64,000 nt of DNA, taken from assembly GCF_963921235.1 (NCBI RefSeq), contig NC_086108.1:21700001-21764000 (forward strand). Reading direction: 5' to 3'. Shown one piece after another: positions 1 to 64,000 of the stretch (the stretch's first letter is position 1; each line of letters starts with the position of its first letter). The DNA comes from Mobula hypostoma. Lineage: Eukaryota. The notes under the pieces are model-generated. The model was not told where the DNA came from. It saw nothing but the letters and a program-made list of their open reading frames with translations, and made no database searches. The position numbers and the translations under genes are program-made.

Positions 1-164
1 GGAGGGAGCTGATGTTTTTCTTTGAACACGTTCCATGGTTTTCTTTGTTTCATAGCTGTCTGTGGAGAAGATGAATCTCAGGGTTGTACACTGCGTACAA
101 TAATAATAAATGTACTTTGAACTTGTGCTTCCAATTATTCAGGTAGTGGAATTTCATTTTTTTT

Positions 165-357
165 AGATTATGAGGACACTCAGTCCTCATTTATTGTCAT
201 TTAGAAATGCATGCATTAAAAAATAATACAATGTTCCTCCGGAATGATATCACGAGAAACACAGGACAAACCAAGACTAAAACTGACAAAACCACATAAT
301 TATAACATATAGTTACAACAGTGCAAAGCAATACCGTAATTTGATAAACAGCAGACC
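165..357 (-). mobile_element. 5'-truncated copy of the non-coding retroposon at 23649-24310
   Basis: Near-identical to 23660-23852 (gattatgaggacact...gcagacc). Confidence 0.8.
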
Positions 358-1061
358 AATTATCACAAATGCATGTCCTCTGGTTAACAATCATCCAAGT
401 AGTGTTTCTGTTTAAGTTAACTAGCTAAGAGGAAAGTTTTCACCACAGTGTGAACAACCAAACAGCTCAACTCATCTGTGGCTAAAGACAGGATGAATTA
501 TTAGTACTTACAAATGGATTGTTCTTCAAAGCTTCAAACATGTTACTGGAATCATTCAGCTCTTCAAACAGCAATGATTCTATAATTAACAAAAAATTGA
601 AATCATAAACCTGCACAGAGGTGGATTTTTGGCATATAATGCAAAATTCATTTTTATATTGATTTCAGTAGTAAAATAGAGAATGATCTGAATAATTAAA
701 GACTACTACCTCTTAAGTTGTAATGGTCTTAAATGCACTAAAATATCTCCTGTTTGGATTTTTGTATTCTTCAATTCTATTAGTTCCCCCAGATACCAAT
801 TTGAGAGTTCTAACAGCTGAAACCAATATTTCTCTCCTCTGTCCAATATCATAGTTGATTGAGGGGGCCTCATGATGGGGCAAACAGGCTGCATTCCCCA
901 CACCACAGTGGAGATCACACATCAAAAGCTCTTTATTGGCTGTGAAGTGTACCAGTTCATCAAACAGTTGTAAAAGAGGAGTGATACATGAAAAGTCTAC
1001 GTGAAAATAGCAGTTGCTTGACTATGAGATTTGGCTACACATACAAAATACTGCAGAACTC

Positions 1062-1185
1062 CAGGGTCTTGGCCCGAAACGTTGACTATTTTCTCTTTTC
1101 CATAGATGCTGCCTGCCTGCTGAGTTCCTCCAGCATTTGGTGCATGGCTTGGATTTTCAGCATCTACAGACTTTCTCCTGTTTAT
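1062..1185 (+). mobile_element. Penelope 3'-end-derived short repeat
   Basis: ggcccgaaacgttgact...gatgctgcctgcctgctgagttcctccagc matches the 3' end of the Penelope element at 18377-18480. Confidence 0.75.
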
Positions 1186-1265
1186 GAGACTTGGCTAATG
1201 CTTATTGATGCATAAAACACGTTGCTGTTATTTTTTTTAATTTCCGTAATTTACTTGAAGCTCAC

Positions 1266-1331
1266 TATTCTTTGGTGTTAACAATCAGCTCTCTCAGTAA
1301 TGCAGGGTATTGATGGTTGGAGATGAAAAGC
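1266..1331 (-). CDS. Candidate internal exon (LFISNHQYPALLRELIVNTKE)
   Basis: Acceptor tttctgccaacag, donor gtgagc, 66 nt, one open frame, unique sequence. No homology recognised. Confidence 0.3.
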
Positions 1332-1397
1332 CTGTTGGCAGAAATTATTATACTAGAACAACTACTACTTGGCAAAGAGACCTTTTTCCAATCATAC

Positions 1398-2316
1398 ATC
1401 AGCTCAGCATTCATTACCATCATCCCTTCAAAACTCATGAATAAATTCCTAAACCTTAGCCACAATACCTCCTGTGCAATTGGATCTTTGATTTCCTCAC
1501 TTGCAGCTCCCAGTCAGTTCAGATTGGTAACATCGTCTCCTCGATCACCAGTAGCACACGTGCACCACAGGGCTGTGTGCTTAGCCCCCTGCTCAACTCG
1601 CTTTACACTTATGACTATGTGGCTAATGCCAAATTCAAATTTGTTGAAAACACTACTGCCATAAACTGAATCAAAGGTTGTGACGCATCAGCATATAGGA
1701 GGAAGAATGAAAATCTAGCTAGGTGGTGCCATAACAACAACCTCTTACTCAATGTCAGCAAGACTAAAGAGCTGGTTACTGACTTCAGAAGAAGGGAGCC
1801 AACGGTCCATGAGCCAGTCTTCATCGGAAGACCAGAGGTGGAAAGGGTCAGCAACTTTAAATTCCTCAGTATTATCATTTCGGAGGTCCTGTCCTGGGCC
1901 CAGCACATTAGTGCAATTATGAAGAAAGCACAGCAGCACCTTTCCTTCCTCAGGAGTTTGCAAAGATTTGGCATGACATCTAAACTTTTGACAAACTACT
2001 ATAGATGTATAGTAGAGAGTATACTGACTGGCTGCATCACATCCTAGTGTGGAAACACCAATTCCTTTGAATGGAAAATTCTACAAAAAGTAGTGGATAC
2101 ACCCAGTCCAGCATGTGTGAAGCCCTCCCCACCTCCGAACACATCTACATGAAACACTATCTCAGGAAAGCAGCTTCCATCATCAGGCACCTCCACCAGC
2201 CAGGTTATGCTCTCTTCTCCCTGCTGCCATCAGGACGAAGGTAAAGAATTCACACCACAAGGTTCAGAAATAGCAACCATCAGGCTCTTGAACTAAAGGG
2301 GACATCTCCACTCCAT
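1398..2316 (+). mobile_element. Rex1/Babar-like LINE, decayed RT C-terminal part (3' UTR resumes at about 7015-7310)
   Basis: SSAF.TIIP.KL, ERVSNFKFL, KKAQQHLSFLRSLQRFG and YRCIVESILTGCIT motifs, with stops and frameshifts. Confidence 0.8.
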
Positions 2317-2317
2317 G

Positions 2318-5300
2318 AGACTATAAGATACAGGAGCAGAATTAGGCCATTCAGCTCATCAAGTCTGCTCCGCCATTCCATCATGGTAGATCCCGGATCC
2401 CACTCAACCCCGTACACCTGCTTCTCACCATATCCTTTGATACCCTGACCAATCAGGAAACAATCAACTTCCACCATAAATATACCCACAGACTTGACCT
2501 CCACCACAGTCTGTGGCAGAGCATTTCACAGATTCACAACTCTCTGGCTAAAAAAAATTCCTCCTTACCTCTGTTCTAAGAGGTCACCCTTCAATTCTAA
2601 GACTGTGCCCTCTAGTTCTGGATATTCCCACCAGAGGAAACATCCTCTCCAAAGCCACCCTATCTAGTCTTTTCAATATTCAGTAGGTTTCAATGAGATT
2701 CCCTCCGCATTCTTCTAAATTCCAGTGAGTACAGGCCCAAAGTTCCTCATATGTTAAGCCCTTCATTCCTGGAATCATCCTCAAGAACCTCCTCTGGACT
2801 CTCCAATGACAACACATCCTTTCTGCGATATCGGGCCCAAAACTGTTGATAACACTCCAAGTGCAGCCTGACTAGTGTCTTATAAAGCCTTAGCGTTATA
2901 TCCTTCTTTTTATATTCCATTCTCATTTAAATAAATACCAACATTGCATTTGCCTTCTTTACCATGGGCTCTACCTGTAAGTTAACCTTCTGGAAGTCTT
3001 GCACGAGAATCCTAGGTCCCTCTGCACATCTGATCCCTATGCACTATTGTTCCTTTTACCAAGATGCATCATCATACATTTCCCAACACTGTATTCCATC
3101 TGCCACTTTTTTGCCTATTCTTCCAACTTGTTTAAGTCCTGCTACAATCACGTTGCTTCCTCAGCACTACCTACCCCTCCACCTATCTTTGTATCATCTG
3201 CAAACTTTGCCACAAAGCCATCAATTCCATTATCTAAATCATTGACAAACAATGTGAAAAGTAGTGGTCCTAATACCGACCCCTGAGGAACACCACTAGT
3301 CACCAGCAGCCAACCAGAAAAAGCCCCTTTTATTCCCACTTGCTGGCTCCTGCCTGTCAGCCATTCCTCTATCCATACCAGTATCTTCCCTGTAGCACCA
3401 CAGGATTTTATCTTGTTAAGCAGCCTCATGTGTGGCACTGTATCAAATGCCTTCTGAAAATCCAAGTAAATGTCATCCACTGCCTCTCCTTTGTCCATCC
3501 TGCTTGTTACTTCCTCGAAAAACTCCAACAGATTTGTCAGGCAAGATTTTCCTTTACACAAATCCACAGCAGACTAAAATGCTTGAGCATATGGATATTA
3601 AGAAAGAGGATGTGCTGGAGCTTTTGAAAAGCATTAAGTTAGATAAGTCGCCAGGATCAGACGAGATATACCACAGGTTACCTTAGGAAGTGAGGAAGGA
3701 GACTGCTGATGATGATCGTTGTTTCATCAATAGGGACGGGAGAAGTACTGGAGAATTGAAGGGTTGCAAATGTCATTCCCTTGTTCAAGAAAGGGAGTAG
3801 GGATAACCCAGGAAATTATATACCTGTTAGTCTTACTTCAGTGGTAGGCAAGTTATTGGAGAAGATCCTGAGAGGTAGGATCTATGAGTATTAAGATAGA
3901 CATAATCTGATTAGGGATAGTCAGCATGGCTTTGTCAAGGGCAGGTCATGTCTTACAAGCCTGAATGAATTCTTTGAGGATGTAACAAAACACATTGATG
4001 AAGATAAAGCAGTGGCTGTGCTGTATATGAATTTCAGTAAGGCAATTGATAAGGTTCCCCATACAAAGCTCATTCAGAAAGTAATGAGGCATGGAATCAA
4101 AGGAAACCTTGCTTTGTGGATCCAGAATTGGCTTGTCCACAGAAGGCCAAGAGCGGCTGTAGATGGTTCATATTCTGCATGAAGGTCGATGACCAGTGAT
4201 GTTCCACAGGGATCTGTTCTGGGACCCCTCCTCTTTGTGATTATTATAAATGACCTGGATGAAGTAGTAGAAGGGTGGGTTTGCTGATGACACAATGGTT
4301 GCTGATGACACAATGGTTGGGGGTGTTGTGGATAGTCTAGAGGGGTGTCAGAAGTTACAGTGGGGCATCGATAGAATGCAGAACTGGACTGAGAAGTGGC
4401 AGATGGTGTTCCACCCAGACAAGGGTGAAGGGGTTCATTCTGGTAGGTCAAATTTTAAGACAGAATATAATATTAATGGTTAGACTCTTGTCAGTGCAGA
4501 GGATCAGAGAAATCTGTCTTGGGGTTCATGTTCATAGGAGACTCAAAGCTGCTGCACAGGTTGACAGTGTTGTTAAGAAGGTGTATGGTGTGTTGGCCTT
4601 CATCAACTGTGGGATAGAGTTCAAGAGATGTGAGGTAATGTTACAACTGTATAGGACTTTAGTTAGACCCCACTTGGAGTAGTGTGTTCAGTTCTGGTCA
4701 CCTCCCCACAGGAAGGATGTGGATATTATAGAGAGAGTGCAGAGGAGATTTACAAGGATGTTGCCTAGATTGGAGGGGATGCCTTATGAAAATAGGCTGA
4801 GTGAACTTGGCCTTTTTTCCTTGGAGCAACGGAGGATGAGAGGTGACTTGATAGAAGTGTATAACGTGATGAGAAGCATTGATCGTGTGGATAGCCAGAG
4901 GTTTTTTCCCCCAGGGCTGAAGTGGCTAATACAAGGGGGCATAGTTTTAAGGTGCTTAGAAGTAGGTACACAGGGCAGGTCAGGGGTAAGTTTTTCCACA
5001 TACAGAGTGGTGGTGCATGGAATGCACTGCCAGCAATGGTGGTGGAGGCGTATCCAATGGGGTCTTTTAAGAGACTCTTAGACAGGTACATGGAGCTTAG
5101 AAAAATAGAGGGTCATGCAGTAGGGAAATTTAGGCAGTTTCTAGAGTAGGTTACATGGTTGGCACGACATTGTGGGCCGAAGGGCCTGTAATGTGCTGTA
5201 GATATCTATGTTCTATATTCTAGAAGCCATGTTGACTTATTTTATCATTAGTTTCCAAGTACCTTGAAACATTATCCTTAATAATAGACTCCCACACTTT

Positions 5301-7010
5301 CCCCAACCACTGAGGTTAGCCTAACTGGCCTATGATTTCTTTTCTTTTGCCTTCCTCCCTTCTTAAAGAGTGGAGTGACACTGGCAATCTTCCAGTCCTC
5401 CGGGACTATTGGAGATTCAAGTGATTCTTGAAAGATCATGATTAACGCATCTGTTATCTCTTCAGCAACCTCTCTCAGGACTCTGGGATGTAATCCACTT
5501 AGCCCAGGTGACTTATCCACCTTAAGACCTTTCAGTTTGCCGAGCACATTTTCCTTAGTAATAGCAATGGCACTCTCTCCTGCTCCCTGACACTCAAAGA
5601 CCACTGGCGCATCGCTAGTGTCTTCCACAGTGAAGACTCAGGCAAAGTCAATTGAGTTCATTTGCCATTTCTTTGTCCCCCATTACTACCTCACCAGCGT
5701 CATTTTCCAGTGGTCCAATATCAACTATCACCTCCCTTTTACTCTTTATATAACTGAAAAAACTTTTGGTATCCTGCTTTATATTATTGGTTAGTTTCTC
5801 CTCATATTTAATCTTTTCCCTTCTTATCGCCATTTTAGTTGCCTTTTGTTGGATTTTAAAAGCTTCCCAATCAGCCAACTTCCCACTCACTTTTGCTACC
5901 TTATATACCCTTTCCTTGGCTTTTATGCAGTCCTTAACTTCCCTTGTCAACCACAGTGGCCTGCCCCTGACATTTGACAACAATTTCTTCTGTGGGACAT
6001 ATCTATCCTGCGTCCTGTGAACTATTCACAGAAACTTCAGCCATCTCTGCTCTGTCATCTTGCCGGCCAGTATCCTCCTCCAATCAACCTGGGCAAGCTC
6101 CTTTCTCATGCCTCTGTAATTCCCTTTATTCCATTGCAGTACTTGTGACTTATGCTTCTCCCTCTCAAATTGCAAAACGAATTCAATCATATTATGATCA
6201 TTGCCTCCTAAGGGTTCCTTTACGTTAAGCTCAATAATAAGATCTGGGCTATTACACAACACCCAATCTAAGATAGCCTTTCCCTGAGTAGGCTGAGGCA
6301 CAAGCTGCTCTAAAGACATCTCATAGACATACAACAAATTCCCTCTCTCGTGATCTGACACCAACCAGAATTTCCCAATCCCCATGCATATTGAAATTCC
6401 CCATTATACTTGTGTCATGACCCTTATTACATGCCTTTTCCAGCACCCTTTGCAATCTTAACCTCAAATCTTCACTACTATTTGGGGGTCTATATATGAT
6501 TCCCATAATGGTTTTTTTTTATGCTTGCAGTTTCTTAACTCTACTCACAAAGATTCAACATTCTCTGACCTCATGCCACCTCTTTCTCAAGATGTAATTC
6601 CATCTCTTACTAACAGAGCCACACCACCGCCTATGCCTTCCTGACTGTCCTTTCAATACAAAGCATATCCTTTGATGTTAAGCTCCTAACTATGGCCTTC
6701 TATCAGCCACAACTCAGTGATGCCCACAACATCATACCGACCAACTTCTAAATGCATCACATGTTCGTCCTCCTTATTTCCAATGCTACGTGCATTTAAA
6801 TAGAGCACTTTCAGTCCTGCATTCTTCGCCCTTTTGAATTCAGCTCTGTGGTACAATGTAAGTCTCCCACTCTGTCTGCATTTGTACCCAATCATTGGTT
6901 TATCCTTCCTTACATGATGTTACATCCATCATCTACTAGTTAACCTGCTGGCTCATCCTCAGCTCTATCACACTGGTTCCCATCCCCCTGCCATATTTAA
7001 ACCCCTCAAC
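2318..7010 (-). mobile_element. CR1 LINE (endonuclease to 3' tail), decayed, interrupted by an opposite-strand CR1
   Basis: ORF2 fragments LYLNARSI, IYRPPNS, VPEDWKIA, YLDFQKAFD, GVPQGSVLGP and KFADDTK. The two halves rejoin across 3560/5223 (caagattttcctttaca|gaagccatg). Confidence 0.9.
3561..5222 (+). mobile_element. 5'-truncated CR1 LINE of a second subfamily, nested
   Basis: DKSPG, VPQGSVLGP, ADDT, LYRTLVRPHLE and ERVQRRFTRM motifs; (TTCTA)-like tail at about 5205-5222. Confidence 0.9.
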
Positions 7011-7921
7011 TTCCCTTGGCCCCTCATTGATTATTTTCCACAACCAATAGACTCACTTTGAAGGATTCTTCATCTCATGTTCTTGATATTTACTGCTTAT
7101 TTATTATTATTTCTTTCTTTTTGTATTTGCGCAGTTTGTCGTCTTTTGCACATCAGTTGAATTCCCAAGTTGGTGTGGTCTTTCATTGATTCTGTTACGG
7201 TTAATAATCTATGAATCTATTGAGTATGTCCTCAAGAAAATGAATCTCAGGGTTGTATATGATGACACAGATGTTCTTTTGATAGCAAGTTTACTTTGAA
7301 CTTTGAACATTAATAACACTGCTGTTCAATATCTATCCAATACCTCACAATTTCCAATTCCAACCAATGAAAACATCACCTTAGAATTACGTGGGATGTT
7401 CAATTTACTTGGAATGTACTTACAAAGAACTACATCCGAAAATACTATTTTGTTTTGGATAAGGAAGACATTATGAAGGACAGACGTCATGAATTCTGTG
7501 CTTGGGTTCAAATAATCACAAATGTTTTGACGATACATTAACAGAAAAGAGTTAAAAATTGAAGAACTTCCAAAAACAGTTAATACCCTGTGCTAAGCTA
7601 CAGCATTTGTAAATAAATATCTAAGGAATAGCTTCCTGATACACTACCACTGTTTTGTGTGAAAAATGGTACCTGCATTGCTCACATCTGTCAGTACTAC
7701 AGGCAGCATAGTGTAGGGAGACAATAAAAAATCATTATCTTTTCAGTTAGCATCATTTTCTTACTCAATGCTCAAAATCATTCCTCAGTTTGGGCAGTAA
7801 CCAAATGCTTATTGTTTCAGCTCATTTGGTGCTCATGTGGTTGAACATGCTGAAAATGATGAGACATGAGCACCCACTGCTGGAATAGGAGGGAAGAATC
7901 TGCAGCAACTGAAATGGTAAG

Positions 7922-9470
7922 GAAGAGAGGGAGAGTGTGTGGGAGAAAGGGGGTGAAGGAGAGGGGGCGTGTGGGAGAAAGGGGTGAAAGAGAAGGGGTG
8001 TGTGGGAGAAAGGTTGGTGAAAAAGAGTAGGGGTGTGTGGGAGAAAGGGGGTGAAAGAGAGGGGGGATGTGGGAGAAAGGGGAGTGTGTGTAGTAGGGGG
8101 TGGATGTGTGTATGGGAGAGAGAGGGGGTTTGTGGGACAGTGGGGGTTGTGGGAGCGAGCGGGGCTGTGGGAGGGTGGGAGGTGTTGTGGGAGGGAGGGA
8201 GAGGGAGTTTGTGGAACAGCGGGGGTTGTGGGAGGGTGGAGGTGTTGGTAGGAGGGAGGGAGAATGGGTTTGAGGGACAGAGGGGTGTTTGTGGGAGGGG
8301 AAGTGTTTGTGGGGGGGTTGTGGGAGAGATGGGGTGTGTGGGGGTGTGTGTTGTGGTAGAGGGGTGTTGTGGGAGGGTGAGGGGTTGTGGGAGAGAAAGG
8401 GAGGGGGTTGTGGGAGAGAGAGGGAGGGGTTGTGGGAGAGGGAGAGGTTGTGGGAGAGGAGGGGGTTTGTGGGAGAGAGAGGGGAGTTTGTGGGAGAGAG
8501 GGGGGAGTTTGTGGGAGAGAGGGGGGAGTTTGTGGGAGAGAGGGGGGAGTTTGTGGGAGAGAGGGGGTTTGTGGGAGAGAGGGGGTTTGTGGGAGAGAGG
8601 GGGTTTGTGGGAGAGGAAGGGGTTGTGGGAGAGGAGGGAGAGGGGGTTTGTGGGAGAGAGAGGGAGGGGGTTTGAGGGAGCGAGGGGTGTTTGTGGGAGA
8701 TGGGAGGGTGATGTTGGAGGGGGGATGTGGGAGGGGGGTTGTGGGAGGGGGGGTTGTGGGAGAGGGCATTGTGGGAGAGGGCATTGTGGGAGAGATAGGG
8801 TGTGTGTGGAGGAGAGTGTTGTGTTAGAGGGGTGTTGTGGGAGAGAGAGGGAGGTCTGTGGGAGAGAGAGGGAGGTCTGTGGGAGAGAGAGGGAGGTCTG
8901 TGGGAGAGAGAGGGTTGGTGTGTGTGTGTGGGATAGAAAGGGTTGTTGTGTGTGCCGGAGAGAGGGGGTTTGTGGGACAGTGGGGGTTGTGGGAGCGAGC
9001 GGGAGCTGTGGGAGGGTAGGGGGGTATTGTGGGAGTGAGGAAGAGGGGTTTTGTGGGAGATGGGAGGGTAATGTGGGAGAGGGGTAATCTGGGAGGGGGG
9101 TTGTGGTGAGGAGGTTGTGAGAGAGGGGATTTGTGGGAGAGAGGAGATCTGTGGGAGAGAGGGGGGTTTTGTAGGAGGGAGGGGTTTTGTGGGAGAGGAG
9201 GTGTGGGAGAGGAGGTGTGGGTGTGGGAGTGGCGGGTGTGTGTGGGGATGGCGTATGGGTGGAAGGGGGAGGGGTCGGAAGGGGACGGGTCAGAGGGGGA
9301 GGGGTCAGAGAGGTTGTCTGTGTGTGAGAGAGAGGGCGGATATGTGTGGGGTTGGTGAGCGGGTGAGTGGGGGGTAGAAGAGGGGGAGTGGAAGAGGGGG
9401 GAGTGGAAAGGGGTATGGGAGAGTTGAGGGTGGTAAGAGGCAAGGGGTGGGGCGTGGTAAGATGGGAGAA
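7922..9470 (+). repeat. G/purine-rich minisatellite built on TTGTGGGAGAGAGGGGG-like 15-20 nt units
   Basis: Dozens of GTGGGAG cores, with near-perfect 19- and 17-mers at 8460-8610. The plus strand has very few C. Confidence 0.95.
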
Positions 9471-9635
9471 GTGTATCCATAAATGCAAATACCTTGGATC
9501 CTTCCTAGTATCAAACTGGGAGGTCCAGAAATGGGCATGTGGCTCAAGATAGCAGTGGAGATATGTACCCTGGGACTAAGTGAGCATGTGATCGATAAAC
9601 AGAAGAGATGCAGAGATCACAGAAGGGGAACCGTA

Positions 9636-10860
9636 AAGTTCAAAATTAAGTAATTTTATTATCAAAGTACATATTTGTCACTGTACACTACCCCGAGATT
9701 CATTTTCTTGTGGGCATTCACAGTAAACACAAAGAAACGCGATAGAATCAATGAAAACTGCATATAAAGACAGACAAATAACTAATGTGCAAAAGAAGAC
9801 AAACTGTGCAAATTTTAAAAAAGAAAATTAATAATAATAAGTAATAGATGTTGAGAACACTAGTTGTAGATTGTTTGAAAATGAGACCACAGATTGTGGA
9901 AACAGTTCAGTATCGAGGAGAATAAAGTTATCCGCTCTGGTTCCAGAGCCTGATGGTTAAGTGGTAATAACTGTTTCTGAAAGTGGTGGTGTAGAGCCCA
10001 AGGCTTTTGTACCTCCTTCCTGATGCGGTAGTGAGAAGAGAGCATGGCCTGGATGGTGAGGGTCATCCATGATGGATGCCACTTTCCTGCGACAGCACTC
10101 CTTGATATGCTCAATAGTGGGGAGAGCTTTAGCTGTGATGGACTGGGTTGTATCCACTACTTTTCGTAGACTGTTCCATTCAAAGGCATTGATATTTCCA
10201 TACCAGGCCGTGATGCAGCCCGTCAAGATACTTTCCATTACGTATCTATCTAAGTTTGGCAAAGTTTTAGATGATGTGCCAAATCTTCGCAAACTTCTAA
10301 GAAAGTAGAGACGTTATTGTGCCTTCTTTATAATGGCACTTCTCTGCTGGATTCTGGACAGATCCTCTGAAATGATAACGTAGAGCAATTTCAAGCTACT
10401 GGCCATCTCCACACCTCTGACCCCTTGATGTGGACCGGCTCTTGGACTCCCGGTTTCCTTTTCATGTAGTCAATACCCAACTCTTTGGTTTTGCTCACAT
10501 TGTGTGAGAGGTTGTTGTTCTGGCACCATTCAACCAGATTTTCAATCTCCCTGCTGTATGCTTATTCATCACCATCGATGATGCAGCCAACGACAGTAGT
10601 GTCGTTTCAGCAAACTTCAATATGGCATTGGAGCTGTACTTAGCCACACAATCATAGGTACAAAGCAAGTAGTGCAGTAAGACAAGTGCACAGCCTTGTG
10701 TTGCCTGGCATTTGTGGAGGAGATGACAAGTGAGGATCCAGTTGTACAAGGAGGTATGGTGGCCAAGATCAAGGAGCTTATTGATTAGTTTTGAGGGGAT
10801 GATGGCCTTGAATGCAGAGCTATAGCCAATCAAGAACATCCTGATGTATGCACCCTCACA
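9636..10860 (-). mobile_element. Rex1/Babar-like LINE fragment with 3' UTR
   Basis: SSAFKAIIPSKL, MESILTGCITAWYG and DPHHPGHALFSL motifs; ataaaa...ttgaactt tail. Confidence 0.8.
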
Positions 10861-11271
10861 GTCCAGATGTTGACGCTGAAGAGGCTTCACAGTGGGGCAG
10901 CAAAATGGAGACACAAGAAATATCTGAGTGCAGCTGCTATTTCCTATTAATTTTCATTTTTGCCAGAACTTCAACAGAGTAAAACATCTTTAAGTCCCTT
11001 ATGCAACAGTATATTAAAATATAACTGGCCCAAAACATCGACTGTAAGTTAAATTCCATGGATGCTGGGCTCCTCCAGCATTTTGAGTGTGTTGCTTTGG
11101 ATTCCCATCAGAATTTTTAGTGTTTATAACATGGGGGTGGGGTTGGTGATTGGGAAGGCAGAAATAAATGAAAAGTTAAGACCTGCGTCGATCTGGATTA
11201 CAGCAAAGTGAAAGGCAGCAGAAATCAAAGTCACCTGAGGGATAATGATAGAATTTAAAATCAAAGGTTTT

Positions 11272-13232
11272 AGACTATAAAACCATAAGGCATAGGAGCA
11301 GAATTAGGCCATCTGGCCCATCGAGTCTACTCCACCATTCAATCATGGCTGATCCTTTTTTTTCCTCCTTCTCCTCAATCCCAGTTCCCAGCCTCCTCCC
11401 CGTAACCTTTGATGCCATGTCCAATCAAGAACCTATCAACCTCTGCCTTAAATACACCCAACCACCTGGCCTCCACAGCTGCACATGGCAACAAATTTCA
11501 CAAATTCACCACCCTTTGGCTAAAGAAATTTCTCTGCATCTCTGTTTTGAAGGGGCGCTCCTCTATCCTGAAGCTATGCCCTCTTGTCCTAGACTCTCCC
11601 ACCGTGGGAAACATCCTTTCCACATCTACTTTGTCTAGGCCTTTCAACATTCAAAAGGTTTCAATGAGATCCCCCACCCGCCCCATCCTTCTGAATTCCA
11701 GAGCCATTAAATGTTCTTCATAACCCTTTCATTCCTGGAATCATCCCTGTGAACATCCTCTGTACCCTCTCCAATGCCAGCATATCTTTTCTAAGATGAG
11801 GGGCCCAAAACTGTTCACAATACTCAAGGTGAGGCTTCACCAGTGTCTTATAAAGCCTCAGCATCACATCCTTGCTCTTGTATTCTAAATCTCTTGAAAT
11901 AAATACTAACATGACATTTGCCTTCCTCACCACTGACTCAACCTGCAAGTTAACCTTCAGGGTGTTCTGCACAAGGACTCCCAAGTCCCTCTGCATCTCA
12001 GATTACTGAATTTTCTCTCCATTTAGAAAATAGTCTGCACATTTATTTTTACTACCAAAGTGCATGACCATGCATTTTCCAACATTGTATTTCATTTGCC
12101 ACTTTATTGCCCATTCTCCTAATCTGTCTAAGTCCTTCTGCAGCCTGCCTGTTTCCTCTACACTTCCTGCCCCTCCACCAATCTTCGTATCATTTGCAAA
12201 CTTGGCAACAAAGCCACCTATTCCATCATCTAAATCATTTATATATAAAAGGAATTGATCCCAACACCGACCCCTGTGGAACACCACTAGTCACTGGCAG
12301 CCAACCAGAAAAGGATCCTTTGATTCCCACTTGCTGCCTCCTACCAATCAGCCAATGATCTAACCATGTTAGTAACTTTCCTGTAATACCATGGGCTCTT
12401 AACTTGGTAAGCAGCATCATATGTGGCACCTTGTCATAGGCCTTCTGAAAGTCCAAATATGCAACATCCACTGCATCCCCTTTATCTATCCTACTTGTAA
12501 TCTCCTCAAAGAATTCCAACAGATTCCTCAGGCAAGATTTTCCCTGAAGGAAACCATGCTGATTTTGTACTATCTTGTCCTGTGTCACCAAGTACTCCAT
12601 CACCTCATCCTTAAAAATTGACTCCAACATCTTCCCAACCACTGAGGTCAGGCTAACTGGTCTATAATTTCCTTTCTGCTGCCTTCCTCCTTTCTTAAAG
12701 AGTGGAGTGACATTTGCAATTTTCCAGTCCTCTGACACCATGCCAGAGTCCAGTAATTTCTGAAAGATCATTTCTACTGTCACGACAATCTCTAACGCTA
12801 TCTCTTCCAGAACCCTAGGACGCAGTTCATCTGGTCCAGGTGACTTATGTACCTTTAGGTCTTTAAGCTTTTTCAGCACCTTCTCTCTTGTAACTGCACC
12901 CACTTCTCTTCCTTCACACACTACAACATCAGGCATACTGCTAGTGTCCTCCACAGTGAAGACTAATACAAAATGCTCATTTAGTTTGTCAGCCATCTCC
13001 TTGTCCCCCATTATTATTTCTCCTGCCTCATTTTGTAGCGTCCTATATCCTCTCTCATTTCTCTTATATTTTTAAATACTTGAAAAAAGTTTTACCATCC
13101 ACTTTGATATTATTTGCTAGCTTGCTTTCATATTTCATTTTTTCCCTTCTAATGATTTTTTTAGTTACTCTGTGTAGGTTTTTAAAAACTTCCCAATCCT
13201 CTATCTTCTCACTAATTTTTGCTTTGTTGTTT
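11272..13232 (-). mobile_element. 5'-truncated CR1 LINE
   Basis: 258-aa ORF (DWKIANVTPLFKKG, NYRPVSLTS, YLDFQKAYD, GVPQGSVLG) plus downstream frameshifted RT pieces and CR1 3' UTR. Confidence 0.92.
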
Positions 13233-13804
13233 CAGACAAAGAACACAGGGTATTAGCAAAAACACTGATAGTGCTTGATGAGAAAATGGGAGCACTGGTT
13301 ACAATGTGAAATTGCTGAACTGAATGTCACGACAAGAATGCTGCCACAGTGCTAGATCAACGGAAGTGTTTTTGTGGAGGTGGAGAAAATGTATATGAGA
13401 TCAAAATGAGATGCGGTCAGGCGGTTGAAGTGACAAGCAACTGGAAGTTCAAGGTCACATTGCAGACTAAGAGAAGCATTGGGAAAGGCATCCCATTCAC
13501 ATCATTCATAAAGTGACAACTTTACAATCACCAAATGCAGAATAACAACTGAAATAAAGTGCTGTTTTTTTGGAAAGGAATGTTTGGGGCCCTGGATTGC
13601 AGGAAGGGACATGCAGAAACAATGGTGCTCATTTCCTGTGTTTATTTGAGAAGGAGAGAACTTTATACAATAACAATGGATTGCAGAGGAAACTGTCTAA
13701 TTAAAATGTTGAAACCGTCTGGAAAGAGAAGGGTTGTGTTGGTGGTTGCAGTACTTTGGAGATGAGGGAAGCTAAACCACTGAATATGGAGGCTCACAGA
13801 TGGA

Positions 13805-14058
13805 TAGCAACACAGAGTGTAGCGATTAGCATAACACTATTACAGCGCCAACAACCCAAGTTCAATTCTGCCACTATCTGAAAGGAATTTGTACTTTCTC
13901 CTCCAGACTACATCGATTTCCTCCAGGTACTCTGGTTTCCTCCCATATTCGCACCAGTTAGTAAGTTAATTAGTCACATGTGTGTAATTGGGTAGCGTGT
14001 GATCCTTGGGCCAAGGGCCTGATACCATACTGTATCTCTAAATAAAATAAATGAATAA
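13805..14058 (+). mobile_element. V-SINE (HE1-like), decayed
   Basis: tRNA-like head with gttcaatt B-box remnant, V-domain-like tttcctccaggtactctggtttcctccca, and an (AATA)n tail. Confidence 0.7.
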
Positions 14059-14619
14059 GTGGAAGTTCAGGACAATGAGAGAGAACAAGGGATGACACAG
14101 TAAGTCAAAGAAATGCAATGAACACCAAATGGAGTTCTCAGTTCATTTAAAAAATGGAAGGCATATTGAAAATTCAGATATGCAAGGTGATATTGGCAAC
14201 ATAGATGCGACAAAGGTCATAAGATTATGCGAAGGCAATGAATTATTTGCAGGATAAAGAGAAGAGGAAATATAGTCCAGGACACCAGAACAGTCAGTTT
14301 GATTGAGGAAAATAACTGAAAGCCTTTAATAACTGAAGCAGGAATGGGCGGCAGAAATGGGGAGACAAAGATTAACTTTCCTATTACTTAACTTTTGACT
14401 TTCTGAGGATCTATCGGGTACCACTACTCGGCCAATGTGAAGCAGATCTGTGGAGAATTGTGACAGTATTATTGGTATGTTACAAATTGTTGCTGAACTA
14501 CATTTGGGTGATCGAAAATTATGCTTTCCAGACCAACAGACCAAGTTGATGCTTCTCATGAGTATTGGGTTAAATATATTACAGAATATTCAGTTCTGTT
14601 ATGTTTCCAAAAGAAAGAT

Positions 14620-14621
<2 letters not shown>

Positions 14622-14675
<54 letters not shown>
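14622..14675. repeat. (TG)n microsatellite
   Basis: Perfect TG run. Confidence 0.98.
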
Positions 14676-14677
<2 letters not shown>

Positions 14678-14884
14678 CTCACAAGAGATTAAACATTAAT
14701 ATATATATTAAACACAAGAGATTCTGCAGACGCTGGAAATCCAAAGTAACACACACACAGAAAGGAATAAAGAGTCAACACTGCAAAATATCAAAGAAAA
14801 ACATAAACCCTCCAATATCCTGGATCAAATCTTATCCTCTGTGAATTGCAGCAAAGCTGTTATTTTTTAAAACTGTTAAATGAG

Positions 14885-16073
14885 GGCTTCTTCAAGGAGT
14901 GATGCCTCAAAAAGACAGCTTCCATTCCTAAGGACCCCATCAGTCAGGTCAGCCTTGTTCTCACTGCTGCTGTCAGGAAGGTGGTACAGAAGGCACACAC
15001 TCAACAATTCAGGAACAGTTTCTTCCCCTCTGCCATATATATAGTAATTCACATTTTTTCTATTACTATGTATTGCATTGTACTGCTGTCGCAAAGACAA
15101 ATCCACGATGTATGCTGGTGATATTAAACTTGATCTGATTCTGATGTGTAACTGCCTTCCGTTCCTGTCTACAATAAAAAGGAAAATTCCTCTGTGACCA
15201 ATTATTGCTCAATGAGACTAGACTAAACCAAATAATGGATTGGGTGAAAGATTCCAAATTTCAGTAATAATTTGTTTATTGCAGCTGCATTTAGGCACTG
15301 CAAAGACATAGACCTAACATGGGCAAAAAAAAAATTCCAGGAGCAAGTTGAGTGTGACTGCTTTAACATTAAAACAGCGTTTGATCAAGACATGATCAAG
15401 GAACTATGGCAAAATTGAAGGAAGTAGCAAATTAGAATTGCTGAGGTTGCAGGAAGCAGAATTAAAGATGCTGTATTTTTTCTCCACAAAATAACTCAAC
15501 AACCTCAACCAAACCATCTTCTCCAGGGCCCTGAATCAAATCAACTACTTCAAAACTCTTCCCTCAGGAATGAATATTTGCAAATGATAAGAGTGTTTAA
15601 AACAGCAAGGTCCAGGCAACACTCATCTTGACCATGTTCTCTTCTCACTACTGCCATCGCGTAGGAGGAACAGCATCCTAAGGTCCCACCCATCAGGTTC
15701 AGGAACAATAATTACACACACCAGTTCTCATCAAGGGATCCATAATGGAAAGGGACAGCAATTTCAAGTTCCTGGGTGTCAATGTCTCTGAGGATCTATC
15801 CTGTGCCCAGCATGTCAATGCAGTTACAAAGAAGGCACAATAGCATATATATTTCATTAGGAGTTTGTGGAGTTTTGGTGTGTCACCAAAGACATTTGCA
15901 AATTTCTATAGATATACCATTGAAAACATTCTAACTGTTCAGAATAAGGTGCAGTAAGTTGTGAACTCAGTCACTCCATCATGGGCACGAGCCTCCCCAA
16001 CATCTAAAACACCTTCAAGGAATAATGTCTCAAAAAGGCACCATGCATCATTGAGGAACCCCATCACCTAGGA
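14885..16073 (+). mobile_element. Cluster of old Rex1-like LINE 3' fragments
   Basis: Recurring tcactgctgc..tcaggaaggtggtacag / aggaacagtttcttcccc and caatttcaagttcctgggtgtc segments shared with 1398-2316. Confidence 0.6.
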
Positions 16074-16676
16074 CAGCAGTCCCCAACCAGCGGGCCGCGG
16101 ACCGGTGCCGGGGCGCAAAGCATGTGCTACCAGGCCGCCAGGAAACAATATGATTTGGCCATATGAGTCAGCTGCACCCTTCCTCATTCCCTGTCATGCC
16201 CTCTGTTGAGCTTGAACACATGCGAGGTCATTACGCACACGTCATCCTTGTCAGCGCGGGAAAAAGATCAACTCCTCGAGCTTGCAAATGACGGCGGGCT
16301 GAAAAGTATGTTTGACATAACATCTCTGCCGGCATTCTGGATCAAAGTCAAGGCTAAATATCCTGAGATAGCCACGAAAGCACTGAAAACGTTGCTTCCA
16401 TTTCCAACATATCTCTGCAATGAATGCAACCAAAACTAAATTGCGGAATAGACTGGACATAAGGAACCCCCTTCGAGTATCGCTGTCTCCCATCACCCCT
16501 CGATGGCACCGTCTTGTTGCAGGGAAACAAGCCTAGGGCTCCTACTGATTCAGCGATATTGGTGTTTTGCAATGATTTTATATGTTCATATGGGGAAAAT
16601 ATGTGCTGTGTGTTTAATATCCAAACGTTACTTAAAGTGTTATGATGCGATTGACTTATCACCTATATTCCGGTTG
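16074..16676 (+). mobile_element. hAT-Charlie-like non-autonomous DNA transposon, truncated at the right end
   Basis: Left TIR cagcagtccccaacc; hAT dimerisation-domain remnant FWIKVKAKYPEIATKALKTLLPFPTYLC; homologous to 49079-50218. Confidence 0.85.
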
Positions 16677-18376
16677 TGCTCACCAAGATCCAGCTCCCAC
16701 ACTCCCTTTATTCTCAACCAATTACTTGAAAATCAAATTCAAGTTCAAGTTTAATTGTCATTCAACCAACATGAACACCCATGAGTACAGCCAAACGAAA
16801 GAGCATTACTCCAGGCCAAAGGTGCAAAACACAGTACCAAAAGTCTCACACAGCAGAGGCCGCATATAAGATAGCAAGCACATGTAAGATATTAGTAAAA
16901 TACAGTCACTCAAAAATATATCAAAAAAGAACCTGGGTCCATGAATATTGCTGCAGTCTGCAATCTAACACAATACAGGTTGTCTTCTACTGAGCGAACA
17001 CTGACTCCAGTTTGGATGCCATGCCACACAGCCTCTGCAGGAGGGCACTGACTCCGACGCCTCTCTCCCAGTGGCTGTAAACAAGCGACACCACAGCTTG
17101 AGTCCTAGTCCTCACTACGACCATGCCATGCAGTTCCATCATCATCTACCCCGATGTCCACCAGTACATCAGTGAATCAGACTTGCAGCCTACCACATTA
17201 ACAATTTCCAACAGGACCTTGTCATCACAAGAAAGGTGACTAAGACAATCACTCGCTGTTGGACTGCACACTGCCCTCACACACTGAATCCTCCAAAGCC
17301 TCCCTGATGTAGGCAGTAGCACGATCCACACATTCTAGCTCTTTCAGTTTCTCTGCAAATGAGCAACTTTCTGATTGAGTAGACCTGCAGTACTTTAAGT
17401 GCTTAATGTACAGCAGTGTCAAAAATCTATTATATCATTGTATAACACCTGAAAAGTAAATGAATTAGAAGCATGTTGCTATATTTATTTGCCTGAAAAA
17501 TCTTTCAATTCTGCACCAAAGTCCAATGGGTGCCAGATTATAAGAGCATCAACTGAAACGTGGGGTAAATAAATCACCACTTAACAGTACAAAACATTCC
17601 CACCATTTTCAAAACATATTTAGAGTGATGAAGCAGTTCAGCTGCCTGGATGAACACAATTCCAACAATGCTCAAAAAAAGTTTACATGATTCAAAACAA
17701 AACAACTCATTTGAATCCACTGCTTTCAGTCCCCCTATCATCATGCTCTTTGCACAATGAACAGTAAAGGATATGGCTCACTATCAGCCACTCAAAAGCC
17801 AAGTAGTCATGGGCAACTTAAGCGATCCTTTCTCATCCCCACATTGCATAAACAGAAAAAACAGAAACAGTGATACTTCATAGATAGTACACTCAGTTAG
17901 TAAACATTCAGATATAGCTACTCCAAACAGCCGAAACATTAATGAACTGAACTCAGTTGAAAAAAGGATGCCAAAGATTGTAATGAACCTTACAATGATT
18001 CTAACCCCAGTATTTGGCACAAGTATTCAATCCACATCAGAAACTTATATCACCAGATGTTGAAGATTCACATTTGGCTGAATGAAACAGTGTTAACAGT
18101 CCTTGGTTTCAAGACTTCATTATACTACAGCTCCATTGATAATGAATTACAAGCGTTTCCAAGTTTGCCATAGAAATAGCAGCAAATTATATCAATGTCC
18201 TCCATGCACCATGAGCAATCCACTTAAACAAAAAGAAATATATCATTTTACAGAGACTATCTTCCTTAGTCATAACATGAAATGCAGGTCTGTTAACATA
18301 CGAGGGGTGATTGATAAGTTTGTGGCCTAAGGTAGAAGGAGTCAATTTTAGAAAACCTAGCACATTTATTTTTCAA

Positions 18377-21198
18377 GCAACATACATCAAAGTTGCTGGT
18401 GAACGCAGCAGGCCAAGCAGCATCTGTAGGAAGAGGTGCAGTCGACGTTTCAGGCCGAGACCCTTCGTCAGGACTAACTGAAGGAAGAGTGAGTAAGGGA
18501 TTTGAAAGTTGGAGGGGGAGGGGGAGATCCAAAATGATAGGAGAAGACAGGAGGGGGAGGGATAGAGCCGAGAGCTGGACAGGTGATAGGCAAAAGGGGA
18601 TACAAGAGGATCATGGGACAGGAGGTCCGGGAAGAAAGACAAGGGGGGGGATGCCCCAGAGGATGGGCAAGAGGTATATTCAGAGGGACAGAGGGAGAAA
18701 AAGGAGAGTGAAAGAATGTGAGCATAAAAATGAGTAACAGATGGGGTACGAGGGGGAGGTGGGGCCTCAGCGGAAGTTAGAGAAGTCGATGTTCATGCCA
18801 TCAGGTTGGAGACTACCCAGACGGAATATAAGGTGTTGTTCCTCCAACCTGAGTGTGGCTTCATCTTTACAGTAGAGGAGGCCATGGATAGACATGTCAG
18901 AATGGGAATGGGATGTGGAATTAAAATGGGTAGCCACTGGGAGATCCTGCTTTCTCTGGCGGACAGAGCGTAGATGTTCAGCAAAGCGGTCTCCCAGTCT
19001 GCGTCGGGTCTCGCCAATATATAAAAGGCCACATCGGGAGCACCGGACGCAGTATATCACCCCAGTCGACTCACAGGTGAAGTGATGCCTCACCTGGAAG
19101 GACTGTTTGGGGCCCTGAATGGTGGTAAGGGAGGAAGTGTAAGGGCATGTGTAGCACTTGTTCCGCTTACATGGATAAGTGCCAGGAGGGAGATCAGTGG
19201 GGAGGGATGGGGGGGACGAATGGACAAGGGAGTTGTGTAGGGAGCAATCCCTGTGGAATGCAGAGAGAGGGAGGGAGGGAAAGATGTGCTTAGTGGTGGG
19301 ATCCCGTTGGAGGTGGCGGAAGTTACGGAGAATAATATGTTGGACCCAGAGGCTGGTGTGGTGGTAGGTGAGGACCAGGGGAACCCTATTCCTAGTGGGG
19401 TGGTGGGAGGATGGAGTGAGAGCAGATGTACGTGAAATGGGGGAGATGCGTTTAAGAGCAGAGTTGATAGTGGAGGAAGGGAAGCCCCTTTCTTTAAAAA
19501 AGGAAGACATCTCCCTCGTCCTAGAATGAAAAGCCTCATCCTGAGAGCAGATGCGGCGGAGACAGAGGAATTGCGAGAAGGGGATGGCATTTTTGCAAGA
19601 GACAGGGTGAGAAGAGGAATAGTCCAGATAGCTGTGAGAGTCAGTAGGCTTATAGTAGACATCAGTGGATAAGCTGTCTCCAGAGACAGAGACAGAAAGA
19701 TCTAGAAAGGGGAGGGAGGTGTCGGAAATGGACCAGATAAACTTGAGGGCAGGGTGAAAGTTGGAAGTCAACGAGTTCTGCATGCGTGCAGGAAGCAGCA
19801 CCAATGCAGTCGTCGATGTAGCGAAGGAAAAGTGGGGGACAGATACCAGAATAGGCACGGAACATAGATTGTTCCACAAAGCCAACAAAAAGGCAGGCAT
19901 AGCTAGGACCCATACAGGTGCCCATAGCTACACCTTTAGTTTGGAGGAAGTGGGAGGAGCAAAAGGAGAAATTATTAAGAGTAAGGACTAATTCCGCTAG
20001 ACGGAGCAGAGTGGTGGTAGAGGGGAACTGATTAAGTCTGGAATCCAAAAAGAAGCGTAGAGCTTTGAGACCTTCCTGATGGGGGATGGAAGTATATAAG
20101 GACTGGACATCCATGGTGAAAATAAAGCGGTGGGGGTCAGGGAACTTAAAATCATCGAAAAGTTTAAGAGCGTGGGAAGTGTCACGAACATAGGTCGGAA
20201 GGGATTGAACAAGGGGTGATAAAACAGTGTCGAGGTATGCAGAAACGAGTTCGGTGGGGCAGGAGCAAGCTGAGACAATAGGTTGGCCAGGACAGGCAGG
20301 TTTGTGGATCTTGGGTAGGAGGTAGAAACGGGAAGTGCGGGGTGTGGGAACTGTAAGGTTGGTAGCAGTGGATGGGAGATCCCCTGAGCGGATGAAGTCG
20401 GTGATGGTGTGGGAGACAATGGCCTGGTGCTCCTTAGTGGGGTCACGATCGAGGGGTAAATAAGAAGAGGTATCCGCGAGTTGTCGCTGTGCCTCGGCAA
20501 GGTAGAGGTCAGTACGCCAGACTACAACAGCACCCCCCTTATCGGCGGGTTTAATAATAAGGTTAGGATTAGTGCGGAGGGAGTGGAGAGCAGAGCGTTC
20601 CGAAGGAGTGAGGTTGGAATGGGGGCAAGGTGCGGTGAAGTCGAGACGGTTGATGTCCCGTCGGCAGTTAGCAATAAAGAGATCCAGAGCAGGCAGAAGA
20701 CCAGAGCGGGGTGTCCATGAAGAAGAGGAGGGTTGAAGACGGGAGAAGGGGTCATCGGTAGGGGTGGAAGAGTCCTTGCCGAAGAAGTAGGCTCGGAGAC
20801 GGAGACAGCGGAAGAAAAGTTCCGCATCATGGCAAATACGGAACTCGCTGAGGTGTGGGCGAAGGGGGACAAACGTGAGGCCCTTACTGAGCACAGAGCG
20901 TTCTGCCTCCGACAGTTGAAGGTCAAAGGGGATGGTATAGACCCGGCACGGATGAGAGCTGGGATCAGAGCGGGGAGGGGGGAGGCTGGTGGTGTCAGTG
21001 GAGAGGGGAGGGTTGGGGTGACAGGAAGATGGAGCCTCTGAGGGCCCAGGAGTTGACGGTGGGATCTGAGGAAGACGGGGCTGCGGAGTGGTGGTGGGGG
21101 AAGAGGAGACGGGAGTCACAATAGCAGCACATAAAGACCCGGCCTGGAGTTCAAGGCTGGAGTCGCAGTTGGTGGTTGCGCAATCGCTGTGAAGACAT
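18377..21198 (-). mobile_element. Penelope-like retroelement (RT + GIY-YIG endonuclease), one frameshift near 19765
   Basis: IKPADKG, YLLPKIHK, DVQSLYTSIP, GVAMG, RYIDD, FLDL and VIYCVRCSRCGLLYIGET...RFAEH motifs. 15-bp TSD acatttatttttcaa at 18362-18376 and 21199-21213. Confidence 0.95.
18439..18476 (-). ncRNA. Minimal hammerhead ribozyme motif in the Penelope 3' region
   Basis: Minus strand reads tagtc CTGACGA agggtctcggcct GAAAC GTC gactg: conserved core, stem I tagtc/gactg, short stem II, palindromic ACGT stem III. Confidence 0.8.
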
Positions 21199-21967
21199 AC
21201 ATTTATTTTTCAACATAGTTCCCTCCTACATTTACACACTTAGTCCAACAGTCGTGGAGCATACGGATCTTGGGCCTCCAGAAAGTGTCCACAGCAGGGG
21301 TGATTGATAAGTTTGTGGCCTAAGGTAGAAGGAAATAAGTTATTAACTTCAAACTTTCTGCATAATCACTCAAAGAGTTGAACTGCGCATGCATGTAACG
21401 AGAGCTGTATAACTCATCTCCTTCTACCTTAGGCCACGAACTTATCAATCACCCCTCATATTTTCATTTATTTATACTTATAATTTCACTGGCTTTGAGA
21501 AAGTTATCAACTTCTTTCACAACATTTCCATTGCTTATTCCACAACATGAATGAGCAAATTAAAAATAAAGCTAGAAGACTGGAAATTAATCACCAGTCA
21601 GTTTGGGCTGGCCTTTGCCAAGCTGAGCTGACAAGTAGCTGGTGGTTCCTCAGAAGTCGATACAATTTCTTGAACTTCTGTGTATATTCAATTACGCAAG
21701 TGCAAGGTGAGCTGGACATGTCAGCTTACCTGACCTCCCACTCCACTGCTGGACTCATGGAGCTCAGCAATAGTGCTCAGGAGGATACAGGATGCAGCAT
21801 CTTTGATTGACACAATACGAGACTGTTATGTGCACAGTGGCCACATTAGTTAGAAGAAGATAACACTTTTAATCACTTGCTGATATTTACATCGACGCTG
21901 GTAAATTTTATCTCCACTCTCTCCATCATCAAGTCTGTAGTAGGCAGCTTTCACTACAGAATGTTGC

Positions 21968-22836
21968 AGGATGGCACCAGCATACAACGCTCCCTCAGTC
22001 GACATCTTCCAGGTAGCAAACAAAAATAATTTATTTTACTTCTTTTACGTCTGCTTTTCACCTTAAATGTGTTTCTGGAAGTGTCAGAGCCTGCAATTTA
22101 CAGCTTGGAGATAGTTTGAATGATCCAGTGCTTTGCTGGCTCTGAGAAGATTCCAGGAAGTGAGTGCCTACTCAGGTAGCCTCGATGCGAAGAAACTTTG
22201 AGACATGGAGACATGGCATGAGCCGATATTCAACTCCATTTTGCCTTTTAAAGCATCCATTAATCATTGATTAAAGCATTGAGGAAGACTGAGACATTGA
22301 GGTGAATGCAGAAGGCAAGTGAGCGTTCACCACCAACTACCTGCCTTTTGATCGCTGCCAGAGTCTGCGAGCAGCATTTTACTACGTGGTTTGCGATGGC
22401 AGGTGAATAGGACTCTCTGCCTCACGTGGTGTCCTTCTCTTTCGATAAGTGTCAGTGATACCATAGGATGATATCGTAGTTCTGCGGTTATGGATTGGAC
22501 TACTGCGTTAATGGACTATGGACTTTTTCAAATTTATGGGTTTTATATTGTTTTTTTAAATCGCCCATTCCTTTTCAGTTTTGTTGTGCAATGGGAAGGT
22601 GTTTGGGGTTGATATTCTGTTAGAAATTTTTGTGTGGGGAGGGGTTGTTCTTGAGAGTCAGTGTTCATGTACCATTTTGTGTGGAGGAGAGGGTGCTTTG
22701 GTGGGGGGGTAGGTTTGATGTTTCTCTCTGAATGATTTTCATGTCCTTTCTTTGTTTCGTGGCTATCTGGAGAAGACAAATCTCACAGTTGTTTATAGAT
22801 GCATGTTTTGATAATAAATTAACCTTCGAACCTTTG
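21968..22836 (+). mobile_element. Old non-coding LINE-derived retroposon
   Basis: Starts gatggcacc and ends gataataaattaaccttcgaaccttt. The 3' end resembles bases 1-125. Confidence 0.5.
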
Positions 22837-23648
22837 AGAAACTATCAAATCACCACCTCAACTTGTGATGGGCATTCAATTATTGTCTCAGGTTTTGTAA
22901 AGCTTGCTTTCTAAACAAAGCAGCTGCCACTTGAAAGATCACAAACAAATGTCAGAAAATTTCCAACTAACAGATTGTTTAGTTTCTGGTCATAACATGG
23001 AAGTCAGTCTTCAGTTCCGAAAATGTCATGTAATCAATTTGATGTTAAAAACACAGCTTTGCAAACAATGTCTTTATGGCTCCTCAGACTTGCTGACTCA
23101 TACCTCAAGGTTTAACTGCTTGAGCGATGCAGTAGAAGATAATGGGTTGTGTAATTTGGCTTGTTTCAAACAGACAAGCTGACTACGTTGCTTAGTTCAA
23201 GGAAGCTTGCAGAACAGATGGATAATAACACTTAGCATATTAAATAACTATCTATTACTACTGGGAGTTTTATGTACTCAAGCAAGTTAGTTTTACAGCA
23301 TTAATTGAGAACTCTGTCTCCAAGATACTTTTAGACCACTTGTGTAAATGGACAGCTGAGGAAATACATATGCATGTGAAGTTACCCAAGTGGTAGAAAA
23401 AAGGTATAAATGTAGAGAGCAATTTAGATTAATTAGAAATAAGGTAAGGAACATCATGCATCATGAAAGAAACAAGGTGTGAACTAGAATCTATTCCTCT
23501 AGCTTTGGTTTCCATGACAGACAACTTGTTCATCTGCAACTCGTTGGCATGTCTTTTTAGCTTACAGGATTGTACCTATGTTTTGGAAATCTTTTGTACT
23601 TTGTGTTTTAGAAATGGCTTGTAATTTGGAAACAGTTAATACAGAAAT

Positions 23649-24310
23649 TAGATTAGATTAGATTATGAGGACACTTAGTCCTCGTTTATTGTGATTTACA
23701 AATGCATGCATTCAGAAAAGATACAATGTTCCTCCAGTATGATATCACAGAAACACAGGACAGACCAAGACTAAAACTGACAAAAACCACATAATTATAA
23801 CATAAAGTTACAACAGTGCAAAGCAATACCATAATTTGATAAAGAGCAGACCGTGGGCACGGTAAAAAAAAGTCTCAAAGTCCAAATAGCCCATCATCTC
23901 ACGCAGACGGTAGAAGGGAGAAACTCTCCCTGCCATGAAACTTCAGCACCGCAAACTTGCCAATGCAGCATCCTGGAAGCACCCAACCACAGCAGACTCG
24001 GAGTCTGTCTGAGAACTTTGAGCCTCCGACCAGCCCTCCGACACCGAGCACCATCTCTGCCGAGCGTTTCAACCCCGCCCCAGCCACCGAGCAACAAGCA
24101 AAGCCAAGGACTCGGGGCCTTCCCCTCCTGAGATTCAGGATCACACAGTAACAGCAGCAGTGAAACAGCCATTTCAGAAGTTTTACCAGATGTTCCTCCA
24201 CACTCTTACGTCTGTCACCATCAAATCAGGATTGTGCACGGCACCCTACTTGACAGACAACAGATATTCATCACCGGAGTGGCCACTGCACACTGCATCG
24301 CGCCGCCATC
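23649..24310 (-). mobile_element. Full-length non-coding retroposon with (CTAAT)n tail
   Basis: Minus strand starts agatggcggcg next to a (GAG)n run and ends aataaa...(ctaat)3; second copy at 165-357. Confidence 0.7.
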
Positions 24311-24856
24311 TCCTCCTCCTCCTCCTCCTCCTCCTCCTCCACTGAAATCCTCAGTGTTTTAAATGTGCTTTAAGAATGTTGTCTGAAGTTATGCAGATAT
24401 CACTGAAAATAAATGAACTGTATTTTAAACTACTTTGTTAGCTGTTAGAATCTTTTTCTCGGTAGGGAGAGGGGACCCACCGCTCAAATAGTGCGTATTG
24501 GCAGCTAAACTCACTAAGCTCACCATGGAGAATAAACAGGGAAGTAAACTAGTCTTTGAAGATTGTGTAGTCACAGTTTAATCTCCCTTCAGTGAGAGTA
24601 CTCATGGCTATTTATATCGGATAGGGCTGAAGGTCTAGTTTGAGTCAGCAAACCCAACAGCATCACAGTCTAAGCATAAAGGTATGAAGACATAACCACT
24701 ACCAAAAGTCACACACCATCCACAGTTAGACTTTAATTTTACTTCATTGTCACTGAATTGAATTGACTTTATTACTTACATCCTTCATATACATGAGGAG
24801 TAAAAATCAAATCTGGTTCAAACTTAATACAATTTTCTTCCGAACCGTAATGTGTA

Positions 24857-26342
24857 CAGGTGTCTCCCGCTTTTCGGACGTTCGCTTTACGAAACCTCAC
24901 TGTTACGAAAGACCGACATTAGTACCCTGTTTGCGCTTTCAGAAGGTGTTTTCACTGTTATGTAAAAAAAAGCAGCACGCGATAAAAGGCAGCGCGCCGC
25001 GCGCCCCGAGCAGCCACTCTCCCCGGATTTGGAACTGCATTCTCGCCGGCATTGCTTAACCACGGGCCTGTGAGCAGCCGCTTGCAAGATGAGTTCTACG
25101 GTATTGGAAAAGCCTAAAAGAGCTCGTAAGGGTGTTACACTTAGCGTAAAACTAGACATAATTAAGCGTTTTGATCGTGGCGAACGAAGTAAGGACTAAG
25201 TGAGTTTGGCTTGTGGAAGCTGACGAACATGATGTTGAAGAGGTTTCGGCATCCCATGACCAAGAACTGATAGATGAAGAGCTGATGCAATTGGAAGAGG
25301 AAAGGATAACAATCGAAACCGAATGCAGTAGCAAACGGACCGAAAGTGACCGCGTGAGATTTTCGCTGCAATGATAAAGTACGACTTTAATTTTGAAAGG
25401 GTACGTAGGTTTAGGGGATATTTGCAGGATGGTTTGAGTCCTTATAAAGAACTGTGTGATAGAAAAATGCACGAGGCTCAGCAGTCAAGCAAGCCTTCCG
25501 CATCAGCCACAGCAGACGATGAACCTCGACCTTCGACATCGAGGCAGGCAGTCACAGGAGAAGATGCGCTGCCTGCTGTAATGGAAACAGACGACGAGAT
25601 GACACCCCAATGTCCCACCACCCCACGATTCATGGAGAATGCAGTGGTAGCCGGGAGGCACACAGCACATCTTTAAGAAAAAAGCCGAAATAAACATACT
25701 AATTAATTAGGTGCCGCCCGACACGTAATTAATTAGCATGTTTATTTCGGCTTTTTTCTTAAATGTGCTGGATGCCTCCCGGCTACCGCTGCCCATGCTT
25801 TGCGGTTCGGTATCTGTCGGCGACCCGGAGGGTGGGGGCCACTGCACCACCCAACCTGCAACGACTCAGTCTAACACACCATCATCAGTGTGCTTGGCGC
25901 TGAACCAATTCCAGTAAGTGATACTACACTGTACATACATTATTTCTACTTTATATGGGCTGTGTATTTTTACGTGTTATTTGGTATGATTTGGCAGCTT
26001 CACAGCTTAAAGGTTACTGGAGAGCGCTTGCGCCATGTTTTTGCCGACAGCGCTTGCGCGAGATTTTCGCTACAGAGAACAGTTCAGTAATGATTGTGGA
26101 TAAGTATTTCTACTTTATATAGGCTGTGTATTTATCATATCATTCCTGCTTTTACTATATGTTACTATTATTTTAGGTTTTATGTGTTATTTGGCATGAT
26201 TTGGTAGGTTATTTTTGGGTCTGCGAACGCTCACAAATTTTTCCCATATAAATAAATGGTAATTGCTTCTTCACTTTATGACATTTCAGCTTACGAACCA
26301 TTTCATAGGAACACTCTACCTTCAGATGGCGGGGGAAACCTG
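24857..26342 (+). mobile_element. Tigger/pogo-type internally deleted DNA transposon
   Basis: Imperfect TIRs caggtgtctcccgc / gcgggggaaacctg. N-terminal HTH remnant KRARKGVTLSVKLDIIKRFDRGERS is joined to acidic C-terminal remnants; the DDE core is missing. Confidence 0.8.
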
Positions 26343-26586
26343 CACTTTAATCACACAATGTAAGGATATGGACCTTGTGTTGGCAAAAGGGTTTCTGTGG
26401 TGGACTACTTTTTCCTTTTATGTTCATATTAACTTTGTTCAGTTCTTAACATAAAATGGGCCATTTTCATTTAAGTTCAAAAAGCAGAAGGGGAAGAATA
26501 GTATTTTGCCTAATCATATTTCCCTCGGGGTCAATAAAGTATGACTATGACTATATTTAAGTAGCTAAACTAATTTGTTAAACAGT

Positions 26587-28699
26587 TGTAACACCCTGGG
26601 AAAGGTTTCACTGCTAATGTAATGGTTTCTCTTTAGAAACAGTGTTTGGGTTATGACTAGAGATAATGGGAGCTTTGGAATGTGCGCTGTCCAATGAGGG
26701 GAATGTTTTTCTTTCTTGCATTTCTGAGAGTGAGGGATTCGCAGGCTTTTGTTCGGCGGAAGATGGAGAGAGAAGATGCCAGAACAGAGAGATTGTAGAC
26801 TGAAGGACGGAGTGGATGTGGAATGGGGCCGGGAGTCAACGATGCCCAGGGGAAATCGATGGAGAAGTAATGGATGGGAAGCCGTGAGCTCCAACGTGCA
26901 CATTAGACTATTTCATTAAAATTTCTCTTTTTGTTTTTCTTTACTGCCCCTAGTCAAATTAAGAAATATAAAGCTAAATTGTTTAATTACATGTAGTGTA
27001 CTGTTTGTTATTTCGTGGTACTGATTTGTTACAGGGAAAAACATCATGCAGCATCCACATAAACAAGATTTCACAAGTTCGGCAGGGCCGGATACTGTCT
27101 TTCCCTACACTAACGCCGCCGGTCGACCCTGAGGGTTAAAATTGTGGGGGCTTGTCCAAGATTGATCCCGCTGGATGCTGTGTGATTGCCCTGAGCACTG
27201 AACCAGTGGGTTGTGTGTTTCAAGTCTGTACTAGTGTGGATGCTGCCGGGGTGGAGCGGTGGTGTTCATCCACTGGGGTTACTGGTAACTAGCGCGTGCG
27301 AGTTGAGTGGGGTAGATATTTGTACTCCAGATGAATTGTTAATTCGCCTGTTAAGTACTGTTAAAGTTGTCGGCAAAGTTACGATTGCGGGGCAGAGGTC
27401 TGATAAAGTGGCGGGCACAGAGCTCATTTTACTAGTGCTGACGTCATGGCAGTGGACCTGCCCGGTACTACTGGTGCCCCAGGTGAGGTGGGGCCATGGA
27501 CTGTCTGTACTTTCAGGGAGGAGGAGAGTATAGCGGTGAGGGCTGAATCACAAGTCGAGTTTCCCGTACCTGAGGCCGGAGACTTCAAAGACAGGGTTCT
27601 ATTGTTTCTGGGGAGTGAGGGGAAGGAATGGTCAGATTTGGAATGTCTAATTAGTCCCCATCCCCCAGGGAAGAGTGAGAATTCTGAGTTAGTATCTGCC
27701 CTTACCTTCCTGGTGAATAAATGGAAAAATGCCCAGGTCCAAAGTCCCAGCTATGGCAGGCTCTACCTATTCTCAGGAACGAAACCCACCCCTAAAGGGG
27801 AGAAGGAGTATGAGACTTGGGCAGAGCAGACCTCTCAGTTGTTAGGTGAGTGCCAGTGCTCTGATTAAAGTGCTAAAACACCAGAGGCTGGTTGAAAGTT
27901 TGAGTGGGCCAGCTGCTGCCACGGTGAGAGCCGTGAAGTTCCAATATACCCAAGCCAAGGCTGCCAATTACATGGGAGCACTGGAAAATGCATTTGGCAT
28001 GACAGGAAGCCCAATGGAGCTCATGGCGGGGTTTCAGAACATGCGTCAGGAGAAGGGGGAGAAGCTTTCTGCCTACATCTTTCGGCTAGAGAGGCAGCTA
28101 AATTGCTTGCGGTGCAGAGGGGCCATTCAGGCGGTTGAGGTGGATCAGTTAAGAATGGATCAGATAGCAAAAGGTGCCCAGGACCTGATCGCTTGGGGTC
28201 TCCAACTTTCTCGTAAGACGCAGCACCCCCCCCCCCCCCGTTTGTTGAGCTGATCAGAGAAGTACGAGAGGAGGACAATGTGTCAGAGGCGCAGGAGGCC
28301 TCTGACAGTAGGGTACAATCCTCGGTCGTGGTCCCCTGCAGTGAAGTGACCGCGGACAGCCTGCCCTGGGGAATAGTAGAGGAGATTGTGGCAGAGTTGA
28401 GAACTGAGATGTCCCAGTTGTTATCAGCGGGTGTGCCCCCCCACCCCCCCATATGATGGAGCTGATAGACAGACTATGCGGAAGGCTGCTAGCAGTGGAT
28501 GTCACGTGAGAATTGGAGCAGCCGGTATTGTCTGTTATAACTGTTGTGAAGAGAGACACTGTTTGTTATTTCATGGCACTGATTTGTAACAGGGGAAAAC
28601 ATCACGCAGCATCCACAAAAACGAGATTTCACAAGATTTGGCGGGGCCAGAGACGGTCTTACCCTAGACTAACGCCACCGGCCGACCTTGAGGGTTACA
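26587..28699 (+). mobile_element. Gypsy LTR element with PNMA-like gag; pol and most of the 3' LTR deleted
   Basis: 5' LTR 26587-27140, tRNA-Pro-like PBS tgggggcttgtcc at 27145, gag YGRLYLFSG...GEKEYETWAEQ / LVESLSGPA / QEKGEKLSAYIFRLE, 3' LTR remnant 28557-28699 ending gttaca. Flanks cagt/caga. Confidence 0.85.
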
Positions 28700-29628
28700 C
28701 AGACTAGACACTATGTTGATGAAAGCAAACTGAGTATAGAAATTAACGCAAGTTCAAAGAACAACACTTCAACGGTTGTAGTCTGCAAAACTCAACATCG
28801 AACTCAAACTTTAGATAATTTGTTCCATCTTTTTGGTTTGCATCAGGATTGGCCATCTTTGCCTGCTATCCCATTTTTTCTCCCATTTGTACAGCCTGGT
28901 TATTTGAATATTCCCAATTGGCCACACAATTAATATCATATTAGGGACCTTATAAAATTACACCTACCAGATACAGAGAGCTGAAAAGCCAAACTCCTAC
29001 ATCTGAGAGACATCTCACAGGTAAAGTACTGTAATGTTATAAACAAGCAGATCTAGGGCTTCAGATCAAACACCTTCTGGAATTCCTGATGGCACTGGCG
29101 ACTTCTAAATCATAAAGCAAGCCCTAAAATGTGAGCAAATACAAATCAGTAAATCGGTTAACTTTCCTTATGCCGGTAACCCCTACGTTTAACATCAACC
29201 TCATCTTGGACTTGTTATACCGATATAATTTTTCATTGCTCATATCTGAAACATCAGAAATATTGAGTGGATTGTAGTAGTTCCACAGTAAGCTGCCAGT
29301 TCAAAGTAAGATCAATTTCACCTATTATTCCATGTAGAGATTCACAGAGAGACTGCATCACTTTATTTTCCAACTTCACCCATGAAAAAATACAGATTCC
29401 TTTAAACACAATGTAAAGGTGTAATGAACATGCTAATTTTCATATTATTAAAAGAGCTACAGATAAAAAAAAATCAATCTTGCAGTTCTCAAACTAATCT
29501 TAAGGAAAATAAATGAAAGTGACCTTAAACACCTGCATCAAATTCATGCAATAGTATCACCTACCATCACATCTAATCCACAATGAAATCTGACATAATT
29601 TTGTATCTGCATACTAGTTCAAAGTTAC

Positions 29629-29678
29629 GTTGCACATGGTGAATACCACCAAGATGTCAACAGCCTTCCTGTACATTC
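29629..29678 (-). CDS. Candidate internal exon (GMYRKAVDILVVFTMCN if joined in phase 1 to exon 1)
   Basis: Pyrimidine-rich acceptor cttttttctgttcag, donor gtaact, open in the phase required by exon 1. No homology recognised. Confidence 0.3.
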
Positions 29679-29894
29679 CTGAACAGAAAAAAGTTCTTTA
29701 ACTGAGAAAATGTATAACTGGTGACGTGACCTTCCCCAAACGTAAAACACTATCATATTCCTGATTTGGTTACATAAACTATGACAATAAAGTGCAATGT
29801 TGACAAAAACAAAGCCTACTTCCATCCACTGAGTATGCTTTTACCGTTTGCAACATTAGGCAAGATGAACACTGCCCACACATCAACACACATG

Positions 29895-30730
29895 AAAACA
29901 AAATGAGAAATTCTGCAGATGCTGAAAAACCGAAGCAACACATACAAATGCTGAGGAACACAGCAGGTCAGGCACTATCTATGGCAATGAATAAAAAAGC
30001 TGAGGCCCTTCTTCAGCACTGGAAAGGAAGGGGGAAGGCACCTGAATAAAAAGATGGGGGGGGGAGGGGAAGGAAGCTAGCACCAAGGTGATAGGTGAAA
30101 CCAAGTGGGTAGGAAAGGTGAAGGCTGGAAAGAAACAAATCTGATAGGAGAGGGGAGTTCACCGTAGGAGAAAAGGAAGGACAAGGAAAACCATGGGCTG
30201 GTGAGAAGAGGTAAGTGGCCAGAGTGAGGAGCAGAACCAGAGGAGAGGGGGAGGGAATTCTTTTTTTACCGGAAGGAGAAATCGATAATCATGCCATCAG
30301 GTTGGAGGCTACCCACATGGAATATAAGGTGTTGCTCCTCCACCCTGCAGGTGGCCTCATCGTGGCACAAGAGGAGGCCGTGGACCAACATGTTGAAACA
30401 GGAATGAGAATCAGAATTAAAATGTTTGGAGCAAAGGTGCTCGACAAAGTGGTCCCCAAACTTGCAATGGGTCTCACAATGTAGAGGAGGCTGCATCGGG
30501 AGCACCAAACACAACTGATCAACCCCTGCAGATTTCACAGTCTCAGCAGGAAAGACTGTTTGGGACCCTGAATACAGGTGACAGTGGAGGTGAATGGGCA
30601 GGTGTAGCACTTGGTTGTTTGCAGGGACAAGTGCCGGAGGGAAATTAGAGAGGTAGGGATGAACAAGGAAATCATGGAGGGAGTGATCCCTGAAGAAAAC
30701 TGGTGAAGGGGAAGCTAATGTTTGGTGCTG
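29895..30730 (-). mobile_element. Older Penelope 3' fragment (GIY-YIG C-terminus and tail)
   Basis: HFNSDSHS...HGLL...EEQHLIFHVGSLQPDGM is homologous to 18767-19000. Confidence 0.85.
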
Positions 30731-31879
30731 TCTACATATATACGGTATAAATGGGCTATTGATAAACAAAGCTTGTTCCTGTTAAAGTGAAAACATTAAT
30801 AAAGTTCTTCTTTCTGCTGCCTAGTCAATGCACCTGGCTTGAGCTAAAACAGGGCAGCTAAAAAATCATTCTCTTTGGTCAAAATCCTCCTTGGCATTAT
30901 ATCCATTTTGTCCTCTGATAACTAACCACAACACACATTAAAAGATTGATATAGTTGCTAAAGGTCAATTACCTCAGCCCTACGGCATTATTATGCCATT
31001 CCTTAAAGTTACAATGCCCTTCCTTCCAATAAAACGGGAATTTTCAACCCCGGGTTCACGGACCCCTTGGTTAATGGTATTGGCCCATAGCATATAAAAG
31101 GTTAGAAATGGGAATGTGCAATGTTCCATTCCAATTGCAACACTCCAGCAAGTGAAGCTTGGTAATTTAAAGGTTACAAGGCTACAAAATAAAAGAATGG
31201 ATAGTGTATATTGCCTCCCAGACATTTAGAAGCTGCCAAACATAACAATGGTTGAAGATCCAAGGGACTGATTTGTGATTTAATTCAAAGAATAAAGCTC
31301 CAGTGTTCATTGATCACAGGATTCTGACTCTGCAAGAAACTAGTAAATTTCTATTTAAGGTTCAATGAAATGAGAATAACTACATTTTATAACAAAAGTA
31401 GCACAAAATAAGGGACAATATCCTGATGTAACACATTCTCAGCTTCATTTACTGGCAGGAATGAATGGTTGTAATAAAATAAGAAACAGTGAGTCAACGC
31501 CAAGATTACTCCAACTGAATCCAGGGCATCGATAGCAGCCAGAAGAGCTGGTATTAAGAAATACTGAAAAGGCTACCTTCAGAAAGTAAAATAGCTAAGA
31601 AATGAAACTTTAATCAGACTCATGAGTGGAACAAGATCCTAGCATGAACTGTCAGGAGAAATCAACTCAATGCTCTTTAATGGAGGTGATATTGTAGATG
31701 AACTACTGGCTGCTACAGTAACACAAAGATGACCAAACTGGTAAGAGAAGGACTGTGGTGATTCACTACCACCTTCTGAAAGACAGACAATAACAGACAA
31801 TAAATGCTGGCCTCTTCCAGCAATGTGCTGAGCCCCCAAGGCATTACTTAGATTTCCATATATTACAGCTGTCAAAGGA

Positions 31880-34182
31880 ACATGCTGGACCTTGTTTACA
31901 CAACCATTCCTGACGCATACCGGGCAGAGACCCGCTCCCACCTTGGTTACTCAGACCACATCTCTGTTATGCTCATCCCAGCACACAGACCGCTCATTAG
32001 GCACTCCAGACCAGTTCAAAAGCAGGTGAAAACCTGGCCAGCAGGAGCCATCTCTGCTCTTCAAGACTGCTTTGAGCACACTGACTGGCACATGTTCAGG
32101 GAGGCTGCAACCAATAGCGACTCTACCAACTTAGAGGAGTACACGGCATCAGTGACTACCGACATCAGCAAGTGCATTGATGACATCACTGTGGCCAAGA
32201 CCATCACTACACGCGCTAATCAGAAGCCATGGATGACTGCGGAAGTGCCTGCGCTGCTGAGGACCCGTGACTCTGCCTTCAGAGCAGGCGACAAGGCAGC
32301 CCTAACAACAGCGAAGGCCAAACAGTCCCAGGCCATCAGAGGGGCAAAGCATGCACACGCCCAGCAAATCCACAGCCACTTCCAGGACAGTGGCGACACG
32401 CAGCGCATGTGGCAGGGCATTCAGGACATCACCAACTACAAGACAACACCAACTGCCTGTGCTGGAGATGCCTCCCTCCCAGATGTGTTGAACAACTTCT
32501 ACGCTCGTTTTGAGGTGGAAAATGACATGGCAGCGAGGAAGACCACTCCTTCTCCAAATGACCAGGTGCTGTGTCTTACTGTGGCCGATGTGAGGAGAAC
32601 CCTGTGCAGGGTCAACCCACGGAAGGCTGCTGGACCAGACAATATTCCTGGCAGAGTGCTTAGAGGATGTGTAGACCAGCTAGCTGAGATTCTCACTGAC
32701 ATCCTCAACATCTCCCTGAGCAGCACCATCGTTCCTACATGCTTCAAGGCCGCCACCATCGTCCCCGTGCCGAAGAAGTCTTCAGTGTACTGCCTCTTAC
32801 TGTCCCGTCGTACTCACATCCATCATCATAAAGTGTTTCAAGAGGCTTGTCATGAGGCACATCAAGACCCCGCTGCCCTCCTCACTGAACCCCTGCAGTT
32901 CGCGTACCATCCCAACCGTTCAACAGACGACGCCATTGTCATCACCCTCCACCTGGCCCTAACCCACCTGGACAAAAAAGACATGTACGTTCGAATGCTG
33001 TTCATGGACTTCAGTTCAGCATTCAACACAATCATTCCTCAGAAACTGATTGGAAAGCTGAGCCTACTGGGTCTGAACACCTCCCTCTGCAACTGGATCC
33101 TAGAATTCCTGACTGGGAGACCTCAGTCAGTCCGGATTGGAAGCAGCATCTCCAACACCATCACACTGAGCACGGGGGCCCCCCAGGGCTGTGTGCTCAG
33201 TCCACTGCTGTTCACTCTGCTGACCCACGACTGTGCAGTAACACACAACTCAAACTACATCATTAAGTTCGCCGATGACACGACTGTGGTGGGTCTCATC
33301 AGCAAGAACAACGAGTCAGCATACAGAGAGGAGGTGCAGTGGCTAACGGACTGGTGCAGAGCCAACAACCTGTCTTTGAATATGAACAAAACAAGAATTG
33401 TTTGTTGACTTCAGGAGGACACGGAGCAACCACTCTCCACTGAACATCGACACCTCCTCCGTAGAGATAATTTTGAGCACCAAATTTCTTGGTGTTCACC
33501 TGGCGGAGAATCTCAGCTGGTCCCTCAACACCAGCTCCATAGCAAAGAAAGCCCGGCAGTGTCTCTACTTTCTGCGAAGGCTGAGAAAAGTCCATCTCCC
33601 ATCCCCCACCCTCACCACATTCTACAGAGGTTGTATTGAGAGCATCCTGAGCAGCTGCATCACTGCCTGGTTCGGAAATTGCACCATCTCGGATCGCAAG
33701 ACCCTGCAGCGGCCTCTCTTCCCGACATTACAGACATTTACATCACACGCTGCATCCGTAAAGCAAACAGCATTACGAAGGACCCCACGCACCCCTCATA
33801 CAAACTCTTCTCCCTCCTGCCATCTGGCAAAAGGCACCGAAGCATTCAGGCTCTCACAACCAGACTATGTAACAGTTTCTTCCCCCAAGTCATCAGACTC
33901 CTCAATACCCAGAGGCTAGACTGACACCAACCTACTGCCCTCTGCTGTGCATATTGACTTTTTATTATTTATTGTAATGCCTGCACTGTTTTGCGCACTT
34001 TATGCAGTCCTGGGTAGGTCTGTAGTCTAGTGTAGTTTTTGTGTTGTTTTACGTAGTTCAGTGTAGTTTTTGTATTGTTTCATGTAGCACCATGGTTCTG
34101 AAAAATGTTGTCTCGTTTTTGCTGTGTACTGTACCAGCAGTTACGGTCGAAATGACAATAAAAAGTGACTTGACTTGACTTG
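31880..34182 (+). mobile_element. Rex1/Babar-clade LINE, 5'-truncated, few disruptions
   Basis: [41 protein letters not shown] and KFADDT motifs; aataaa + (GACTT)n tail. Confidence 0.92.
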
Positions 34183-35131
34183 GATTGTACACATACAGAA
34201 GTTTTATTTCACTGATCTCAGCATGTTAAATCTAATTTTGAACAAGACCAGAATCTTTCAACCAACTCCAGTCCTTCAGTTCACCTTCAAGGTGGCCACA
34301 TTACTGATGTCTTTTGCAAATACACAAGTATCTGGCAAGTCCGTTTTCAGTGTAAACTGTCTGCGGTAGAATGGGCGAGAGAAACCACATAAAGTAGTAT
34401 GAGCAACGCAGACATGCTGCTTTTGCAGAATTTGTACTACTCAAGCTTCTACTCCACTTCAATAGCTTGACTCTGCACATGGTTCCCACACCAAGTATGA
34501 ATAAAGCATTAGCAAGAGGAAGTGATCACAAACAAAATTCTCAAGGCCAGATTTGAAATGCCCCCAGAAAGGTCCTGAAACACATCTTTGAGCCTCCCTT
34601 GGAGTGCTTTCCGTCTTTTAGCTCAATGATGCAATTGCCAGCTTTCTGCAATGTCATCAGCCAAAATATGAATGCTCGGAGTTCCTACCCATTGCAAGAA
34701 CATCAGAGCCTGAGCATTTATTTTGGCATCTTATAAGAAATAGTAGTAGGAGTGGACCACATGGCCACTCAAACTGGCATCACCATAAAATGAAATCAAG
34801 GCTGATCCTCATGAGCTTCCACAATCCAAATGCAAGTGGTGCAATTTCGTTGCACGGTATCTGCGTACCATTGCTGTCTGCATGCATAATTGCGATCTGA
34901 ATGACTACCATCATCGCATGTATTTGAAAGTAATCTGCCAAATGTTACAGTTCATCTGAATATTCTGACATTGACATCAACAACAAAGGGCGGTATTGCT
35001 ACGATGGGAGAAATGTTTTCTGTGAGAACATTTTGGTCATGCTCAGGTATGGTGCATCACTTCTTCATTCATAACTTTGATTGTGAGATCAAAGTGTCAC
35101 AAGCTGAAGAAGAGTCATCTATAATTCAGTA

Positions 35132-36000
35132 CAATGGATTGCAGTTAATTGGGCCATTGGTTAATCAAGGAAGCCGCTTATTTGGGACAACTCTTAAAGA
35201 ACAAACACGAATTGAGAAACTTGCTGGGATTCCCCTGGTTTATTTGGGTCACTATGCCACTTAATTGGGGCAAGAGACTGTTGCCAAACAAATTCTAACT
35301 AGTGTCAGTTGAATGTGTTTGTGTTCAAAAAGCAGAAGTTTTTCTCACTGATAGTTGGCAAGAAATGAACAATAAGACAGTTCAGAATTGTTTTGCTTAC
35401 TGTGGTTTCAAGCATTCAGGCTTGGAGATGTCAGAAACGGCCAGGCGTGAAAATGAAATTTTTTCACTCATTTTCAGCAAGTTAGAAACAACAAAGAATT
35501 TGAAGGTATTGTCAATAATCTTAAATATTACAAAGAAAATGAAGGTTTGGAGGATGCAATCATCAATAGCATTGTATGAAGCCAGTTCATTATCTGCACT
35601 AGGTGCTTGCACTGATATCGTTCATTGCTTGCACTGGATGAATTCCTCCATTGATAACTGTTAGGAACTAATGCACAGTTTTATAGTACTGTAGTACTAT
35701 TGGTAGTGTTCTAATTTGTTTTGTACTCCATTTAAATACATAGTTTGTTACTTAATTTGTTATTTCTACACTCTTTCCATGGTCAGGGCATGAAGAGATA
35801 CAGGGAGAAGGTCGGAGATTGGGGCTGAGAGGAAAATTGGATCAGCCACGATGAAATGGCAGAGCAAATTCGACGGGCCAATGGCCTAATTCTGCTTCTA
35901 TATCTTATAGTGTCATGGAGGCTTCAGTTAATTGAAGAAACCACTTAATTGGACCAAAATATACTGGTCCCGATGTGTCCCAATTAACCAGAATTCACTG
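35132..36000 (+). mobile_element. Tigger-like non-autonomous DNA transposon, old
   Basis: Imperfect TIRs caatggattgcagttaattggg / cccaattaaccagaattcactg with TA flanks; remnant SWQEMNNKTVQNCFAYCGF. It contains a short CR1 3' piece at about 35780-35910. Confidence 0.75.
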
Positions 36001-36277
36001 TACATGCAAGAATCAGAAACAGTATTCAGCAAACAAAGCATTATCTGCATCAGTAAACTCCTCATATTTAACAGCCTGGAATCCTGTGATGATTATTTAG
36101 TCATTTCCTGACTACTGATAGCAAAATTCCTGCCATACTTCCGCTGAAGCCTTGTAGAAATTAATGAACAAGAGATCGTAACTGGGTATTAGAACCATCC
36201 CAGGAAACCACTGATACAGTCATCATAGTTCAATGGCTATGTGAAACTCCAGGACTAAACTTAAATATTTACATAAT

Positions 36278-36970
36278 TACATGTGGTGTCACAGCAAAAA
36301 CCTTGCACTCAACATTAGTAAGACCAAAGAATTGATTATGGACCAGAAAGGGTAAGATGAGGGAGCACACACCAGTCCTCAGAGGGATCATAAGTGAGCA
36401 CTTTCAAGTTCCTGTGTGTCAGCATCTCTGAGATCTATTCTGGACCCAACATATCAATGCAGTTACAAAGAAGACATGACAGCAGATATATTTCATTAGG
36501 AGTTTGAGGAGATTTGGTGTGTCACCAAAGACTCTTGCAAATTACTGTGGAAACAGTACACAGGATCAAAATAAGGTGCAGAAAGTAGTAATCTCAGTCA
36601 GCTCCATCATGGGCACTAACCTCCCCAACATCTAGGAGCAAGGAGCAATGCCTCTAAAAGGCGGCATCCATCACCAAGGACCCCCAAAACCCAGGACAAG
36701 CCCTCTTCCCAATGCTATCATCAGGGAGAGATACAGAAGCCTGAAGGCACAAACTCAATGATTCAGAAACAGCTTCTTCCTCTCTGCCACCTGATTTCTA
36801 AATGGACATTGAACCCATGAACACCACCTTACTGCATTTTTTTCTCTTTTTGCACTTCTTATTTAACTTTTTAATATTATCTACTTCTTATTGTAAATGC
36901 AGGTTTTTTTGATTATATATTGCATTGTACTGCTGTCTCATATCAACAAATTTCACCACTGATTCTGATT
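36278..36970 (+). mobile_element. Rex1-like LINE 3' fragment
   Basis: tggtgtcacagcaaaaaccttgcactcaacattagtaagaccaaagaa and downstream motifs shared with 1725-2290. Confidence 0.75.
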
Positions 36971-37369
36971 TTCATTGACCTGACATAAACATTTGATGCG
37001 GTCAACAGGGTCAACAGGAGAGGAGGCCTTTGGCTGGAGAAATCCCTCGCAGTAGTTCGGAATTCTTTGATGCCAAACTCATTCGTGTTACGAGTCATTT
37101 GTCGGTCATTTAAACATTCACTGACACTACAGGAATCAATTCTCAACGTTTCCATAACCGGAACTTCTTCGCAAGGAGGAAGCTACATTCAACACATCTC
37201 AAAACGAACCACTAACGGACAAACGAAGCATGAAATTCGCGTGAAACAAATCAGAAGAAAATACTGTGGGGTCCTTGGATGATGCAGATTAAATGACAAC
37301 AGCTGCCAGTTTATAACATTACTAAAAACTACATTTCATAAATTAATTGGATAACATTACAACCCAATG

Positions 37370-37960
37370 TCACCGAAAGCATCGTTGCCGTTCACAGAAA
37401 CCGATGGTCACTTTCACTGGCCTTTAAATAAAGTATGTCACTCAATCTGCAATTACACGATCAGGAGCCTCGGCAAAACTTGCGGTCTTCGTGGAAGGCC
37501 GACACGTTACAGAGTCAGATCCCACCGGAACAGGAGCTGGCCTACTGCGGGCCTCCCGACACTCACCCCAATCCCGGTCCCAGGACCCGCTGCCAATCTC
37601 GCAGCCCGCGACGTTCATGAGCTCACTGAAGTCGGCCGCCATGCCCCGGCTTCCCGATCCGTTCTGGTGCCCTCCCTGGTTTATTTCCTCTCCTAGTTGT
37701 GTCAGATTGCTTCGTCTCCGGTTTATTTCCTCTCCTGGTTGAATCCCGGTTTAGTTCCTCGTCGCCCTTGTTTCGGGTCTCAGGCTTTCCGTCACAAACA
37801 ACACGTCCTACTTCACCATAACTCTTTGACGACTACGGCGAGTCCGGGTGGGTCAATCAGCGGCAGTTCAAAATCGCGCAATTTGACCAGCGAGAAGTTG
37901 GCGGATGCGCTTATCATCTGTCAGTCCGCTTCACGGCGGGGGTATACCTGCTGGGGGATT
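37370..37960 (-). promoter_or_regulatory. CpG island / promoter and 5' UTR of the minus-strand host gene
   Basis: High CpG density in otherwise CpG-depleted unique DNA. Three GAGGAA(A/C)TAAACC(G/A)G motifs lie at 37677-37760, and a minus-strand TTGCGCGATTTTGAA (E2F-like + CHR-like) lies near 37867-37882. Confidence 0.65.
37567..37642 (-). CDS. Probable first coding exon of an unidentified host gene (MAADFSELMNVAGCEIGSGSWDRDW, phase-1 intron follows)
   Basis: ATG in strong Kozak context (ggggcATGG) inside the only non-repeat CpG-rich island. 25 codons + 1 nt are followed by a consensus donor G|GTGAGT (plus-strand actcac 37561-37566). Confidence 0.7.
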
Positions 37961-38034
37961 GTGACCCCACTGAAGTGAATACATTCCCTGTTCTGGAGAT
38001 AAACTACGACAATGCATATCAACTTCTTACTTTG

Positions 38035-38178
38035 ACTCCAGTCCCGATGAGGGGTCTCGGCCCGAGGCATCGACTGTTTAACTCCTTTCCATAGCTGCTG
38101 CCTGACCTGCTGAGTTCCTCCTGCATTTTGAGTGTGTTGCTTGGATTTCCATCATCTGCAGATTTTCTCTTGTTTCTG
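38035..38178 (+). mobile_element. Penelope 3'-end-derived short repeat with decayed hammerhead
   Basis: cagtc ccgatga ggggtctcggcc cgaggc atc gactg followed by gctgcctgacctgctgagttcctcc. Confidence 0.8.
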
Positions 38179-41100
38179 ACTGGTCAAGTTTTGTTCCTTC
38201 TATTTTTATGTTTTAATTCTTTTCAGAAAAAAGTATTTTAATCACTAATTATTTTTATTCAAAATAATCAAGAGAATTTAAAAGTCTCTGAACATTCGAG
38301 TTTGAAAAATTGTTGCACAGCCTTGTTAAGTGGCAAGGAATATGGAAGGACCTTCAGATGCTGAGATGTCAACAGTACAGGACGTGAAAAAAACAGCAAA
38401 AGCAGCAGGCAGAACATAGACTAGTACAGGATGGAGATTCCATCATTAGTTGCAAATCCATGGGTCTAACAAGCTCTTAGTGCTGCTGTCCTATCTGCCT
38501 CCACCACTTCCCCTGGCAGCCCAATTTAAGCACCCACCAGTCTCTGCAAAAACAGATCTTGCCGCGCACATTTCCTTTAATTTTTTACCCTCACACCTTA
38601 ATTTTATGTCCTCTAGTACTTGATATTTCTATCCTGGGAAAAATATTCTGACCGCCTGCCCTATCTATACCTCCCATAATTATACAGATGTCACTCTCCC
38701 TATTGTTAATTTCCTATCCTTCTCCCAGTTTCCTTTGATTGTGCCACGGTTCCGACCACTAATTTCCCATTTGCTTCTAATTCTCTTTGATGAAGACACA
38801 CCTGGTTTCCATCAAGACCTGCAGCATAAGAACCCCGGCGTTACAACCACAAGTCGCCAGATCATTAGTTTTGCCTGTGCGGTAATTAGCGTTTCCCAGC
38901 CGCTTAAGACCATGTGATCTAAGTTTTGCTCCAGTTTCAAGGTTTACCTATGAACTCTGTCTCCGTGTCAAGATCCCTCCTGTTTGCTGTTCAACGTTCA
39001 CGTCCGCGTAAGCATCCTAACTCAATTTCCGTGCCTGTGTCCTGCACTTGGGTTTGCTTCATTCGCTCATTGGAACAGAACGATCTGGCCACAATGGACC
39101 CAGCAGACACGAATACCCTGCAACAAGCCCTCCCCAGCCAGGGCTCCCTGCTGGTTTGCACAATCAACTTCTCCGGGATGTCATGGAGAACCTTCGTTCC
39201 TTGTCTGCTAACGTAACGAAGATCGGTGACCAGGTGGACCATGTATCCACTCATTTTACCCCATCCACTCCTGGAACTCTGTCTAACCAGCCCAGACAGC
39301 CTGTAGTAGCAACCCGCTATGTGTCAGCAACACCCCTGTCAAGAGAGCCGCACGTACCTGAACCAGAACACTACGCTGGGGATTTGGGGAAGTGCCGGGC
39401 CTTCCTTCTGCAATGCTCCTTGGTGTTTGAACAGCAGACATCCACGTACTCCATGGATAAGTCAAAGATAGCTTATATCACGGGGTTGTTGCGGGGAAGT
39501 GCCTTAGCGCGAGCTACAGCTGTTTCGGATAATCAACTGGATATCTGCTCTTCTTTCCCCACCTTTATCGCGGAAATGAGAAAGATCTTTGACCACTCGA
39601 TCCATGGTAAAGATGCCGCTAAGCATCTATTCACTCTCCATCAGGGCTCACGCAGTGTTGCCGATTATTCTGTGGAGTTCCGGACATTAGCAGCCGACTC
39701 GGGGTGGAACGCTGAGGCACTCCAAGGGGTATTTCGGAATGGTCTCAGCAATGTGGTGAAAGACGAGTTGGCAGCAAGAGATGACACCGACAGCCTGGAT
39801 TGCTAGATCTGCCTAGCCACCAGGTTGGACAATCGTCTTCGAGAATGCCATAGGGAAAGAACTGGTCGACTACCACCTTTGATCATGGCACTCTTTACTG
39901 TCTCCCACCTGCACAAGTCTCTCTTCTCCTCCTGCTCCTAGAATAGCTCCCAGCCCGGCCGTTTCCACCACCCCAGGACAGGAACCCATGCAGCTAGGAC
40001 AGAACTGTCTTTCTCCCACAGAGCGACTCCGGAGATTGAGAGTGGGGGAGTGTCTCTATTGCAGCCAGTCCGGCCACTTCCGTGCCACCTGCCCCCTTCA
40101 GCCAAAAGGGAAGGCTCATCAGTAGAAAGGGGGACCCTGGTGAGCCAGACAACATTCCCTTCTGTCCCCCGAACCTGGATGCAAATCCAAGCTACTTTAC
40201 GTTACAACCAACAGTCCCTGCCTCTGTCAGCTCTAGTGGCTCCGGCGCTGAGGGAAACCTTTTGGATGGAAACATAGCTTCCCGGGCCGGAATTCCTCAG
40301 GAGTCATTGAGTACCCCTCTGGAAGCCTGGGCACTGGACGGTAGACTCCTGGCCCGAGTCACACACTGCACACCAGCCCTATTTCTTATTCTCTCCCAGA
40401 ACCATGGGGAACAGGTACAATTTAACCTAATTTCCTCTCCTCAAGCTCCTCTAGTTTTTGGGTATCCCTGGTAAACTGCCATAATCCCCACATTGACTGG
40501 TCCACCGGGAAGATAGTCAGCTGGAGTCTGTTCTGTCACTCCACTTGTCCACAATTGGCCCTTTTCCCTATGAAAGTCATCGCGACCTCATCTGCCGCTG
40601 AAACTGCTGACTTATCCAAGGTTCCAGCAGAGTATCATGATCTGGGAGAAGTGTTTAGCGAACAACGGGCTCTTTCCCTGCCTCCACACTGCCCTTACGA
40701 TTGCGCAATTGACCTTCTCCCTCGAGCCCTCTACCCACCAGTCGGCTGTATAACCTGTCCCAGCTAGAAAGTGAAGCAATGGAGGCCTACCTTAATGACT
40801 GTCTCGCGGCAGGCATGATCCAACCCTCAGCTTCCCCTGTTGGTGCAGGTTTCTTCTTTGTGGGGAAGAAAGACGGCTCACTGCATCCTTGCATTGACTA
40901 CCGGGGCCTGAATAGCATAACCATAAAGAATAAGTATCCGCTGCCCCTTATCAACTCTGCTTTCGAACCCCTTCACGGAGCCGCCATCTTCTCTAAGTTG
41001 GATCTACCAAGTGCCTACCACCTGGTCAGGATAAGGGAGGGAGATGAGTGGAAAACAGCTTTTAACACCCCTCTTCGGCACATCGAATACCTGGTCATGC

Positions 41101-42916
41101 CATTCGGTCTCACCAATGCCCCCGCCGTCTTCCAAGCCTTGATAAACGATGTCCTTAGGGACCTTATTAACTGTTTCATTTTTGTTTATTTGGACGACAT
41201 CTTAATCTTCTCCCGCAGTCTTAGGAACACACCCACTATGTCCGTCAGGTTCTGCAGAGGTTTTGGGAGAACAAACTATTTGTGAAGGCTGAGAAGTGCA
41301 AGTTTCATGTCCCTTCTGTCAGTTTCTTAGGGTACATCATCAAGAGCGGGCAAGTGAAGGCAGATCCTGAAAAGATCTAGGTGGTGGTGGGGTGGCCAAA
41401 ACCCACGACACTCAAGCAACTCCAGCCACTTCAGGGGTTCGCAAACTTTTATTGTCACTTCATCAAGGATTACAGCCGGGTGGCAGCGCCCCTTACTCGA
41501 CTCACATCTCCTACGACCCCTTTTCACTGGGACCCCGAAGCAGACTCAGCCTTCTCTGAGCTGAAGAGGGGTTTCACCTCTGCTCCCATCCTGGTCCAAC
41601 CTGACCCCTCTTATCAATTCATTGTGGAAGTTGACGCCTCCAACTCTGGGTGGGAGCGGTCCTTTCCCAACGCTCTGACCCAGACCAAAAGCCCTGTCCC
41701 TGGGTCTTCTTTTCTCGCCGGCTATCCCCACCGAACAGAACTACGACATAGGGAACAGGGAGTTACTAGCCGTCAAACTCACTTTGGAGGAGTGGAGGCA
41801 CTGGCTGGAGGGAGCAGAACATCCATTAATCATCTGGACAGATCACAAGAATCTCACATGCATCCAAACCGCCAAACACCTGAATTCCTGGTGTTACGTA
41901 CCCCGTAACTGGGTTGCCAAACCAGCAGAAATGGATCACTCAGTTGGAGTCTGGAGTACTAGAACTAAGAAAGTTTTATTAAAGAAACAAGCAACACAGT
42001 AATCGAAAGGATAATAAATGCAACAATTCAACAATGATAACCACACATGTGCACAGAATTAAGATAACAGCATCAATCAAGCTCTATCGTTGTCTAGGGG
42101 TAAATGACCAATTTCAAAATGACTCAAAGTTCAGTCCAGTTTGTAGTTCAGTTCGCAGTAATCGTTGCCATGGCGATGGACAAGGTGGGGGAAGAGAGAC
42201 AGAGAGAACAACTCATCATTCAGCACAGCTTCACTCACAGACCAGCGAGATTGCTCACGAGCAACTTTTGGGTGGGTCCTTGGTGATGTCACCTGAGGTC
42301 ACCGACTGTGACCCCTCCTCCAGATGCGGTCGATCCTCTGCAGTGAACCCGGCACCCAGGCAAGGGCGGACACACACCGGGTTCCCGCTGATCGTACCTT
42401 TCCACCCCGTGCGTTGTCCGGTACTTCTCACCACTCGTGAGAGGCGCACCGCTTCCAGGGTCTCGTTACCTCGGGTGGCGTGTGTGTCGCCTTAGCGAAC
42501 CTGTCCCTTTTTATCCCCCTGCTGGGGTATCGCCTGTCCATCACTTCAAACAGTTCAGGGTTCAAAGGGGGGAGCCGCTCCAGACAGCTCTCCCTCCCAC
42601 ATCCCTTCATTACACATCTCCAGACGCTGCTCCATTGTTCCTTATCTCTCCTTCCCCTGAGGGCAGGTGGCAGACCAACTGCTGATGCCACTGATGCTAG
42701 CCCAGGCCAGCAAACATCTTAATTTTATGTGTATTCTCGTAACACTTCCCCCCTTTAAGGATTTTTACCGGGAGGTAAAAATTACAAACATGACTACATT
42801 ATCTGATACATACACAATATACATCTTTAACAGTTATTTAGCTAATACAGAGAATTTGAAGCTGTCAACACCTTGACAGACAGTCATCACATTTTCTGTT
42901 CCTTTTCCACGTGTTA

Positions 42917-44437
42917 CTAATAATCCCTTAGACCAGGCTCCAACTCAGCAAACTTCATAGTGGCCAAAAACACTGATGAATTGCGACCAATGTAACCTCT
43001 CATCTGGTTTTGTCCCGGACCACAACAACAAGGGTTGTCCCATTCCGACTCAATTTTCTCTCGCAAGGGCTTAGTAGGAGGGGGACGGGTATTGACCACA
43101 GAGTTATTGCAAAACTTCCTGCAGTACCCCACCATCTCCAAAAGCCTTCTGAGGGCCCTCTTGTCTGTCGGGGTTGGGAGGTCAGCGATAGCCTGCACTG
43201 TAGCTTGCATCACTGCCAGCTGCCCCTGTGTCACCACAATTCCCAGGTAAGTGACCCTTGTGTGGCCGAATTCATTTTTTTCAAGGTTCACTATCAAGCT
43301 GGCTTCAGACAGCCGTATTAAATTGCCAATACACACCTCTGTGGTCATCAGCCCTTTAGTCACTGAATTACTCGAAAAATATGGGTGTTGTTTACTTGGC
43401 CGCCCTATTGTAACCACAATCACCCAACGTCCCAGTTCTTTGCATTTCCTCGGGACAATCAAACACATAGGTGCGAGTCGTTTAATTACTCCTTCGGGGA
43501 TTAAGGGAGAGACCTTATCAGTAGACCTGGCCAAAACAATAGCCTTCTCCCATCTGACCGATCCCATCCTAATCTTTTCAAAATGGTTTTTTCCTCTTAG
43601 CAGGGGGCCCCTAGCTTCATTGATTTCCACGCTAACACCGACTAGGTTTGTTAGCATATCAAAAGCCGGTGACCGTCTCAGTTCGCGTCGGTCATGATCA
43701 ATAACATTCTTCCCCCTGGGCAGCCGGTAAATCTCTTTCATGATTCCACCAACTGTTTCCTCCAGCACCGCAAAATGTCCACCGGGGGGTACCTCGTGGG
43801 CCATGTTAAAAACCTCATCCCCATAACTCTTTTGCACCACCCCCCATTCCTCATCTGCGGGTACTGTACTTGATTTCCCTTTCTTCCTTAGCACTTCCTC
43901 CTCCGCACAATAGCTTGTCAAGGCTGTGTCAGAGAGAGCGGTCTCGGCAAAAACCATCAGCCCCTCGTCTCGCTCCTGCGTCTGCACAAATTCTTTCCTG
44001 GCTACTGCTACGTCCGTCCCAGCTCCCTCACTACCTCTTATCTCACTACACCCTGTCTCATACAAGGTTGGCAGAAATGTTTCAGCCAAATTCACCATCG
44101 CGGGCGGGGCCTCCATGCTGGCAGGCTGACCCGTCAATCTCACGACTGGGAACACGATTCCTCCGGCGATGTCATTACCGAGCAAGACTTCCACGTCTTT
44201 CATCGGTAATTCGGACCTCACCCCGATCGTGACTAGTCCAGAGACCAGGTTGCTCTGTAAATGTATCTGGTGCAAAGGGACTGACTCTATCCCTTCCCCA
44301 ACACCTTTGACCTCTACCTCCCCAGTCTGGGTCTCTGAGCTAAACTCTAATACACTCTTCAGTATTAGTGACTGACACGCTCCCGTGTCTCTCCAGATCC
44401 GCACTGGAACTGGTTCCAACCCCTCCTTCACTGACAC
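42917..44437 (-). CDS. Pol-derived ORF: intact aspartic protease followed by collapsed integrase/RT remnants, 506 aa
   Basis: RDTGACQSLI...LLGND protease; AHEVPPGGHF (IN N-terminus); PSKQHPY; LIVNLEKNEFG...VTYLG; RALRRLLEMVGYCRKF. No YxDD and no DDE core. Confidence 0.8.
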   Translation of the reverse strand: MSVKEGLEPVPVRIWRDTGACQSLILKSVLEFSSETQTGEVEVKGVGEGIESVPLHQIHLQSNLVSGLVTIGVRSELPMKDVEVLLGNDIAGGIVFPVVRLTGQPASMEAPPAMVNLAETFLPTLYETGCSEIRGSEGAGTDVAVARKEFVQTQERDEGLMVFAETALSDTALTSYCAEEEVLRKKGKSSTVPADEEWGVVQKSYGDEVFNMAHEVPPGGHFAVLEETVGGIMKEIYRLPRGKNVIDHDRRELRRSPAFDMLTNLVGVSVEINEARGPLLRGKNHFEKIRMGSVRWEKAIVLARSTDKVSPLIPEGVIKRLAPMCLIVPRKCKELGRWVIVVTIGRPSKQHPYFSSNSVTKGLMTTEVCIGNLIRLSEASLIVNLEKNEFGHTRVTYLGIVVTQGQLAVMQATVQAIADLPTPTDKRALRRLLEMVGYCRKFCNNSVVNTRPPPTKPLREKIESEWDNPCCCGPGQNQMRGYIGRNSSVFLATMKFAELEPGLRDY

Positions 44438-44440
44438 CAG

Positions 44441-45763
44441 TCAGGCCGAGATAAACCTCTCGCGCCCTTTCTGGACTTTTTCAGACCTGTCCTTCCCTAG
44501 CGGTTCGCTTAACAGCTCAATACAGCCATTCAAAATTTCCGCTTTTCCTTTCCCCGTCTCCTTCCTTGGGGCAAAGCACCTGGACGCAAAGTGTCCGACT
44601 TTCCCACAATTATAACAGACGACCCCAGGAGACTTCCTACCAGACTGCTCCCGGTCTACCTTATCCTTTTCACTAGTCCCCGGCTTACTTTCTGACTTTT
44701 CCGGTGGACTCTCCCCGCCGTCCTGACTACCCTTCTGGTAGCCTTTACTCGGGGCAACCTTCATTTTATGCGTCAACGCATACTCATCCGCTAACTTAGC
44801 AGTTGCGGCTAACGTGGTTGCCTCTTTCTCATCGAGGTAGGGTCTCATACCCTCAGGGACACAACCTTTAAACTGCTCAATCAGAATCAGCTGCAGCAGT
44901 CTGTCGTAATCCCCCTCTACCCCCTTCGAGGCGCACCAACGCTCACAATATGTTTGCATCTCGCGAGCAAACTCCAAATACGTGCGGTCCCACCGCTTCC
45001 TCGCATTCCGGAACCTCTGCCGGTATGCCTCCGGGACCAACTCATAAATCCTGAGGATGGCCTCCTTCACCACCTCATACTTCTGGGCATCTTCCGCGGA
45101 TAAAGCGGAGTAAGCTTGTTGGGCCTTCCCTTTCAGTACACTCTGAAGTAAAACAACCCACTTATCCCTTGGCCAGTCCTGACTTATGGCCACTTTTTCG
45201 AAATGGAGAAAGTACCGATCCACATCGGTATCGTCAAATGGGGGAACCAGCCTAACCTCCTGGGTCGCCCGGAACCCTCCACCTTGGTTCGGCACGAGCC
45301 CCTGCTCGGCCCTTATCTTTAACTTCTCCAGCTCAAATTCCCTTTCCCTCTGTTTCTCCTCTCTCTCCAACTGTCTGTCCCTCTCTCTCTCTTCTCTCTC
45401 CAACTGTCTTTCTCTCTCTTGCCTTTCTACCTCTTTCTCTCTCTCTCGCCTTTCTAACTCTCTCTCTTTCTCTTCGTGTTCTAACTGCCGTACCCGGAAC
45501 TCGTGCTCGAGTCTCAGTTTTTCAAGCTGTACCTGTACTGCATCTCCAGCAGGTTTTTCAATAGACACCACCCCCAGCTCACCTTGGGGAAACACACCTT
45601 TAGATACATAGTGCTCTACAATAGCTCTGTGTATCTCCTCTCTCCTCATTGTCGACTTCACCTTAGCAAGATTCACCCGTTTGGCCACAGCTATCAATTC
45701 CGATTTCCTGGCATCCTCTAATGCCTCCAAGGTCGGCGCCTTTATAAATTCCTCAACCTCCAT
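44441..45763 (-). CDS. gag: Gag of the Gmr1-like element (E/R coiled coil, SCAN-like capsid, CCHC zinc knuckle), intact 440 aa
   Basis: LVPPFDDTDVDRYFLHFEKVA, LKGKAQQAY, YELVPEAYRQRFR, LILIEQF and CYNCGKVGHFASRC motifs. Confidence 0.9.
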   Translation of the reverse strand: MEVEEFIKAPTLEALEDARKSELIAVAKRVNLAKVKSTMRREEIHRAIVEHYVSKGVFPQGELGVVSIEKPAGDAVQVQLEKLRLEHEFRVRQLEHEEKERELERREREKEVERQERERQLEREERERDRQLEREEKQREREFELEKLKIRAEQGLVPNQGGGFRATQEVRLVPPFDDTDVDRYFLHFEKVAISQDWPRDKWVVLLQSVLKGKAQQAYSALSAEDAQKYEVVKEAILRIYELVPEAYRQRFRNARKRWDRTYLEFAREMQTYCERWCASKGVEGDYDRLLQLILIEQFKGCVPEGMRPYLDEKEATTLAATAKLADEYALTHKMKVAPSKGYQKGSQDGGESPPEKSESKPGTSEKDKVDREQSGRKSPGVVCYNCGKVGHFASRCFAPRKETGKGKAEILNGCIELLSEPLGKDRSEKVQKGRERFISA

Positions 45764-47487
45764 TTCTGCTGTTTGTCTTTTCTTTCTTTCGGGAATTTTA
45801 ACCCAATCAATTTACTCCGTCCCAAATTTAGCGTTCAAAATCCTGGACGAGCCCCCACTTATGTTACGTACCCCGTAACTGGGTTGCCAAACCAGCAGAA
45901 ATGGATCACTCAGTTGGAGTCTGGAGTACTAGAACTAAGAAAGTTTTATTAAAGAAACAAGCAACACAGTAATCGAAAGGATAATAAATGCAACAATTCA
46001 ACAATGATAACCACACATGTGCACAGAATTAAGATAACAGCATCAATCAAGCTCTATCGTTGTCTAGGGGTAAATGACCAATTTCAAAATGACTCAAAGT
46101 TCAGTCCAGTTTGTAGTTCAGTTCGCAGTAATCGTTGCCATGGCGATGGACAAGGTGGGGGAAGAGAGACAGAGAGAACAACTCATCATTCAGCACAGCT
46201 TCACTCACAGACCAGCGAGATTGCTCACGAGCAACTTTTGGGCGGGTCCTTGGTGATGTCACCTGAGGTCACCGACTGTGACCCCTCCTCCAGATGCGGT
46301 CGATCCTCTGCAGTGAACCCGGCACCCAGGCAAGGGCGGACACACACCGGGTTCCCGCTGATCGTACCTTTCCACCCTGTGCGTTGTCTGGTACTTCTCA
46401 CCACTCGTGAGAGGCGCACCGCTTCCAGGGTCTCGTTACCTCCGGTGGCGTGTGTGTCGCCTTAGCGAACCTGTCCCTTTTTATCCCCCTGCTGGGGTAT
46501 CGCCTGTCCATCACTTCAAACAGTTCAGGGTTCAAAGGGGGGAGCCGCTCCAGACAGCTCTCTCTCCCACATCCCTTCATTACACATCTCCAGACGCTGC
46601 TCCATTGTTCCTTATCTCTCCTTCCCCTGAGGGCAGGTGGCAGACCAACTGCTGATGCCACTGATGCTAGCCCAGGCCAGCAAACATCTTAATTTTATGT
46701 GTATTCTCGTAACACTGGCAAGCCCGTTGGGCATTATTTTTTGGCCGTTTTAGATTCACACTCACCTATCATCCGGGTCCAAGAACAAGAAGCCAGATGC
46801 TCTCTCCCATCAATCTCTCTCAAGTCTGAAGATCCTTTTGTCAAGCCCTTGGAGCCTCAGTAAACCTGTCTTCCAGCTTCCATCCGCAGACTAACGGTCA
46901 AACAGAATGAGGAAACCAGGATTTGGAAGCAGCAATGCGCTGCATAACCGCCAACAACCTGTCATCCTGGAGCACCCATCTCGTTTGGGTCAAGTACGCC
47001 CACAACTCCCTGGTCAGCACCGCCACCAGAATGTCTCCCTTTGAATGCATCCTCGGTTACCAACCCCCTCTGTTCTCCGCTCATGAAGATGACATTGCTG
47101 TGCCTTCTGTTCAGGCCCATCTCTGCCGGTGCCGCAAGATCTGGAAGGTTGCACGCGCAGCCCTGCTCCGCTCAGCCGACCGCAACTGGAGGATTGCCGA
47201 TTGCCATCGAATTCCTGCACCAAATTATCGGCCTGGGCAGAAGGTTTGGCTCTCATCAAAAGACATCCCCCTCAAGAATGAACCCAATAAACTTGTGCCT
47301 CACTACCTGGGACCATTTGAGATTGAGAGTGTCATCAACCCCTTAGTGGTCAGACTCAAACTGTCTGGATCCATGCACATTCATCCCACGTTCCACATCT
47401 CCCAATTGAAACCTGTATCTGTCAGCCCTTTGTGCCCTCCTGCCAAATCCCCTCCACCTGCCCGGATCATTGACGACCACCCAGCGT

Positions 47488-48270
47488 AGTCATAGTCATA
47501 GTCATACTTTATTAATCCCGGGGGAAATTGGTTTTCGTTACAGTTGCTCCATAAACAATAAATAGTAATAGAACCATAAATAGTTAAATAGTAATATGTA
47601 AATTATGCCAGTAAATTATGAATTAAGTCCAGGACCAGCCTATTGGCTCAGGATGTCTGACCCTCCAAGGGAGGAGTTGTAAAGTTTGATGGCCACAGGC
47701 AGGAATGACTTCCTATGACGCTCAGTGCTGCATCTCGGTGGAATGAGTCTCTGGCTGAATGTACTCCTGTGCCCAACCAGTACATTATGTAGTGGATGGG
47801 AGACATTGTCCAAGATGGCATGCAACTTTGACAGCATCCTCTTTTCAGACACCACCGCCAGAGTGTCCAGTTCCATCCCCACAACATCACTGGCCTTACG
47901 AATGAGTTTGTTGATTCTGTTGGTGTCTGCCACCCTCAGCCTGCTGCCCCAGCACACAACAGCAAACATGATCGCACTGGCCACCACAGACTCGTAGAAC
48001 ATCCTCAGCATCGTTCGGCAGATGTTAAAGGACCTCAGTCTCCTCAGGAAATAGAGACGGCTCTGACCCTTCTTGTAGACAGCCTCAGTGTTCTTTGACC
48101 AGTCCAGTTTATTGTCAATTGGTATCCCCAGGTATTCGTAATCCTCCACCATGTCCACACTGACCCCCTGGATGGAACCAGGGGTCACCGGTACCTTAGC
48201 TCTCCTCAGGTCTACCACCAGCTCCTTAGTGTTTTTCACATTAAGCTGCAGATAATTCTGCTCACACCAT
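47488..48270 (-). mobile_element. 5'-truncated Rex1/Babar LINE inserted at the start of the chromodomain of the sushi-type element
   Basis: Open 199-aa C-terminus (KTKEL-like, KKGQSRLYFLRRLRSFN, FLPVAIKLYN) and aataaagt(ATGACT)n tail. The host reads DDHPA|YTVQQ across it. Confidence 0.92.
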
Positions 48271-49078
48271 ATACACTGTCCAGCAAATACTGGATGTACG
48301 CCGCTGAGGCAGGGGTCTCCAGTACCTGGTCTATAGGGAGGGATATGGCTCGGAGGAACGCTCCTGGATTCCCCGCTCCTTCATTCTGGATCCTTCCCTC
48401 ATCCGTGGTTTCCATCGAGACAATCCAGACAAGCCTGGTGGTCTGCCTGGAGACTCCTGTTTGGGGGGGGGGTGGTGTTGTAATGGTCCCGATTGTTAAT
48501 TCCGTATCTTTCTCCTAATTTCCTTTGATTGTGCTATGGTTCCAACCACTAATTTCCCATTTGCTTCTAATTCTCTTTGATGATGACACACCTGGTTTCC
48601 ATCAAGACCTGCAGCATAAGAATCCTGGCATTATAACCACTAGTCACCAGATCGTTGGTTTTGCCTGTGTGGTAATTAACATTTCCCGGCTGCTTACGAC
48701 CGTGTGTTCTGCTCCAGTTTCAAGGTTTACCTATGAACTCTGTCTCTCTGTGTCAAGATCCCTCCCGTTTGCTGTTCAACATTCACGTCTGCGTAAGCAT
48801 CCTAACTCATCTCCGTGCCTGTGCCCTGCACTTGGGTTTGCTTCATTCGCTCATTGCAACAACGGACTTGCACCAGATCACCCCTCAGCCTCTCATGCTC
48901 CATAGAAACCAACCCTAGTTTGTCCAACTTTTCTTTCTGGCTCATACCCTTTAATCCAGGCATTATCCTGGCAGAGCTATTCATATTTTTGTAAATGTGC
49001 AAACAAAATTGGACATAATATGCCAAGTGCAGCCTAGCTGAAGTTTTATAATACAGCAACTTCCTTAGTCCTCTACTC

Positions 49079-50218
49079 CAGGGGTCCCCAACCTTTTTCG
49101 CACTGCAGACCGGTTTCATATTGACAATATTCTTGCGGACCAGCCGACCGGGGGTGGGTAGGGTTGCCAACGGACGAGAGTAGCAGTCAAATACGCTGGG
49201 TTTACCCCTAGAAAGACTACAATAACCATGAAGCCTTGCGCGGGCACCAGCGCGCATGCGTGTCTGGTTTTTTCTACAAATCGTTTTTGGCGATTCTGTT
49301 GGGGGGGTCTTAATCACGACCAAAATATTGGTAATAAGTGGCTAATACACTCAATTTCCTTTCTAAAAGGGTTTATCTAACGAATTTATTAAACACACAG
49401 CGCATATTTTCCTCGCATGAATATAGTGATAAGTCAATTGTCAGGGGAGCTTGAGGTAAGTTTTGAACGAACTTCCAGTAGAAGTGGTAGAGGCAGGTTC
49501 GATATTATCATTTAAAGAAAAATTGAATAGCTACATGAACAGGAAAGAAATGGTGGGTTATAGGCTGAGTGCAGGTCGGTGGGACTAGGTGAGAGTAGCG
49601 TTCGGCACGGACTAGAAGGGCCCATATGGCCTGTTTCCATGCTGTAATTGTTAAATGGTTATATAAGTCAATAGCATCATAACATTTTAAGTAACGTTTG
49701 GATATTAAACACGCAGCGCATATTTTCCCGGTATGAACATATAAAATCATTGCAACACACCAAATATCGCTGAATCAGTGGGAGCCCTGGGCTTGTTTCC
49801 CTGCAACAAGACGGTCCTATCGAGGGGTGACGGGAGACAGCGATACCCGAAGGAGGTTCCTTATGTCCAGTCCACTCCACAATTTAGTTTTCGTTGCATT
49901 CATTGCAGAGATATGTTGGAAATGGAAGCAACGTTTTCAGTGCTTTCGTGGCTATCTCAGGATATTTAGCCTTGACTTTGATCCAGAATGCCGGCAGAGA
50001 TGTTATATCAAACAGACTTTCCAGCGCGCCGTCATTTGCAAGCTTGAAGAGTTGATCTCCTTCCCGCGCTGACATGGATGACGCGCGGGTAATGACCTCG
50101 CATGCGTGATTGCTCAACAGTGGGTGTGACAGGGAATGAGGAAAGGTGCAGCTGACTCCTATCGCCAAATCATATCGCTTCCTCACATGCTTTGCGGCCC
50201 GGTGGTTGGGGACCGCTG
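49079..50218 (-). mobile_element. Complete hAT-Charlie-like non-autonomous transposon
   Basis: TIRs caggggtccccaacc / ggttggggaccgctg, 8-bp TSD ctctactc/ccctactc, and a hAT dimerisation remnant. Confidence 0.9.
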
Positions 50219-51033
50219 CCCTACTCAATCCCCTGACCAATGAAGTCAATGTGTGGCCAATTTCAGGGAGCTCAAGACTTGGACCCAGGATCTCAATGGA
50301 TAGCTAAGTGATCTCATGACCAGTAAAACAGATTGCCTGCAGGGATGGGGTTCATGGAAATTCATAGGGTACTACAGCAGAGAAACAGGCCATTCTGCGC
50401 ACTGTGTTGATGCCGACCACTGTACTTGTCAGTATACAGTACCTGCATTTAGACCAAAGCCTCATATGTTCTGGAGATTCAGGTGATCTTGCCCAGATGC
50501 ATCCAAAATGTTGTGAGAGTACCTGCCTCTGCCTCCCCCTCTGGCAACACATTCCAGGTTCCATTCGCTATGAGTGAAAAGTTTCCCTCTAGATTTCCTC
50601 TACACTTCCTAATTCTGACCTTACATCCACACATTCTCTTGTTTCCACCAAGGGAAAAAGGTTGTTACTGTCCACCCTCTGTATCTCCCTCATCATGTCG
50701 TTCTCCAGCCTCCAGTTCTTCAGAGAAAACAAACCCAGCCCATCTAATCTTTTCATATAATCAAAATGCTCCAGCCCTAGGAACATTCTGGTGAACCTCT
50801 TCTGCTCTCCCTTCAGTACAATCACCGATAGTATGGCAACCAGAACTGCACACAAGTATTTGAGGTGTTTTATAAACACGATGCCTCTGTTCTTAATTCT
50901 ATGCAACAGCAAATGAAGGCAAGCATTGTGCATGCCTTCTTCACCACATTTTGTGCTGCACTGCCAGGTCACAATGGAATTGCATCCCAAGGTTCCCCTA
51001 TTCATCAATACTCCCAAGGACCTGCCATTTACT

Positions 51034-51223
51034 GTTGTTGTTGTTGTTCCTTTTCATGCCTTGTGAGTGCATCATTTTTGCCAATTCCTTATCATTTGTC
51101 TTTTTTACAAGGCTGGGTTACTCAGCCAGCACAGATGGAAAGTGTGCATGGAGCCAGCCGGATTTGAACCCGGGACCATTCACCTCGAAATCCGGTGCTG
51201 ATGCCACTACACCACCGGCCGGC
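51034..51223 (-). mobile_element. tRNA-derived SINE with (CAA)n tail
   Basis: Head gccggccggtggtgtagtggcatc...gggttcaaatcc (A and B boxes), (caa)n tail, and flanking atttact duplication. Confidence 0.8.
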
Positions 51224-52109
51224 TACTATTTACTATAGATGTCTTTTATCTTCCAAACTGCATTACTTCACAGTTGGCTGTATTGAATTCTATCTTCTGT
51301 TGCTCCACCCAACCTTCTAACAGATCAATATTCTGGGAAAAGTCTAAGACAATCTTCCTTGCTATCTGCAATACCACAAATCCTCTTGTCATCTTAAAAT
51401 TGATCTATCATAACTGGTAAATTCACATGTAAGTTGTTAACGTATATCATAAATGTCAAAGATCCTAGCACTGATCTTTGTGATATATTCCAGTCAGAAA
51501 AGGCATCTTCAACCACCACCCTCTGCCTCCTATTAGTAACAAGGCAATTTTTTTGGAACAAATTTGCCAACTAGCCTGAGCTATAACTTTTTGGGCCAAT
51601 CTATCATGAAGATTTACACTCAGTACAAACTGCACCTCCAATCATACTACACCAGCATCTGTACAACAATCTGGAAAACTATCCAGGTATGTCTTCTGTA
51701 TAAAATTGCAGCAGGTGGTGAGACTAATTCAAATGTGAATGTCAAGCAAGTCTAGTCTGCAAAGTAGACTGTTCTATTTATTATAAATTATTATAAATTA
51801 CTATGATTGCACATTGCACATTTAGAGAGAAGCGTAACATAAAGATTTTTGCTCCTCATGAAGGATGTAAGAAATAAAGCCAGTTCAATTCAATTTAATA
51901 GATAGAGACAAGTTAGGGAACGTGGGAGAAGTATGGCTCCATAACTTTCAAAGTAGAACGTCGCAAGTTAATAGATCTGAGGAAGGCTGATCTCAATAGG
52001 GTAAGAGATGATCTGGATAAAGGGAGCTTCAAGAGCATTTGTCCACTGTATGTGGCCTATCAGCGGCTATAACCAGAACACCAAGCGTGAGTTAGATAGC
52101 AGGGAAGGT

Positions 52110-52704
52110 TCAGGCATAAAAGAGAGACACTGCCTAGTGGAGCAGACATCAAAGGAGTGGTCATCGACAGAGTGATCTGAGACAGAGTGGTAGGGCTTTG
52201 GCAAGGTAAGTGGGTGAGTGGACTTCATTTTTTTTCTTTCCATTTTTTCTTAGCAGAATAAAAAGCATGTCAAGGGTTAGTACTTAGCTCTTGGTGTCAG
52301 ATGTGGGAATTCTGGGAATCTTCCAGTCTCCCAGATGGCCATATCTGCGCCAGTTACACTGAGGTGCAGCGTCTGAGAGACCGTGTTAGGGATCTGGAGC
52401 TGTGGTTTGATGACCTACAGCTTATTAAGGAAAGTGTGCAAGGGACAGATGGGAGCTATAAGGAGTTAGTCACCCCGAGGCTGCAGGAGTTGGATAAGTG
52501 GGTAACTGTCAGGGAAGGGATGGGAAGAGCTCAGATAGTAGAGAGCACCCCTGTGGCCATCCCCCTCAGTAATCGTTATCTTGTTTTGGGTGCTGTTGAG
52601 GGGAGTGACTTGACAGAAGACAACCACGGCGATCAGATCTCTAGCACTGAACCTGATTCTGTGGTGCAGAATGGAGAGAAGAAGATGAGGAATGCGGTAG
52701 TCAT
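52110..52704 (+). mobile_element. CR1 5' UTR and ORF1 remnant
   Basis: CQMWE...HIC...LRDRVRDLEL (zinc finger/leucine zipper), KWVTVR, IPLSNRY and AVVI (start of the esterase GDS motif), cut by an LTR. Confidence 0.8.
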
Positions 52705-53866
52705 TGTTGCAATCAACAGCTGGAACGGACCCAAGTGCAGGACACAGGCATGGAGAGAGGGTTAGGATTCTTACGCGGACTTGAATGTTGACTTAGACAC
52801 CGAGCCAGGACTTGGACTTGACTTGGACACCGAGCCAGGACTTGGATTCGACTGGAACACAGAGCCACAAAACCAAACAACGACAGACAATTCATATCGT
52901 GGCTCAGAGCAGTGGCAAACAGCCTGCAATACTCAGCTGGACACAAGACGACAAAAAACAACAACAGTCCATTCGTATCTCAACTCCACGCAGCATGTGA
53001 AGCAGCAAATGGCTGGCAAAACTCAGCTGGATGGCAGGCTTTCGACTCGACCCAGGAACTGCAGACGGCACGCTCTAGACTGGACCCAGGAACTGCAGAC
53101 AGCAGGCTCTAGACTGGACACAGGGACTGCGGACAACAGGCGCTCGACTCAACCTAGGAACTGCGGATGACAGGCTCTAGACTCAACCCAGGAACTGCGA
53201 ATGGCAGGTTCTCGACTCGACTCATTCTTGGCAGCACTCTATAGCCGCACTGCTGAGGTGACGAACCAGCAGTGAGAAGATGTGAGCTAAAAATTTTATG
53301 CTGCCAGTTCGAATGAGGATCAGGTGCCCTAATCAAGGAGCCCAGTGGAACATGGGGAACAGGAAATTAACTGAAATGAGGAGACAACGGACCAGACTGT
53401 GACAATACCACCCCCCTCAATGGGAGCCTCCAGGCGAACTAACAGGCTTTCCCGGATTATCGACAACCCGGACAGGTGGGGGGGGGGGTTTGGCAGGAGG
53501 GTACTCTAGTTAGCGAGAGTTTGTAAGATAGTGTCTGTGTCCGCTGGGTCCGTGTTTGGCTGGTCCGTTCTGTTGCAATCAACGGCTGGAGTGGACCCAA
53601 GTGCAGGACACAGGCATGGAGAGAGGGTTAGGATTCTTACACTGGCTTGAACGTTGACTTGGACACCGAGCCAGGACTTGGACTTGACTTGGACTCGGAT
53701 CCAGGACTTAGACTTGACTTGGAACATAGAGCCTGGACTTGAACTTGACTGGAACACGGAGCCTGGACTTGGAATTGACCAGAACACGAAGCCTGGACTT
53801 GGACTTGATTGAAGCACAGAGCCTGGACTTGGTCTTGACTGGAACACAGAGCCACAAAACCAAACA
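52705..53866 (-). mobile_element. Miniature sushi-related LTR element (3' LTR 52705-53404, 166-bp interior, partial 5' LTR 53571-53866)
   Basis: Duplicated tgttgcaatcaac..ggacccaagtgcaggacacaggca, PBS region + DPADT gag start, and PPT gaggggggtggt. These are homologous to the ends of 38689-48861. Confidence 0.85.
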
Positions 53867-56800
53867 ATGAATGTCCAAGGATATATGGTGTATCGGAAAG
53901 ATAGGTTAGTAGGCAGAGGGAGTGGTGTGGCCCTGTGTATAAGAAATAATATTAAATCATTAGAAAAGGATGACATAGGATCGGAAGGTGTAGGGTGTCT
54001 ATGGGTTAAGTTAAGAAATGGCAAAGGTAAAAGGACCCTAATGGCAGTTGTATACAGGCCTCCAAACAGCAGCTGGGATGTGGATTACAAATTACAGCAG
54101 GAGATCGAAAAGGCATGTCAGAAGGGCAATGTCATGATAATCGTTGAGGATTTTAACATGAAAGTGGATTGGGATAACCAGCCAAATACTGGACCTCAAG
54201 AGAGAGAATTTTTAGACTGTCTAAGGGATGGCTTTTTAGAACAGTTTGTTGTTGAAGGGATTGGCTGTGTTAGATTGGGTGTTGTGCAATGATCCGGAGG
54301 TGATAAGAGAGCTTAAGGTTAAGGAACCGTTAGGGAACAGTGATCAAAATATGATTGAGTTCACTTTGAAATTTGAGAAGGAGAAACTAAGTTCCAATGT
54401 GTCGGTATTTCAGTGGAATAAAAGAAATTATAATGGCATGAGAGGGGAACTGGCCAAGGTAGACTGGAAAGGTACTAGCAGGAAGGACAACAGAGCAGCA
54501 ATGGCTGGAGTTTCTGCCAAAAATGAAAGTGCAAGACAGATATATTCCAAATAAGAAGAAATTTTCAAATGGAAGGACGCTACCATGGCTGGCAGATGAA
54601 GTCAGAGCCAAAGTAAAAGCAAAAGAGAGGGCATACAAGGAAGCCAAAGCTAGTGGGAAGATAGAGGATTGGGAAGCTTTTAAAAACTTGCAGAAGGAAA
54701 CTAAGAAGGTCATTAGGAAGGAAAAGATGAATTATGGAAGGAAGCTGGTGATTAATATCAAAGAAGATACTAAAAGCCTTTTAAGTATATAAAGGGTAAA
54801 AGAGAGTTGAGGGTAGAGATAGGACCAATAGAAAATGACGCTGGAGATATTGTAAATGAGAAATGTCTAGATGGCAGAGGAACTGAATGCATATTTTGCA
54901 CCAGTTTTCACAGTGGAAGACTTCTGCAGTATACCAGACATTCAAGAGTGACAGGGAAATAGAGTATGTGCTGTGAAAATTATGACTGAGGACGTGCTCA
55001 GGAAGCTTAATGATCTGAGGGTGGATAAATCTCATGGACCTGATGGAATGCACCCTTGTGTTCTGAAGGAAGTAGCTGGAGAGATTGTGGAGGTATTAAC
55101 AATGATCTTTCAAGAATCGATAGATTCTGGCATTGTACTGGATGACTGGAAAATTGCAAATGTTACTCCATTATGTAAGAAGGGTGGGAGGCAGCAGAAA
55201 GGAAACTATAGACCTATTAGCCTGATATCAGTGGTTGGAAAGTTGTTGGAATCGATTGTTAGGGATGAGATTATGGAATACCTGGAGGCATATGACAAGA
55301 TAGGCCAAAGCCAGCATGATTTCCTGAAAAGAAAATCCTGCCTGACAAACCTACTGCAATTTTTTGAAGAAATTACAAGCAGCGTAGACAAAGGAGATGT
55401 AGTAGATGTGGTGTACTTGGATTTTCATAAGGCCTTTGACAAGGTGCCACACATGAGGCTGCTTAGCAAGATAAGAGCCCACGGAATTACAGGAGAGTTA
55501 CTAGCATGGGTGGAGCATTGGCTGATCGGCAGAAAACAGAGAGTGGGAATAAAGGGATCTTATTCTGGCTGGCTGCCGGTTACCAGTAGAGTTCCACAGG
55601 GGTCAGTGTTGGGACCACTGCTTTTACGATATATGTCTAGGATTTGGACTGTGGGATTAATGGATTTGTGGCTAATTTTGATACAAAGATAAGTGGAGGA
55701 ATGGGTAGTGTTGAGGAAACAGAGAGCCTGCGGAGAGACTTGGATAGTTTAGGGGAATGGGCAAAGAAGTGGCAAATGAAATACAATGTTGGAAAGTGTA
55801 TGGTCATGCACTTTGGTGGAAGAAATAAACGGGCAGACTATTATTTAGATGTAGAGATGCAAAGGCACTTGGGAGTCTTTGTGCAGGATACCCTAAAGGT
55901 TAACCTCCAGGTTGAGTTGGTGGTGAAGAAGGTGAATGCAATGTTGGCATTCATTTCTAGAGGTATAGAATATAAGAGCAGGTATGTGATGTTAAGGCTC
56001 TATAAGGCACTTGTGAGCCCACACTTGGAGTATAGTGTGCAGCTTTGGGCTCCTTATTTTAGAAAGGATATATTGACATTGGAGAGGGTTCAGAGAAGAT
56101 TCACGAGAATGATTCCAGGAATGAAAGGGTTACTGTATGAGGAACATCTGGCAGCTCTTGGGCTGTATTCCCTGGAGTTCAGGAGAATGAGGGGGGATCT
56201 CATAGAAACACTCTAAATGTTAAAAGGCCTGAACAGATTATATACGGCTAAGTTATTTCCCATGGTAGGGCAGTCTAGGACAAGAGAACATGACTTCAGG
56301 ATTGAAGGACGTCCATCTAGAGAAATTACTTTGTCACAGTCCAGTCCATGAAGTCTGCATTCCGGTTCACGGTCTGGTCCGTGGATTACGTACTCCGGTT
56401 ATTCCATTTTTCCCTTGTTCCGTTGGGTGCCTTAACTGAGGCTCCTGATTCTCGTTTTGGGCTGGCAACATAAATAGCTCTGGGGTCCAGTGATTCCTTG
56501 CTGAACCATCCTTATCAGTAGCCTTGTCAGTAACCTCGCCAGAATCCTCGCTGGAACGGGTCCATCAAGTTAATCCACCGCAGTGAGTCAAGAACCACTG
56601 TCTGTAGTTCTGGGGCCTAGTCGAGAGCTTGCCGCTACTTGGAGCCACTTCATGCTAAGATAAAAGAACCGTCTATCACTGTGTGGTTTTGTCTCATCGT
56701 GCCATTCGTCTCCGCTGGGTAGGTCCGGCCATTTTCCGCTACCCTGAGGGGGGAACAGTCTCAGTGTTCTGTGCCCTGTGACTAAGAAGAGCCCCAGCTC

Positions 56801-57630
56801 TATGTCCTGTGTCCAAGGAGGAGCCCCGGCTCAGTGTTCTGTGTCCTGTGTCTAAGTCAATTCTGAGCCTAGTCCAAGTCAAGAGTCAAGTTCCGAGTCC
56901 AAGTCAAGAGTCAAGTTCCAAGTCCAAGGTGTGAGCCAAGTTCCAAGTCCAAGGTGTGAGCCAAGTTCCAAGTCTCATTCGAGGGTCAATTTCCAATCCA
57001 AGATGAGAGTCAAGTTCCAAGTCCAAGGCGTGAGCAAGTTCCAAGTCTCAGTCGAGAGTCAAGTTCCAAGTCCAAGTCAAGAGTCAAGTTCCAAGTCCAA
57101 GTCGAGAGTCAAGTCTAAGCCAAGCCCAAGTCAAGTCCAAGCCAAGCCCGAGTCCAGTCCAAGCCAAGTCTAGACCCAGGTACCGAGTCCCTGCCAAGAC
57201 CCAAGTCCCAAGTCATGACCTGAGTTCCCTGTCAAGTTCAAGTCCCAAGTCCAAGTCCAGGTTTTCCGGTTTGTCACACTTCATCTACCTTTGTGTTATC
57301 ATTTTGTCCTGGCTCCTTGGCTTCCCTAGCATTCTTAATAAACATAGTCCAGATCCTAGTACTTCAGTGTCTGTGTCTTGCATTTGGGTCCGCTTCTTTA
57401 GTCAGCGGGTGGTAAATCTGTGGAATTTGTTGCCACGAGAGGCTGTGGAGGCCATCATTGGGTGCATTTAAGGTAGAGATAGATGGGTTCTTGATTAGCC
57501 AGGTCATCAAAGGGTATGGGGAGAAGGCAGGGGAGTGGGGATGACTGGAAGAATTGGATTGAATGGTGGAACAGACTCATTGAGCTGAATGACCTACTTC
57601 TGCTCCTATATCTTATGATCTTATGTCTTA
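53867..57630 (+). mobile_element. CR1 ORF2 (endonuclease-RT) and 3' UTR, decayed, interrupted by a solo LTR
   Basis: RKDR..GRGSGVAL, VYRPPNS, DWKIANVTPL, YLDFHKAFDKVPH and ERVQRRFTRM motifs; (TCTTA)-like tail near 57610-57630. Confidence 0.92.
56332..57395 (+). mobile_element. Solo LTR of the sushi-related family, with an internal (CCAAGT/CAAGT)n array
   Basis: Starts tgtcacagtc like the 53404 LTR end, has TATA-like cataaata and aataaa at 57337, and ends gtgtctgtgtcttgcatttgggtcc. CR1 sequence is continuous across it. Confidence 0.8.
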
Positions 57631-58084
57631 TGGAACAGATGCTGCAGTAAAATTACGTCAGACAAGTGAGAGTCTTTAAAAGGTAATTCATAAGAGTTCA
57701 GGGCTAGCATGATGGCAAGATTAGGGATCCATGTATGGTAAAGGATATTGAACATTTGATCTAAGGTAAGAAGAGACCACATGGGACCTGAAATAGAGTG
57801 AGTCTCCTAAAAAAAATGGAGGCTATAGAAGAAAACTTAAGAAAGAAATTGGGAGGGCAAGAAGAGGACCTGAAATATTCTTGGCAAGTAAGACTTAGGC
57901 ATTCTCTAAGTACATGCTGCCTGGCCTGCTGCGTTTCCTAGAGATGCTGCCTGGCCTGCTGTGTTCACCAGCAATTTTTATGTGTGTAGCCAGGGAAAGA
58001 GTGGGTTTCCTCAGAAATCAGAGGTGTGATGTATGTGTGGAGGCACAAGGGTCAGTCAGTAAGTGTACTCGGGAGTACCAGCTG

Positions 58085-58870
58085 TGTGGTACTGTCATCA
58101 GCTATTCCAGGGACAGATACCAAAAATCTCTGCCAAATCCCCTGAAGTTTCTGCACAGGGTCTGAAAAACATTTTGTCAGGCCCTGGGGATCTATCCACC
58201 CTAATGTGCCTCGACAGCAAACACCTTCTCCTCCGTAGTCTGTATAGCGTCCATAAACTCGATACCCGCTTTACCTCACTTCCATCTCCCAAGTAAATAC
58301 AGATGCAAAAAATTCATTTAAGATTTCCCCCGTCTCTTTTAGTTCCATGCATGGATTACCACTCTGTTTTTCCAGAGGACCAAATTTTGTCCCTTGTAAT
58401 ACTTTTGCTCTTAACATATCTGTAGAATCCCTTAGGATTCTCCCTCACCTTGTCTGCTAGGTCAACCTTATGCCTTCTTTTAGCCCTCCTGATTTCTTTC
58501 TTAAGCATTCTTTTGCATTCCTTATACTCCATAAGCATCTCCTTTGTTCCTACATGCCTATAGTGCTATGCACCTTTTTTTCTTAATCAGGGCCTCAATA
58601 TTTCTTGAAAACCAAGGTTCCCAAAACCTGTTATCTTTACCTTTTATTCTGACAGGCACATACAAGCTTTATACTCTCAAAATTTCACTTTTGAAGGCCT
58701 CCTACTTACCAAGTACACTTTTGCCAGAAAACAGCCTGTCCCAATCCACACTTGCCAGATACTTTCTGATATCATCAAAATTGGCCTTTCTATAATTTAG
58801 AATCTCAACCTGCAGATCAGACCCATCTTTCTGCATATTTACTTTGAAACTAATGGCAATATGATCATAG
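58085..58870 (-). mobile_element. CR1 ORF2 fragment
   Basis: LNYRKANFD, KKEIRRAKRRH...ENPKGFYRY and VDRSPGPD motifs. Confidence 0.85.
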
Positions 58871-59489
58871 CTTCTTGCACTTTGGCTATCATCGCTGTGA
58901 TATTTCCTCAAGGAGCTTTAGCCTTCACCGGTATTTTAGTATGAATTCAATTGCATATGAGGTCTTGGCTGTTGTGTTACCTCCTTGACACTCCAGCTAT
59001 CACTAGTTTATACATTTAAACTATGGTGTATCACCTCTTGGATTTCCTTTTTCATATAGCTCTCAGCCTTGCAAGTGCACTGCAGGGCCGTCAGCTGCTG
59101 TTCAAACATTTGATTACATCTGCAGAAAGGAGGCAAGGCAAATATTAAACACAGAAAATTGTAATGAAGAGCCATGCACGACGTGGAAGATGGTGTGTGA
59201 GAAAGTAAGAGTTAATACTAACTTGCAATTGGATATATACTTGAGAATTTTATGTCAGTAGCTCACCATCAGCAGGTGTAATCTGAATAATGCTGTTCAC
59301 TGCAGTTCAAGAAAAGAATCATGTAACACAGAATGGGTGCGGAAGATGCATTGCTGGTAATGAGCAGCCTCTGTTGAGGAGAGGTTGGGAAAGGTCAGAT
59401 TGTTCTCTCTACAAGGAGAATCAAGATAATGTTGACAGAGAAAAATTACTCCCGCTGGAAGTGGGCCAATTGCGAAAGGCCTTGGATTC

Positions 59490-60147
59490 TTTCCAATATT
59501 TTTATTAATTTATATATAAAAATACAGAGTACAGGAAATATATGTATGTCAATACATTAAACTAAATCGCATATAAAGACTCCTTGCCCTATATTCGTAC
59601 AAATCAATTAGTTTGTAACATTGAGAAATAATAATTTTTTAATTTAAAAAATGTAACCCATTACCAAGACCGAAGCTGATTAATAGAAAAAAAAGAAAAA
59701 AGATCGTTAGTCATCATCTGTGCTTTAACAGCAAATCAAAGGTTTTGAAAATAATTCAGAAAGGGTCCCCACAATGTTTGAAAGTCTTGATTAGATTCAA
59801 AGATCGAACATTGAATCTTCTCTAAATTTAAACATAATGTCACATCACGTAACCATTGGGCGTGAATAGGAGGGGCCACATCTTTCCATTTAAGCAAAAG
59901 TGTCCTTCTGGACTACAACTAGCGGGGTACTGTCTACGCCACCCCGAGCTACCTGCCAGTCTAGTCATCATACGGGAGCCCAAGCACGGGAGGATGAACC
60001 CTGGGCGCCCTCCCAAGACTATGGTCAACACGCTCCTAAAAGACAGCGGCGCAGCTACTTAGATGAACTGAACACACTGATGAGGGAGAGGGAGAAGTGG
60101 AGAGTCTGTCATCGTGCCCAATGCCGGCCCCCTAGGCCTGAGTCGAC

Positions 60148-60200
<53 letters not shown>

Positions 60201-60492
60201 CCTTCTGGCCATAAGAGACATAAAAGCCAAAATGTGCAAATCAGATGGCTCCAAAATAATATCCTTTCCTCCAACAATACCAAATAAAGCAGTCAAAGGA
60301 TCAGGCTTGAAATTTACTTTAAAATGTATTGAAAAGGTTTGAAATACTTCTTTCCAATATTTTCCAAGACTTGGACATGTCCAATACAAGTGAAGCTTCT
60401 CCATTATTACATTTATCACAATACGGAGATATATCCAAATAAAAACGAGACAACTTACCCTTAGTCATATGGGCCCTATGGGCCACTTAAAT
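59490..60492 (-). mobile_element. 5'-truncated L1-clade LINE
   Basis: HLYWTCPSLGKYW, LMARR..LLKWK..P...QW C-terminal motifs, aataaaaa tail. 13-bp TSD aggccttggattc at 59477-59489 and 60493-60505. Confidence 0.85.
59912..60198 (+). mobile_element. RTE/RTE-X 3' fragment with (TAG)n tail, nested in L1
   Basis: LQLAGYCLRHPELPAS...EPKHG...GRP...MREREKWR; 10-bp TSD gtccttctgg at 59902-59911 and 60199-60208. Confidence 0.85.
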
Positions 60493-62369
60493 AGGCCTTG
60501 GATTCAAAATTATTAGTAATATAATTTAAGGGGAGATTAGAAGATTTTTTTTCACAGTTGGAATTGTTGAGATCTGGAAAAATCCTACCTGAAGAGGTAG
60601 TGGAAAATTATTCTTTTAGGTTTTGCCAGAAGCATGGATTGATTCCGTAATGTAAGTTATGTATGTTAAAATTACAGGGGTTGACCAAGAGAAACCTCAT
60701 CCTGTTAAAGCAGAATGACTTTTGCCAATGCTGTATGATTTTATTATTCCAAAAAGTTTTTAATAAATCAACAATCTTGTTTAAACCTCAGACTTTGCTG
60801 AAGTTGCAAGAAAGGACACTCTTATCCACCAGATGGTGATATTGCCTTTTATTGACTCCATCTCTCAACCGGCACCAAATCTAACCACATGATAAGAAAC
60901 AGGAAAGTTAGGATTTTAACAATGTTTGTCATTTTTCTGCCATGTATGAATCAACAAACAGGAATTTTTAAAAAATCTCATGCAAAACCCAAGCTACTGG
61001 CTCATCTGTCTGGCAGTTTCAGTGAAAGGAGCAAAGTCTGGCAAAACAAAATAGAATGCCTTCAACAGCCTCAGCCCTGAACTCTGGACTTCTCTCTTTT
61101 ACAACTTCACACTTGTACACTTCTCTCCTTAAAGAAGCTCATTAAAATCCACCATCTGTCCGAATACATCTCCGTGCAGCACTCTGAGTTGATTTGATAA
61201 CATTCCTGCAGAGTGCCTTGGGATGTTAGAAGCTGTTTATAAATAGAGGTTGCTGTTGTGTGTTCTCGTTACAACATTAGAGTACTTTCAAAAGCTGTGG
61301 GAAGTTTGTTTGCATCGTTAGTTTCAACACAATGTGCTCTTACTTTCATTGGTGATCGCATTTCTTCATAAACAGGCAGCATCATTTTCAAACAGAATTT
61401 GTCTGTAATTAGTTTGCTCCAGTGGTGACCTGGATATTGAGTGAGAAAAAATTAAAAGGGTTCACATTTGTCTGGTGTCTTCAGTGTGTTGGGTTCATTG
61501 AAAAAGCCTTGAAGCCTTTGAACTGTAACTTGAGCAACCTGATTCAGACCGTGGAATTTTTTTGTAAATGAGTGTCTTATTTATGAAAACACAAGAGAGG
61601 ACCCTTCAAAAGTAGTTTTTAATGGAAATATTTTGGGCATCTATATTCATGCCATCTTGAGAGTACGATAGTCTTAATTTTGCAACAATTAAGGAGAAAA
61701 TGTTCATTGAGCATAGTGACTAATGTTAATTGAGTTAATGATAGCAATGCATTTGTTGTTTAGTGCACAGTAATGTATGGACATGTGTCTGATTTTACTT
61801 CTGTGAGTATTTGTATCTATTCATATAATTGGTCCTTTGTGTTCAATAAGTGTCTGTTTTTATATCTTTAGGTGTTTTCTATTTTTGCCTAACTGAATAT
61901 TTTTTGCTGTGTTTATACATGTGTCTATGTCTGAATATGGCTGTGTGTATTTTCATTTGTGTATTGCAAGGGATGGGTGTCAATGGCAAAGGAAACTTTT
62001 ACTACTCATCCAAAATCAAACTGCTGGAGCAACTCAGCAAGTCAACCAGAACCTGTGAATGGTGGGGGGTGGGGGTGGTGGGGGAGGTGGATAGAAAATG
62101 TCAAAGTTTTGAGTGGAGGCCCTGCATCAGGATTTGAGATTCTGGAAGGGGAAGGAAGTTGATATAAAGAGAAGAGAAGGAATGAGACAGGGGTTGAAGG
62201 GAGGACCATGGAGGAGTTGGGAATGATGGGCAGTCTTCATTCTCAACCTCCACACCAATCTCACACCCAAACCAAAGGTCATTTCACCAGCACAATGGAA
62301 AAGCCCATACCTGTTACTCACAATTTCTGAGCTTGTAGGTTCTACTGATTGTCACCACACTATCAGTTA

Positions 62370-63530
62370 TTTCGTTAATTTAGTTTACTGTCATATACAC
62401 TGGGATGTAATGAAATTCCTTGATCAAATGAAACTTACAGAGTAACAGCATACATGATAATAATAAATACAATAATGTGTGTAAAATAAAAGAATGGTAC
62501 AAATTATAGTGTTGTATTATAGCAGCAAACTGAAGTAGGGCATAAGGAAACGTTAAACGGAAGAGGTAGAATCAAGGGTTCAAGAATGTGGCTGCACAAC
62601 AGGAAAGGGGATGTGAAACGGGTGATTGGTTCAGAAGTCTGATGGCGTTGAGAAAGAAGTTCTTGAGTCTGGTCATCCAGGCTTTCAAGCTCCTCTATCT
62701 TCTCCTAGAAGGAAGAAGATAAAAATGGGAATGGCCAGGGTGGTAAGCATCCTTAACTACACTGTTAGCCTTATTGATGTAACACACCATGGACTGGATG
62801 GAAGGAAGTGATGAGTCTTTGACTGATTGGGCAAGGTTTACTTCTCTCTTCAGGTTCCAATGAGACAGCAGAGCAGTTGTCAGTCCAAGCCATGATGCAA
62901 TCCATCAGGATACTCTCTATAGTGCATCTAGAAAGTTCAGATAATCCCTGTGGATGATCTAAATCTTATTATCCTCTTAACAAAGTGTATACCTGATGCA
63001 CTTCCTTGATCATTCGTTAATATGGTGAGACCACATCAGGTTTCTGGTGACAAGTATGCCAAGGAAATTGAAGCAGTTAACCATCTCCACAACAGTCCTT
63101 TGATGAGAACAGAGTAGGGTTCACCACTCCCAGCTCCCTGCTTCCTTAGGCCAGGAGCCAGCTTAGGTGTGTTGATGGCATTAAGGGTTAGGTACCATTT
63201 CACAAGATCAAGTTGGCGCTGAATTTGAACCTCTCAGGGAGTAGAACAGAGGAATGAGCATGGCAGCCCTTGGGAGCACCAGTACTGTGAATTAGGATGG
63301 ATGAAATGTTACCACCATTCCTACCAACTGAGGCCTGTCGGTCAGAAGGTCAAGAAGCCAGTCGCAGATGGGGTCCCAAGGCCTAGGTTCAAGAGTTTAC
63401 AATGAGATCATGTATTATGGTGTTGAAAGTTGAGCTGTAATCAATGAATAATATCTTAAGATGTGTATTCTTATTGTCAAGGTGATCCAAAGTTGAATGT
63501 AGTGCAAGGGAAATGAATCCTCTGTTGATT
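62370..63530 (-). mobile_element. Very old Rex1/L2-like LINE remnant
   Basis: Minus strand attgattacagctcaactttcaacacc (DYSS.FNT), gtgctcccaagggctgc (APQGC-like) and gagagtatcctgatggattgcatc segments. Confidence 0.6.
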
Positions 63531-64000
63531 TTTTTTTTGCCTGTATGTAAAATTACCTCCAGAAGGATGCAGGTTTGAAAATGATGGAAAAGACCAGATG
63601 ATCATTCAAACTAGACTCAACACCTAATGTTGGCAGCCACAGTCTATCTCCAAACTGTGCTCTCTGAATCCTTCCATGCACTGTGTAATTGAGAACTGGA
63701 TTTGTGTGTACACTTAAATTAATTAGGTCAATTAATTAAAATGAATCTCAAGGTTGTATATGGTGACATTTGTGTACTTTGATAATAAATTTACTTTGAA
63801 ATTCATTGAAGGTTCATTGTTATAGACCTCCACCTCTCACAGTTTTTACTTACTGGTCAAATTACAAGCAAAAAAGAAAAGATACATCTCCTTAATGGTT
63901 TGAAACAGCTGTGCATGGAACCTTGAGATCAGCACCCACCCAACCCCATCCCCATCCTCATCTTCCCTCAAGTACTGACACTTCAACAATATAGTAGATA

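Follow-up and report, generated by a model that had tools for sequence, protein, structure and literature searches.

Our analysis of a 64,000-nucleotide stretch of DNA (the window) revealed a member of a young, non-autonomous Gypsy family in which a dead pol gene has kept its reading frame open through extensive deletion and substitution. Capsid domain, domain order and the features of the LTRs, polypurine tract and target-site duplication (TSD) mark the family as Gmr1-like. We propose, with a probability of roughly 60%, that it makes its own Gag and protease (PR), likely borrows its remaining enzymes, and likely keeps the dead pol free of stops for the survival of its RNA and escape from nonsense-mediated decay (NMD). 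Since the frame has been kept and the amino acids of the tail drift almost neutrally, we are confident that selection acts on the open frame and not on the tail protein; NMD or RNA survival would be the probable cause of that selection. The element and its setting comprise the following features, in window coordinates.

38697-48861, plus strand: host Gypsy element, with LTR pieces 88-94% identical and gag/pol broken
41892-46714, minus strand: whole LTR element, with an interior of 3117 bp
46715..46718 and 41888..41891: two copies of the TSD CTGG, matching in sequence
45862..46714, minus strand: 5' LTR of 853 bp, TGTTAC...GTAACA, with 5 differences from the 3' LTR
45843..45861, minus strand: candidate primer-binding-site region abutting the 5' LTR, a function suggested by position
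44444..45763, minus strand: gag from its ATG, with a variable-length charged coiled-coil repeat, SCAN capsid and zinc knuckle
about 44765-45034, minus strand: SCAN domain in the gag capsid (Pfam SCAN PF02023, E 2.9e-13)
about 44576-44620, minus strand: gag zinc knuckle (Pfam zf-CCHC, E 3.3e-6)
44441..44443, minus strand: TGA that cuts the family's single frame, restricted to the window copy by comparison with other copies
44102..44440, minus strand: aspartic protease with DTG at 44381-44389, sharing 88% of its amino acids with the full-length relative
42917..44101, minus strand: collapsed pol tail, 394 codons and a stop, which follows the ancestral pol frame as far as about codon 952
43772..43801, minus strand: integrase zinc-finger histidine remnant AHEVPPGGHF, its Cys pair gone (alignment to the full-length relative)
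43650..43699, minus strand: zone of a net 888-nt in-frame deletion that removed the integrase core and C-terminus (frame-blind DNA alignment)
43400..43402, minus strand: codon 804, sense in the window copy and TAG in 26 others
43363..43390, minus strand: 384-nt in-frame deletion junction right behind PSKQHPY, with most of the RT core gone (alignment)
43322..43339, minus strand: EVCIGN, what is left of the dead RT active site, with a 54-nt in-frame deletion right behind it (alignment)
43088..43315, minus strand: remnant of the RT thumb/connection, less diverged than any other tail block (84% nucleotide identity)
43020..43030, minus strand: 258-nt in-frame deletion junction, with most of RNase H gone (frame-blind alignment)
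42914..42919, minus strand: two tandem stop codons closing the frame, the 3' LTR lying 172 nt further (sequence)
42870..42960, minus strand: RNase H end remnant with out-of-frame deletions of 14, 8 and 4 nt at codons 952, 961 and 976
42745..42757, minus strand: polypurine tract (sequence)
41892..42744, minus strand: 3' LTR, with one AATAAA at LTR position 765 as the putative poly(A) signal

LTRs of the form TG...CA, a polypurine tract and a short TSD are all present, and the primer-binding-site region is near-identical in full-length relatives. Two variants of that region (45840-45861, minus strand) segregate in the collapsed and full-length families alike, and a charged ERE/ERQ repeat in gag (45310-45490, minus strand), which differs among copies by multiples of 3, is the source of most of their interior size variation. 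The element was inserted into an older, decayed plus-strand Gypsy element, interrupting it near its RNase H-integrase boundary. A fragment inside this host (47640-48380) is presumably LINE-like, and the RT-like ORFs elsewhere in the window (12235-13071, 18767-21209, 31852-33408 and 54952-55692) we take to be non-LTR or Penelope-like repeats; a long purine-skewed low-complexity tract occupies 7817-9575.

The stop-to-stop ORF at 42917-44440 on the minus strand spans 507 codons, and the motifs that the earlier note had read in it were all located: DTG and LLGND of the protease, AHEVPPGGHF, PSKQHPY, EVCIGN, at the place where the full-length relative has YIDDL in the alignment, and the RT thumb. 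The same is true of the Gmr1-type marks it had named, a SCAN capsid and remnants in PR-IN-RT-RH order, which is complete in the full-length relative L078. An RNase H end remnant does lie beyond the stop, as had been claimed, but it is split over two frames and is not a single-frame remnant. The other two frames of the tail contain 29 and 32 stops in 393 codons, which bears out the view that so long an open frame is non-random. Intact RT, RNase H and integrase are absent, having been removed by the deletions of 888, 384, 54 and 258 nt. A Pfam scan of the 507-aa ORF matched no family, and single-sequence AlphaFold prediction of the tail, made without an alignment, gave a mean pLDDT of 33. Sibling copies read from gag through protease to the tail in a single frame of about 950-1000 codons, closed by tandem TAA TAA in 146 of 152 copies and by any two tandem stops in 148 of 152. 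The TGA at 44441-44443 was found in one of the 30 top-scoring copies, the window copy itself, and in none of 59 copies picked by position. As this TGA lies upstream of the protease, the window copy should make no protease under normal translation.

A DNA search of the element's own genome yielded 3242 candidates, 40 of which were scored and proved to be full-length, comprising the window copy and 39 others at 97-98%; a matching 4-bp TSD was present in 24 of the 30 top-scoring copies examined. An exact 28-mer spanning the RT deletion junction has 1026 matches in the genome, which rules out that the deletions are private to the window copy, the outcome that the earlier note had named first as counting against its reading. 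For comparison, a 24-mer of the RT core common to six full-length relatives has 125 matches; both counts are exact-match lower bounds from probes of different length (28 vs 24), and on them there are about 8 collapsed copies per RT-bearing copy. To sample copies irrespective of similarity, we took junction matches 1 to 60 of contig C1 and, after dropping L147, were left with 59 that had both LTRs in view. In this sample the TSDs match in 53 of 59 copies, the median LTR divergence is 0.23% and the two LTRs are identical in 9. Deletions common to so many copies, most of those sampled with their own 4-bp TSD, agree with the proposal of a distinct lineage. The LTRs of the window copy are near-identical, as had been said, and the family is young, but at 0.6% LTR divergence the window copy itself is older than the family median.

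The single frame runs uninterrupted from gag through protease and tail to its normal close in 22 of the 30 top copies, and in 37 of the 59 position-picked copies neither a stop nor a frameshift breaks it from codon 165 onward. Stops and frameshifts in sibling tails, which the earlier note would have counted against frame selection, do occur (16 of 59), yet gag-PR is broken too (12 of 59) and the breaks are nearly all private. They reflect neutral decay after insertion and are for that reason not diagnostic. Database proteins of 521-1659 aa searched for collapsed-tail relatives gave nine matches, six labelled Mobula hypostoma (devil ray) and three RT-bearing. The protein P0012, a 966-aa Gag-PR-tail copy, is called 'metastasis-associated in colon cancer protein 1 isoform X1' and probably stems from a gene model that was joined to an inserted copy. 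The element also occurs in tandem arrays with a spacing of about 4 kb, of four units at G000:C18:110.88-110.89 Mb and with a shared LTR at C9:185.04 Mb and likewise at C1:150.48 Mb; they arose from unequal recombination or assembly duplication.

What does the history of insertions and deletions say about the frame? Frame-blind DNA alignments of the sibling copy L005 against L078, L076 and L077, under three gap settings, gave net junctions of 63, 21, 12, 15, -3, 888, 18, -3, 384, 54, -3 and 258 nt in the tail, and one further junction in PR. The earlier note had asked whether deletion lengths are multiples of 3; all 12 tail junctions are, for which the chance probability is (1/3)^12=1.9e-6, with the proviso that a net junction may conceal several events. 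From codon 952 on, near or after the stop, all three junctions (14, 8 and 4 nt) are out of frame. L078, L076 and L077 agree on the junctions under all three settings, which also leave the 888-nt deletion in the same place. Three further relatives, L075, L085 and L082, each have one out-of-frame tail junction where the other three agree, and these we read as the copies' own indels. Private or recurrent tail indels number 2 in-frame and 13 frameshifting, against 12 of 12 for the junctions (Fisher p 6e-6). Both L078 and the outgroup L077 are gapless in this region, and the indels therefore belong to the collapsed lineage, whose tail has 394 codons compared with 988 in the full-length relative.

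Substitutions tell the same story. At sites where L078 equals L077, 234 of 911 (26%) have changed in the tail, so the frame is old though the copies are young; a neutral simulation with that spectrum predicts 7.2 stops where none is fixed (P 6e-4; P 0.017 at half rate). It is on these indels and missing stops that the earlier suggestion of selection holding the tail in frame now stands. Tail lengths differing by 27, 21, 12 and 18 nt segregate, all in-frame, with the longer forms in 5, 1, 23 and 9 of 59 copies. Only in-frame deletions survive, and the tail thus shrinks stepwise and is still shrinking. The longer variants have an old, diverged filler, and the copies that carry the extra 27 or 18 nt are themselves older; an origin by recent recombination with the helper was rejected, the filler being diverged from the helper. 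Divided into 30 bins, the tail is covered in 28-29 of them by contigs from two other organisms, which retain the terminal stop, and no new stop was seen among 29 and 20 changed codons (33 in-frame rows among the 40 of 83 rows listed); run X9, with too little coverage, was left out. Paired +1/-1 gaps near 43415-43422 in these contigs cancel out; in run X5 one contig has a 2-nt loss at 43764 and one a 179-nt skip with unknown filler. The contigs hint, weakly, that the lineage may be older than one genome.

Gag and protease behave differently from the tail at the protein level. Lineage dN/dS was 0.26-0.33 for PR, with a wide confidence interval, and 0.61-0.84 for the tail, full-length branches giving about 0.1-0.35; the interval for the tail contains 1 at kappa 2 and 3, not at kappa 1, and these deep-branch figures come from one copy per lineage (L005, L078 and L077). 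Change rates along the lineage at codon positions 1/2/3 were 0.22/0.27/0.29 in the tail vs 0.08/0.02/0.12 in PR, and 106 of 250 tail codons had changed against 116+-8 expected under neutrality without stops, the changes being no more conservative than neutral ones. Among variants seen at least twice in the 59 copies, pN/pS was 0.21 for gag, 0.29 for PR (p 0.005) and 0.73 for the tail (p 0.18), with p 0.004 for gag and PR against the tail; a similarity-picked set of 30 copies agrees in pattern. Singletons gave 0.76 for gag, 0.46 for PR and 0.90 for the tail, and some private 1-nt indels are perhaps assembly errors. The shared variants bear out, for the family, the claim that the element makes its own capsid and protease. 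As for a tail dN/dS near 1, which had been put forward as an argument against selection on the tail, the observed 0.6-0.8 comes close, but selection on the frame alone predicts just that; neither this test nor that of sibling stops discriminates between the readings.

The tail is not uniform in this respect. Position-2 rates vary between its blocks (p 1.7e-4) and are lowest in the post-PR spacer and the RT thumb, and in the spacer the position-2 rate is below that of position 3 (p 0.02); some residual protein constraint may persist in both. Together with a lineage dN/dS of 0.44-0.59 in the RT-thumb block, this heterogeneity gives substance to an explanation that we consider rather unlikely, namely that the tail peptide matters in cis as in the mouse IAP 1Delta1 element. 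A loosely constrained extension, perhaps involving the RT-thumb remnant, would aid capture of its own RNA or the timing of the protease, so that truncation is harmful though the sequence drifts freely. The tail has never been deleted outright, and reviews, in the passages on 1Delta1, credit its fusion with helping retrotransposition in cis and report that translation aids mobility in cis (PMC6466679, PMC7411935). Against such a role, shared variants in the thumb have a pN/pS of 0.95-1.58, the amino acid changes are as unconservative as neutral ones, every catalytic motif is gone and the tail goes on shrinking.

Where could the missing enzymes come from? The 34 loci picked by LTR comprised 24 solo LTRs and 10 collapsed elements but no full-length element; a query with the RT of database protein P0001 found the candidate helper instead. 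It led to 20 loci, mostly picked for long open frames, of which 4 have LTRs 93-97% and gag-PR 91-94% identical, 2 are more distant and 14 form an older group. L078 has a single gag-pol frame of 1564 codons with the complete PR-IN-RT-RH order. Nucleotide identity between L005 and L078 is 98-99.8% in gag, 76% in the linker from nucleocapsid (NC) to PR, 89% in PR, 63-77% in the tail and 99% over the last 141 nt of the interior, and their Gag proteins are 100% identical outside the repeat and linker. From this mosaic it follows that the tail is far older than the common gag and ends, a history that suggests repeated recombination in co-packaged RNAs; linkage among family copies fades within 15-120 nt for most pairs tested. 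One of the 59 copies, L154 (G000:C1:118168730-118174130), is collapsed but has an NC-PR linker of the helper type (97% identity) and is, by its sequence, a direct recombinant of the two families. RT, RNase H and integrase would likely be borrowed in trans from a full-length relative of this kind, which has its LTR and gag in common with the family. Three of the 20 RT-picked copies, L089, L091 and L093, all from the older Gmr1-like group, have in common a net 537-nt deletion (about 7070-7115 in the oriented loci) affecting the RT thumb and RNase H, with the frame stopping just past the junction; they appear as a second shared deletion derivative, one that lacks a long open tail.

The relationship to the helper need not be purely selfish. 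The family could give extra Gag and protease to a capsid-poor helper or to the host, the open tail securing expression, and the helper's single gag-pol frame, the identity of the L005 and L078 Gag proteins and the excess of collapsed copies in a heavily recombining pool would accord with this. We regard it as improbable. Private variants are near-neutral in gag and tail alike, which implies that the host does not conserve inserted copies, and a benefit in trans leaves unexplained why stops are purged from the donor RNA's own descendants.

Several observations speak against strict selection on the frame. The TAG at codon 804 lies 160 codons before the end and occurs in 26 copies genome-wide and in 4 of 132 sampled, whereas 65 other CAG/CTG sites show at most one change each. 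Its carriers (20 of 22 extra ones collected, plus the 4 in the sample) are older, with a median LTR divergence of 0.53% vs 0.23% (p 0.006), occur on both local haplotypes and form no clade over PR and tail (p 0.41); they cluster locally (p 0.0065), a result confounded by pattern-based picking. Double CpG decay was rejected as the origin of the stop, CG having become TA at 0 of 58 other CpG sites. The TAG is a mutational hotspot or a leaky propagated allele; stop-bearing RNAs may have been copied, and stops late in the tail are perhaps not excluded completely. In 5 of 138 aligned loci a recurrent +1 shift is present near codon 934, and shared-variant stops number 0 with 2.4 expected, a contrast of low power alone. 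Gag conservation could be inherited via recombination with the helper. Should the LTR AATAAA serve as poly(A) signal, the 3' UTR would measure about 950 nt even now, and a post-PR stop, adding about 1.2 kb, would only about double it. In the Ty1 work, as excerpted, the element's proteins lack cis preference and NMD factors assist it (PMC3945221), so cis preference is not universal. That there is no frame selection at all, a lucky, recently deleted master having been amplified or the tail being kept for RNA signals with the frame a relic, might appeal to the youth of the family and the common codon-804 stop but is very improbable given 26% divergence over an old frame, in-frame lengths at all 12 junctions and in the segregating deletions, and two other organisms that keep the terminal stop and show no new one in the 40/83 rows listed.

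We favour selection on the frame for the sake of the RNA and suggest the following model. The element would yield a Gag-PR-tail precursor, with RT and integrase supplied by the helper through putative co-packaging with helper RNA and enzymes. Ribosomes would stop only about 170 nt short of the 3' LTR; such near-complete translation would allow the RNA to escape NMD and remain available for packaging, an advantage presumed to act in cis on the RNA, with NMD as its presumed agent. In this model the tail peptide would ride as a passenger until the protease removes it. Retroviral RNA with a long 3' UTR is described, in the source as excerpted, as an NMD target (PMC5580461). Between the two uses of an open tail that the earlier note had offered, the data as read from genomic copies speak for translation or NMD avoidance rather than for a repurposed protein. 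More tentatively, since we would put it somewhat below even odds, the family may exemplify a general, unnamed class of Gag-protease LTR parasites with a translated stuffer tail, in which dead pol is selected for read-through alone and the tail module outlives the LTR and gag, swapped repeatedly by recombination with an active helper. If true, the stuffer-tail class would preserve, in nature, the mark that NMD has left on the architecture of retrotransposons, and the tolerance of stops could be measured as a function of distance to the 3' end; about 1000 young copies, whose natural stops lie at known distances, amount to an allelic series. The element carries its own controls, namely a conserved protease upstream, free frameshifts beyond the stop and neutral private decay, and it offers a testable case for translation or NMD acting in cis on a vertebrate retrotransposon RNA. 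A long open frame is not proof of a functional protein, a caution that matters for the gene models that exist for family copies.

How does the family compare with known systems? Coding non-autonomous LTR elements are already known, plant TR-GAG and mouse IAP 1Delta1 among them. Our literature search, with Repbase/Dfam and most subscription journals outside its scope, found neither a description of the family nor one of any Gag-protease element whose pol tail is neutral and free of stops. Like Gmr1-like Ty3/Gypsy elements, the family has a SCAN capsid, a zinc knuckle and remnants in the PR-IN-RT-RH order described for that group in the excerpted preprint (bioRxiv 10.1101/2025.03.03.638093), and its gag-PR is 36-43% identical to full-length polyproteins with SCAN, rve, RVT_1 and RNase H (best 8 of 11 matches). 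Unlike them it lacks a live integrase core, RT core and RNase H, is non-autonomous and outnumbers its helper by about 8 to 1. TR-GAG elements are non-autonomous, have one Gag ORF and are mobilised by a similar autonomous element; their description, as excerpted, speaks of Gag only and mentions neither a conserved protease nor a long stop-free pol remnant (PMC8704663). Here the frame is not a single Gag-only ORF and runs on through the protease and the 394-codon tail. Rous sarcoma virus (RSV), in the account excerpted, counters NMD with a 400-nt RNA element after the gag stop (PMC5580461), whereas the proposed solution here is a stop near the 3' LTR. Alongside TR-GAG, the closest parallel is IAP 1Delta1, a non-autonomous and very active element in which, according to the review passages, an internal deletion created one open gag-pol fusion frame (PMC6466679, PMC7411935). 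As there, in-frame deletions have left one gag-pol fusion frame, in a separate lineage. IAP 1Delta1 differs in being an endogenous retrovirus with one 1.9-kb deletion in gag and pol that needs Gag in trans, whereas the present family keeps gag and protease whole and conserved and has a tail marked by about 26% substitution and no fewer than 12 in-frame indels. The usual view of non-autonomous LTR elements is one of decaying cargo; here a dead gene appears to be under strong selection for its frame and not for its protein, and the long erosion of the tail provides an evolutionary test of frame versus protein that IAP 1Delta1 does not.
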